From NCBI GenBank assembly GCA_002633005.1, contig NMRA01000828.1, forward strand, positions 62,001 through 126,000: a DNA stretch of 64,000 nucleotides, written 5' to 3'. Position 1 is the first letter of the stretch. Each line of letters begins with the position of its first letter. Of the stretch, positions 1 to 64,000 are shown one piece after another. The notes under the pieces were generated by a model, which saw nothing but the letters and a program-made list of their open reading frames with translations, was not told the origin of the DNA and made no database searches. Source of the stretch: Phoronis australis. Its lineage: Eukaryota; Animalia; Phoronida. The translations under genes and the position numbers were made by a program.

Positions 1-1229
1 TGCTGTTTATGTAAGTTCGGAAACAGTTGCACAATCTGGATATATTTGTCGAGCGGTATTTGGCTGTAACGTGTTAGAAAACTTTGTGCTGTTACCAACC
101 TAATTTCTGAGAGGAAAATCTATCATGGGGTTTATAATCAGGCTGAAACTTCTTTTTCATTTCATTCAGTGGATTTCAAATATTTTTATGACGAACTTAG
201 CCACTGTATCAATCCGCTTCTGTCAATACACTTCTTTTGATTTCCACCACTTGCCGTTACAACAAAACCAGTTGTTCTTAACTCAGTTTAGAAGTGATGA
301 GAAGAACTTAAAATTTAAAAAAAATCGCGATTACTTTCGATTACTAACACCTAATTTAGGTAGACTAAGTCGACCTTGGTCCCAAGCGATGACGAACTGG
401 TCGATCAGTTCTTCCAAAGCCCATAAACCACTCACTTCACGTTTGAACAAGAGACGGGCCATTTTCATAGCTGTAGGAAAACTTGTCGCCATCGAGTCAT
501 TTTCATTTTGTACCTACCGTTCATGAGCCACAGCATACTCCACTCTCGCTAGATGGCGTTTAATACTCTTCGCCAACTTCTTGTTCTAAAAACAAGACGT
601 AAAAATCTACTTCACCGTCAAGTGATCGGATATAGTTTTTACCCAACCACAAGGAGTAAGTCTAATTTCTCACTCACAAACAATAACATAACATACAGTC
701 AAACCATATGCATCAACACAGCAATATATTTGGACTTTTATGCTGTGGCCCAACAGCTTCCATAGCGGTAGCTAACGACATTCAACACTCTGAAACAACC
801 GCGTTCCTGGCCTCCAGCACACGTCAGTCGGCTTGCGTGTAAGCCCAAAACATAGTTTCTTGCTGTATTGATTTGAAAGTCCCGTGAGTTGATTAACCTG
901 ATAGGTGTCATTACTTTCTCATTTATAAAGGCTTCTTGGTAAGTTATTATTTAGTAAATAACAAGTTATTCTAAGTATCTTGTTAGCAGTACTGTAATAC
1001 GAAGATAAGTGTACAATCTGTATGATAAAGTTGTTATCAGTACTGTGTACGAGTTTATCTACGAACTACCACCAGCAATTAATGAGTACTAAACCACTCA
1101 ATTGAAAATCGGACTATGATCACCTGTATTTCAATGACATGATTTTTAAAGAGAAACCTGAAAAATAATGCAAATGATATCTCTTTACATAGAAATTGCA
1201 ATCGCCCTTTCTGCGACAGAGAGATTAGG

Positions 1230-1610
1230 ATATCTGTTGTTGTACCAATCCCGAAAAGTTCTGCAAATGACCCATTTGTTCTTCTTAATGACAGGGGAAT
1301 AAGCCTTCTACCTTGCATTGCCAAGGCCTACTCTAGTTTGCTAAATAACAGAATGGTTCATCATGCCGAATCTAGTAACTTGGTAGTGGATGAACAACAC
1401 GGTTTTGAAAAAATCGACCCTGTCAGTACCACTTTTTTATTTCGACCACCATCCTGTGAGAAACCAACTAAAATTCAAGTACTTGCTTCCTTTATTGACT
1501 TTCAAAAGAGTTTCAACTTGGTTGACAGAGTCGTTCTTCTCCTGGAACAGCTTGAAAAACATGCTGTTGGGAAACTTTATTTTGCCATTAAGTCTCTACT
1601 CGTGAACAGC
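1230..1610 (+). mobile_element. Degenerate non-LTR retrotransposon (LINE) reverse transcriptase fragment
   Basis: Translation RGISLLPCIAKAYSSLLNNR...VVDEQHGF...FIDFQKSFNLVDR...GKLYFAIKSL matches the N-terminal RT motifs of APE-type LINEs (YRxISLL, EQxGF, FxDFxKAFDxV); truncated and decayed; bounds approximate. Confidence 0.8.
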
Positions 1611-2841
1611 TTATTGTTTAATGATTATTTTTTTCGGGGAACTTTCTGTTTATGTTTCTGGTGCATTTTAAATGCAAGTTGTGTTTATACATGTATACAC
1701 GATGTAAGCCTAATCAGTTACTTATAAACCCAATGGACTGTGTGTGTTTTGAAAAAATTATTTAAGTTTAAGCACATGCACTTTAATAAACAAATATCAT
1801 AGTTCTAAAACTACTACTACTACTACTACCGCTACCACTACTTTACAGTTCAGTACAAGACTCCACTGCGCCATTAGCGTCATGAGCGCAGTAATGTCTT
1901 AGGTCGAGAATATATGCTCTCCACGTTGCATGACACAGGCAGACGAATATTTCCCGATGACTCATAACCATATAAGAAAAATGTTTTATTAGTAGTGAGT
2001 GACGCCAGTGGGGATCGAGGAACAGATTAACTCAATCACGGCCTGTGCGCCATGACGGTTGAAAGTAAACTGGAGCTGGCCGGGAGTCACAGTCACCATG
2101 CAACAGCCAGGGTCGTGTTCTGTACACGCAAAATACTTCGACGAAGTAGTAGTCAAGAAATCATGGCTTCCGGAACGGAACTAACTTAACTTTACTCGCA
2201 GTTTTTGGCCTAGCCAATATTCTTGCCAAACTGACCGATCGTTTCAGCAGCAAACATTTTGCTGGTGCACGCGAGTAAGCTTCACAGCAGAAAACTCGTT
2301 TTTCTCTTTCGGGTTTTTCTTGGTCTTGCGTAACCTCGCATTTCTATAACTTGTCAGATTTAATCTATAGGTCAATGAAAAGTGAAATGTGTATGGAACT
2401 CGACGCCCGGTCTCTGTATCAAGCACAGAATATATCTGCTTTTAAACTGATTGCCTGTAGATCAGATGAATCTAATCGTTCTTATTCGTTTTAAATCCAA
2501 ACACAGAAAGGACAAAGGGATGACGTAGGATCCCTGCTTTGTTGCGGTATCTAATGTGAAGAAGCAAGGACATTTTAGTTTATCATTTGTCCAAGGTAGT
2601 AAACCTAATAGTTGGACGAGAACAATTTTAGGGTATCACCTATGCATTACTTTCCAAAATGACGAGCTATGGTGAACTGTCCTCCCTCGCCTACTGTATC
2701 TGCATCAAGCCTGTGCAAAAAGAAATGTAAAAACGCTCACTTAATGAAAAAAGTCTAATTCGACCCTGGGACATCTTTACTACCCATGCACTCATCTTTT
2801 CCCGCAAATCTTTTATCCTATCAACCATGATATTTGTTTCT

Positions 2842-3215
2842 TTAATTCCCTGAAACATTAAAATTTACCCGAGTTCTACGGGCCATCTTTAACTGCTCGT
2901 TCAGCATCTGAAGTATACCATCCGCTTCCAACACGTTGCTTCCATAGATATCCTCTAGTTCCATATTCAGAACTACCGGTGGTATAAGAGGTTGAGGCCC
3001 ATCGTCCTCAGCTTCACTTTCAGCTTTGTCATCCCCCGGCAGCGTCGCTGCTAGAGCTTTAAGCTGCCCTATGTTAACGATGTCGTTAACATTGCCACCA
3101 TTTTTTAGCACCTTTTTCGTTTTCTTTACCAGTTTCAACGGATTGGATGTACCGAACTGTTTCTTCGCGCGCTTCTTTAATTTCTTTGTTGCTGTTGGAG
3201 AGTGTATGAAAGTGT
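2842..3215 (-). CDS. Possible coding exon of unknown function (Lys-rich then acidic)
   Basis: Open frame TKKLKKRAKKQFGTSNPLKLVKKTKK...DDKAESEAEDD...SGN*, with a possible acceptor (ctctccaacag) near 3192; no family recognised. Confidence 0.3.
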
Positions 3216-3249
3216 GTCACGAAATGCGTTTTTCATGAACATTGCAAAT

Positions 3250-3310
3250 AGTGGCAATACAAATGGTATCAATACAAATGGTAGCAATACAAATGGTAGC
3301 AATACAAATC
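3250..3310. repeat. 15-bp tandem repeat (AATACAAATGGTAGC-like, about 4 copies)
   Basis: Directly visible repeat. Confidence 0.8.
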
Positions 3311-6300
3311 ATTGTTTAGCAAGAAGAAATAGTCCCAATAAAATAGCGGTGACGAGGTTACACAATGAAGAAAAAGCGTTTTAATTATTGCAATCGTATA
3401 TGACGAAACTGACAACCAAAAACAGACAACAATTTGAGTCAACGGGACCTGAAGCCATCACGTTATTATAAGATGTTGACGTGTCTTCCTTGCGTCCAAA
3501 CTTCTTTTCGGTGCCTGCTTATTGTGTAAATCAGATTCTCTTATCGATGAATGATTTTGGTACTGAGTTCGAAAGCTTCGCTGTTTTGCTGGTTTCTTAT
3601 GAATAACCAAGAAATAAGTCAAAGTCTTCCACCAAAATTTTGGAATGATGTTGATTTCAGGTTAAATCAGCACACGACGGGCTCATTTATGCCATAAAAG
3701 TAATCGTTGATGCTGCATAAGTATCAGACGCCATTCCTCACCTCGTGACCCCTGCTTTAGAGAGCCAAAAACAAAACCTTTTTGAATTGCGCTCCATAGA
3801 AAATGGACTACAACATACATAGCTAGAAAATGACGAAAATAGCGCGTGAATAGCGAGTTAGTTTTGACATGGAATTACAAAGTCTGCAAAACTGGCAAGC
3901 CGTCGTGACCAACGGTTTCGGCGATCGAGCTATACGAAGGAAAAGACCACAAGACATACCAAGGACCGTAATATTCTATCTAGTCACTCCATCTTAAGTA
4001 AGAGGCACTCACTCGGGTTGGAAGGCGATATTGGAAGAGACCTCCCTCTAAACCTGTACTGCGTCCACCGTGACTGTCATCTCACTCAATCAACAAAGCC
4101 ACTGACAAAGCATGTCCTACGGAGTAGCTAAACGGTCACACCTAGGCCTAGTTCCGTAGACGCAATATTCTCGCGAAGGAAGCTATTGTCATCAATATGG
4201 TTCTCATCAGGAAGAGATAACCATATAATACATTGAGTGATCTTGCATATTCGCGAGGTTGCCATCACGAAAGTCTTGTGACCGAGAACGATGTGGAGGA
4301 GGGAGACGGCAAAAAATGAAAGTTTTGTGTCAAGAAATCAAAACAGGAAAGTAGAAATTTTCGGAAAGATCTGGCGAACTTCCCAGATCGCTATCAACTT
4401 TGCACGGTCGCCACCAAGGCTCCAAGTATCGCCTCAAATTATTTTTAGGGACACGTGTCTGGTTCTCACCGGCTTCCTGTAGTCATAGACCCCTTTCATG
4501 CTGTGTTGGTATGGGACCACTTACCTCTCTGCTTTTTAGTAACATTTGCGTATTATAACACAATGATTCTTATAAACAAACTTACCTAAACACTTGACGC
4601 AGCAGAGTAAGCAAGCTGGCATTTACATGGAAGTTGGTATAAAAAAATCAATAAAGTTAACCAGTTTCGACTATTCTTTACATACTGCTGAAAAATGCCA
4701 TGACGTAGATGTTGCTAGGGGAATAAAAATGAAAACAACCGCGACGCAAGCTATCAAATTCGTTACAACAAAATTTGTTTATTTCTATGGTGTGCGAGCA
4801 TGTACTTTCCTGTCTAAACAGAAATACATACCAGTCCTATAAGGTGCCTACAAATTTATGCTAAGTTAAAATCGAAGATGAAAATTCAGAAAAGACCATT
4901 TCATGAAAATAGAGGCTTTATTTGGGGCAAGCCACAGGCAAGGTTTGGCGGCAACTTTTAATAGATACAGATAGTAGGTTCCGTAAATCTGGTTTGCTTG
5001 TATTTGTGAATACGCTGGTAATAAGAAAGGGCCCCTAGTTTGGCTGTACATACGCTTGTCTATAAGATGGTGGCCCCTGTAGCACTGTTGCATTTCTGCG
5101 TCGCTATGATTTCAGTTAGCCCACTAACAACACCATCTTCATGCCACATTTTTGTACTCTGAAGAAGATGTGCTTTCAGTATCTAGTGTTTTTTGTTTTT
5201 AGTGATGTAATTTGTTAAAGAAAACGTCTATAGTTGAGAGATTAAGTAGATGCTGTGTTTTAGCAAATAGCCAATGACCGATTGCAGACCAGAAATTAAC
5301 GGTCGTAATACAATCCTAGTATAGTAGAGATGGCTCTTTATCACAAAATATACAGAGATCTGATTGACTGACACTAGTTTTGACAAGAAATACATTTTTG
5401 ACCACATTTCTGTGAAACTTATCTTGAACCTCTTTAACCCCGTAAAATTAATGGGACAAGTATACACCTCTCTCCACCACGTGGTTGCATCTGTAACGTT
5501 GGCCTGCCATTTCCCCTTCAGCTCATGGGTTGGGTTTTTTAAAGGCATTCAATTAAATGGGAACATATACTTTTATTTGCAAAATGTAACACTTTGGGAA
5601 GATGGGAAGATTTATTAAATTCGCATTTCTGGAATCTTTATTCAATTAAAAAAAATGCGCACATAAGACCATAAAAATTAGTAAAGGGTGGAGAAAAATC
5701 AAACCTACCATGACTAAATGATGATTCATTAGACACTTAACTTTCCGTTTCACTCCCAGTGGAGCAAATCATAAATATAAATATAACTTCGATACCATGT
5801 TTTATTAAGGGCTGTTGTTTTGTTTATAGTTGTATTGATATTATATCAAAAGTTACTGATTTGAAAATCCACGATCTTAATCACGAACATGTCCAAAAAT
5901 AAAGCAAATGAACCAAACACTTTAGATCAAAATAAGTTTCAACTTTTCTTTGAACACTGCTGGTAAAACACCCCTTCAACATGCAACAAAGTTATCTCCG
6001 TTCCATCCGTAGCGTGTGACTTTTAAGCCTTGAACCAGGTTTAAAATAAATTATTGGCCTGGAAGGCAATGGCAAAGCAAGAAACAAATGAACCAATTTT
6101 GTTACTAAAAGAGATTTGCCAAGGGGACCAGGCCAATATTTCTTTTTCAATTCAGAATCTAGTATTGACTTATGCTTAGCATAAGAGGTGGTTTGAGGCT
6201 AAAAACTGTCAATTTTGCTTTTTGTCACATTTTGTTTGAGTCTCGCTTTCTCTTTCGGTGGAAGTGAAAGGGCCAAAAATACGAGATAGAATAAAGTTTT

Positions 6301-6807
6301 GGGATCATGTGTGGCGGTTTTGATGTGAAAGGACTGACAACCTTTCTTTTGTTCAGAGGTTTTTCGACAGAGTTGAAGAAAGGCATCAAGTTCAGTAAGG
6401 TCAGGTCTGCCAGGCAACACCCACTGAAAACTGTAGTGTAATATGAGAGTAATTAGATTTATGGGAAGCTGCGCCTGCGCCAGAATTTAGACATGCGCCT
6501 TTATTTGAAACATTCGAGTAAAATAGAGGTACGTGTTCATGAGTGAAGGTCACGAAGCTACATTAGGTGAAAAAGTAAGAGGATCTGCAAACACAAAAAC
6601 GTGTAATCAAAACTTCAGTCCTTTCATGTACAAGAAGCACCCCAGTACATTTACGTAAATACGCGTATTATGCCCATGAGCTTATATCCGAAATAATTGT
6701 TCCCAAAATAATTAGCAGGCGCTTAATCTTAATGATCTTTACGCACAGAATCTATCCTTTGCATATGTCACATCCGTGTGTTTTTCGTAAGTCAATCTGC
6801 TATGTTT

Positions 6808-7647
6808 TTACTCTTTCTTAGTTTTTGACCAACGTTTACAGCAACAGCGATTGACCAATATAATGAGTCGAAATATAAGGAAACCCATAAAAACTGTAAT
6901 AGCTAGCACAACAGTTGCGACATCTAATGAATAATACTGGTACCATGGAAGAAACCTGCCATAAGGTTTTAAATGTGAAATGCCCCTGTGTCGAATTACG
7001 TAGTCTATCCAATACAAAAGTAGATCTCTGCCAGATATTGGCTGGTCCTTTAAATAAGCTGATAAGTGCAAAGCGTTTTCTTTGTAAACAGGATTCGAAA
7101 TCACGTCACGAATGGCATGCTCAAAGTTTTCTGTTGTCATTGTTTTAATGTCAAGACTGACTCCCATTCTGTGAGAAAGAGTGAGTCTGGCGGCGTTTTG
7201 ATGTTGATCGCCATCTATCGGTAGAGCAACAATGGGCACTCCAAACATTGCTGCTTCGTACATACTGTTTTGACCACAGTGTGTTACAAAAAGTTTGGTT
7301 TTAGTATGGCCGAGAAGAGCGGTTTGCGGAAGCCATTTCACCAGCTTGGTGTTCCTTCCAAGATTTTTTGGCGTTGGCCCTTCGTATTTCCAGACAATCT
7401 TCTGAGGCATCTTTGCAAACGCATTCGCAATCAAGTTCCCATAGTATTCGTCATATTCTTTTATCATGGAGCCGAAACTCATTAGGATTATTCCGTGGCC
7501 TCCTGAACTTCGAACAAATTCTTCCATTTCTTTTTCTAGTGGCTCGGGTTGTGTAGCAAGAATGCCATTCAGATATACGACATCCGGTAAATATGGCGCC
7601 GGATTCTCGAGCGGAAATCCTCCATAAACCAAAGCGAGGCTTTCAGG
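6808..7647 (-). CDS. UGT gene 1, exon 2 (C-terminal UDP-sugar-binding domain, TM helix, ER retrieval motif)
   Basis: Acceptor ctcttccag|CCT GAA AGC (phase 0); UGT signature WLPQTALLGHTKTKLFVTHCGQNSMYEAAMFGVPIVALPIDGDQ; WYQYYSLDV + TM; ends KTKKE (KxKxx). Confidence 0.93.
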   Translation of the reverse strand, partial: PESLALVYGGFPLENPAPYLPDVVYLNGILATQPEPLEKEMEEFVRSSGGHGIILMSFGSMIKEYDEYYGNLIANAFAKMPQKIVWKYEGPTPKNLGRNTKLVKWLPQTALLGHTKTKLFVTHCGQNSMYEAAMFGVPIVALPIDGDQHQNAARLTLSHRMGVSLDIKTMTTENFEHAIRDVISNPVYKENALHLSAYLKDQPISGRDLLLYWIDYVIRHRGISHLKPYGRFLPWYQYYSLDVATVVLAITVFMGFLIFRLIILVNRCCCKRWSKTKKE

Positions 7648-8832
7648 CTGGAAGAGATACAATTTGTATACACGTGTATAACTTAAAGCTGCCATGAACC
7701 CGCCTTAGTTTGGAAAACAAGCATTTGATTTGATCATTAAACGATATCAAAGAGGTCTCAAATTTCTTGTTTCTTCGCAGATGAATGATTTGGGCCTCTA
7801 TCTGACACTGTGCCACGAAGCTGCTTAGACTCAGCAGGTAACTTTACTTAGGCGTCAAGCTTAGCCTTCCAAGAAACGAACTATTAGCTCTTCCGAAGCA
7901 CAAATATATCATCTAATTTGAGAAACAAAATTTTGGAAACCAATTTAGCTTAACGGTACTTGGTTTAGCTCCGACAATAGACTGGGCCTGTCACCACTTA
8001 GGCTCTATTCCGCGCTGGAGCTGATCTCTAAAAATCACTTTTCTTGCCTATAATGTCCGTTATATTAGAAATTAAAAATATCAGGGGTGAACTTTAAACG
8101 GGACACGAGTATTTAAAAGTGATTTTTGCCGGAATTGACGTTTACCTTAAGCAGGGCATGGACGATAACTGAGGGCTGGATTTCTCCACACTTTTCAAAA
8201 AAGTTTTGGTAAATTTCTCTTCCGTTAAAAGACAGTTGACATTTGAAATGATATAAAAACACTAGAATTATGTCTTAATATCTGCACGCTAAGGACGTGA
8301 GAAGCATGCCTGGACGCGCATTGGCGAGCATCAGATCCACACAGACAAAGTTGCTACCAGATAGTGGTCACCTGAAAAGTCTGGAAAGTTGTACAATTCT
8401 AGCACCTTCTAACAAAACAATTCAAACATTCTCACCGTCCTTATGGTTCAAAAGGCTATCACTGTGGCTTCTCGGGGTCACAAACTGTGTCAGCACCGGC
8501 TTCTATTTCTATCAGCTTGGCGTTCAGTACTCGCAAATTCCCACAAGGACCACAAGATAAAGCGTTTAGAGAGCGTCAGGGATGATACAATTCCAAGTGA
8601 ACCAATCTTTTGCGTTAGTTTTTGCAAATTTAAACCTTTGGATAAACGACAGATTAGGAAAGTTTACACATCAAAAAAGTCTGTAGCTTCTGAAAACGCT
8701 GAACGGCCAGTGGCGGGCTACATTGGCTAATGGGTGCTGAACAGCTACAGTGTATGTTAGTAGTTAGTAACCCGTTCAAAGGTATATTCTTAGTAAGTTC
8801 AACGGATCTTTGTAAGTTTAGACTATACTTAC

Positions 8833-9531
8833 AAATTTCGGCTCCATGTTGAATTGTCGAACGAGGCTCTGATGGTCGTATGTCATTTTGAACACACCGA
8901 TTCTCAGAATACAATACCAAAGCACGTTCATGAATCGCTGAGTAAATGTCATGTTTTGACCGACTGGGTTCAAAATTGAAACCATGTATGACGGATGGTA
9001 AGGCAGCTCGCGAGTTTCCATTCTTCTGAAGAAATCGTGCGGCATGAATTCTACGGCTGGTACATCACCTAATATTCTTTGTATCCCGTACTTACAAAAT
9101 AAAATTGCATTGTAGTAAACCAGCTCAAAGTTTTCTGCCTTGAGCCTTGAATGAGTCTTTGTTGAGTTGAGGAACGACTCGCAACTGGCAAGAGGCATTT
9201 TCATTACGTTGGCTGCGGTTGTCAACTCATGGTCCATGATATCCCGAAGAGAGAACGTGTGCAGTAAGTCCTGTGGTAGTTTGGTGGATCTAGGATAAGT
9301 TATTAACGTCACGCCAGCTTTTCTAAGGAATGCAGGTGGTTGGTATCCGTTGTCAGCAAGAACGTAAACATCGTGGCCGTGTTCTGCAATCATTGCAAGG
9401 ATTTTTTCGTCATTCCTCAATGCGGAATTTCGAGCAAAGGTGAGAGGACATCCTAAAATCTTTGCCGCCGCAGATTTTGCCGTGTTGTTTAGCAACACAA
9501 AGACAACGACAATTAAAAACCGACAACTCAT
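8833..9531 (-). CDS. UGT gene 1, exon 1 (signal peptide + N-terminal acceptor-binding domain)
   Basis: ATG at 9531 (MSCRFLIVVVFVLL, signal-like), KILGCP...GHDV, MTFTQRFMN motif; donor EPKF|gtaagt, phase 0, in frame with exon at 7647. Confidence 0.9.
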
Positions 9532-11780
9532 CACAAGCAGTAAAAACCGTGAAAGTTGATCTACAATGAAGACGTTAACAATCTGATCCGCAATGAATTC
9601 ACTGAGCAGGCCGTCCGGTCTCGGTGTGCGACGATAAAAATAGCACTTAGACGACACTGACTTGTCACACAGGGTGTATCAAAACTGTCAGAATTGACGT
9701 GCTCGTCTGGCCTCGATGTGATTGAGTTTTGGCAAAGGAGATTTTTATGTCTGATTTTTATATCTTTTCTAATCTGTTGAGGTCCTCAGTCTGTCTTTCG
9801 AAGTGTAGGCTATGTTCGCACCCGAATGTATACATCTTGTACGTATATTTGCTATGCACGTAAGCGCAAATACACACGGGATGAAAGTTATACACTTGGG
9901 GGTACATTGCACTCGCCTACATTGTAATGTAATTGTCCGGGGTGGGGGGCGTGCCCCCTAAAATTTTGCGGGCGTCTACCGGGTTAAACCTTGGCAGCCG
10001 GCATAGCGTGTTACAGGGGACACTTGAGAAAAGAAAGACTGCGAATAGGGATAAGAGAGAAAGTTCTAGAGAAATAACAACTCAGTATCAATTAATGGTT
10101 TTGTCTCGGCTGGCCAGGACATTGTTGTTAAGGTATCCGTTTTTGCAGAATACATGTAGGTCATCTAAATGCACTTGAAAACGTGAGTTTTATTATCCAT
10201 TCATGTATTTCGAAATCAGAAAATTCGAAAAGCGATTTTTAAATTCAATAAGACAATTTTACAAACGAAAAACTGTATTTTTGCAGAGGCCCTTCTCTAG
10301 CAAGGGAAAATGGAGACAATTGTCGCCGTATTTTCGTTTTTTTTTCTCTCTAACTGAATTGTATAGCACTTGAGAAAATTTGAAGGCCTGAGAGATAACA
10401 TCAATTTCTGCACATTTCCTGATTTTTTAAAATATAGATCTTAGGGGCCAGCCCTTGAAGGTGGCCATTGGTGACATTCACGTGGTCACCTTTTTCGTGT
10501 TTTTATCAACAATTTCTTAAGCGGCAGCTCACGAAGAGGGGGCCCAATGCTTGAATCGATTACCTCTATTTTCCTTTTTTCTGAAATCGTACAACCAGCT
10601 TTCATGTTGAGAAGGATCACTTCTTGCGATGGAATGAACTGTCACTCTTTTTCAAGCATAATGCTGTTTATCTTTATCCTTTCTTCTTAGGTGTCCCATT
10701 TCAGGCGGGACTCTCTCTAGGGGCTGTTCGCGTGAATTGTCCCTTTGTCCATCTATACAATCATGTAAATATGATTCTGCCAAATATTCACGAGGGGAAC
10801 TTGATATTCCAAATTCGTCAAAAACACAAAACATTTGTGTACAGCACAACTGTATCAAGACATTCCACCCAAACAACCACAACATGTGAAAATAGAATAT
10901 GATTGACCGCTATCGAAAAGGTGGACCGTTATTTGTGAATTACACAAAAAGACTATTTCCGATGGTTAGTTATAAAATAACGTTACTTTTTCCCATATTA
11001 TCACAAGAATAGTATTTCTTTTGAAGATCGTTACTAGAAGTTGTTTGTAAGGAATTCGCAACTATCAAAAAGACTGAGGGCTACTATTTGTGATGATCCT
11101 GTACATGTCGAACGGGGGTACTCAAAGTACTCCCAATAATAAACAAATATTCAGCGGGTTTTTTGAGTTCAGTTTTAATTCGTGAACCGTTATAAGCACC
11201 TCTGAAATGAGCAAAAATACACCTTAATAAGATTGCCTCATCTCCCATGTTCCCCCGGTTGCCCGTCAAAAATCTCTGCGCATGCCTGCGGAAATTGCTT
11301 ATAACAACCATTCCGTTTTGATAAACAAATACATGTTTATTTTATGTATCTATGAAAATCGACAGATTCGGAGATGAGTTTTGGAAATTAGAAGCTAAAT
11401 TACGTCTTTTAAGAAATGGTAACGTTTCAGGGAATTTAGTTACAACCTGGTTAAGCGTGTTTGGCGGTACGTTAACCGTACGTATTTCCTCATGAATGTG
11501 AGTCCGTAACCGTGTATTTTGGATGAAAGGATCGTGTTTTGTGAGTCCGATCCTGTATATGTGAGTCAGTGAACGGTGTTTGCAGGTACATGAATCGTGC
11601 TTTTGCGTCCGTGACCGTGTTTAAGACTCCGTGAACCATGTAGTTTAGGTACCTTGTACAGGAAGTATATTTTGGTAGCAGCCCTTCGTTGACACGAACT
11701 TGGTTGAAGCACACACACTGTGTTATAAGGCATTTTACTAGTTGTTAGAAAAGCCAATTTATTTAAGTTGTGGATCTTAA

Positions 11781-12589
11781 AGGAGAATGCCACCCAAAAA
11801 ACAACCTATTTTGTATCAATCTAGATCGATTAGTTCTACTCGATAACGGCACGTTCGGTTGCGTTACCCGCCACCTGACGGCAGACGGAGGTGTTGAAAT
11901 TATCCAGTGACGTCATTGGTTTCACACGCAGTCTGTTCAGCAGTTCACAACACGGGTTACTGGTGTCAGCTTACCGATTGAATTCATCGTTTAACACCAA
12001 CACATAATCAAATTTCGACGTAATACCCATAAAAAACTGAGTTCTTATAAAAACGTGTTGTTTTATTTCGCTGCTACGGATTTATTGGTATTTGAACACA
12101 CCGTAACCTACAAAGTTCGGCAGGCCAATTTACCAAGGTCCATAGCAGGAGTTTGGGTCTGTTCGGAGATAAATTCGAAGTATTCTTCCGTGAAATACAG
12201 ACAGGAGAACCCAGAACTGTGTTGTTTAGACTTATGATTTTTTGAGTTCTAAATACACAAAATGCTCGTTATCCCGACCCCCCCTAAATCCGCCTCTGTA
12301 CCTTTTATTCTTCACTACCGCGAGCCACTTCCTAAGCATTTCGGGCTCTCGGGGAAGTAAAAAAAACGATATACCCGCTTTCTTCTCAGCTTCATTGTTG
12401 GAACGATGCACAGCGATATAGCGGCATTCACTCTGCGGACGAACCACTGACGTCGCTGCGACGTTTCTCACCTTCCTCACAGGTTAACGCGACACCTCTC
12501 GGCAAGGTGAGGTCGACCGTATAAGAGGCGATGTGGATATAGACCGATTAAGACGGTAAAAAAGCAATTAAATGGGATGGCATTCTCCT
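11781..12589 (-). mobile_element. Non-autonomous Kolobok-like DNA transposon with THAP remnant
   Basis: TTAA|AGGAGAATGCCACCC ... GGGATGGCATTCTCCT|TTAA (TIRs + TTAA duplication); internal ORF 12232-12480 GISFFLLPREPEMLRKWLAVVK resembles the THAP FP..W segment. Confidence 0.75.
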
Positions 12590-13522
12590 TTAACTCTGAC
12601 CGTAAAAAGGCAGGTATTGAAAATGTGTATATTATGTTCTATTTATTTTGAAAACATAATGTCATGTTTAAATGGCATCATTAAAGAATACGTTTTAACG
12701 CATTTGGTTTGGATTAAAGTTAATTTTGTATTATTTTAACGAAAACCTAGTCGAGAAAAGTGCCTTTTATTTCGATCAGTGTGGCCAGAATTAAATTGTT
12801 TTTGCCTAAACAACATCTAAAATTAAAATTTGAATGCACAAATTACTACATGGACAAACGAACACAATAGGAAGAAGAACTGGCTCAACATTATTGTTTT
12901 CCTCAATCACTCCAACTTCATCATTGGTAATTTACATCAGCACGTTCCCTAAGTAATAACTTTTGCCTCACAATTCCAGATGTATCTCACTTATTGTGAA
13001 CATGATTATGCAAAGCCGAAGCGTAAAATTTCCAGGACATAAGTTTTCTATTCAAAACTTTCATTCTTCACTTGCTTAGTTTAAACATCAAAACAATCAA
13101 GGTATTCGTAATTAAGGTAGCTTTATGATCTCTGACTAACGGTGGTGAGATTTTGAAATAATTTTGATTCGCGCTATTTTGCTCTTTTGGTTTAAAGTGT
13201 GACCAACAGTGAAACCGCTTCAATAGGAGGAGTCTTTGTAGACAGTCTATCCGATTCGTCATAAAACGAACTTAAGAAAGCCGAAGGCGAATCGGTTTAG
13301 GAAAAATTGGTTCCCGAAATGATACTTGTTGGTGCACCTACAAAATCTCTGCCATACTTTACACAGCGAGATTCGAATCTCGCTGTAATCACCCACAATG
13401 CCGCAATATCCGTCATGCACTTTTTTAGCTTCGTTCTCGTGCGATTCGAGTACTACATGTGTTCTTTGTTCTTATAATCTTTACAAGTTTTTCTTGGCTG
13501 CATTAGCCTTTTTTGTCCGTCC

Positions 13523-13690
13523 AATGCCAGCGATTTATTATTGCTGTGCTGTGGGCTGCAACTCCGACAAACATAAACATCCGAGGATGCTATGCATGGT
13601 ATTATTTTTTTCGCCTTCCCGACATCATTCAAAGACGAGAAAATGCAGAACGACTCGATTAACGGTAAGCTCGGCGGATTAATTTTGAAC
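13523..13690 (+). mobile_element. THAP zinc-finger N-terminal remnant (transposase-derived, frameshifted)
   Basis: MPAIYYCCAVGCNSDK followed in another frame by GIIFFAFPTSFKDEK: C-x4-C...FxFP pattern of THAP domains. Confidence 0.6.
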
Positions 13691-14099
13691 CGAACGCCAT
13701 CTCTTTTCTTGGGGATATCTTTTCAGTTCCGGTATTTTAAATGGTTAAAATCAGGAATATTTTCACGGACATACACTTCTAAGGTTTCCAACATAACTTG
13801 TGAGTGAAAATGTACCTCACGTTATAAAACTAGGCCGATGAAGACAACAAGAGCGGAGTGCTATTGCTGCGTAATAATACAGGACAGCCCTGCTAAGTGC
13901 ACACAATGGTGGTTATTGGGGACAAATACAACAACAACAATAATATATATTTTAGGTTGTATTGGGAATTTCAGGGTCGCAGCTCTACAAATGAATATTT
14001 CACATAAGGAACCAGATGGGTTCTTTAATTACAAGAGATAACACAAACATTTACGATACCCAATATGTAATTGAGTATCGGATGCTAAGTGGCACAGGT

Positions 14100-14255
14100 T
14101 AGCATAGTACCAAATGGGTACATAATACCAAATGGGTATTGGCCGATTGCCTACCAACTGGGTCGAGCAAAACGGCAAATTCAATAACAAGTACCAAATG
14201 GGTACAACTGCCAAATGAGCAAATATCATATAATAAAGTACCAAGTGGGTACATC
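14100..14255. repeat. Dispersed GTACCAAATGGGTA motif cluster
   Basis: Four to five near-identical TACCAAATGGGTA copies within about 150 bp; probably subterminal repeats of a MITE. Confidence 0.55.
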
Positions 14256-14781
14256 AAACAGCCAACTGGGCTATAACAACCTGCAAAGCAGGTTCCGGAC
14301 AAGCTGAGTGAGCAGACCAGCCGGAGTGATAAAAAGAGATATTGTAAGGAACGCGGTGTTGTGGCTCAGTATGTGCTGAGAGCTGCTACCGGGGTGGAGA
14401 GAGGCAAGCTGCAGTGATGGACGCTCGAGTACAGGTGTGGTCGCCAGCCAAGGACGTATCCTCGTGCTTGACGGTAACACGCTCCGGGCTTGGAGGAGGT
14501 ACCAGCAGTGGCTGCAATAACAAAAATAACGAACAGCAGATTTTGTAGGGAGGGTGGGAAAGATAGAAATCGGTTGAATTGAGAATTTGTGGAACCCAGG
14601 GTAGGGAGGGTGGGAAAGGTATCAAATGGTCTAATTGGGAAAACTTATGAGTAAATGTACTGTTGCTTGAGGCTGGGCCAATATTTACCACACATTGGTA
14701 CTTAGGAGTTAATGAAACTCATATCTAAGGTGGTAAAAAGCAAAGGAAATAGACTCTCAAGCAGCAGGGGCACTAGAGTAA

Positions 14782-14826
14782 CAGCAGTGGCAGCAGCAGC
14801 GGCGGCAGCAGCAGCAGCAGCAGCAG
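14782..14826. repeat. (GCA)n microsatellite
   Basis: Directly visible CAG/GCA run. Confidence 0.9.
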
Positions 14827-15560
14827 TTACATATATTCAGTGCCCTGTATGCTATCTTTCACTCTAATTCAAACTGGAGAGCGTCTGGTGACTTTCTTTA
14901 GTAGAACGTGTTGTGTGGACGGCACTTCATAGTGTACCAGTGCACTTAGGGGGCACACTCTGTTTTAGGGCAGAAAAGCACATCTTTGGACCATTGTTGG
15001 ATAGGATAGGCGTCTTGAAGTAATTTGTTTTGACTCAAGACGTATAGAACAACAAAATCCATTGTATTATTGTGATGTTGTTGCAAATTGGCATTGAATT
15101 CTCGCGTTGGCTGCCAGTCCTTTGTTTTAAGTTGAGGCCGGCGACTTTATCAGTACAATTACGCTTCGCTAGCACAGCGCCGATTTGGAACCGCTGGGGT
15201 TTTGTGTTCGATTCTGTCTTGGAGCAAATCTTAAAAACAAACTTTCTCGACTGTGTACTCAGTGTTCACTGATTCTTACATTAATAACTGAATAAGCGAA
15301 CAAGTTTCAACGTATTTTTGTGTTTTCAAGTTTTGTTTCCAAGTAGATGTGTGTTTTTGTTTTGTTAGGCTACAACACTTCCGACTTGCATAGCCACAAC
15401 AACAAAACACACAATGAATAGCATACTGTCAATCCATGATGACAAATTCAAATTTTATTTTTGCTGGCGCTAATGGGCTTTCGTACCAAAAACAGTTCAG
15501 TGGCCTAAAAATGAAATGGGAATTTTCACTACGAAACACGCATGATAATTAGTGACCAGT

Positions 15561-16397
15561 TTATTCTCGTTTTTGTTTCGTACGGCTACAGCACTTCCGA
15601 CATGCATAGCCACAACATTTGAACAAAACAAAACACACAATGAGTAGAATGGAGATCAAAAATGCTAAAACATCAAGTGAATAAAACTGGTACCAAGTCA
15701 AAAATCGGCCATAAGGTTTCAGATGCGATATACCTTTATGTCGAATCACATAATCGACCCAGTAAAGGAACAGATCCTTGCCACTGATTGGTTGATCATT
15801 TAGATATTTAGCTAAGCGCACAGCATTTTCTTTGTACATTGGATTAGAAATAACTTCAGTCATGGCTGACGCAAGAGAGTCTGACGTCATAGATTGGAAT
15901 TCCACATGAACACCGATCTTATGAGATTTCGTAAGTCTCGCGGCATTTTGCGGTTGGTCACTGAATAAAGGCAAAGCTATCACCGGTACACCAAACATTA
16001 CAGTTTCATACATACTGTTCTGACCACAATGTGTAATAAACAACTTGGTTTTATGGTGAGCCAAAAGTCCCGTTTGTGGAAACCATTTGACTAACTTCGT
16101 GTTTTTTCCCAGTGTTTTAGGCGTTGGTCCTTCGTACTTCCACAGAACCTTTTGCGGCATTCGCGCGAACGCTTCGGCGATCAAGTTGCCGTTGTGTTCA
16201 TCATACTCCGTTATCATTGATCCAAAACTCATAATAATTAAACCGTGATCTCCTGAGCTCTGAACGAAGGCCTCGATGTCTGACTCCAGAGGTTTTGGCT
16301 TAGCAGCAAGAATCCCGTTTAAATGCACGACGTCCGGTAATTTTGGCGCTGGGTACTCCAGTGGAAATCCTCCGAAAACAAGTGCAAGACTTTCGGG
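15561..16397 (-). CDS. UGT gene 2, exon 2 (C-terminal domain)
   Basis: Acceptor attgtttcag|CCC GAA AGT; signature WFPQTGLLAHHKTKLFITHCGQNSMYETVMFGVPVIALPLFSDQ; TM; ends KQKRE. Confidence 0.93.
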   Translation of the reverse strand, partial: PESLALVFGGFPLEYPAPKLPDVVHLNGILAAKPKPLESDIEAFVQSSGDHGLIIMSFGSMITEYDEHNGNLIAEAFARMPQKVLWKYEGPTPKTLGKNTKLVKWFPQTGLLAHHKTKLFITHCGQNSMYETVMFGVPVIALPLFSDQPQNAARLTKSHKIGVHVEFQSMTSDSLASAMTEVISNPMYKENAVRLAKYLNDQPISGKDLFLYWVDYVIRHKGISHLKPYGRFLTWYQFYSLDVLAFLISILLIVCFVLFKCCGYACRKCCSRTKQKRE

Positions 16398-16903
16398 CTG
16401 AAACAATGATAAAGTTTGGGGACTATTCCAATTATTTATCTTCTTATCCACACCGTTGTAGGAATGGTTATTTATTATCATTACTTATCAGATGGAAAAG
16501 ACAGTAGTCAACTATCAAGTATGTTAGCCTACGTGATTGAATAGGATATTTTGTGCCACGCATCGGAGCGACGTGCGAAACAATTCCATTCGTGCTGGTA
16601 TAAAAATGAAAATGCCTGAGGTCATTCAAAATACCAGAAATTTATGTCAGTTTTCACAAAATATTTGGCCACCACCCGCCGAGGACAGGTCGAAATTAAC
16701 TGAAACTTATATGAAGGCTATATGACCCGCTGTTTTGAGATTGGCCTAGGAGCGTTACTAAAGCTATTGCATCTTTTTTCAAAAGCTCGAAAACATTCCA
16801 CAAAACATAAAGAAGAACTCTGTCAGTTGGCCTATCATACAAAACACGAACCAATGCTTAATATACGCATGAGCCCTTTTAAAAACTCTTCAATTATACT
16901 AAC

Positions 16904-17629
16904 CTGCTTTGGTTCAATTTTGTACTTCCTTGCCAGTTGGCGGTAGTCGTAATCCATTAATTTGCTCAAAAAACAATATGAATAGGCAGTTATCATGAAA
17001 TTCACAACTCGCTCCAAAAACAACATTTCTTGTCCCACGTGATATACATTTATGGGAAGGTATGAGAATGGTAAAGGCAGTTGTCGATCTTCAAAACGTC
17101 TCATCGTGTCGAAAGCAAAATATTCTACGGAAGGGATGTCTCCGAAAACACCTTGAATCACTATTTTACACATAAATAGCGAGTTGTAATAGACCATGTC
17201 GAATTTCTCGCGTCTCAGTCGATCGTGAATGATGGACGAACTCGCAAACGACTCGCATATTTTCAAAGGAATATCGAGCATAGCCAACACAGATTTCATT
17301 GCACTCGTTGTCATATTGCGAAGTGGAAACCTGTGCTCGTTGACTGGTAGGCCCTTCGGTCTTGGTACTACAATCAATTTTATGCCGGCTTCGGTGATAA
17401 ATTGTGGCGGTTCATAACCGCTGTCGGCTAGAATGAAAACTTCATGACCTTGCTTCGCCAGAATTGCTAAGAGCTTCTCGTCATTTCGCAGACTTGAGCT
17501 CTTAATAGCTGTCAATGGACATCCTAAGATCTTCGATGCTTCCCCCTCATAGCTGGTCACGTGGAATAAAAAGAGTAAGAAGCCAAGGAACCATTGTGGA
17601 CTTGTCTTAGTGTGACCTGACCTCCCCAT
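16904..17629 (-). CDS. UGT gene 2, exon 1 (N-terminal domain)
   Basis: ATG 17629, hydrophobic signal, KILGCPLT...GHEV, MLFLERVVN; donor EPKQ|gttagt phase 0; 506-nt intron to 16397. Confidence 0.92.
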
Positions 17630-18514
17630 GGTTTTATGACGTATGCAAGTGATCCAGCATTAGGCAGAAATAAGCCATCTCTTATACATGTTATACACAC
17701 ACACAATCTATAGCTGCACTCTATTCCTTTGTGTACACTGTACTCCCGTGACCAAAGTACACGGTGGATGTCCCACAATAAACGGGTCACTTTGTCACAG
17801 CATATGAAAGGCCAACCCGAGAATCGACGTCAGTGCTCAGGTGCTTAGGATTTATGCAAGCATGTCCGCGACTAATGTCATCTTCTGATAAACTTGCCAG
17901 GTAACCTCAACGTTGAGGAGACGCCACCATGATCAACTGTGGGCTTTAGAAGATACGCTAGATTCATTAACACCATCGAATCTTCAGTCACAAAGGCCAT
18001 CTTTGAATGAGTAAAACCCACTTCAACATTTTTGGTTTTGCAAAATCTTCAAATGCAAGGCCCATTCGTGTTTTTAAAATTTGGTTTTGAGATTCTTCCC
18101 GCGAACTCAGAGCTTTTGTCATTTCTTGACAGTAGGGAAATGGAGCAGAGCACTAAAGTAGAATTTTTGTTAGCGTGTCAATGAATCATTTCACACTGGA
18201 AGTGTTTTGCATCATCCAGAGGCTTCTTACTCAACTTGAATTGCGTAACTGCGCGCTATCAGAAATCGGAGTAGTTTACTTATGATAATAAGGGGACCAG
18301 ACAGGACAAACCCGAAAACTGAAAAACGCCGTCATGAGAATATGTTTGTTTTCAAGAAATTATTGACAGCATTACAGACCAATCATGAAGTAATGTTAGC
18401 AAAATTTCGGGTAATTCAACAAAAACTTAGTTTACAGCGAGAATTAAATTTGAGAAGGTATCCCAGTGCACACCTTTAGGATGTGAAGTTCAGTTCAAAA
18501 ACAAACGCATGAAG

Positions 18515-18718
18515 AGGCGGATCTACGGGGGGGGGGGGTTCATGGGGTTCAACCCGCCCCCTCGGGACAGGATAAAAATATGAATTAAAAAAATGTCGTC
18601 AGGAAAACAATATCGGCTACAAAATAACCAAAAAAATCTTACACGTGAGGGGGGAAATCCCCTCCCGACCTTCGCGTGAATCCTAAACCCCCTTACTGAA
18701 AACGTAGATCTGCCACTG
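18515..18718. mobile_element. MITE (GGCGGATCTAC...GTAGATCTGCC family)
   Basis: Terminal inverted repeats with G-run/C-run interior; closely similar copy at 28985-29157 and a terminus at 62402. Confidence 0.8.
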
Positions 18719-20761
18719 GACGAGCTAGTACGGCTAGAAATCAACATACATGCAATATTCCAGGCGCAACTAGAATCGTATATGTTTAAATTATAAAGCT
18801 GATATGAAATCACCTTTTAATATGCTAAAACTGAATTTATAAGTTCACAATACCGGCTTATTCTAAGTAAATAGACAGAACACGAGCACAAGTCACTATA
18901 TTGTCAGGAGTACATAATCAACTGTCGCTTTTGAAAAACTGAATGAGCATATTTATTGAAATTATAATTTCCAGATGATTGGTAAACGTTGATTTTTCCC
19001 ATTTACTTACTTGTGAAAAATCGCATCGTTTGTGTTTGATATATCATAATATTCTGGCATTTCTTCATGAAAATCTTGCATTTAGCAAGAAATAAACCCC
19101 GTCTTTAACCCAGTACACAAAATACACTGTCTTCTTATTGAATCTACCAACCTCAGCTCTAAATTGCGTGCCAAGAATCCTGGAACAGTGATTATACAGT
19201 TACGTCATAAGCTGTGTATGTTGTCGGAAAGGCGCCTCTGGCGCTGAATACTGGTACTACTTTTTAAAAATACTCGTTCCGCTTCGTGTTAAAAAAAAAT
19301 CATAGAACGGATTTTAATGTAAAATAGTTCAGTCGAAACTTAACCCCAGATAATATTCATCCAACACAACCAATGTTCGAAAAACACGCTGACCCGGTTT
19401 CCCGGAGCCAGTGGATTTGCCGCCGGGCCAGTAACTTTCAAAAGAGCATGGCACCCGGGCTTGTTAATCTTCAGACTAACTTGAGCGGTTGGCCAGCACA
19501 TTTATTTGCTGAAGTTGAAACACTGAACACAACACCAAATAGTCTCTAACTTAACTGAAATGAATATTAATTTTTAGTTTAATTTTTATTTTTGGTCACT
19601 GTAGTGAGTGACAGCTTGGTCATGTATTATGGGTACTCACTCAATTGTCGCCATAGCAACTGTCGCCATAGGTAATGAGGTTTCTGTAGAAACCCCGCCC
19701 TCTTTTAAAAAAATTCAATGAAATAAGGCAAACACAAAAACAGGACTGAAAGTTACGCAACGTTTATATTTTAGTGATGTCTTTCGACTGTGTTCTAAAT
19801 TGGTGAACGTAAAATAGAGATTATCTTTAAAGTTTTGTTGTATTTCAGAAATTCATTGAGCACAAAATCCCTAAGCACTATTGACTATTTTTGTAATTTA
19901 GGACGTCATCACCTCAGCAAAATTCGAAATTACTTTCTTTACTTTTTGCTCTAAAGTGAGCAATTCTTGTTTTATCCCGTGGATCTCTATTATGAACCAT
20001 TTCTACAATAGTCAACATACACTGTTGTTCACTATACAGCCAAGACTGTAGTTCACTTAGGTAAAACTAGGAACAAGCCAAAAAGGTAGGAACATTTGGC
20101 ACTTGTCGTTGAAGCCTTTAGGAACCTCTTGCTGAAAGAAAAGACGTGCTAGCAGTTTGGTGCTACATTTTTTAACCGCCGACTGCACACAGTTACAGTG
20201 TATTGTGCAATCCTGTTAATCTGTTTAGAAGCAAGTTTTCTCTAATCGTGTTTTGAGATATTTTAGTTTTGTCCACCACGACTAACCATGTACTATCTTC
20301 ATGACACTTTCTTAAAATATTTACCCGCACACGCACGCGCGCTGACGCGTGTGCATGTAGTAATCATTTACACAGTAACAGGTAGCTAACATGTTATTTC
20401 TGCGGAGTGTAAATACTGTAACCCCACTTTATGTCACGAATTCGTCATTACGCTTGTCTTTACGTCCAAACTACAATGGTTTTGCATGTTGGAACACGTG
20501 CGCTTTCACATTAGCGTTGCTAAAATTGATGGTAAAATGAAGCATTGTGTCCCCCAAACAACAATGCACAACATTCATTCTTGCAGAGCCACCAAAGTGA
20601 GCAAGTAGTGAATAAAACCAGTGTTCCGTCAATTTTTTTGATTTAGATCACCTACCAATGTAAAATTGGTTTCAATTTTTCAATTTGTTCCTCACTCATA
20701 TTGGAAGAAATTCCTGGGTTTGCAAAGAGACAAGTTGTTATGCCTTTATTCCATGATCGGC

Positions 20762-20846
20762 GCATGAAACGACACCTCGTGACAAACCAACCCATGAAAC
20801 GACCTCGTGACAAACCAACGCATGAAACATCTCGTGACAAACCAAC
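20762..20846. repeat. About 28-30-bp tandem repeat (CATGAAAC..CTCGTGACAAACCAAC x3)
   Basis: Directly visible. Confidence 0.8.
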
Positions 20847-21831
20847 TGGTACATTACGGTCTCAAGCAAAGGCGAGGTTCTTCCGAAGCCTTGAAATCAT
20901 CTCGAATATAGCTGAGGAACAATCTGAGACCAGTTAGGTGGTAATTCAATTTTCTTCTAATGAAAGGCGGTTTCTTGTGTGGTTTTAGTTGTAAAATTTA
21001 CAATAAAGCTACAATTCGCCAGTTTAAATTTGGATGATCGTGGTAATGTTCTTTTAGTCCAAAAACACTTTGGTTAGAAATTCAACACTGACAGGTAAAC
21101 AGTGACGAAAGGTCCTTTTAAAGAATGTTGTGGAAATCGCATGTCAGTCTATCAGCGAAAGTTCAAAGGAACATTATTGGCTAGAGATCAGCTTAGGTGC
21201 GGAAACGACGTTGAACCCCAGCCGTCGCAGCCGAACACTTTACTTCTGGCGGGGTTAAATCCCATTCCACTCTATTGACAGCAGATAATTTCACTGGTAA
21301 GTGAAAGCCTGGTACGAGATAACGATGAGAATTGGCGTATTGTAATTAAATCACAAGCTACAACGGATTTTCTTGTCAATGCTAACCAACAAGTGCAACA
21401 GTGTGATTACTGATATAACGTGCCTGTATTTTGAGAACCAGTTTGATGCCCGTTATTCAGAGGAAAAACTGGTTCTCAAAACTCGGGCACGTTGCACCAG
21501 GCCATTACCTCCAACAAGTCTACCTCAGCTAACAATAAGCCCAAAATGCATATTCGGCAGTAAAACCGATGATGTTCCTTGATGTATAAGTTGCATATGA
21601 CAATAATTTGTTCCGGTTTCTTTTCTATTGTCTATTTGTATTGAGCATCTTCGACAGTCAATCCGTAATTACAATTTGATAATCCCCAATAGCATATTGT
21701 CAATCCATGATGACAGATTCAAATTTTATTTTTGCTGGCGCTAATGGGCTTTCGTACCAAAAACAGTTCAGTGGCCTAAAAATGAAATGGGAATTTTCAC
21801 TACGAAACACGCATGACAACTAGTGACTAGT

Positions 21832-22668
21832 TTATTCTCGTTTTTGTTTCGTACGGCTACAGCACTTCCGACATGCATAGCCACAACATTTGAACAAAAC
21901 AAAACACACAATGAGTAGAATGGAGATCAAAAATGCTAAAACGTCAAGTGAATAAAACTGGTACCATGTCAAAAATCGGCCATAAGGTTTCAGATGCGAT
22001 ATACCTTTATGCCGAATCACATAATCGACCCAGTAAAGGAACAGATCCTTGCCACTGATTGGTTGATCATTTAGATATTTAGCTAAGCGCACAGCATTTT
22101 CTTTGTACATTGGATTAGAAATAACTTCAGTCATGGCTGACGCTAGAGAATCTGACGTCATAGTTCGCAAGTTTACCTCAACACCGATCTTGTGAGATTT
22201 CGTGAGTCTTGCGGAATTTTGTGGTTGGTCACCAAATAAAGGCATAGCTATCACCGGTACACCAAACATTACTGTTTCATACATACTGTTCTGACCACAG
22301 TGTGTAATAAACAACTTGATTTTAGGGTGTGCCAAAAGTCCCGTTTGTGGAAACCATTTGACTAACTTGGTGTTCTTTCCCAGGGTTTTTGGCGTTGGTC
22401 CTTCGTACTTCCACAGAACCTTTTGTGGCATTCGTGCGAAAGCTTCGGCGATCAAGTTGCCGTTGTGTTCATCATACTCCGTTATCATTGATCCAAAACT
22501 CATAATTATTAAACCGTGATCTCCTGAACTCTGAACGAAGGCTTCGATGTCTGACTCCAGAGGTTTTGGCTGAGCAGCGAGAATCCCGTTTAAATACACG
22601 ACGTCTGGTAAATATGGCGCTGGGTACTCCAGTGGAAATCCTCCGAAGACAACTGCAAGACTTTCGGG
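21832..22668 (-). CDS. UGT distal unit, C-terminal exon (probably shared by several first exons)
   Basis: Acceptor tgatttcag|CCC GAA AGT; signature ...HPKIKLFITHCGQNSMYETVMFGVPVIAMPLFGDQ; near-identical to 15561-16397. Confidence 0.92.
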   Translation of the reverse strand, partial: PESLAVVFGGFPLEYPAPYLPDVVYLNGILAAQPKPLESDIEAFVQSSGDHGLIIMSFGSMITEYDEHNGNLIAEAFARMPQKVLWKYEGPTPKTLGKNTKLVKWFPQTGLLAHPKIKLFITHCGQNSMYETVMFGVPVIAMPLFGDQPQNSARLTKSHKIGVEVNLRTMTSDSLASAMTEVISNPMYKENAVRLAKYLNDQPISGKDLFLYWVDYVIRHKGISHLKPYGRFLTWYQFYSLDVLAFLISILLIVCFVLFKCCGYACRKCCSRTKQKRE

Positions 22669-25600
22669 CTGAAATCATAAGAACACAATGTATGTTTGAC
22701 AGTAGTTCATGATCGCCTTTCACCAATTTCAATCCCACAAGGGAAACATTTTTGCCCTTTTTTGAACGTAGTTGATCCGAAGAGATCCGAGATCCATTTC
22801 AGGAAATTGACTAAAGATTCAAGACAAAATTTTGGTCTAGCGCTCTCGCTTCACTATTCCCGGAAAAAGTTTGCCAAGTAATTATGAGCATCACTGTCTA
22901 GAACTAATTTATAAAAGTTATCTCAGAAACTAGCTATTACGTGGACATTCTCAGAAACATTTGAGATTTACATGTAATCATATTCCAGAAATGTTGTGTG
23001 GAGCGCAAGACCAAATTTCAACTTGTTTTAAATGTCACTTTTCATGAAACAGATTGCAGAACAGCAAATTTTGTCTTATTTATCATAGTGTTGGATTGAG
23101 TTAAAAGGAAACAAAAATAGTCTAAAAACAGATAATCAAAGAAAATACGTCATTGGGTTGAAGCTAGAGCAAGCAAATGTTAAAACAATAGAAGCCGCGG
23201 CCTGTAATGAGTATCAACAATCAAACACCAGGAGTGTAGCATCGCAGGCCCAGTTACGGAGATTGCTATGATTCGGCGGTATTCTCCAACATGGCTGGTA
23301 TAAACTGATCATTCTTTCTCCATGGAGAATGTCACTATTCTAGATAGGGAAGAAAACTGATTCAGGCGAGCAATATATGAAAGCGTGGAGAATCCCACTT
23401 TAAACAGACAAGGGCGCCTGAGATTTCTGTTACCAAGAACTTGGGATAGGGCCCTAAAGAGTATCCTGCACAAACTGTGCTATCGTTCACATGATCGAGT
23501 CACGTGACACCTCAGTGGCCTGCCGAAGGGCTCGAGATGAGCACGCAACGCTTACCCAATCCGCAATTCCAGTAATTGATTTATTTTTTCATGTAAGGCT
23601 TTTTGTTCTCATAAAATGGGCAGAGTCTCCCCTTCCTTACCATGATAGGATTCCATTTCCACAAACAATAACATGGAAACTATCAGCAACTCAAGAAGTT
23701 TACTGGGATTGGCTAACCCTAAAATTGCTAATTCATTCGAGAACACCGCGAGGACACATGGCTTGCGTCTTTTGTTGCCGGCTCAATCGGCAGCAATTCA
23801 ATGCTTTAAAACCTCAGAGCGTTTCAGATAAAAACACAACATTCACTGCTAAAAAGTAGTGAAAAGCAGCTTTAACTAAACAAGCACAGGAACGTCATCA
23901 AATCGTGTTACTCATTAGATGTGAGTCACCAGATGGCAAGACCGCGTCTACTCCACTAGTCAGCCCACCCCAAGAAATGCCAAACAACGTAAGTTGATGT
24001 AAAAGATGAAGTCGTAAGCCTACTTTTTTCGTCTGAAAATTCATCATGTGGTAACATGTGGCTCTATAATCTTACCAGATCCAAGTAAGATAATACACTA
24101 GTGTTGTCAGAACAGTTATCGAGTCAATTTGAAAGGATGCTCTGGAGCACCTTTCCTACTAAACCTAAGCCTGGTGAAGAGTCGTTCAGGGTCGGGGCCC
24201 ACTGGCAATTCGAGGCTAAGGCTTTGGTTATCACTACCACAGTCTACGACCGTCAGAGGAGAGCGCAGATTTGCAGATCTTCACTGAAATACTCAGAAAA
24301 GACGTCGCGATGTTTAAAAAATTATCCCTTCAATGAGAAAACGAGTATTCATTAACAGGCAAACCCTTAGGTTTTAAACCCAACATCATTTTAATGCCGG
24401 CGTTAGTGGGTAAAGTTGGCAGTCCGTCATTTACCATCATTGCCACAAAACAACTTGACGTTGTTACGCAGAACGTTCTTCACAGCAGAGGCAGCTGACG
24501 GGGCAATGGCCTCTTGCTCATTGCAAAAGGAAGCCCATCTTAGGTCGAGCAGCTTATAGATTGTGTCTGACTGCAACTTGAAGCTATGCCCATGGAAAAG
24601 AAAGAATAACAAGCAGTGGAGTGTGCTTCGTGCCATTATGGTAATTTCAGTCGTAGAACTTCGTCAAGGCGCCGGAGTAAACCGAGCAGTGCCAGATTCA
24701 GGTTTCTCGGTGCCCTTCAGCTATTATTAGTCTGGGGACCCAGTTATTGTTCACTGCCCTTGTCGCCATAATTTTCACCCCGTCCGTCAACAAATTTTAG
24801 ACCAACATCCTGCTCGCAACTTTTTTTACCGCCGGTCTCCGGATCAACAGTATTTTGAAATTACCCCATCCCTTGGGTACCACAATTTTCAACCCTCCAT
24901 TCGGCACAATTCATACCTACGTTTCGCGGTCAATGCAACCCTCGAAATGCGCCCCTCCCCGGGGGCCCCTAGCCTAGGTTATCCGGCACTGAATTTCACC
25001 TAAAACTGAGAACTGTCTTATGTTGTGGCAGTTGATCGCGCAAGTCCAGTCGCTCGCCAAGCAATTTTAAATAAAAATTCTCAAACTCTCAAGTTGCACG
25101 ACTTCTTTCAACAGAAAACAAAATGATTGTCGTCAGATGACGCATCATAAAGGTTAGGTGCATCGCTGCATCTTCCTCTTCTTGAATCGACTTACATCGC
25201 AGGACACAACCTAAGAATATTATGAAGCCTGCCATCTGGCGACAGCTTCACGAGAGTTCGTCATTGATGTTTCACTCTAGCTAGTTCCGACTCGATCACC
25301 GCATCGTTTTCGGGAACTCTGATTTATTTATCTCTCAAGACTACCTGGAATACGCCCAGTAAAGTTTTACAGAAATGTAAAAAGCAAGGCCAAAAGAAAA
25401 CAAAAATTGCACAAGGGTCAGTTTTTCGGAAACGGATATCTGCATCTGGAAACAGTTGGAGTCGTATGCAGTGGAATTATACATGGAAAAGCAAAAAGTG
25501 GAAGGTTGAAAAAAGTTAAGGGTCATAACTTCCTTTTTTATCCTTGGTTGTACGGAATGGGCTCGAGCACAGCTTAGCAACACGTAAACCAAAGCAGTTC

Positions 25601-26153
25601 ATTCGCAAGAACTCTGACACAACTGGAATTGAATGGGAAACGTACAGTATAACATATATGTGGCACTTGCTACAATCTAAGACTTCCATCATACGGTGTC
25701 ACATACCTTGTGGCCAAAGATGCCCGTTTCCGCCCATCCCAGCCCGTTCTATAATAATATTTGGACGTGCTTGGACGTTTGTGGGACACACTGGCAGACT
25801 CATTAACAGAGCCCAGAAAGTCAATGCGGGTGAGACAGCTCTAGGGCATTATCTTAACGTTCCAACCAGAAGGAGCAACACCGATACCTGCTTCCCCACA
25901 ATTATGACCTGACAGTTTTGATATTTCACTTAAGACAGAAACAACGGAAAATCCAACAAACGTAGCTCCAACAAATTATACTGACTTATCGAGTCAGCGT
26001 TTAGGTAGACACAAGGACCTGTTCCACCAAGCCAGATATTAAGTGGGACGCTACACTCGCTGGTTCCCTGCGTGCTTAGCCCAGCCAGCTACCGCCCCAT
26101 CTAGCGGCACGCAGGGAACCAGCGAGGGACGCTACACTACATGTATAACTGAC

Positions 26154-26820
26154 CTCTTTCGGCTCAATTCCGTACTTCCTCGCCAGTTGGTAGTGGTCGT
26201 ATTCCAATTTAAACATAAAAGCATACAGCAACGAAACCATCACAAAGTTCACAGTTCGCTCCAGAAAAGACATACCCTGCCCTGCGTTGTATGTATTGGC
26301 GGGAACGTATGAGGGTAATAGAGGGAGCTGACGATCTGCCAATCGTCTGGTGGAGTAGTGAACAAAATATTCCATGGAAGGGATGTTTCCCAAAACACCC
26401 TGGATTACTAATTTACAAAAATACAAGGAATTGTAATAGACCAGGTCGAATTTCGTTCGCCTCAGTCTGTCATGAATGTCAGTAGAGTTCGCAAAAGACT
26501 GGCAAATCTTCTTAGAAGTATCCAACATCGCCATCAGACCCTGCAGTGGATTACTTGTCAAATTCCAGAGAGGATACCTGCCGGCGTTGGACGACAGGCC
26601 TTCCGGTCTCGGGACTATAATCAGTTTTATGCCGGCTGCGGTGACGAATTTTGGTGGCTCGTAACCACTGTCGACCAGAATGTAAACTTCGTGACCATGC
26701 TCAGCCATCATGGTCAAAAATTTCTCGTCGTTTCGCAGAGCTGAGTTCTTAACCGCCGTCAGTGGACACCCGAGGATCTTAGCTGACTCTCCCCTGTGGT
26801 TGCAGGCGTCGAATACAAAC
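26154..26820 (-). CDS. UGT N-terminal first exon C (5' end cut by assembly gap at 26822)
   Basis: Open frame FVFDACNH...KILGCPLTAVKNSALRND...MSFLERTVN...; donor EPKE|gtcagt phase 0. Confidence 0.88.
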
Positions 26821-26822
26821 AN

Positions 26823-26943
26823 AACTTGTTCCAAAATACTTAAGTTTTCGCCAAAAACTTAAGTTTTCGGGAATGAAAACTTAAGTTTTTCAGACCAAAA
26901 ACTTAAGTTTTTCGATGAAAACTTAAGTTCATTTTTGTAAGGG
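26823..26943. repeat. AAAACTTAAGTTTT palindromic-repeat element interrupting the exon C' copy
   Basis: Multiple AAACTTAAGTTT units; same family at 32490-32755; abuts the N gap. Confidence 0.8.
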
Positions 26944-27425
26944 ATGGAAGGGATGTTTCCCAAAACACCCTGGATTACTAATTTACAAAAATATAAGGAA
27001 TTGTAATAGACCAGGTCGAATTTCATTCGCTTCAGTCTGTCATGAATGTTAGTAGAGTTCGCAAAAGACTGGCAAATCTTCTTAGAAGTATCCAACATCG
27101 CCATCAGACCCTGCAGAGGATTACTTGTCAAATTCCAGAGAGGATACCTGCCGGCGTTGGACGACAGGCCTTCCGGTCTCGGGACTATAATCAGTTTGAT
27201 GCCGGCTGCGGTGACGAATTTTGGTGGCTCGTAACCACTGTCGACCAGAATGTAAACTTCGTGACCATGCTCAGCCATCATGGTCAAAAATTTCTCGTCG
27301 TTTCGCAGAGCTGAGTTCTTAATCGCCGTCAGTGGACACCCGAGGATCTTAGCTGACTCTCCCCTGTGGTTGCAGGCGTCGAATACAAACAGTAGCCACA
27401 CTGGCAGTTCCGTTAAGCAACGCAT
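26944..27425 (-). CDS. 5' part of UGT first exon C' (near-identical copy or allele of 26154-26820, truncated by repeat insertion)
   Basis: ATG 27425 MRCLTELPVWLLFVF; differs from the neighbouring copy at only a handful of positions; breaks at ...GNIPS into the repeat element. Confidence 0.7.
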
Positions 27426-28796
27426 CTTAAATCCGCGATGGTACGTTGACCCAGTCACAATATAATGTGTACGGCAGACAACTAGCTGTAATTTGCACCG
27501 TGAAAACAGCCAGTATACGCACATATGTAGGTCAAACAGATTCGCTTGGAAAAACTCGTATTTCATCGAAAAAAACTAAATTTAGATTTAGATCACTGGT
27601 CCTCGGCCATTCCTTCCTCAAATTAGAAGTGTCTTTGTGTCATGTAAGAAGTGAGAGTTTCTTTAATTTTTCCTCCAAACCATGCTCAGCGAATAAAATA
27701 AATTGCCGTGTTAATTTGTTCATTTCGCAAAAACTCTGCGAGGCAAGTGGGCGTCAGCGAAGTGTTTGAACTATCGCTGGCCAAAATTTGGGCGAACGTT
27801 GCGCACCCGTTAAATTACTTGCGTAAATTAACTTTAATAAATAAATAATTAATTTACACCGTAAAGAATTAATTTGCATCGTAAAGAATTAATTTACAAC
27901 GTTAAAAGTAAATTTACACCTTGCAAAATAATCAATTTACGTCGCGAATAATTAATTCACGCCGTTAATTATCGTTGGCCATATGGGTGAACGTTAGTGT
28001 ACAAAATATCGAGAAATAAGGACCCAAAGAAACGTCCCTTAGGAGTAACAGCCTTTCGGAGTAAGTTGAGAAGTCCTTCAGAGTAAAGACCTAGACCCCT
28101 GAAGTGGCGGCACCGGGTTTTCTCACTACATACAGTTGGCACTTGGCACTCCTGAGTTAAAGTGGACTCACTACTGGTAGAAAACAAATTTGAGGTGTGG
28201 TGACAGTTTTGAGGTATGCATTTTGAATATGCTGTGGGTCGGAAAAGTCTGCTAGTTCACCAGAAGACTTCAGTTTTAAAAAATGGCAGCTTCCTATAGT
28301 AGTATTCCATCACGCATAGTGGACAGTGACAGCCTTCGCTGCGAGTTCAGGTTAACCCTCAAACAACACAGAACAGCACAAATGTGATTGGATCAAAACT
28401 TTTGGACCACATTAATTGTGGAATATATAGTAAATTTACACTCGGGATCTAGTGTTCGCTCGTGTGGTAGTTGGGCTGAAAGTGTGTCCCCATTGCTGCC
28501 GCTTTGGATTATGACGAGTTGATTAAGACTCTTCGCCATGCATTACATCTATTTTACCAGCTGCGAACAGTGTTACACTATAATTCTTCTCACGAGCTAA
28601 AATGAGTTGTTAATGAGGACTATGTGTTTCGACGGAAAGGAGACGAACTTCTGAAACCTAGTAAACTGTGGCCTATGTTAGCTGTGACGCCTGGTATCAT
28701 TGGAGGGTCACTAAAATCTCAATATACTCATATATACTGTACATGTAGGTCTGTCCCTGAAAAACCGCAATCAACAAGTGGATCCTTTGCACTAAC

Positions 28797-29489
28797 CCGT
28801 TTTGGTTCAACGCCGTGTTTTCTCGCCAACTGGTGGTTGTCCCCAATGCACCTTATTCCAAATACACATATAAACGAGGTCATCAAGAAATTCATGCTCC
28901 GCTCCAAAAATGACATTTGATAACTATTCATGGAGAGGTACGAGAACGGGAGAGGTAGCTGTCGATCTTCCAAGCTTCTGAGCGCAAAGGCGGATCTACA
29001 GGGGGGCGGGGGGTATTCAAGGAGTTCAACCCCCCCTCAGGACAGGATCAAAAATAAAAATTGAAAAAAAAAACACAAAAACCTTCCTTCCGCTCGGCGC
29101 GTCGGATTCGTTCGAATCCTAACCCCCCTTACTGAAAATGTAGATCTGCCGGCACTGGAGCGTGTCCCTAGGAAAAAAAACTCCACTGAAGCGACGTCAC
29201 TCAAGACAACTGAAAAAATAAATGTCGACCACAGACATTATTGTAGTAAAAGCATTGTCTGTTATATTACGAAGTGGAAACCTTGTTCGTTTGCTGGTAG
29301 TCCCTTCGGTCTGGGAGTAACGCTCAGTTTAATCCCGCCTTTTGTGACGAATTTTGGAGGTTCATAACTGCTGTCGGCTAGAACGATAACATCGTGACCT
29401 TGAACCGTTATCATTGCCAACTTATCGAATGTTTCGGTGGAAATCGTGCAGTCACCGTCAGTCATAGCCAAGATGTCGCAAGAAGCCAC
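28797..29489 (-). pseudogene. Decayed UGT first exon (paralog of 30657-31370)
   Basis: GHDVIVLADSSYEPPKFVTKGGIKL and DRQLPLPFSYL...MSFLERSMN fragments with deletions and frameshifts plus a MITE insertion; donor EPKR|gttagt and downstream intron sequence still match exon A. Confidence 0.88.
28985..29157. mobile_element. MITE inserted in the UGT pseudo-exon, 5-bp direct repeat GAGCG
   Basis: GAGCG|caaaggcggatctac...gtagatctgccggcactg|GAGCG; removing it restores colinearity with 30841-30870. Confidence 0.85.
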
Positions 29490-30105
29490 ATTGAGTTATG
29501 CAGCCTTTCTGTGTCAAGGTTTTGTCCTTTGGTTTATTACGCAAAATTAATATTTCCCAAGAAAAAAAAAACAAGTCAGTAGCCGCCCCCAAACCTGCAT
29601 TAGCTCCTATCCCACTGAGGGACTGGCTCTGTATAACTGAAGAGCTGACGACAGCTGAAGGTCATCCCATCTGGTTGGAAAAACGAATTAGGCCTACTCC
29701 TCTCGGGAAGCATTTTACTCGCAAAAACGTACAGAGTTTTCATTATTTCACCTCGGTGACGGAAATCCATGCGTTTATAGTTGGAAAAATACCTCCGTAA
29801 AATACAACATTGGGAATTTAGTTAAATAAGTATTTACGATGACTGATTCATTGGGACCTATTCTGAACTTTCATTGGATAGCCTCTGTTATAAAAATTTT
29901 CAGGGCGAGAGATGGTTTGCAACCCCTGTGACAGAATGAAGTTCACGTTATTTGAAATGTTATTTTAAGTTCTTGCATTTTTTAGAAAACTCATAAAAGG
30001 CGTTGTTTTTTCTAGACTATCACAAGTTTGTGACACACAGCAATTTGATCATAGCGTGCAGTTTTCTAATCTAATTCATTTTCAGTCGAAAAAGAGCAAT
30101 ACTGT

Positions 30106-30502
30106 TGCTGTGCGTAAACTTGGAATCCTGGTTAATCTCAAGATCGCGTATGCGTGAACTTGGAATTGAATCCTCATTAATTTTGAGAATTTTTTGTTCA
30201 GCGTAAAGAACTTTTGTAATTATTGGCCTCATTATCACCCATCTTCTCCTTTAGCGTAACTTGAGTCAAAGAATATCAGAAAATGTTTGTTTAATCAATT
30301 ATTGTTTGCGGTGGATAAGATCGCCCACAATTGAAAAAGGATTGGATAAAATTTACGTTATTTTGTCAACATATTATTCGATTTAGTGCAATGCAAATTT
30401 TTATCAAGGTGAACGTGATTATTTGAGTGAAGTTGTCGTGTATTCCAAGTTCACGCATACGCGATCTTGAGATTAAGCAATATTCCAAGTTCACGCACAG
30501 CA
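30106..30502. mobile_element. MITE with about 60-bp TIRs
   Basis: TGCTGTGCGTAAACTTGGAAT..TTAATCTCAAGATCGCGTATGCGTGAACTTGGAA at left and its reverse complement at 30442-30502; another terminus at about 49535-49600. Confidence 0.8.
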
Positions 30503-30656
30503 CTGTCACCTCGGAGGGGTACAGCGACAAACCAATACTGATGCGAAGCGTCACCTAGTGAGCATGAATAACAATAACTTCAATGTACCCATGAAAATGA
30601 AGAACCCGGTCTGTCCCTGAAAAACCGCAATCAACAAGTGGATCTTTTGCACTAAC

Positions 30657-31370
30657 CTGTTTTGGTTCAATCCCGTGTTTTCTCGCCAACTGGCGGTGGT
30701 CATAATGCATCTTATTCCAAACACCATACATAAAAGAAGTCATCAAGAAATTCACAGTTCGCTCCAAAAATGACATTTCCTGTCCTACATGATAAAGATT
30801 GATGGGGAGGTATGAGAACGGGAGAGGTAGCTGCCGATCTTGCAAGCGTCTGAACGTATCAAAAGGAAAATATTCCACTGAAGGGACGTCTCCAACAACA
30901 GCCTGGATCACTATTTTACACACAAATGCTGCGTTGTAGTAGATCATGTCAAATTTCTCACGCCTCAGTCTATCATGAACCTCTGACGAATTCGCAAACG
31001 CTTCGCATATCTTTAAAGGAATGTCAACCACAGACATCATAGTTTGAAATCCATTGTCCGTCATATTACGAAGTGGAAACCTGTGCTCGTTTGCTGGTAG
31101 TCCCTTCGGTCTGGGAGTAACGATCAGTTTAATCCCGGCTTTTGTGACTAATTTTGGAGGTTCATAACCGCTGTCGGCTAGAATGAAAACATCGTGACCT
31201 TGACCCGCCATCATTGCCAACATCTTCTCGTCATTTCGCAGCGCCGAGTTCTTAATCGCCGTTAAAGGACATCCCAAGATCTTTGCTGCTTCCACATCAA
31301 AACTGGTTGCATACCACACAAAGAGTAACAAGCCAATTGTACCCCGGAGACACGTGGTTGAAACAGCCAT
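30657..31370 (-). CDS. UGT N-terminal first exon A (no dedicated C-terminal exon before the next first exons)
   Basis: ATG 31370 MAVSTTCLRGTIGLLLFVWY; KILGCPLTAIKNSALRND...GHDV; MSFLERTVN; donor EPKQ|gttagt phase 0. Confidence 0.92.
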
Positions 31371-32001
31371 GGTTGTGAACACACTGTGAAGTGTGAGCTA
31401 AGCGACAGTATACACACACCTGCACTTTGCCCTTTCTGTGTTGTGTCTACAGGGTGAATCAAAAACGCCAAGCTTAGGTAACGGCGGCGGTACTGTAGAA
31501 ACATGTCACCTTTAGAAAATGACTCCGTTTTACAGATTTCCAGTGGCTAATTCAGTGGGATACTCTAAATGAAAAATACACCGTTTGAAAAAAACAGGTA
31601 GCTGGTGTAACATACCGGATTTCGATAAAAATTCATATGAAATCGGAACTTCAGAAATTAGCCAAGATCGAACTCGTAAGATTTTATTCGCAGTAACGGA
31701 AACGCCGATTAGAACAACAGGGGGGGCAATATTACAATCGAACACGCCTCGGTGGAAAATCACGCAAATTAGTCATCCTCAGTTGGTCAGCATTGCTAAG
31801 TTCTCACCTGGCGGGCCATGCAAAGAGCGCTTTCAGCATGCAATGTCTGGGTCGACCCCTATGGTCACAAATATGGACAGACTGATCATCAGTAAGATAC
31901 AATCCGATTGCGACATACAGCTTTGTTTTATGCAAACATTAGTGGTGTTAAGTTTCCAAATAAAAGTTACTAACCAAGAGAGTATTAGGAGATATACCAT
32001 G

Positions 32002-32304
32002 CAGGGGCGGATCCAGGATTTTGAGTTGGGGGGGCAGGGCACAGGAGAATTTCGGCAGATGCGCGCGCCCGGCCTAAAATGCAGGGATGCAGGGGTCTCG
32101 AATTTTTGGGTATGCGGACCTTTTGACTAAAAAAAACGGTAACCGGGGTTTGTTCAGGACCTATGCATTGTTTATTCAACCCCGAGCCCCCCTGGTTGCG
32201 CGCATGTGCTAGTCAGCAATTCGCACCCGAACTGCAAAATGGTATCTGGTAGAATTTTAGGGGGGCATGGCCCCGGCCCTTGCCCCCCCCTGAGTCCGCC
32301 ACTG
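32002..32304. mobile_element. MITE (CAGGGGCGGATCCAGGATTTTGAGTTGGGGGG family)
   Basis: Termini CAGGGGCGGA...TCCGCCACTG; related copy at 59889-60019. Confidence 0.7.
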
Positions 32305-32489
32305 GATACCATCCCACCGAACATTGCCTACTGCATAGTGAAGTGCCGACAGCTGAAGGGTACCCCAACGTTTAGTAAAAAAACAAGTAACTCGTCTCAG
32401 GAGAATTTTTGGCACCGATTAAAGACGCATTATACACACAAGAAAACTTTAAAAAATGGTGCACTCCTAGTTTTCATTTAGTTATTACT

Positions 32490-32755
32490 TGAAACTTAAG
32501 TTTAATTGTGAAAACTTAAGTTTTACACCTGAAAAAACTTAAGTTTTCTGAAAAACTTAAGTTCTCTGAAAAACTTAACAATGTGATGAAACACTTAAGT
32601 TTTTGGCGAAAAACGTAAGTTTTAAAAACTTTTTCTTTTAAAAACTTAATTTTTTTGGAAGAACTTAAGTTTTTCCTCTAAAACTTAAGTTACTTTCCGA
32701 AAACCTAAGTTTTTTCGCCAAAAACTTAAGTTTTCAGCGAAAAACTTAAGTTCAT
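32490..32755. repeat. Array of AAAACTTAAGTTTT palindromic units
   Basis: About ten imperfect copies visible. Confidence 0.85.
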
Positions 32756-33329
32756 TGCCTGAATTTATGTGTCGCATAGGCCTAGTTGGCAGCGCACATG
32801 ACATAGTAATTTCATCAATCATCAGATTTGTAAAATACAACATCGGGACCAGTAAAATGAATATTGAAGCTAGATGACTGATTCAGTGGGACTCATTTCC
32901 CGCACTTTATCGGATAGCTTGCTTGCAACCACTTCGGTCTCGGCGACTTCAGTTAGCTTGACTGCCAAGGCCGTGAACCGCGTCTCAAGATTTGTTTTCA
33001 GAGATTAGTAGGATATGTTTGAAATTGAAACATTCAAGTTGTTCTTTACACGAGTAGTACACAGCGACAAATGTTAGTTTTAGTCTAATTGGTTCCTCAG
33101 TTCAGCAAACAAGAACACGACGAGATGCGTTGCTTTCACTGAGCAAACCGAATGGCTCTATATCATAGAAGTTGACGTTTAACCCCATCTCAAACACGAA
33201 ATAATTTTTACCTTTATCGTCCTTCCTTGATACAAAGATATTTAGCGTCTACTATTATGTGCCAGGCTTCATGGTTCACTGACACACGACGACCCCTAGC
33301 GAGACCAGTGTAATAACTTGCCAAGTTAA

Positions 33330-34642
33330 AGGCGAAGCCAACCTTTTTTCGTGACATTTTTAGCAAAAATAAGGTTCGTTGATTATCCCAGACATATTTT
33401 TCACTTATTTACTGCTTTTCGTAATTTAATTAATTACTCGTCGTATACTCCAGAAGTGACGTTTTGGGAGGCAAGAATTTCGCGCCAATTTTTTCATATA
33501 GTCTGCACAGTGAGAGCAGTCGAGTCAGTCATTGTTCTACTTCGGTTGTGATAAGTTCGGTCGTCGTTTGCTTTTGCTTACGAGTCAGTCTGGGGTGTAC
33601 TCATTATAGTCTCACGTACAGAGGAAGAACTGTCCTACTTGCCCGAGTGTCCCGCGACACACTCCCACTGAAGGGTGATCTTAGCACCCAAACTGCTTAC
33701 ATCCCGCCGTGTGACTCCCTCGCCACACACCTGGCACCTTCCAAATAGCTCCAATACAAGTCCACAATAAACTTATCAAACTTAGGCTCACCGATCTCTT
33801 CATTGGATGACTTACTGTCCTCTTCACTGGGTGTCGAACTGGGCCTGTTTTCACTCCCGCTACTCAACATCGCTGCAGGGCTGCTTAATTTACAGGCTCT
33901 GGGCTAGAGACAACAGCACAGGTCGAATCACTGCTACTTCCCGGAATTGCACGCAATGGGGTACGTTCGGAGGCGGGTGACAGTAGATGAAGTGCCTCCA
34001 GTCACTGTATATAGTGGTCACAGCTCGCGAGGCTTCTCGCTTCAAAAACGCACTTCTCGGGGTTTGCGACGGGGCACTGCCGGGAATCAACAGCGACGGT
34101 ATGGTACCCTTCTTCAGGCGTTGTTTCGCCGGGACCTTCATCAATTCAGCGTACATATCTGTCATAATCTTAAGGCAGAAAATGCTTGCCACACACTCGG
34201 TAACCCTCCACTGCTTTGCACGTTGCGTGGGTGGGTAGCGCTGTGTTATAGGCACATGAACGAGCTAGCCAAGTATGGCGAAGTGTGTCATCCTTCGGAA
34301 AGCGACGCAAGGTACCCAAATTAAGCGCGTGTGAGACGATAAAGAGTACATCCCGGCACGCAGTAACAGCGTGGCATGTTGACTGACTTGTAAACAAAAG
34401 CAAACGACGACCGAACTTATCACAACCGAGGTAGAACAATGACTGACTCGACAGCTCTCACAGTCAGACTATTTTATGAAAAGAAATTGGCGCGAAACTC
34501 TTGCCTCCCAAAACGTCACTTCCGGTGTAGAGGACGAGAAATTAATCAGATTACGAAAAGCTGTAATTAAGTGAAAAATGTCTGGGATAATCAACGAACC
34601 TTATTTTTTCTAAAAGTGACATGAAAAAAGTTGCTTTCGCCT
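33330..34642 (-). mobile_element. Kolobok-like DNA transposon, long TIRs, frameshifted THAP domain
   Basis: TTAA|AGGCGAAG...TTTCGCCT|TTAA; about 250-bp imperfect TIRs; internal RRFPKDDTLRHTW...RVCGKHFLP and, in another frame, RLKKGTIPSL (THAP C2CH + AVPTIF-like box). Confidence 0.85.
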
Positions 34643-36630
34643 TTAAGACTCGAACGCGTGTACTGGCAGCTGTAATACAGGGGTCATCAAGTGCAAACTA
34701 GGTCAGTTAATCGTATGCAGCAAAACCAAAGAAGCCATGCACATGAAACTGAACTAGTAGACGGGCAGCCGTCTTACCTCTTGATCAGGTCGCCTAAGAC
34801 AGCTGAACACAAGTAATGTACCCCTTCTGGAGGATCATCTATGATATGCACCCATCCGAGTGGCCACAAGGGGAGTAAGGCCAAATCTATCTGAATTCAG
34901 GTACGTGTCGGCCTTTCTATTATACAAACTTTATATACCAAATTTCACGGAGACTCTGTCAGGACTTACTTGTACCGGTACGTACAAGTTGACGCACATA
35001 AAAAGATATTGTCGTTAGGGGACGCCACAGTAGTCGGCCATGCTTTCAATGGTCCTCAAAAGGAACACTAGTCGGTGCCGATCGAAAATTCATGGATATT
35101 TTTCGTCGACAAAATTTGTAGATATTGAGGCAGACATCACTGAAAACTCCCACTAGAGGGCTCCACTAATTGAAAAGTTAATAGCCTCCGTCTTTGAATT
35201 TTTAAAATCGATGCATATCATAAGCGAAATTGTCAATAGATTTTTTCAGCATACGTGACAGATTTCTGTACTCAAACTGCCTCTGGTCATGAGCCTCAAA
35301 AAACCATCGATGCATGCACCGGCACTCGATTTTCTGGATGACGGCACAACCATGTAACAAACATAATGTTTTATTACAGTGAGTGTTGAGGATACGAATA
35401 ACAGATAGGTTTAAAGGCCTGTGGGTCCAGGCAGGATTGGATAACAAGGCATTTCTAAACTTTCACTGCTTGGTGTTCGGCAATCTATCACTTTCTGCTA
35501 ATGTCAGAAATCAATTATTGTCCTGACCGGAAGATGTGAACCCAGTTTGTCAGAGTTGATCTGGTGATTTTGCCATTTTCAATCCAAAGTCATGAGTCAG
35601 AGGAAATTCCCTTTTAAGCAACCATGGAACTTACAGAGAAACTATCAACACTTCCAGCATCAAAGCCGAGACTCAAATTGTATTATACTAGCCCCTAAAG
35701 CCACAATATTTCTGTGTAAATGTCAGGCAATAGAACAGAGACTACATACCATCCTGTGCAAAACAAATGTTTATAACCACGGTAACAGTAACAATTGCAA
35801 GTTAACCACAACTGCCTCCTAACCACAACAATAACGTCTACATACTTATGCAACAAAAACATTATAAATAGCTTCCAAAATTCCGTCATCTTGAACATTG
35901 AAAAGTAGGCATTTCCTAAAACAATGGAGGAAAATTCCTGATTTCAATAAATGATGCACTTTGACCATCAGAACTGAGACTTAATGACGTCTTAAAAGTT
36001 GTTTGTTGAAATGAACAAAAACCTCTCAATTTCAACTGTTTTGGCTCCCATTGCCTGATAATGAAATTATCCAATTAAATAGACCAGTAAATGAACCTAC
36101 TGAGAACTGCATGGACTACGACTTCCAAATTTCAAAATGACTATTATAAATATCAACAAAAAGTTTCACGACACAGTGATTTTTCGTAAATCTACCCATT
36201 ACCAATAAGGAATGTAGGAAAAAGCCCTTGACACTCTGACAGTTTTGAAGTTATGGATACCATACTAACAAGTAATCTGTCTCATAGTTATCAAGACAGT
36301 AAACATATTACCAGTTCTGAACTAGGTGAACAATCTCCATCAAGTCTATGAGCATCCTAAGTTAGGTCTAGAACCATCTCATCTAATAATAAATTAAAGA
36401 GAACGAGATGGCCAGTACAGTAAGGTACAATACATCAAAACATGGTATGGTACAGTATAGCATGTGACAAAAAATCTGAATATATTGCTGAATCCAAATC
36501 GAAAAATAGATAATAGATTCAGAACCACACCCATCACAACTTAAAAGCATATCAGATCTGCTTTGAGGTAAGTAAAAACTATACAAACAGCAACACAATG
36601 AACTAACCCGCCTCCCCACCATCAGCATTG

Positions 36631-36782
36631 CTAAAGCAAACAATGAAGAAGAAGAAATGAAATAAGTATAAGATGTAACGCCAGACTGTTATAGCTTTGT
36701 TGCCTGGTACCACCGCACACACTCAGCTGATCAGCTTCTCCGGCTTGACTAGGGGTGTCTCTACCTGTACCTTTACGAGGTC
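36631..36782 (-). CDS. Tandem-avidin gene exon 8 (linker + GPI-type hydrophobic tail, stop)
   Basis: Acceptor tgttgtag|; GPRKGTGRDTPSQAGEADQLSVCGGTRQQSYNSLALHLILISFLLLHCLL*; phase 1 fits exon 7. Confidence 0.78.
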
Positions 36783-37532
36783 CTACAACAATAAGACAAA
36801 TTCACATTAAAAATCTTTCAGAAATGCAAAGACAATTCTACTAACACACAAACGCATGTGATTCCTTATACCTAACTTCCATATTCTACTGACGTTTAGA
36901 TGTGAGTGTTTGTTAGTGTGGATGTGCATTTGAGCATGTCTGTGACTCAAGTTTAGAGATGTTAGCCGAACCAGGGTTTTCCCTAAACTTTTCATTGCAA
37001 TTTTGTCTTCTCAAGTATAGTGACTAAGCTATATTTTCTAAACAGCTCCCTGGCTGAAACACTACAGCTTTTGTCAAAAAGCCAATTCGGAACCTACTCT
37101 AGTTTTTTATTTTGAAGGTCAAATTTTTGTGAATAGGTATCAGATGTTTCAAAGACTGACAGTTTATCAGTAACAAGTCACTTGGAATAACACCATGAAA
37201 GGGTTGCATCTTCTATAGTATGTGGCCATGACACAAGGGAGGTAAATTCAACCCAGTTTTATTTGAGTTAGTGACAACAAAACAGACCAAACGCCGACGG
37301 AATAGGTCATGAACAAATTTACAAAAAAAATTTAACATTTTTTTCCTAATCAGTCAAACCGAGTGGCAACGGACCTGGTTCATAATGTTTGCTCGTTCAA
37401 ATTACATTTCTCAAGTTCCAATCAATTTGAAATGGTAACCGTGAACTTCGATTACAACAAGCATTTTAAGAAATATCTCAGGAGGGTTACTTTGTTACGA
37501 TACAGTCTGGCAACACATATTCCGCCACTCAC

Positions 37533-37676
37533 CAGCCTTCTGTTCCTGCCTGGTGAACGTATTTTTGCCAAAGATGGTAGACTTCCAGTTGTCATCGCAA
37601 CTAGCCACACCAGTTCTCAGGATCCACGTCGTCTCAATCGTAGGCTCACCACCTTTATGACACACATGGCACTGTC
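37533..37676 (-). CDS. Tandem-avidin gene exon 7 (domain 2 C-terminal part)
   Basis: tttcag|...|gtgagt; GQCHVCHKGGEPTIETTWILRTGVASCDDNWKSTIFGKNTFTRQEQKA, matches avidin GQC...TMWLLRS...DDWKATRVGINIFTR. Confidence 0.92.
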
Positions 37677-38539
37677 CTGAAAACGTAATGAGACGTAGGT
37701 TAAGCTCAATTTATTCAGTGAAAGGGAATTTTGCATTCCCAATTTTAGAGGTGGCCAACCGTAATAAACTGTGGGTTTTCTAGAGTCGCAGATGGTTTCA
37801 ATGTAAATGAAAATCAAGACCTACCATGGTAAGGAATATTATGAAACTGATTTTATGAGCTTAAGTGGTTTCAGTTTTTGTCTTTGGCGGCTAAATGCTG
37901 AGAAAATTCAGTTATACCTAAACGTGAATGTACATGGAATAGACACCTTGGCTCACAGATATTTTGTGTCTGACCAAGTACAAACTACCCTCTGCTGGTG
38001 ATGGAGAAAATCAGACCATTCCTTTAACCTACAGTTGACAAAAGAAAAAAGTTCCATAGAACCGCACTATGCCTGTGTTGACTGTCAACATACAAGAGTG
38101 ATAATTATAAGCACAAGTCTTCAGATTAAGAATTATAACCTGATATGGCAAAAAATCATTGCAACTAAGTTTTTTAATTAACAATTAACTATCTTAATAA
38201 TTTCATTTTGGCAAAGACAGCAATAATCTACAAGACTTCAATAAGATCCACAACAAATCAAAGTTGCTCTTTGGAGAATGTAAACACTTTTTAGTCCTAT
38301 ATTGCCATAGGATAGGACGAGACAATTTGCAGCAAGAAGGCAAGGTGACTGGATCTTTAAAAAAACAGGCATATGCTCAACAACTCTTCAGCGGTGCTAC
38401 AAATTTGAATGTTGCTTAAACCAGCCATGCACCTATCTTCTGTTACAAATTAACTGTGGATGATATGGCTCAAAAGATGTTAATTCTATGACCAAACATT
38501 AGATGTAGACACTTGACAAAATGTAGGTCGAATGGCGAG

Positions 38540-38652
38540 CTCAAACCCAACTTATCAAACTAATAGTGAGATCAAACCCAACTTATCAAACCAATGGTGA
38601 GATCAAACCCAACTTATCAAACCAATGGTGAGTTCAAACCCAACTTAACAAA
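38540..38652. repeat. 29-bp tandem repeat x4 (TGGTGAGATCAAACCCAACTTATCAAACC-like)
   Basis: Directly visible. Confidence 0.85.
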
Positions 38653-38769
38653 CTGCCAGTTCTGCCCAAGTCTGGAACAACTTCTCTTCTGAGTACATAT
38701 CAAAAAGAGAGTAAGTTTACGTGAGAAAGTGTTAGAAATATCAATGAGACAGAAGGTGGTGCCACCTAC

Positions 38770-38919
38770 CTACAAATCCTGTGATGGAGGATCCATTCTT
38801 CCACACAACAAGCAACGTTAACGTCGCATTCGCCCCTTGCACCCTCCTGAAACCAAACACTTGAGAATGCGTTGTCCCAGCGCTGCCTCTAGTTCTTTCC
38901 ACACCAGTGCGATACTCCC
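38770..38919 (-). CDS. Tandem-avidin gene exon 6 (domain 2 middle)
   Basis: gttctag|...|gtaggt; GEYRTGVERTRGSAGTTHSQVFG...LVVWKNGSSITGFV; 150 nt, phase 1-1. Confidence 0.9.
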
Positions 38920-39314
38920 CTAGAACAGCAAACGACAGTAAAATGAAAACAATACCAGGAGTTTGACTATGGCCACTGGATGTAAGCAAACTGGATACTC
39001 ACAAGTTCATTGTTGAAATTAACAGAGCACCAAATGACATTCAGCTGATTAAGGTAGCTCACTTCCAAATTCTCTAAATTTCCATATTTGCATGTCACAC
39101 ACTCACTTCAATATTAGATAGACAGGACCTGTTTCTTTGTGAACGTTTATCACTCGACTGGCAAAACAAATGCTACTCTATATGGTATGCTGGTGTTTTT
39201 ACTATAGGCTTTGAACTTGTACTTTTTGAAAGTGGCAATGTCTTCATTCTGAACCATCATTACAGACATGTATTTCCAATGTTGTAATTTAGAATATAAA
39301 TCAAAGTGGTTTAC

Positions 39315-39410
39315 CTTTAATCTCACCAGAGGACTCTTGAGTTAGAATGATTTCTGACCCCACATCGTTGTACCAAGCACCACTGATGTCAGAACATTTG
39401 GTGATTACCT
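39315..39410 (-). CDS. Tandem-avidin gene exon 5 (domain 2 start)
   Basis: ttcctgcag|...|gtaaac; EVITKCSDISGAWYNDVGSEIILTQESSGEIK, matches avidin KCSLTGKWTNDLGS. Confidence 0.92.
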
Positions 39411-40546
39411 CTGCAGGAAATGAACTTTAAACGTGTACAAGAATAACGAGAATACAATCATATCAAAGCAAGAGAGAGGGGAGAAGGGGGGAGGGAGGGA
39501 GGGTGAGAGAGAGAGCAATTTCAAAGCTGCTATCCACCTGCATTCTGCCAAAGCATATTAATTACTTGATTTAGACTAATACCAACAAAACTGGCTTCAG
39601 TGTTCATTACTCTGATCAGAGGTTATTTCTAGGTTTGAGGCTATGCAAAGAGGCACATCAAGTCAACTTAATCACCCAGATTTCGAGCACTGAAGATCTG
39701 TCAGTTCATTTCCAAGCCAGGAAATAGGTTTTGAACACGGACCAATTGGGTTCCAATTTTATCATGGCAAGAGGTCAAATCAAAAGCTACCTTTTGACAG
39801 AAGGTCGCTCAGAGCAATTTTGTACTGAAAACGTAGGTCATAAAAATTGTACTGCATGATGTTAGAATTGAAATGAAAACGCAAGTCATAAACCTTTTAC
39901 TGCACGATGTCAGTTTTGAAGTGAAAACGCAAGTCATAAAACTTTTAACGGATTCCTTTTCAAAGCGGATATAAACCCATACTTTCAGTAAAAAAATGCA
40001 AATTTTGATTAAGACCACTTACCATTATGAAATTAGTCTCAAATTGTTCCTAGTCATAAATAGATGAGACTTCCAGGCTTGACAATAATAGACAATTCAT
40101 CATGTCTACAGGCCAAACTCACACATTTTCAGTTCACATCACAGCTTCAACTGAAATATTCTGAGCTTGCTATGAAGAATGACAGGTCTTCCCAAACCCA
40201 GAGACCACTTCTCAACTGAGTAAGGAACAAGAACAACCCACTGAGGTATAAGCTGATAAGTGGCCCAACTCAGAACTTGGATTTTTGACAAAACAAAGGT
40301 TTAATGTTGCTTGATGGCCTATAAAATATAGGTACAGTTGTGCTGTATTACGAGAATTTAAGCCAAATATATGAATACTGCACCTTTTGAATCCTGGGGA
40401 CGATTTTTGCTACGGTCTTCCACACTCTGAAAAATAAAACAATTTTCAAGACAATCAACTATTGAGTGAATTAATGACAAGAAAATTGCAGTCTGCAAAG
40501 TCAATTCATAATTTAGAGAGCTCTACACAGATTAACACAAAAAGAA

Positions 40547-40655
40547 AGGTATATTGATAGCAATACAATGGGAGTCAATTACAAGGTATATTGATAGCAA
40601 AACAATGGAGTCAATTACAAGGTATATTGATAGCAAAACAATGGAGTCAATTACA
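40547..40655. repeat. About 36-bp tandem repeat x3
   Basis: AGGTATATTGATAGCAA(T/A)ACAATGGAGTCAATTACA repeated three times. Confidence 0.85.
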
Positions 40656-41308
40656 CGACTAAATTTCATTCTGGGATATAAATGTTAAAGGTGAGCGCTG
40701 TAACAGTTTATGTTTTGAGCATCTTTTCTTTTTTTTACAAAGATAATTAAAACAAAGTGTTATGACAAACAGCGCATAACCTTAGCTGCCTAACAGTTTC
40801 ATGCGAGTCCAATCCCATATTGATGAGATATGAAATTCTGAAGCCATATTTTGACATTTTGACTCCTACAAAACATTACCCTCAGCATGCTGTTAGTGTT
40901 TTCATAGAACTGTGCATTTGTTAAAACAGTTTTCAATTGATGAGTAGATTAGTTAAGCATTATGAAAACTATCCTACTTGAATAACTAATTCATAATCAT
41001 CAAAGGTCGTGTTTTCCATCAAACAGAATGTTCAGTGATTGAAGGTGAGCGCTCACAGTAAGTACACAACCAGCTAATAAACTCGCACAGTCACATGGTT
41101 GTTGAGTTAACAAACTCTGTACAGGGTATTCAAATTGCTCTAAACTCTGTTCATTTATTTCAAAATCTGCTAATAGCATTAAACAATATGAAGTACCAAT
41201 TTAACTAATGAGTGTGTTTGTGTGTAGTTTCATACTTTCATTACGTAGTTGACAAAACAAAGCATATACCAGAATCCTGTCCAAGTATTTTTGTGGCAAC
41301 CCTATTAC

Positions 41309-41506
41309 CTACCACAAAATTAATGGTATAAGGTATGTTGTTTTCTGTCTCCAAGGCGACTGTCTCTTCCTCAGTGGGTTTCCGTCGCGTGAATATGTCC
41401 TGGCCAATCATGGTCGACTTCCACTTGTCGCGACATGTGTTTGCCGAGTACCTCATAAGCCATGACATGACCAGCTGCTCCTCACCATCACACACATGAC
41501 ATTGAC
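41309..41506 (-). CDS. Tandem-avidin gene exon 4 (domain 1 C-terminal part + inter-domain linker)
   Basis: gtgtcaag|...|gtaata; GQCHVCDGEEQLVMSWLMRYSANTCRDKWKSTMIGQDIFTRRKPTEEETVALETENNIPYTINFVV; 198 nt. Confidence 0.88.
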
Positions 41507-41757
41507 CTTGACACAGATATAAATAATTACCTTAATCAGTTACATCTTTGTTTGGCCTTGACACAGATAGAAATAATTACCTTAATCAGTTACATCTTTG
41601 TTTGGCCTTGACACAGATATAAATAATTACCTTAATCAGTTACATCTTTGTTTGGCCTTGACACAGATATAAATAATTACCTTAATCAGTTACATCTTTG
41701 TTTGGCCTTGACACAGATATAAATAATTACCTTAATCAGTTACATCTTTGTTTGGCC
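41506..41757. repeat. 50-bp minisatellite x5 overlapping the exon 4 splice acceptor
   Basis: CCTTGACACAGATATAAATAATTACCTTAATCAGTTACATCTTTGTTTGG, five nearly perfect copies. Confidence 0.95.
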
Positions 41758-43517
41758 AAAGTACGATTAGAAAACAGACAATCATCAGCATAATATACAG
41801 TAGTCTTATGAATAGACAAAACGTTGAGTTAATATGAACTTTTTTATTTGTGCGGCGATTGTCCGTTTTCTAATACCTTGATCAGGTAGCTCAACCAACC
41901 CATTGAAGTATGCCAAATTAATGAAGTTGTTATTAGGAACTCGGTCACCTAACTGTGTAAGCTGTACTGAATATCCTTAAGGTTAACTTAATATGCAGAA
42001 CCATAGAAAATTGGCCAAACTTGACTAACCTCAAAACATCTTATCTCACAAATGACTGATCGGACTCCTATGAAACTTTCACCCTGTTTTATGCCGCACT
42101 ATTCTTCAAAACAATGAAAGGAGTTGTTTTTAAAGTGCTCCATTTTTGCGAGCTGTGAAAAATAGGACATTTAATGAATAAAATTTTGTGAATATGTTAC
42201 CGATACCGTTGTTTTGCTAAGGATGTACCTTTTGTTTTTGCTCATTTTACTAAAAAGACATGGTCATGTGACCCAATTCATAGCAAAATGGTACAAAGCC
42301 AAATTCCACAGGCTTTCTACTATGAGGAAATATATTTCTACTGAGTTACAACGTATAGTAGATGATTTGCTAAGTGGATCGACACGTCCATAAGGTGATG
42401 CATAACCTTCAACCCAACTTGCCACAAGCACCTCTAGACAAACATCAGGCTCCAATTTATCAAGTGTTTTCCTAAACAATTGAGATGCACTGTTATGTAA
42501 TGGCTTATCAGACCCATGTGCACTGAAATTATTTCTACTTGATTTCCATGACTGCTAATAGCCAATCGAAATAAACCTAATCTGTAATTTGTGGAAAGTG
42601 GAGCCAGATCCTGGATAGAATTTAGTGACAATAGCAGCAGTACCGAGAGCGTAATTATAATTAGGATTGAAAGAAAACAAAATCAACAATTAAAATTCAT
42701 TTTGATGACAAACAACTCATCTGATGGTGAACAATAATCTTAGAAATACTAGTACTCATATGGCACTCAATAACAATCGTGGAAAGACAAAAATAAAAAA
42801 ACAATTTCAACGTAAGCCAAAAACTATTAACGAATAATTCAAAAGCTATCAACTACTGACAAGTTATAACATGAGCACCAAGGTGAGGGGTAGGACAGCC
42901 AGTCAAGCACGTGTCTAGGAACATCAACTTTCAATGAAATTTTCAGATTTGCACACAATCAAAAGGCGATTTCCTCAAACTTCAAATTCTGTAGAGCAAT
43001 TTTATGAAAATTGGTTGTATATTTCTGAGCCTCAAGGGTCTGAATTGATTGGCACCAGTTTTGAGTAACTACAACAAAAACAGTAAATCTTTCAACTACT
43101 TGCTACACACACAGTATGGCGCATGCGTAAATATTTTGTCTAGTGACCAACTTCAAAGTACTAAAGATAAAACATCTATGAGTTTCCATGACAACAACAC
43201 TGTAATCAGTGAAAACAATAAGTGACAACTTATTTTATTTGTGATTTGATTTTTTGGCACGTCGCAAAGCGAACTCAAAGCACTGAACCAGTGCTAACAA
43301 AAAATTCAAAAAAGGCGAATAAGAATTTTACACCATCATGAGTTTTAATTGATGAAAATGAATCGGAAAAATAATAACAGAATTCCCATGTCACCAACCC
43401 TGTTTGTAACACCCTGTTTGTAACACCCTGTGTGAAGGTCCCATACCAGTAGATGAGCAGTCATCCATCTTAATCCCCTGAACACATACTACGATCATCG
43501 GAACCAGCAAATTTTAC

Positions 43518-43601
43518 CTGTCCAGGTTTTTGTTACTGCGCCGTTTCTAAATGACACGCTGAATCCGAACACATCACCTGCCTTGGCATAGGGCATGTAA
43601 C
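43518..43601 (-). CDS. Tandem-avidin gene exon 3 (domain 1 middle)
   Basis: tgtttcag|...|gtaaaa; GYMPYAKAGDVFGFSVSFRNGAVTKTWT, matches avidin FGFTVNW...TTVFTG. Confidence 0.9.
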
Positions 43602-44439
43602 CTGAAACAACATAACATCATGCTGATGGAATATTGAAGGAAAAAGCTCCAAGAATAGCACCAGCCAACTTTGAAACGTAATTATGGTAATTCCATACTA
43701 CAAAGCTATTACACTTGTAGCATGAAAAGAAACAAGTGGCGAGCAGCATTTCATGTAGTTCCCCACATTTGAAAATCAAAAAGCGGACAAATGAATCTAG
43801 ACCATTTCATATATGAAAATTATCAGCTGCATCACCTAAAAACACTGCGCATCAAGAATTAAAGATTAGGCTAATAAATATAAAAATGTAAAAAAACAGT
43901 CAAACTTAATTTTTTTGTGCATCCACCTGCCTCAATTGACAGAATTTTTAGTTATGCCTGGAATTGGTAAATCATATCGAAAAGCATAAAAATACACTAT
44001 AATGTGTCAAATTCACCACATTTTAAAACGCCGGATATTTCTATGGTGTAGCCAGATGCGGGACAAGGCCTTAAGATGGTGGACCATTCTGCCAAAAGAG
44101 GGAGGGTTGGCAAGCGCAAGCACACATTCCATGAAAACACTAAATGCCGAGAAACACGAAATATAATTTTCAAGCAGACAGGAGTAAAAATGGAGACTGA
44201 ATACCTACTCAATTCCCATATTATTAACTTTAATTTGATGGCGCTGCGTTAAAATATCGAAACTGCATCTTCTTAACACAGATTCCGCTGGAACTATCAG
44301 TAGCTGTAGTGTACACCTCAGTCATCTTTATCATTTCAATCAAAGCAAAAAGAGATTACAATTACCAGCTAATCTGTTTATAGTGACTTGTTGACATGGC
44401 TACAAGCATTAAAGGTGCAATATACCCGGGCCTTCTGTA

Positions 44440-46639
44440 CAGGGCTCGACATAACGAGCTGCAGGTCGCATTTGCGACCTGAAATTTGGTAATGCGAGCT
44501 GAGATTTTTGTCAAATCGCAAAATGCGACCTGGAATTTCCAACGAATGCGAGCTGAGTTTTTACACTTCTCAACAGATACCTGGCAAATACAAAGCAGCT
44601 CTTGTTAATCCGACCGTTATTTGGTTGTTGCCAATTCCAAGTTCAAAAGAACACTAACCGAGAACAGCCCTTCTGAGGACTTGTAAGCAAGTCGCGTGAA
44701 CGTGGGATATGCAGAATCGATCTTTGACGCGTGTCATTGGCTAACACTTTCGGCCACTTTTGTAAATTCCCGGATTCGCCGAAGAAAGTTTCGGGCCACT
44801 GCTTTACACGTGATAAAACTTCACAAAATAACGGTGTTTCTATTAATTCTTAAGCGATAAACTTACCAAACTTTGTGGTGGACAAAAATATTTATTTTTC
44901 ACAGAAGATGTCCTTATTACATGTACCAAATATCCACGACAATATCCCTGATATCGCACTGCGGCACCGTTAACGCGCACGCAGTCCCGGCAGACAATCG
45001 TGACTTAGACTGAGATGTGCTTCTCCTTTTTATCGTATTAAGACAGCCAAAGTGAAAATGACAACCTTATTAATCGCCAAACGACGGTCACGTCTTTACT
45101 TTCAGTTGCCAAGAAATTCTCAAACCCTTTACTTGTTTCTGGGGCTACGTGCGCGAAATATGATTTGTCTTTCACACGTTGTTGCCATCGTAAAGTGTAG
45201 GCCTACTCCAGCGATTCAAGTGTGTGAACTCACGCGTGCACCACTTCAAAGAACAGCGACAGTTCTAAATGAAAGAGTATACCGTCTTGGCTCTGGTTTA
45301 TTTGAAATTGAACTCAGATTCCAAGCCGTTATAAAAGACCCGATGTCCCCGGGACCGATATAACCCAGAACTGAAGTTTTCCTGTTTTAGTACGATGTTT
45401 CCCGAGGTCGGTGTTCTGTAAACCCTGTATTCTATGCCCGTAGCCAGCTATTGCAAATTGCAACTTAACTAGCAGTAGATGCGAAATTGTGGTTGAAGTT
45501 ATTGAACATTTCATTCTTCTCTTTATACACCCCCCCCCGGCAACTTTTCGCTCCCCGAACCACCGTCGCCGTAAAATGTTCAGACTCCTATAGAAACAAC
45601 CTTGTTCCGGCTGAAGCGGGCAGTTAAAAACAAAATCATTCCGGGTGGCTAAAAAGGGTACAATGTAGGTGGTAACGATATCCAGAAAGTCACCCCTACT
45701 AGATGGAGTTTGCCTCGCAAAATCGTATTATTATAACGTTTCTTACCATTACAGCGTTTTAATATCTTATTACCGCAAACACTGAGGTTAACGACTATGC
45801 TCACGCACAAGCCTACTCCCTACCTTTAAAGTGTTTCATAATAAGCGCTCACTGATCTACATGTATTAAAAGTCTCCCCTTAAATTTTGAGAATTTCCAA
45901 TTATGCGCCCACACTTCAAGCTAGCGCCCATCATAGCGCACTACAAACGACCGCGTGTGGTTTAAAATTGACACGCAGCTTATATGGTGTGTCACTTTCA
46001 TTTTACACAACTTGAGTTTTCAAAAACGTCTTTTCACAATATGTAAAAACCAAATCCCAGCTTTGTTTTATACCTTGGAAAGAAAGTTAACACTAGTGAC
46101 ATGCGTGTCGTTTTGTGAATGACCTATTTTTTCCGTACTTGGAAGGTATTGAAGAGCAAACTCGCCATTACCCAAGTTAGTTTGAATCTTTAACGACTTT
46201 GAGGACAGCCAGTAGCAGGCCAGATCTTACAAAATCCCGGATACTTTTTCAACGGGCATTTTCTCCCTTTTCACATCGCAAATTTAGCTACTCGAATGCA
46301 CAAGTCAGTTAGAGAGCACTGATTCAACTTTCACGTCGGCAACTTTAATGCCTTGCGCTCTAGAGTCTTTCAATGGCGGTTGTGAAGAACAGTAAGGCCA
46401 TACCTGCATGAATGAAGTCAATTTTGAGATCCGAAATTTGTGAGTATTTAACAATGCAGGTAAGAGCATAATCTAAACATTTTCTCGATGATCTAAAAAA
46501 TCTATTTTGGCACGTAAAAATGGCGGGAAAATTTTGCGACCTGGCATTTACTAATGCGAGCTGGATTTTGAAAATGCGACCTGGGATTTTGGCTAGGTCG
46601 CAAAATGCGACCTGGCGATTTTAATAGCGTCGAGCCCTG
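44440..46639. mobile_element. 2.2-kb non-autonomous TIR element in avidin-gene intron 2
   Basis: Termini CAGGGCTCGAC...GTCGAGCCCTG, subterminal TGCGACCTG/TGCGAGCTG repeats at both ends, flanked by CTGTA direct repeat. Confidence 0.8.
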
Positions 46640-46772
46640 CTGTAAGAAACAACTTTTGATTTAGGCAACCTATAATTACAAAATCAGACTAGTTTGTACG
46701 TAGGACTCCACAAAAATGCCTAAATTCAATTGACTTCGGAACATTAAACATTAGGTTATAAGCGGACTGTAC

Positions 46773-46931
46773 CGTGTAGTACTGAGTGACTCATCCCCCC
46801 TGTGACACCAATGGCACGTTCCAAGTCACTGTGATACTCTCCATAGAGAAAACCACCGTCCAATCTCATCAAAATAACCTCTTCTCCAAGCTCATTGTAC
46901 CAGGAGCCTGCAATGGACTTGCACTTTGAAC
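46773..46931 (-). CDS. Tandem-avidin gene exon 2 (domain 1 start)
   Basis: ttgttgcag|...|gtacag; GSKCKSIAGSWYNELGEEVILMRLDGGFLYGEYHSDLERAIGVTGGMSHSVLH; 159 nt. Confidence 0.92.
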
Positions 46932-48657
46932 CTGCAACAATTAAAGTCAAGCAATAACCAATCCTGAATATTCCAAACAAGAATGATTCCCAAATGCAAT
47001 TCGGAAGCGTTCACTTATTAAGTCATCACTCGAGGGTAGAAAAGATGACAATTAATGATAATGGGAAGGTAGTTAGACTTATGGTGAAGTAAACGTACTA
47101 ATAGTGAAGTCTATTGTGGTTTAGAATATCTCCATCATAGCTTAGTACATACCATTAGGACAAAATACATTACTGTAATAAAATTTGCATTTTCTGTAAC
47201 GTGAACTACATTCATTTGAAGACTGTCTGTTGGTGTGTAATGCTTATGCATCCATCAGCAGTATATGAATGTAAGTTTTGATAACCATAACCCTGTCCTA
47301 CATTCAACAAGATTAGGAAGACTTCCGATGCAAACACTGTAGTTATGTTCATATATTTAGCCACAGTGCGTAGAGCAAATTGTTTTAACTCGATGTTTCG
47401 TATAACTGTGCTTGTATACTATGTTCGTTATTGTACTTTGGGCCTCTGGCCTAAAATGCAAATAAAGTGTGGTATGGTGGGACACTTCTGCTGCTGACAA
47501 CAATATCCAACCACCACATAACACATTCGAATTATTACCTGAACTGATTGTATTGTTTGTAATGAAAATAAAGAATGACCATTTGATTGCTGAAATTCAT
47601 TACAGAATACAACAGCAGCAAATGCAACTTACAATTACATAAGAATCATAAAAACGGAATATACAATGAGCTGTAGTTTCTTCCAAATACAAAGGAGGTT
47701 AACTGTGATGACGTAATTAGAGACTGGAAAGGGGATTATATCATGACGGGTAATGACAGTCTGGGGGGAAGTTATATCATGATGACGGGTGATGACAGTC
47801 TGGGGGAGGGTGTAAATAGTGGAAACACTTGGATGACATATGTGAACTTTATAGAAATGTCTAATCTGGTCTACTGTTAACTGTTCCAGGTAATGTTTTC
47901 TCCAACATCACACTCAGAGTTACACTACCTACCGGTATTTTCCATAGTCAAGCCCATGATGATGTATTTGAAAAATGGAAAGTTTGAGGTGTTTTAGTGA
48001 CACCAAATAAACGTTTCATCAGGTGAGCTTATCTACGGAAAACCCTGCTTACAATCTATCACCCTTCAAGGAGTAATAAAATCATTGCCGATGTGATAAT
48101 TGCTCAGCCCAAATATACAAAAGAAGTTAATTGCAGTGATATTCCTGACCAAATATGAGCCTGTGCCCTTTGGACTCACCTGATGATTTCAGGTGTACCT
48201 TTATTCAAAAAGTTGTACCCAGCAAAAACTTAGTGTAATCAGTGTGACAACATATGAAACAGAAACCCTCAAGCGCAATCAAAATATGAACTACGTCATG
48301 TTTTACGCGACTGGCTGTAAGCTGACTAGAACCTTGCAGTTTTGGAAGAGTGTTAATTTTAAAAGATGTGCCTGGGGGCACACTGCTGCAATACACTTGC
48401 CTATTCCTTTTTGACGCACTGGCGCAAAGTCGCAGTCCAAGAATATCCCAGTAATTGGCAGTTCATGGTGCTTGATTGTATCAGTGGACAAAGTAATCAT
48501 AAAGGAACGCAGAAGAAATCGACACAATGTAGCCAAACAGTTTGCAAACTACACTTATTTTGTTTGTAAGAAAAAAGCTGAGCATAAGATATTTATCTGA
48601 CACAACGGAAAATTATGAACGATGTCAGTATGTCTTTTATGAAACGCTAAAACATAC

Positions 48658-48736
48658 CTTCAACAGAGGACAGAACAAAGCAGGAGATATACACCAAGAT
48701 TGAAGACAATTTCAGCCACACCTCCACCTCAGCCAT
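48658..48736 (-). CDS. Tandem-avidin gene exon 1 (signal peptide)
   Basis: gccATGG context; MAEVEVWLKLSSILVYISCFVLSSVE G|gtatgt, phase 1 fits exon 2; upstream acceptor ttctgacag near 48756 suggests a non-coding first exon. Confidence 0.82.
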
Positions 48737-51001
48737 GGCCACACCTGATCTTAGCCTGTCAGAAACACAATCAAGTGTAAGTGACTGGGCCCTTGAAAGG
48801 CAGAACAGATGGTCAATACAGCAAATCCTGGATGAGAGTCATGCTTCGATTACGTTCTCAAGCAATTTAGATGTAAGTGCTCAGGAATAATACTCATTAG
48901 ATTACATTAGGACATTCTTTAAAAGCAGACAATAAAGGCACTGCATGTTTTTAGTACCAAGTATCTTCAAGCAAGGATATACCTTAACCGAAACAGGGTA
49001 GTCGCTCCTATTTTTACCACGCCCACCGCAGTGTTATAAATGACCAGTTGCTGATTTGGGCAACTGAACGAAAGATTGCTGAAAGAAAAGTTTGATTACT
49101 GGAGTATTTGTTTGAGTTGGAAGGTCAAACATCGACGACCTCCTAAGTCGTCCCTCTATGCGTACTTATAATTAAATGACTGATATTTTCATCAGATATA
49201 ATTCACCGAAAAGCTTCCGGCATATGAAGCTCGTTTCATTGGCCAAATGGATGAATGTTAGGCATGTAAATTATGTGCGCAAGTTATTATTGTTGTTAGA
49301 GGTGCAAAGTAATAATGTGGCGTAAAGTAATTAATTTACACATCTTTACGCTGCAAACGCCATTAAAATTTACTTTACGCGGCAAATAATTATTTTACGA
49401 AGCAAATAATTACTTTACAACACCTCTAAAAAACTACCATACGCCTCAAACAATTATTAACTTTGGCATCTAATTTACATGAGTAACGCTCACCCATTTG
49501 CCTAGCCATGCAATGATATTGACAGGAGCTTCACTGCTGTGCGTGAACTTGGAATCCTGCTTAATCTCAAGATTGAGTATGCGTGAACTTGGAATTGAAT
49601 ATTCTTTAAGGAAAGGAGAAATTTTTGTTCAGTGAAAATATTTTTGTACTTAATTTAGGGTGAGCAAACCCAAATACAAATTTCATCAGAAACACTTGAA
49701 AATAGTGTTAAATGATAGCTTTAGACATGCCGTTTATACAACTTTTTGAATTTTTCAAATCGGTTCGAGTTATTTGAATTTTAGAGCCTCAGAAATGGCC
49801 TTTTTTTCAGCAAACGGCACCCAGAAATTTCAGGCCACAGAAAATGGCAAGTTTAGACAACTATATTTGGGAATCCATAGCTCACAGTGTTCTTTAAACA
49901 AGATGGAGAGTCCTTTGCAAGTAGGTTAACAACATGGCATAGACACCAAACCACAAATTATTACATTTTGCACGAACAAGAACAACAAAAATTAAAAAAT
50001 TCACCATCGCCTTAGTTTTTTTCGACTTGTGACAGGACATTTTTGCCCTTGAAGCTAAGTTGAACAAGTGATGTTTTAAAAAGAGAGCAACTTATTACCT
50101 TGAAAATGACAAAACACTTCAAGAATTACTATGGTTTAGTGAACATGTTTCTTTTGCGCCAAAAGATTTTGAAATAACTCTAAAAAATGAAATTTGCATA
50201 GCAAATGAATTCAAAATGAGCAAAAACCAGAAAACTAGTCTTTTTTAGAGTATTTCGTTATTCATTTAAAAACCTATGAGGTTATGTAAATTAACCTTTT
50301 TTCCCAAGTAAGATCAATGTTTTCACAATCTTAAGTTGCACTCCAAATGACAAAAAATGATAATATGCATTTTTAATTAAACAAAATTAAATTGGACCCT
50401 ACAATTTCAACAAATTTTAAATCAATTTCATTCCTATCAAATAATATAGAAACTGAGAGGTATTGTGTTGGTGACTATCCAAAAAGAGCATATTTGTATA
50501 CTAAAATGTTTTGATGCACTGCAGCGGTGACTGAACATTTATTTTCGTGAAATATGTAATTTTTTAAAAATGAAACTGATCACAGCGCCCCCACGAGGTA
50601 GTAAAAGTGTAACAGAAAATATTTTTGAAGAAAATAGAAAAAAATGACTCTATCCCCAAAATTGAAGTAAATTAAATTTCAAAAGTATTCTATATTATTT
50701 TAATGAAAATATTTTACCAGGTTTGGGCCACTTTTTGTAATTTAGAGAAGTTTTGACTGGTTCTGTTGAATACATTTGACCAATCAGGTTCGAGTTTAGT
50801 TTGAACCCTGCAAAGGTCAACATGGTTCTTGAAAAATGACTGAAGTTACCTTTTTAGAAGTGTTCCTAAATGGAAATGGTGAGATAAAGTGAAAAAATTT
50901 GATCAGGAATGGATTAGGACATGATAAGTGATTATGACATTGAGTGTACACTTTCAGGATTTTTCCAGGTGAGAGAGTGGCGAGGCAGTAAATTAAAAAA
51001 N

Positions 51002-51119
51002 ACTTTGATGGTTTAGTCGGTGCGAGGCATAATTCGCCGAAAAGCTTCCGGCGTACAGAGCGCCTATAGCCTCTACATCGCCTCTGCTTCGGGCCAACAG
51101 AGGCGATGGTCATTGCCTA
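51002..51119. mobile_element. Terminal fragment of the long-TIR element family, cut by assembly gap
   Basis: Nearly identical to 52484-52605, ending GATGGTCATTGCCTA. Confidence 0.85.
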
Positions 51120-51401
51120 CTGCGAGTGCTGCAGTGTCAGTGCCATGGGGCCAGCAGTTGAAAGTGGTGGCTGTCTATATCTATCTGACTTTAGTGGCTG
51201 CCGGTAACAACACTAGCATAGAGGATAGTAGACCTGCTCAAATGTCACGGTTCGTAAAAAAATCTAATGGAGAAAACCTAGGAGGCTAAAACAACTCCCA
51301 GAGAAAACCGACAACCTTTCACGCCTGTCTCATGATCACCTTGAAACACTTTACGGCTAACTTTGCGACATATCAAAAGCTTTGTTTATTGTTTCCAACA
51401 G

Positions 51402-51489
51402 ATGGAGCTGGGAACACTGACCTATTTCTGTGGAAGGCGACTGTTGACAAGTCATGAACGTTTTTCATCAACTTTCTTGAAGAGGATGA
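51402..51489 (+). CDS. Candidate 5' coding exon of ARL6IP6 homolog
   Basis: ttccaacag|ATG...A|gtaagt; MELGTLTYFCGRRLLTSHERFSSTFLKRM; phase 1 compatible with 52629; no homology recognised. Confidence 0.4.
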
Positions 51490-51654
51490 GTAAGTCTAAC
51501 GCTGTGACTGCTAAGAGTTTGTTGTGAGAATCGTAACGTTGTTTAACTAGCCCTCACTTTCCTTTGGATGGTGCAGCTAAACACCGTTTTAATTTAAAAA
51601 GAAACAACAATATGTTATCTTGTTTTGTTATCGTAGTTATTTCTTGATCCACAT

Positions 51655-52605
51655 TAGCCTTAGCCCTTACTTAGGCAATGACCATCGCCTCTGTTGTTGG
51701 CCCGAACCAGAGGCGATGCAGAGGCTATAGGCGCTCTGTACGCCGGAAGCTTTTCGGCGAATTATGCCTTGCACCGACTAAACCATCAAAGTCACGTTGT
51801 TATAAATACCTTTTGCGCATAGAGGAACACCTGAGGAGGTTATCGATGTGTTTAATTCCTTCCAACTCGAACAAATACTCCCATTATCAAACTTTTTCTT
51901 CGCGCAGTCCCTATTTCAGTTCCCAAAATCGTGAAATCAAAATTTTCATATTTTTTAACCAGGCCGAAGGTCAGAAGTTGCGGTCCTACCGGCGAACTTT
52001 GAAAGCTGAAGTCCCCGCCCTCTGCGTACGTGCTGCAGGGAACCAGCCGTGCATTTGCCGTGTTGTTAAACATTAAAATGTCAAATATGTGCACAAAGAC
52101 TATTAAATGTCATATCAACAGCATTCCTTTTTATCAAATACAAACAATAATTCATTAAAATACAATCAGTTTCAAGTAACGCCAATTAAAGACAAGTAGT
52201 GGTGGCATTTTGGAAACGAACATTTGACTGAAAAGACCGCAGTGGCTCACCTTTGGCCTATTTAAAGATTGAGGTCATGAAGTCACATCACCTAGCGAGC
52301 GCGGTAAAAATTGGAGCGTGCGCAGTATAAAAATGTTGAGTTCACAATTTTGGGAACTGAAATAGGGATTGCTCGAAGAAAAAGTTTGATAACGGGAGTA
52401 TTTGTTCGAGTTGGAAGGAATTAAACACATCGACAACCTCCTCAGGTGTTCCTCTATGCTCAAAAGGTTTTTATAACAACGTGACTTTGATGGTTTAGTC
52501 GGTGCGAGGCATAATTCGCCAAAAAGCTTCCGGCGTACAGAGCGCCTATAGCCTCTGCATCGCCTCTGGTTCGGGCCAACAGAGGCGATCGATGGTCATT
52601 GCCTA
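51655..52605. mobile_element. Mutator/Foldback-like non-autonomous element (about 270-bp TIRs, 9-bp TSD)
   Basis: TAGGCAATGACCATC... at 51672 and its reverse complement ending at 52605; GATCCACAT duplicated at 51646-51654 and 52606-52614. Confidence 0.85.
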
Positions 52606-52628
52606 GATCCACATCCGCTGCTACACAG

Positions 52629-52682
52629 GGTACCAACATGAGAATGTGACCTGTCTGCTCTCATGGATGGGCAACTTGCGAA
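52629..52682 (+). CDS. ARL6IP6: Probable ARL6IP6 internal exon
   Basis: YQHENVTCLLSWMGNLR|gtaagg, phase 1 joins in frame with 54013; the acceptor position is uncertain. Confidence 0.5.
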
Positions 52683-53611
52683 GTAAGGTTCAAGAGCTTG
52701 CCGCCGGTCAAACCATCGTTTGGCGGTTGCGGATGTGGTTAGTAACTATAATAATTGCGATGATCTTCTATACGTGCAACAATTGAATTGTGTCTGATCC
52801 TGTATTTTGATTCATGTTGAAAACCATCCATAGGCACTGTTTTCAAGAATGATCCCCCACTATGTCGAGTGATGATCATATTTATACCACAATATTAGCA
52901 TCAAATGGCAAATACAACCGTGTAATAACCCATTTAGTTATCCCACTAGTGAGATAACATTTTGGCGGGAAACCGAGGCCGGTTTTGAACCGGGCCTCAA
53001 GAGGTCGCCAACTTTACCACTTTGCACACCACTCAGCAGCTGACGTCATCGAACGTGAAAATAAAATACTTAAATCAGAGACTGATAATGTCTTTGCTTA
53101 AACGAGCACGCGCAACAATCGCATGTTCAGCAAAGGGCATTGTACCGACATTTATACGCTATGAAAAATAAGACGCATAATTTCCATTAAAACGATATTT
53201 TAATTCAGTGAAATTTTTCTCTCGTGTTCTCTCACTTGTAAATCACCCATCTCCAACTTGAATATGGGTTTCGTGTCGTGGGAATCCTTTAATTGACTTG
53301 AGCATTATACTCAGTTACTAGTGGTAACCTACTTTAGCAGACGATATTTTCCCGGTCGAAGCTTAGCGTAATAAAATGTGTAGTAAGCTATAATAGTTGC
53401 TAAACCTTAATTTATAGATTCACTTTATTTCTATTTTGCTTAAATTTTCAATTGGTTTTGAATAAAATATTTGACAAAAATAGCTCAGCTTTTCTTAGGT
53501 CATGACCTCCGACCCCGGGCCTCTAACATAGAAATTAGTTACAAAGCCGAGGCGAGTCAAGAAAGGTAGATCGATTCATTGCAATGTTACTCGTTCAGTA
53601 TGTGGTATAAA

Positions 53612-53757
53612 TAGATTATTAAATGTTCTCAGTCGTTATCCCCTTTATCTAGAGCCCTCGTGGATTTTGTAGAATTATCACCCTCGGGCGATAATTCTCC
53701 AAAATCCACTCGGGCTCTAGATAACGGGGGATAATGACTTCGCCATGTAGTAATCTA
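53612..53757. repeat. About 145-bp imperfect palindrome (foldback MITE)
   Basis: TATCTAGAGCCC.GTGGATTTTG.AGAATTATC / GATAATTCT.CAAAATCCAC..GGGCTCTAGATA arms. Confidence 0.8.
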
Positions 53758-54012
53758 TTTTATGCAAAAATTGGTGGCCATCAAAATCGAAGATAGGTAG
53801 GGAGCAGGTACCCGAGTTAGCGATAGGGACGGAAAATTGAAGCAGGAAAGGAAAAATTGTGATTGGTGAAACTTCAAAAATGTGGTTGTGACTGAGTAGT
53901 GTAATTGACACAGTGGCTGAAGTAGTAGCCCAACCGATAATTACACTATAATTACACTATAATTACACTATTCTCTTTATGATGTTTGATGAACATTCCA
54001 TCTTTCTTGCAG

Positions 54013-54136
54013 GTTTTATTCTGTGGTCCCTGTGTGCTGGTGCAGCACTCTCGGTCCTCTCATGGGCACTGACTTACTTTGACAGTATAGAGTCAGGCAT
54101 GGCTTCTTCTAGTCCAGTGTCACCTTCTAGAATCAA
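54013..54136 (+). CDS. ARL6IP6: ARL6IP6 homolog exon
   Basis: ttcttgcag|...|gtaggt; FILWSLCAGAALSVLSWALTYFDSIESGMASSSPVSPSRI resembles the ARL6IP6 motif [25 protein letters not shown]. Confidence 0.88.
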
Positions 54137-55880
54137 GTAGGTGAAGAAGTGGTAACATTTTTGTCTCCTGTTTTTGCTTCTTCTAGGAACTGACTTACTT
54201 CTAACAGCTGTTCTGGTTTGGTAAATATTCATCAAATGTTTGCATTTATTAAGAGATATAAATCATCATGTGAGCATTTTCCCCCAAAACATTAGCCATT
54301 TGTTTGGATCTTATTTTTTTCTGTTCTATTACAAAATGAAGTGATTCGTGAATAAGTACTTATAGTCTTGTAAATCATCATGATTCCCCAGAGTATACTG
54401 GTTAGATGACCAGACTTGCTCTGGAGAATCACTTCATAATTCTGGGGAGAAGGCTGTGAGATCATAGATTATAGACAACAGATTCGCAACTCTGACATTT
54501 TCTTCCGTACTATCCTAGAGGTGGCGCCACTCTCCTAAATATTCTGGTTCATTTTCCAGTTAGTGTATTGTGACAGGAAATTCTCACGTCTATTTTACTG
54601 TCCAGTACAACGAAAACAAAATAATAGTTTTGGCATTGAAATGCTGTTACAAAATCTTAAAATAATAAAACTGTTGGTATCGTGAGTACTTTTAGCAATG
54701 CTACTATCACCCTACCACACAACAGCCGACCAAGATTAGCAGACGACATACTTGCCGGAAATAATACCAGATAATTTGGCCAGGTGTAGCTAGTGAATAA
54801 AGACATAACGTTGTGCTGAAGAGCACAGATTTCATCCATTGAAAGTATACGGAGTTGGCGGTCCATATACTATTAATAGTGTATAGTGAGATGACCAGAC
54901 AGGGCTCTTTATACATGTATCAAGTTGCGAGCTCAGAAGTTGACAAGATTCACAAGCCATACTCATTAACATACTCATTAACATACTGAATGATGAAAAA
55001 ATGAAACTGGGGAAGTTTTCAACTTTTTGGCTATTACAGTTGACATCTGTTACAAACAATACACTTTTGATTTCTTTCCATTAGTAAAATGTCTGCACGC
55101 AAATATCATTATTATCAATCTTGTTTTATCCATTCCACACACTGTTACATTTTCTGTCAACTTTTCAAAATGTATCCATTAAGGAACACTTGCAGAAATA
55201 TAGATTTAATCCTTTTTGAACATTCCTGTTGACCTGTTCAGGGTTCAAAAGCATGCTGAATGAGCCAGCCACACGAAGTCTTTGGCCATGTCCAAATGTT
55301 CCATTGTCGAACCCACCATGCCAGGATTTCCTAGTCAACTCCAATAAACTCTGAAGAGTTTTCTTGAATCAGTGACGTTTTGATCATTACAGCGTCCTGT
55401 CGTTCAGTAACTTTTCCAGACGTGAGGGGTGCTGAACATGCGATAATATCTGGCTTAACTTAACTTTCATTTTATCAGCCCACCCCAGTCAGGCTAGATA
55501 CGATCTGATCGGAGATTAGAGCAATTATCAAACAAAAGAGCACAGCCCCTCCAATCATCAACGCCAGAATGGAGTTAATTGGCTACGGGGGTTAAACTTC
55601 CCAACTTGTTGTTGGGCTATACAATCGAACAAGTTGGGAGCAACGGGATGTCGCCGTCATGGTTCTTCTTGTTAATAAATAAAATCGTATTATGGTAAGG
55701 AGTATTACGAGTCTGATTTCATGAAAATTTGAGAAGGCATTGGTTTCCATTTTTTATCTAGTTAAGCAGGGTGAAATACAGTTTAAGTGGTCAACTTCAA
55801 AATAACCATGTGGACGAACTGCCTTCTTAATGCTAAAAATCTCTTTTTACTATAATTACAAGCTGTGTTTTATATTACAG

Positions 55881-55992
55881 GACACAATCTGGTCATTCCT
55901 TTCACATGGGATATGTCATCTGTATATTGAATGGGATTCTCATGTACACAACCAGCACCTACTGGCTAAACACTTCATTTTCTCAAGTCTAG
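55881..55992 (+). CDS. ARL6IP6: ARL6IP6 homolog last exon
   Basis: attacag|; KTQSGHSFHMGYVICILNGILMYTTSTYWLNTSFSQV* matches ARL6IP6 TGHSFHMGYSMAILNGI; phase 2 fits. Confidence 0.9.
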
Positions 55993-56058
55993 TCTACAAC
56001 TTGAAGAAACAAATTTGCTGGAATTTTAAAGTGATGATGGCTGGAAACTGGAGCAGCT

Positions 56059-56250
56059 CACTAGTCCGAAAGTGCACTAGTCTGAACGTGCACTAGTTCG
56101 AAGGTGTACTAGTCTGAACGTGCACTAGTCCAAACGTGCACTAGTCCGAACGTACACTAGTCCGAACGTGCACTAGTCCGAACGTGAACTATTCTGAACG
56201 TGCACTACTGCGAAGGTTTACTAGTCAGAAGGTGCACCAGCCCGAAGGTC
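56059..56250. repeat. 15-bp minisatellite (CACTAGTCCGAACGTG-like, about 12 copies)
   Basis: Directly visible; inverted partial copy GGACTAGTGCAC near 56564. Confidence 0.9.
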
Positions 56251-58000
56251 TACAAATAAGGCAGAACTGAGCCATAAAGCATTAAAATGCATTTTTGTCA
56301 ACATTCTACAAAACTCAATGATACATTGCAGTAAGTGTAGAGCTGCACTTGGATCGCATCGGTTTTCGGAATATTCGGCTGTAACCAATCAAGCCATGCT
56401 TTGAAATCCAGTTTCTCAAGTGCAGGAAACCTAAACAAAATGTTAGTACTCGGTGGCGGTTGTTTTCAGTAGGTAGACCTGCACCACTGCGACTAACAAC
56501 TCAGTTGTATTGCGTATTATTGCATGCAGAAAAAATATCAAAAAACACACGAATCCGAAACTTTGGACTAGTGCACTTCTGGACTACTACCATGTAACCA
56601 CTGAAAAATTATGCAGTGCCTGACTGATATGTTAAAAGAGATCTGATCAAAGGAGACCAAAAAGTATTAATGCACACAGTTAGAAAGGGACTTAAGGCAC
56701 ATGATAATGTTTCTGATTTAATGTAGTTGGTTTGACTTTGACTTTGACTGGTGCCAATATTGGTTAAGAATTCTCAAAATGCCTAATTTTATGATATAGT
56801 GTCTGTTTATTATAAAACACTTTGTACTCCGAAAGTAGACACCTACTATTTCGATGCAGCTTTCTTCCACCTGGCTGAATCTAGGAGTGGTGAAATATTA
56901 TTTATAAAGGACAGTTTGTGATGTTAACACATTGGCATTGAACTATGATGCGAAGAAATATCTTGTATGCTTAGATGTGTACAAAATTGAATTCATGGCA
57001 AGATGTTGATTTTAAAGTTAACTAGAAATAAAGATAAAAGATTCATCCACACAAGTATTCAATATTGCGAAAAACTTTAAAATGTTAGAAATAAGGTCCT
57101 ACATGTTCTAGGTACCAGTGTTTTCTTGATCATTCAGTGTTGGCTTGATTCAGATGTGTTGGTCATTCTTTAATGACTAAAAGGAAATACATGGTTTTAC
57201 AAATGGGCATGAGGTCATGTCTTTTTGTGATTGAAATGCAGTAGAAATTGAACATCGCTTTGTGTTAGAATGCCTTTCATTTAACATTTGAATTTAAAAG
57301 TCTAATGCTGACTAACAACGTCGAAAATTTTGACACATTTAGTCAGGTTGATTGTGAATGCATGACCCAGAGGAAAATCGTTGTGAAACATGGATGGATT
57401 TGTTAAATTCCACTGACAGTGTTTTTTAAATGTTTATGTAAATAAATAAATTTAAACTATTGATGGTATACTTCTAGGCCCCAAAACTGCAATGTGTTCC
57501 AAACCCCATTAGTACGACATAGCTGAACTTGAACTTATGATGTTTGTTTCTGTGTAGACTAATAGATAAGTTACTAGTGTTATGACTTCATACTTCAGCT
57601 CTACTATATAATCTTTTCCCCCCTCATTCATTTTTCCTGGTCTGTCATGAGCTGAGGACATTTTTGTCTTGAGTCATATCTCATCTGTGTTGTAGATATT
57701 ACCTAAACTGACATCTGTGCAACACTTTTCTTTTTCGGAAATGCCGCATTTAATGTTTGTCGAACTGAAACCTTCATTTCTTGTGTTTGCCATTTGTAAT
57801 ACATTTTTGAATGAGATTTCAAGGTAGCCGGGCTGGACTTCCAAAATGTAAATTTTTGTATGCTTCATTAATTAGTCATGTAATGTGTAATACTACATGT
57901 AAGTAATTGCTTTTGCCATTTTTACCAGATTTATATCATATGGTTTTTAAACTCAACATCTTCAAAACTAACCAGCCATTAATTTTTCTCCATTAGATAA

Positions 58001-58915
58001 AAGCTGGATATGTGGTTCTGTAACAATTGCTTCAAATTTTGCCAATGTTAAATTCAATGTGTCAAACTTGGTGTGCATACATAGATCTGTTGTTGTTATT
58101 ATGTTGTGTATTACTTTTGTAATTTTGATATCTGTGTACTTTTAAGGTTTTTATTAAAATATATGCATCATACTCTCCCTGTTTCAGTTACTCTGCTTCC
58201 CTGTTCAAAAAGTAGGTGCTCATCTGCTATAGTTGTACTGTTAGGGGGCTGTAGTCCGAGAGATCATAACACGAAAATTATTTACGGGCCGTTCTCTCAT
58301 GATAGTTTAGGACCACCGCTGACTGCGTCCTATGGAAAACGGGGATTCTGAGAAGCCACATTGACAATAAATATGGTAAGATAGGTGTCGAAACTCCTAT
58401 AAACCGAGTTTGGTGTATCACTCCTCACACGGACTTGGTGTGACTGAAGCTCTGGACTTGGTGTGCCGGGCTGAGACTCTGGTCCGTCGCGGGCTTCACG
58501 ATCAGACGCGCTCGTCCATTCAAATTTCCTTGCTGTCTTAATATTCTGATAATGGTTTGTCTACAGAAGTCAATATCATCAAACAAACAAACAGCAGTTA
58601 TTTCTCTCTTTATTTCTGTTGAAGTTAACGGCTACTTTTAGTTTGCCGTTAGAAGAACGAAAAAGTTCAATTTCCAATGACCGATTTTGTTTTTATAGTC
58701 TTCAGTCTTACACGTACGTTCGTTCGTGGCTCATAAACGAAGACGTAGAACGCGGCAGACCGTGGGGTCGTCAGGGTCAGTCGAGAAAAGAAAGATGCAG
58801 CATAAAATGTAGAAGGGAGAATAACGTGGCATTTCCCGGCCTGGCATACCAGTGCTAGTTTTAAAGCGTCCTAATTCGAGGATCCGGGCCTCACAGTGGG
58901 ACAATTTGCTGCTTC
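58001..58915. repeat. Degenerate about 0.9-kb direct repeat, copy 1
   Basis: Shares AAGCTGGATATGT, AAATTCAATGTGTCAAACTTGGTGTGCATACATAGATCTGT, GTAAGATAGGTGTCGAAACTCCTA, GAGGATCCG...CACAGTGGGACAAT in the same order with 60729-61590. Confidence 0.8.
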
Positions 58916-59888
58916 ATATAGTGCGCTCACCCAGCCTAATTAAAAAATAAGGGGGCTCGAAGTTTTGAGAACTAAATGATGGTGGATCTTAACTAAGATT
59001 CATGGGGTATGTTCAGAGCCATGAATTGCGCGTTCGCAGAATTTTGACAGTTACTGTTTTTTTAGTGTCTCCTCCATTTCTGTTTTCGGAGTTTTTGTTT
59101 CTCTCTCGTTCGAGCTCCCAGAGCAACCTGGGTGGCGCATGGGTAACGATCTCTCCGTTTGCTGCTGTTCATGGCAGTTGGTCGACTCACGAAGTTTTGT
59201 TGCGATTTGTGGCCGCGGTCTATAGACCTCACCTGTGTGCCCTAACCCAGTAAACATGACAGTATTGGCCCAGTACTGGATTTCTGTTGCTTGATAACGC
59301 TTGTACCGTATACCGGTTTACGTTTGTGGGCCACGAATGGCCCAGTACCGTCTCCACGACACAAACCCAGTGAACTTTCCTTATAGCGGCTCGCCGGTAT
59401 TGGACCGGTAAACACAGACTTGAACACAAGNGTGACAATGCTGCGGGGGTTCACAGTGTCTCCTGCACCCTCTTGATTGGCTTCCGACACCCTATCCGTG
59501 GCGTCAGAGTGTGAGCCCTGAGAACCAGAGGTTAGCTCAAACAGTGGGGGGTTCCCAGGAAATCCCGTGTCCCGTGTGCGCGATTCAGAATTTGCACTAC
59601 TGTACCAGAGTCGCAAAATCACATGATGCTGAATATTGTCCATTCCCAAGGAAGCGGCAAAATGAAATTGTAGGACGTATGGTTTACATTGGGCCACCGT
59701 GAACTGAGACAGCATCCCGCCGACCCGGGCGCCGGCAGGATATCGTTGCGGCCATCCGGCAGCGGGAAATCGTATAACTTTTTATGCTTTGTAATGTATA
59801 TTATCGCACCCAACGCATGTCATCTCCCCGGCGACAATAGGCCCACGTCATGAGTGCGACAATACCGTGCACTTTCCATAGCAGGTCC

Positions 59889-60019
59889 CAGGGGCAGACC
59901 CAGGATTTTGAGTTGGGGGGGTAGGGCAGACATTCCCACCCCCGAGCTGTCAAATGGAATCTGGGAGAATTTTAGGGGGCCATGGCCCCCTTGCCTCCTC
60001 CCCCCTGTATCAACCACTG
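59889..60019. mobile_element. MITE, relative of 32002-32304
   Basis: CAGGGGCAGACCCAGGATTTTGAGTTGGGGGGG...GGGGCCATGGCCCC...CCACTG. Confidence 0.7.
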
Positions 60020-60284
60020 CTTACGTAAGTTTATGAAACTGGACCAATTAATGGGCTTTTTTGCACACTTGCCGGAGTCTGAGAAATGAGTTGTTGTGTC
60101 TCGTGACCATCACGAGGAGGTGCTTATTAGATAACCTCGCATAGTTAGCAAGAGGCGTCAGTGAGTGTTTGAAAAGTATGCCGGAGGAAAACGCCAGAGT
60201 AAAAGACAAGACGACATTTAGAACTGCCGGGCTCGGAGGTAAGCGACTATGTACTCAGCTAAGATGTGTGTTCAAATTTCGAAG

Positions 60285-60480
60285 TAGTGTGACTGAGTGG
60301 AGTGTGACTGAGTGGAGTGTGACTGGTGTGGAGTGTGACTGATGTGGAGTGTGACTGAGTGNGGAGTGTGACTGAGTGGAGTGTGACTGAGTGGAGTGTG
60401 ACTGATGTGGAGTGTGACTGAGTGGAGTGTGACTGAGTGGAGTGTGACTGATGTGGAGTGTGACTGGTGTGGAGTGTGAC
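60285..60480. repeat. 15-bp minisatellite (GGAGTGTGACTGAGT)n
   Basis: About 13 copies with an N break at 60362; a few more units at 60557-60620. Confidence 0.92.
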
Positions 60481-60728
60481 CAACGCCAGAAATTTGTAAC
60501 ATTCTTGATCCGCTAGGTGACGCTTAGCGCCATGTCCCTAACCAATCATAACGACGATGGAGTGTGACTGATGTGGAATGTGACTGAATGGTGTGTGACC
60601 GAATGGAGTTTAACTGAGTGGGAAAAATCATCATTAGTGCTTGAAAGTATAAGCTTGTTTTGAAAGCTTCTAAAACTTCAGCTGTTTGCAGTATAATTTT
60701 TTTAATTTTTCTTCTGATTTGAGATGCA

Positions 60729-61590
60729 AGCTGGATATGTCGTTTTGTAACAATTGCCGCATTTTGTCAATAATAAATTCAATGTGTCAAACTTGGTGTG
60801 CATACATAGATCTGTCATGTGTATTGCTTAGGTAATTTTGATATCTCTGTACTTTTAAGGTTTTTGTTAAAATATAATTTATATGTTATACTCTGTGGCT
60901 GTTTCAGGTGCTATGCTTCCTGTGCAAAAAGTAGATGTTTAGTCATCTATGATTTGCATTGTTAGGGGACTGTAATTTTTCGTACCGTCGGAACGATATC
61001 AGTCACAACATAAAAAATGTTGCCCTCTCTCATCATATCCTAGATCCACCACGGTTTCCTGTGAAAAACAGGTATACTGAGAAGCCGCATCGACGATAAA
61101 TATAGTAAGATAGGTGTCGAAACTCCTAATGCCGAGTTCGGTGTATCACTCATTAGGCCTACACGGACACTGGTGTGCCCTAGCTGAAGCTGTGGGCTGT
61201 TATTTCACACTTTAAAAGTTGTGTTAATTGAGTTAATCTATTTTCGCCTTTCGAAAAATGCAAAGGATCAATCTTTCAGAACGATTTAGTTTTTATAGTC
61301 TGCAAAAAATAAAAGGGAGAGAAAATCTTGCCGCAAAACTGCAATGATTATACGGCCATCTAAACAGGGACGAAGCGGGGGGTCTACCAGGGAGCCGTTC
61401 TTAATGTAAGGCTCGTTCGTGGCGACGCGGCAACATCAGCGTCGGTGGGGTCAGAGTCAGTCGACTGAGAAAAGAAGGATGCAGCCTGAAACATGAAAGG
61501 GAGAATAACCGTGCCACACCAATGCTTTAAAAGCGGCCTTATTCGAGGATCCGCGCCCTACACAGTGGGACAATGATTTTTGCTGCTTTG
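60729..61590. repeat. Degenerate about 0.9-kb direct repeat, copy 2
   Basis: Colinear with 58001-58915. Confidence 0.8.
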
Positions 61591-64000
61591 CCGGGTTACG
61601 CGGACATAGGACATTTGAGAAGTCAATAAATATTTTAGTACAAAGTCAGAGTGATCGAAATCGCTTTCAAAGTCAACAATTTTAAAATATCATCAGCAAA
61701 ACTTGGTATAAAACATGATTACAATCTTTATCAAAAGCCTAGTACAAGAAAACAGGTGTTCCATAACTTGATCAAATATGAAAGCCAAGAACCTAGCATA
61801 CAATATAGAGCCACAGCTGGAATTCGTAAACAGTTTTGTACAAACTTAAAGGAAAATCGCTTTCAAAATCTACAATTTTTGGAGCACATCTATGAAATTG
61901 GTACAGAGCATATTTTTGATGTCTAATGAAAGTCTTGGAGACAAAAACACACGTTCCCAAGTTAACTTGACCATTGAGAGAGAGCCAAAAAGCTAGCATC
62001 GGATCAGGGCCACTCACTTTTCGGAAATTCGCACAAACAACAGGTGTTGGAGCACATCTACGAAACTTGGTACAGAACATATTCATAATGTCTCTTGAAG
62101 ACAAAAACACATGATCTTTAACTTGGTTAACTCATTAGTGTGAGAAGCAAAAAGCTAGCCAATAATAAAATTCCGGTACCGTAAATTTTACTATGATATT
62201 CAAACCAAAATTGCTTTGAATATCAAGTCTTGGTAAATAACATATTCATAATATCTAACGAAAGCCTAGGAGACAAAAAACGGAAGCTCTTTAACTTGAT
62301 TATTTAAAGAGCCAAAAAGCTAGCATAATTGAGGCCGCAAGCGAAGTCCAATATTCTGACCGTTCACCGAATCGCTTTCAAAATCTACAATTCTGGGAGT
62401 CCAGTGGCGGATCTACCGGGGGGGTTCAGGGGGCTTANGGGGCGGTGGGTTTCACTCTGAAAATATAGTTTTTTGCATTATGAATTGCTGAGTCTTTGTG
62501 GCTCATCGGCAAAACGCGCGGGGATTTATTGTGCGCGCGCTTCCGTCGACACTTTTGAAGTAGCCAAGCATTTAAGATGGATTCACCGCTGAAAGAGCAG
62601 TTCTATAGCCGATTTCTTTAGGTAACTAGCTTCTGTACTCAAAGATATATTTTGATTTGATTAGGGGAAATACTGCGGTGCCGCAACCCTGATATTCACG
62701 CGAATTGACGTGCAACGTTTTTACCTCATCTGTCATGCCGTGTTATTCTATTACACTCCACACGTTTGTAACTGATGTATAGTAAAGTTGTCTTGCGCAA
62801 TATCATACAGTGTACATGTACATGTAATATTGTGCACATGTACATGTAATATTTAAAAAAAAAATCTTTTTCCGAAGAATTGATATTGTGGCGGGCGCCG
62901 TGGTCTGGTCGCGAGTCCGTTTGAAGACACACTCTATAGCAAGTTATGTCTATACAAGGAATGACCAAGGGGGCACTCACATTGAGAAAGTGACCGCATT
63001 TGCGAAAAGTGTACAGGAGCAGAAATTGCGGGGAGGCTGTTCTTTCACGACAAAGTCTTCCGGGACTCGTGCGATGTTCAATAGGCCTCCTAAGGAGCCC
63101 TAGTTCCGACCTCAACACCTACTGTACCGTCTGTCTACCTGCAATAAGCACACTGCCGTCTTCTATACTGGGAATTTCCGCAGAAAGGCTCACCCGATGA
63201 AACGCTCATGCCCATGGGCATTTATTTGATATTAGTACTTCGGGTTTCAAGCGTTCAGACATCGGGACGTTTATTTCGAAAATTGCAGGAGATGCAAATA
63301 GGTCCTGGGATGCTTCGTCAAAGGTTTGAAGTAGTCCATGATGAACGGATCAAATTTAGTTGCGCATGTAAGTCTTTTGAATGGACGTGGCATTCTCAAG
63401 GGTCTTAGTGTCAACTGAGCTGCGAAACGAGATGCTGACATTGTAGAGGCTTACAAGCTCATTGACACAGGAGTTGACGAAGTGCAAGCGTTGGGAACAA
63501 ACATCGAAGATATCTGGGTAGAATGGTTCCAAGACGAGCAAATCATTGGATCCGATATACAAACTCCTCGGCAGTCTAGACAACAGAAGGATAGGACTAA
63601 CGTATGAGTAACCACTGGGGATTAAAATTTTAGAGAGAAGTTTTCAATTCAAAATGTTTTGCATAGTACACTTTAGGTCTCGCGACGGACCAGGCCAGCT
63701 TGATTTGTGTAGATGTTGAGTTTCAGTGTACTTCTGGTCCCTCGGCGAACTAGTCTTGTTATTTTTTTACCAAACTGTAATTTGTAAAACTATTTATCTC
63801 AGCCAGTACTGTTTGGTCCCGCGACAGATCGACTATTTTTATAGGGATAATAAGCACAGGGGTACTCTTGGTCTCGTGACGGACCAGGTCAGCTTTTTGT
63901 GTACTCTCAGTGAGGTCCCTCTGCAAACTAGTCCAGTGTATCTTTTCACCACTGTGCACAGGATGTTTTGGTCTCGTGAAACTGTTTTCAGATGATTTGT

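Follow-up and report, generated by a model that had tools for sequence, protein, structure and literature searches.

The window, a 64,000-nt stretch of Phoronis australis contig NMRA01000828.1, carries on its minus strand a gene encoding two avidin barrels, and RNA reads revealed that this gene is expressed. The RNA data comprised raw runs X2, X3, and X4, which belong to one study, and the contigs of run X1 from a second study, all picked by species label. The RNA-corrected model, summarized in Table 1, has nine coding exons with 1101 nt that encode a protein of 366 aa.

Table 1. Features of the two-barrel avidin gene (positions are those of the window)
Feature	Position	Strand	Content and evidence
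Likely 5' non-coding exon	51316..51340	-	Contains an upstream ORF of 4 codons; GT donor at 51315
Coding exon 1 with 19 nt of 5' UTR	48658..48755	-	Start codon (ATG) at 48736; aa 1-26 form the predicted signal peptide
Exon 2, first strands of barrel 1	46773..46931	-	Pfam PF01382, 24.0 bits; codon 43 is Glu (avidin Ser16)
Exon 3, middle strands of barrel 1	43518..43601	-	Phe97, Val102, and Lys104 at avidin Trp70, Ser75, and Thr77 (alignment)
Exon 4 (194 nt, corrected donor)	41313..41506	-	End of barrel 1, Trp136 (avidin Trp110), start of acidic linker; Pfam, 36.3 bits
Exon 5 (43 nt, absent from the first-pass annotation)	40384..40426	-	14 more linker residues; joints on both sides in X1-X4; AG/GT ends, open frame
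Exon 6, start of barrel 2	39315..39410	-	Asn201, Val203, Ser205; Pfam, 19.1 bits, E 0.0017; joint 38918/39314 (30, 13, 93 reads)
Exon 7, barrel 2	38770..38919	-	Tyr221, Thr223, Trp258, Thr265, Phe267; Pfam, 24.6 bits; joint 37675/38769 (20, 19, 53 reads)
Exon 8, end of barrel 2	37533..37676	-	Trp286, Trp299, Asn307; Pfam, 36.6 bits; top PDB sequence matches are avidins
Exon 9, coding part	36631..36782	-	Post-barrel family motif, spacer, predicted omega site, hydrophobic tail (aa 350-366), stop
3' UTR, end approximate	35260..36630	-	Stranded depth in bins 35201-36901; X1 contigs 35260-35925 and 35997-36781

The first-pass annotation had joined eight coding pieces into a stop-free frame of 1062 nt and 353 aa, and these correspond to exons 1 to 4 and 6 to 9 of Table 1, with the first counted from the ATG (48658-48736) and the fourth set at 41309-41506. 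All eight pieces exist with GT-AG introns, and six of the seven proposed introns were matched exactly by RNA reads, but intron 4 was absent among the joints listed. It is replaced by two joints, 41313-40426 (26, 31, and 108 first-mate reads in X2, X3, and X4, respectively) and 40384-39410 (22, 18, and 112 reads in the same runs), both at the read level of the flanking joints (13 to 101 reads). Exon 4 thus ends 4 nt earlier than had been called and is followed by the extra 43-nt exon, while the eight-exon form may exist as a rare isoform. One intron of the corrected model is in phase 0, so the earlier statement that every intron is in phase 1 was abandoned.

A single 1779-nt contig of X1 covers every one of the eight joints between the ATG exon and the tail exon, placing both barrels and the hydrophobic final exon on the same transcript. 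Joint reads link exon 1 to exon 2 (46929/48656; 34, 54, and 101 reads), exon 2 to exon 3 (43599/46771; 25, 37, and 96), exon 3 to exon 4 (41504/43516; 29, 26, and 77), and exon 8 to exon 9 (36781/37532; 35, 24, and 97), the last of these confirming that the final exon is used. Two separate genes were therefore rejected, as the contig and the joint reads bridge both barrels. A secreted form made by reading through the last intron was rejected as well, because read depth in bin 36902-37468 was 0 in each of the four runs. At the 5' side, loose read ends behind 48761 (X1, X3, and X4) have a single match in the part of the window above 48000, at 51324. Read differences in exon 2 occur only at 46788, 46858, and 46876 and leave codon 43 (46882-46884) unaffected, and tblastn detected no further avidin exons in the window.

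The 366-aa protein contains all the parts described for the shorter model, namely, a signal peptide, two barrels, a polar spacer, C-G-G, and a terminal hydrophobic run without a cytosolic tail. The signal peptide was assessed by hydropathy only, the signal region of exon 1 having a hydrophobic 19-mer at aa 4 to 22 with a mean KD of 1.81. Two Pfam avidin domains had been expected, and five of the eight exon pieces matched (two from barrel 1, three from barrel 2), four of the five reaching the curated PF01382 cut-off of 24 bits; exon 3 alone (27 aa) gave no Pfam match. Full-length relatives show two PF01382 stretches each, with 202 to 235 bits. The two Phoronis barrels are 34% identical, and each has an extra Cys pair. 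The biotin pocket was scored at 11 positions, taken from the residue list in the accessible text of the zebavidin paper (PMC3811995), with Leu14 to Val counted as allowed. By sequence alignment, barrel 2 keeps 11 of the 11 positions, and barrel 1 has Ser16 changed to Glu, Trp70 to Phe, and Thr77 to Lys, together with Ser75 to Val and Leu99 to Met; Trp110 is retained in both. The loss of three key pocket residues in barrel 1 suggests that the chain is likely monovalent, with one biotin site, in barrel 2.

The search for the same architecture in other invertebrates returned unnamed two-barrel relatives in cnidarians, annelids, and cephalopods, and the tandem design recurs in coral, sea anemone, tube worm, and octopus proteins. 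This family was found stepwise: two exon pieces led to one protein among 12 candidates, and that protein was then used as the query. The best relatives are about 43 to 46% identical to the Phoronis protein, no full-length copy of which was among the homologue search results (best 43.6%). Automatic annotation labels several relatives "fibropellin," anemone members appear in a 2026 supplement merely as "Avidin," and Atlas matches were confined to clusters of single-barrel avidins (0.80, lead level). The premise that the architecture is not already a well-characterized family held in literature searches with thin coverage of subscription journals, which uncovered no account of a tandem avidin in nature or of one with a GPI anchor. 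Judged from these sequences, the Phoronis gene is not a one-off but belongs to a subfamily that is old, widespread, and unnamed.

All tandem second barrels formed one clade in a midpoint-rooted tree, in which Phoronis barrel 2 fell into the barrel-2 clade and barrel 1 grouped with first barrels (100/99 and 92/85). A lineage-specific duplication was rejected by this tree, and the age of the barrel duplication was deduced from the clustering, with midpoint rooting only. The barrels also differ at the 1-4 interface: a small residue occupies site 67 in 22 of the 24 first barrels, against a bulky one in all 24 second barrels, and Gly stands at site 78 in none of the 24 first barrels but in 22 of the 24 second barrels. 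Phoronis carries the subfamily signature (Ser67/Leu67, Thr78/Gly78, and Ile115/Phe115), although changes that compensate for each other within a single barrel could account for the 67/78 asymmetry. Pockets are intact in 20/24 second and 15/24 first barrels of the family, barrel 1 departing at pocket sites in 9/24 proteins. Family members carry a 3-4 loop of the zebavidin type, without Phe72/Ser73. According to the zebavidin paper (PMC3811995), biotin leaves zebavidin about 100,000-fold faster than it leaves chicken avidin. The "single-chain" label given to the Phoronis protein agrees with its one transcript and with a linker devoid of a furin-type site, but such a site occurs in the linker of 6/24 relatives, and going by these linkers the mature form may not be single-chain throughout the family.

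The structural side of the earlier "pseudo-dimeric" description was examined with AlphaFold models of two relatives, P0002 and P0027, which are 42 to 44% identical to the Phoronis protein. These models (pLDDT of 82.4 and 81.5 and pTM of 0.77 and 0.75, respectively) show eight strands per barrel and match the single-chain dimeric streptavidin scdSav across both barrels (Z of 28.5 and rmsd of 2.2 A over 230 residues; next row, 15.6), with TM values of 0.77 to 0.82. The best single-barrel structural match was zebavidin (Z of 15.6). The two barrels are thus predicted to pack against each other as a streptavidin-like pair; the description is upheld to that extent, but the models stem from relatives and not from the Phoronis protein. 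A complex prediction with two copies of P0002 (aa 22-316), in which no alignment was used, gave a score of 0.06 versus a mark of 0.32, which speaks neither for nor against the pairing of chains.

A terminal hydrophobic run without a tail is the typical GPI signal, as in folate receptor. It was scored here by a home-made rule (omega triplet, spacer, terminal hydrophobic run, and no cytosolic tail) rather than by NetGPI. The Phoronis protein passes this rule, with small-residue triplets at 339 and 340, 26 to 27 aa from the C terminus, a polar spacer, and a 17-aa hydrophobic end (KD of 2.78) that is followed by zero residues and no charged tail; the predicted omega site is Cys339 or Gly340 (36712-36717) in exon 9. 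GPI anchoring is therefore predicted for the protein. The rule was passed by 19 of 28 full tandems versus 3 of 90 single-barrel matches, and these three are N-terminally cut pieces of the tandem family. Among the nine tandems that fail, four (P0010, P0014, P0016, and P0055) are family members without any hydrophobic tail, and in Heteractis tailed and tail-less isoforms arise from one unigene, indicating that some forms can do without tethering. In Owenia P0001, the place of the GPI signal is taken by a transmembrane helix and a cytosolic tail that contains tyrosine, suggesting that membrane tethering is kept there by a second means; a Tyr-x-x-hydrophobic motif in that tail would be in keeping with endocytosis.

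We propose, with a confidence that falls somewhat short of even, that the gene specifies a secreted, GPI-hung two-barrel protein whose barrel 2 binds biotin at the outer surface and hands it to the cell. A single spliced mRNA would give rise to the 366-aa protein, which would be secreted, trimmed at both ends, and held on the outer cell surface by its anchor, and barrel 2 would pass bound biotin to the cell as folate receptor does folate. Two chains could meet to form a pseudo-tetramer, in which barrel 1, its pocket blocked by Glu for Ser16, Phe for Trp70, and Lys for Thr77, would serve as a structural partner and might lend Trp136 to the barrel-2 pocket of the other chain. An off-rate faster than that of chicken avidin would let the protein pick up biotin from gut fluid or dilute sea water and give it off again once taken up. 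Counting against a surface receptor is SMVT, the biotin transporter that animals already have, and the degenerate barrel 1 of P0010 and P0055, where Trp110 is lost and barrel 2 is kept, counts against a Trp-lending barrel 1. The best explanation is further weakened by the warning that binding is not judgeable from residues alone (PMC8033661).

The same sequence evidence for biotin binding would serve nutritional immunity, which the first-pass annotation had named beside vitamin uptake: the anchored protein would bind biotin so as to withhold it from microbes on gametes or in mucus, and shed or tail-less forms, of which paralogues and isoforms exist, would extend the denial into mucus. Bird avidins are classically antimicrobial and infection-induced (PMC8033661). 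However, soluble single-barrel avidins are already present in these phyla, so that mere denial would gain little from an anchor, transcripts occurred in all three raw runs without known challenge, and zebrafish avidin is reported, in the accessible text of PMC13425791, to be dispensable against Streptococcus agalactiae. We consider this role unlikely, if with an appreciable chance of being right.

It is rather improbable that the barrels bind a non-biotin ligand or serve adhesion or oligomerization as in fibropellin, with the Glu/Lys pair of barrel 1 as a new ligand site. The extra Cys pair is common to the family and fibropellin-type barrels, the fibropellin avidin domain does not bind biotin (PMC8033661), and the barrel-1 pocket deviations in nine proteins would fit, but the fibropellin changes that abolish binding (Trp70 to Arg and Trp110 to Lys) were found in 0/24 second barrels, and fibropellin-type barrels sit on their own tree branch. 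A soluble two-barrel avidin, secreted or held in the secretory pathway with a tail that is no GPI signal, has little probability in our estimation: P0004 and P0038 do have a hydrophobic tail without an omega triplet under the home-made rule, yet the Phoronis triplet, spacer, and uncharged end, a tail pattern conserved from anthozoans to cephalopods, and the zero read depth in the last intron all speak against it.

Returning to the proposed surface biotin protein, its broader form is a possible but more doubtful claim, that of an overlooked animal receptor predating the cnidarian-bilaterian split, a natural single-chain avidin dimer with complementary barrel faces, GPI-anchored (by a transmembrane helix in Owenia) and with a non-binding barrel 1 in some lineages. 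If true, the soluble egg-white type of avidin would be just one branch of animal avidin biology, and lineages like Phoronis would have evolved the monovalent design otherwise known from protein engineering. What avidins do biologically is not settled, and a 2021 survey has eukaryotic avidins as secreted proteins only. A conserved membrane-tethered two-barrel form would permit a direct test of vitamin capture in tractable animals (Nematostella with LOC5500205, corals, and octopus), and such capture bears on biotin sharing between marine animals and symbionts.

Chicken avidin and streptavidin are soluble single-domain homotetramers. The vertebrate avidins (chicken avidin, AVR4, xenavidin, and zebavidin; PF01382) share with the Phoronis protein the eight-stranded barrel (in the relatives' models), the barrel-2 pocket residues, and the signal peptide, but the Phoronis protein has two barrels and a membrane-anchor signal and falls outside the classical single-barrel, soluble type. 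Folate receptor, a GPI-anchored vitamin receptor with shed or soluble forms, resembles it in the proposed working, i.e., anchored high-affinity vitamin capture, although the fold is unrelated and the likeness is one of analogy only. Dual-chain avidins are familiar mainly as engineered constructs. Known eukaryotic avidins are secreted (PMC8033661). The avidin-like domain of sea-urchin fibropellin is similar in Cys pattern and in the sequence style of the barrel, whereas the Phoronis protein has no EGF or CUB repeats by Pfam and keeps Trp70 and Trp110 in barrel 2; fibropellin membership was rejected for the lack of CUB/EGF exons, for Phe/Trp at 70 and Trp at 110, and for the separate branch. The engineered dcAvd (PDB 2c4i) likewise has two avidin pockets per chain and was made from circularly permuted monomers (PMC3105096); circular permutation was rejected here, as the chain-order match to 2c4i was poor (TM of 0.45 and rmsd of 15.7). 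The engineered scdSav (PDB 6s4q and 6s50) has two barrels in native order, a linker, and a relative geometry as in the two relatives' models, and a monovalent version with one dead pocket has been engineered (PMC7411666). While scdSav is artificial and soluble with near-identical halves, the tandem family is natural, with divergent halves, a fixed interface asymmetry, and a GPI-type tail, and it provides single-chain dimers as scaffolds in which the two pockets could be tuned independently and the coding halves are not identical, the goal of dcAvd and scdSav engineering.

The tandem-avidin gene is real and expressed, and it comprises nine coding exons. Raw reads from about 18-19% of each of three RNA runs, all of one study, were placed on 33500-50500 along with contigs of a fourth run, which came from a different study; first mates over the exons lay on the plus strand, matching the expectation for minus-strand RNA. 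The first-pass annotation had joined eight exons into one frame of 353 aa; all eight lie on the minus strand, bounded by GT-AG splice sites, and their joined frame is open; six of the seven introns are used exactly, but the fourth intron was not among the listed joints, the exon 4 donor was wrong and one exon had been missed. The joints between exon 4, the additional exon and the next exon are each covered by 18-112 reads per run, comparable to the gene's other joints, and correction gives a frame of 1101 nt (366 aa). That both barrels belong to one transcript was borne out by a single 1779-nt contig spanning every joint, and no read-through form was seen at the last intron (RNA depth 0 over 36902-37468). 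A non-coding first exon, whose donor would lie at 51315, is indicated by loose read ends. Of the read variants in exons 1-2, only His75Tyr and Trp7Cys change an amino acid.

Among the exon 4 acceptor copies in the 50-nt repeat, the listed RNA joint takes the exon-adjacent one. Farther away lies a UDP-glucuronosyltransferase cluster, six ORFs of which were Pfam-scanned and which also holds several N-terminal halves. Its four N-terminal-like ORFs before one C-terminal exon recall the alternative first exons of vertebrate UGT1A.

Features of the window (nt) and of the corrected tandem-avidin protein (aa)
Feature	Position	Strand	Remark
Exon 4, corrected	41313-41506	minus	donor 4 nt earlier than in eight-exon model; joint reads
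Additional 43-nt exon after exon 4	40384-40426	minus	joint reads
50-nt tandem repeat	41502-41757		5.1 copies at 98%; multiplies exon 4 acceptor
Four-codon upstream ORF	51316-51340	minus	in likely 5' exon; retained with codon changes in allele of RNA run X3
Repeated element, three copies	50817-52595		near-identical frames; both sides of likely first exon and promoter
3-nt in-frame deletion	36645		within hydrophobic tail, RNA run X1
UDP-glucuronosyltransferase cluster	6808-31397	minus	
C-terminal halves (three)	6808-7704, 15561-16484, 21832-22674	minus	
N-terminal-like ORFs (four)	26076-26858, 26859-27575, 28728-29036, 30555-31397	minus	upstream of one C-terminal exon
Decayed reverse-transcriptase fragment	1143-1727	plus	under Pfam cut-off
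Predicted signal peptide	~aa 1-27		hydropathy
Barrel 1	~aa 28-150		
Acidic linker	aa 151-190		pI 4.3
Barrel 2	~aa 191-311		
C-terminal part after barrel 2			short family-shared motif, then spacer
Small-residue triplets	aa 339-341, 340-342		
Hydrophobic C-terminus			17 residues, nothing beyond

The layout first proposed, from signal peptide through barrel 1, acidic linker, barrel 2, spacer and small residues to a hydrophobic end, is retained in full by the corrected model. PF01382 matched five of the eight exon pieces and both barrels were represented, the first by profile positions 2-39 and 78-116 and the second by 2-25, 28-76 and 78-116. In the alignment two Cys pairs are conserved in each barrel, one of them the Cys4-Cys83 pair of avidin; both are probably bonded.

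The same architecture occurs in other invertebrates. Searching with two exon pieces returned one protein, Owenia P0001 (43% identical over 350 aa); follow-up searches with P0001 and with an alignment returned 51 and 86 proteins, and an unindexed search gave 597 matches, of which the best 150 were examined. Named two-barrel members come from cnidarians, annelids and cephalopods (Nematostella, Actinia, Desmophyllum, Acropora, Dendronephthya, Xenia, Owenia, Ridgeia, Lamellibrachia, Paralvinella, Octopus, Argonauta and Acanthosepion), and nearly all are annotated as uncharacterized or hypothetical, one being auto-named Avidin and one Fibropellin-1. Echinoderm and hemichordate matches that bear names are single-barrel; many tandem members are nameless, so the taxonomic range may be wider. 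A tree was built from 63 barrels, excluding the near copies P0005 and P0013, the incomplete P0045 and P0026 barrel 1, and the P0151 anchors. In it, 23 second barrels, that of Phoronis among them, grouped in a single clade (100/99), and 22 first barrels grouped in a second (92/85). With midpoint rooting only, this pattern fits a single duplication that predates the split of cnidarians and bilaterians. The two avidin barrels of Argonauta P0059 (536 aa) stem from an independent duplication, and another repeated region lies ahead of each. A further tandem design (P0082, P0085, P0087, P0093 and P0098; the named ones are from spiders) has a first avidin barrel, then a second one that has diverged strongly, and no hydrophobic tail.

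Two relatives, P0002 and P0027, were folded from a 40-row alignment without templates (pLDDT 82.4 and 81.5, pTM 0.77 and 0.75). Both models match scdSav, an engineered single-chain dimeric streptavidin, across both barrels and far better than single barrels; the two barrels are therefore predicted to pack against each other like a native streptavidin pair. The residues that differ consistently between barrels 1 and 2 fall at interface positions named in the consulted part of the zebavidin paper (PMC3811995): small versus bulky at site 67, non-Gly versus Gly at 78, and Ile/Val versus aromatic at 115 (24/24). This asymmetry fits hetero-pairing over the large 1-4 face; alternatively, the differences at 67 and 78 could be compensation within one barrel. 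By the furin motif, 6 of 24 linkers carry a furin-type site (P0008, P0009, P0015, P0029, P0039, P0053) and the Phoronis linker has none; in some lineages with such sites the barrels may be cut apart yet still paired.

Pocket positions, taken from the same part of PMC3811995, were mapped through chicken avidin pieces and scored in 24 full tandems chosen by hand (P0059, P0026 and P0045 were dropped from the 27 aligned), a set leaving out the Octopus isoforms P0011, P0014, P0016 and P0019. All 11 positions are intact in 20/24 second and 15/24 first barrels. Of the nine first barrels that deviate, seven retain Trp110, a residue acting on the adjacent subunit, and the other two, P0010 and P0055, have lost it. 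In Phoronis barrel 2 is intact, and barrel 1 carries Ser16 to Glu (its codon confirmed by RNA reads), Trp70 to Phe and Thr77 to Lys (both from genomic sequence). Bulky charged pocket residues are a known route to loss of binding, according to a section of PMC8033661.

GPI calls were made with a home-made version of the GPI-signal rules. Of the 28 proteins in which both barrels are complete, 19 passed, the Phoronis protein counted among them; so did 34/51 in a looser set including cut first barrels, and 3/90 single-barrel proteins, all three being cut pieces of the tandem family. The failing full tandems are Owenia P0001, with a helix and cytosolic tail; P0003, slightly below threshold; P0004 and P0038, with a hydrophobic end but without the triplet; P0010, P0014, P0016 and P0055, without a hydrophobic end; and P0059, the different tandem. 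The nameless P0155, in which a single barrel precedes a transmembrane helix with a short tail, is another anchored design.

Our leading, though tentative, reading is a GPI-anchored biotin-capture protein with one live pocket per chain in Phoronis australis. The predicted anchor would hold the tandem avidin at the membrane, where biotin would be captured in the manner of a vitamin receptor, by analogy with the folate receptor. We favor this because the anchor and the barrel 2 pocket are conserved together across great distance, because the Owenia protein has another means of anchoring, one that brings a cytosolic tail, where a Tyr-x-x-hydrophobic motif would fit endocytosis, and because the zebavidin-like loop suggests releasable binding. 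Denial of biotin to microbes seems rather unlikely, although the present results do not directly tell uptake and denial apart. That the barrels serve another ligand or adhesion is unlikely, and absence of membrane anchoring is very unlikely.

The gene belongs to an old, apparently undescribed subfamily of tandem avidins with predicted membrane tethering. No account of a natural animal avidin with two barrels or an anchor turned up in a full-text literature search that did not extend to subscription journals or to bioRxiv supplements, and a prior description is possible. In the portion of PMC8033661 consulted, known eukaryotic avidins are termed secreted, many are said not to be covered, and the words "tandem" and "membrane" do not occur. 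The portion of PMC13514124 consulted states that clear evidence for avidins in sea anemones is lacking and makes no tandem or GPI-anchor remark, and in its supplement six of eight avidin sequence rows, among the rows listed, belong to the tandem family, one unigene having both tailed and tail-less isoforms. A term search of PMC13425791 gave no match. The engineered two-barrel forms are described in sections of PMC7411666 and PMC3105096.
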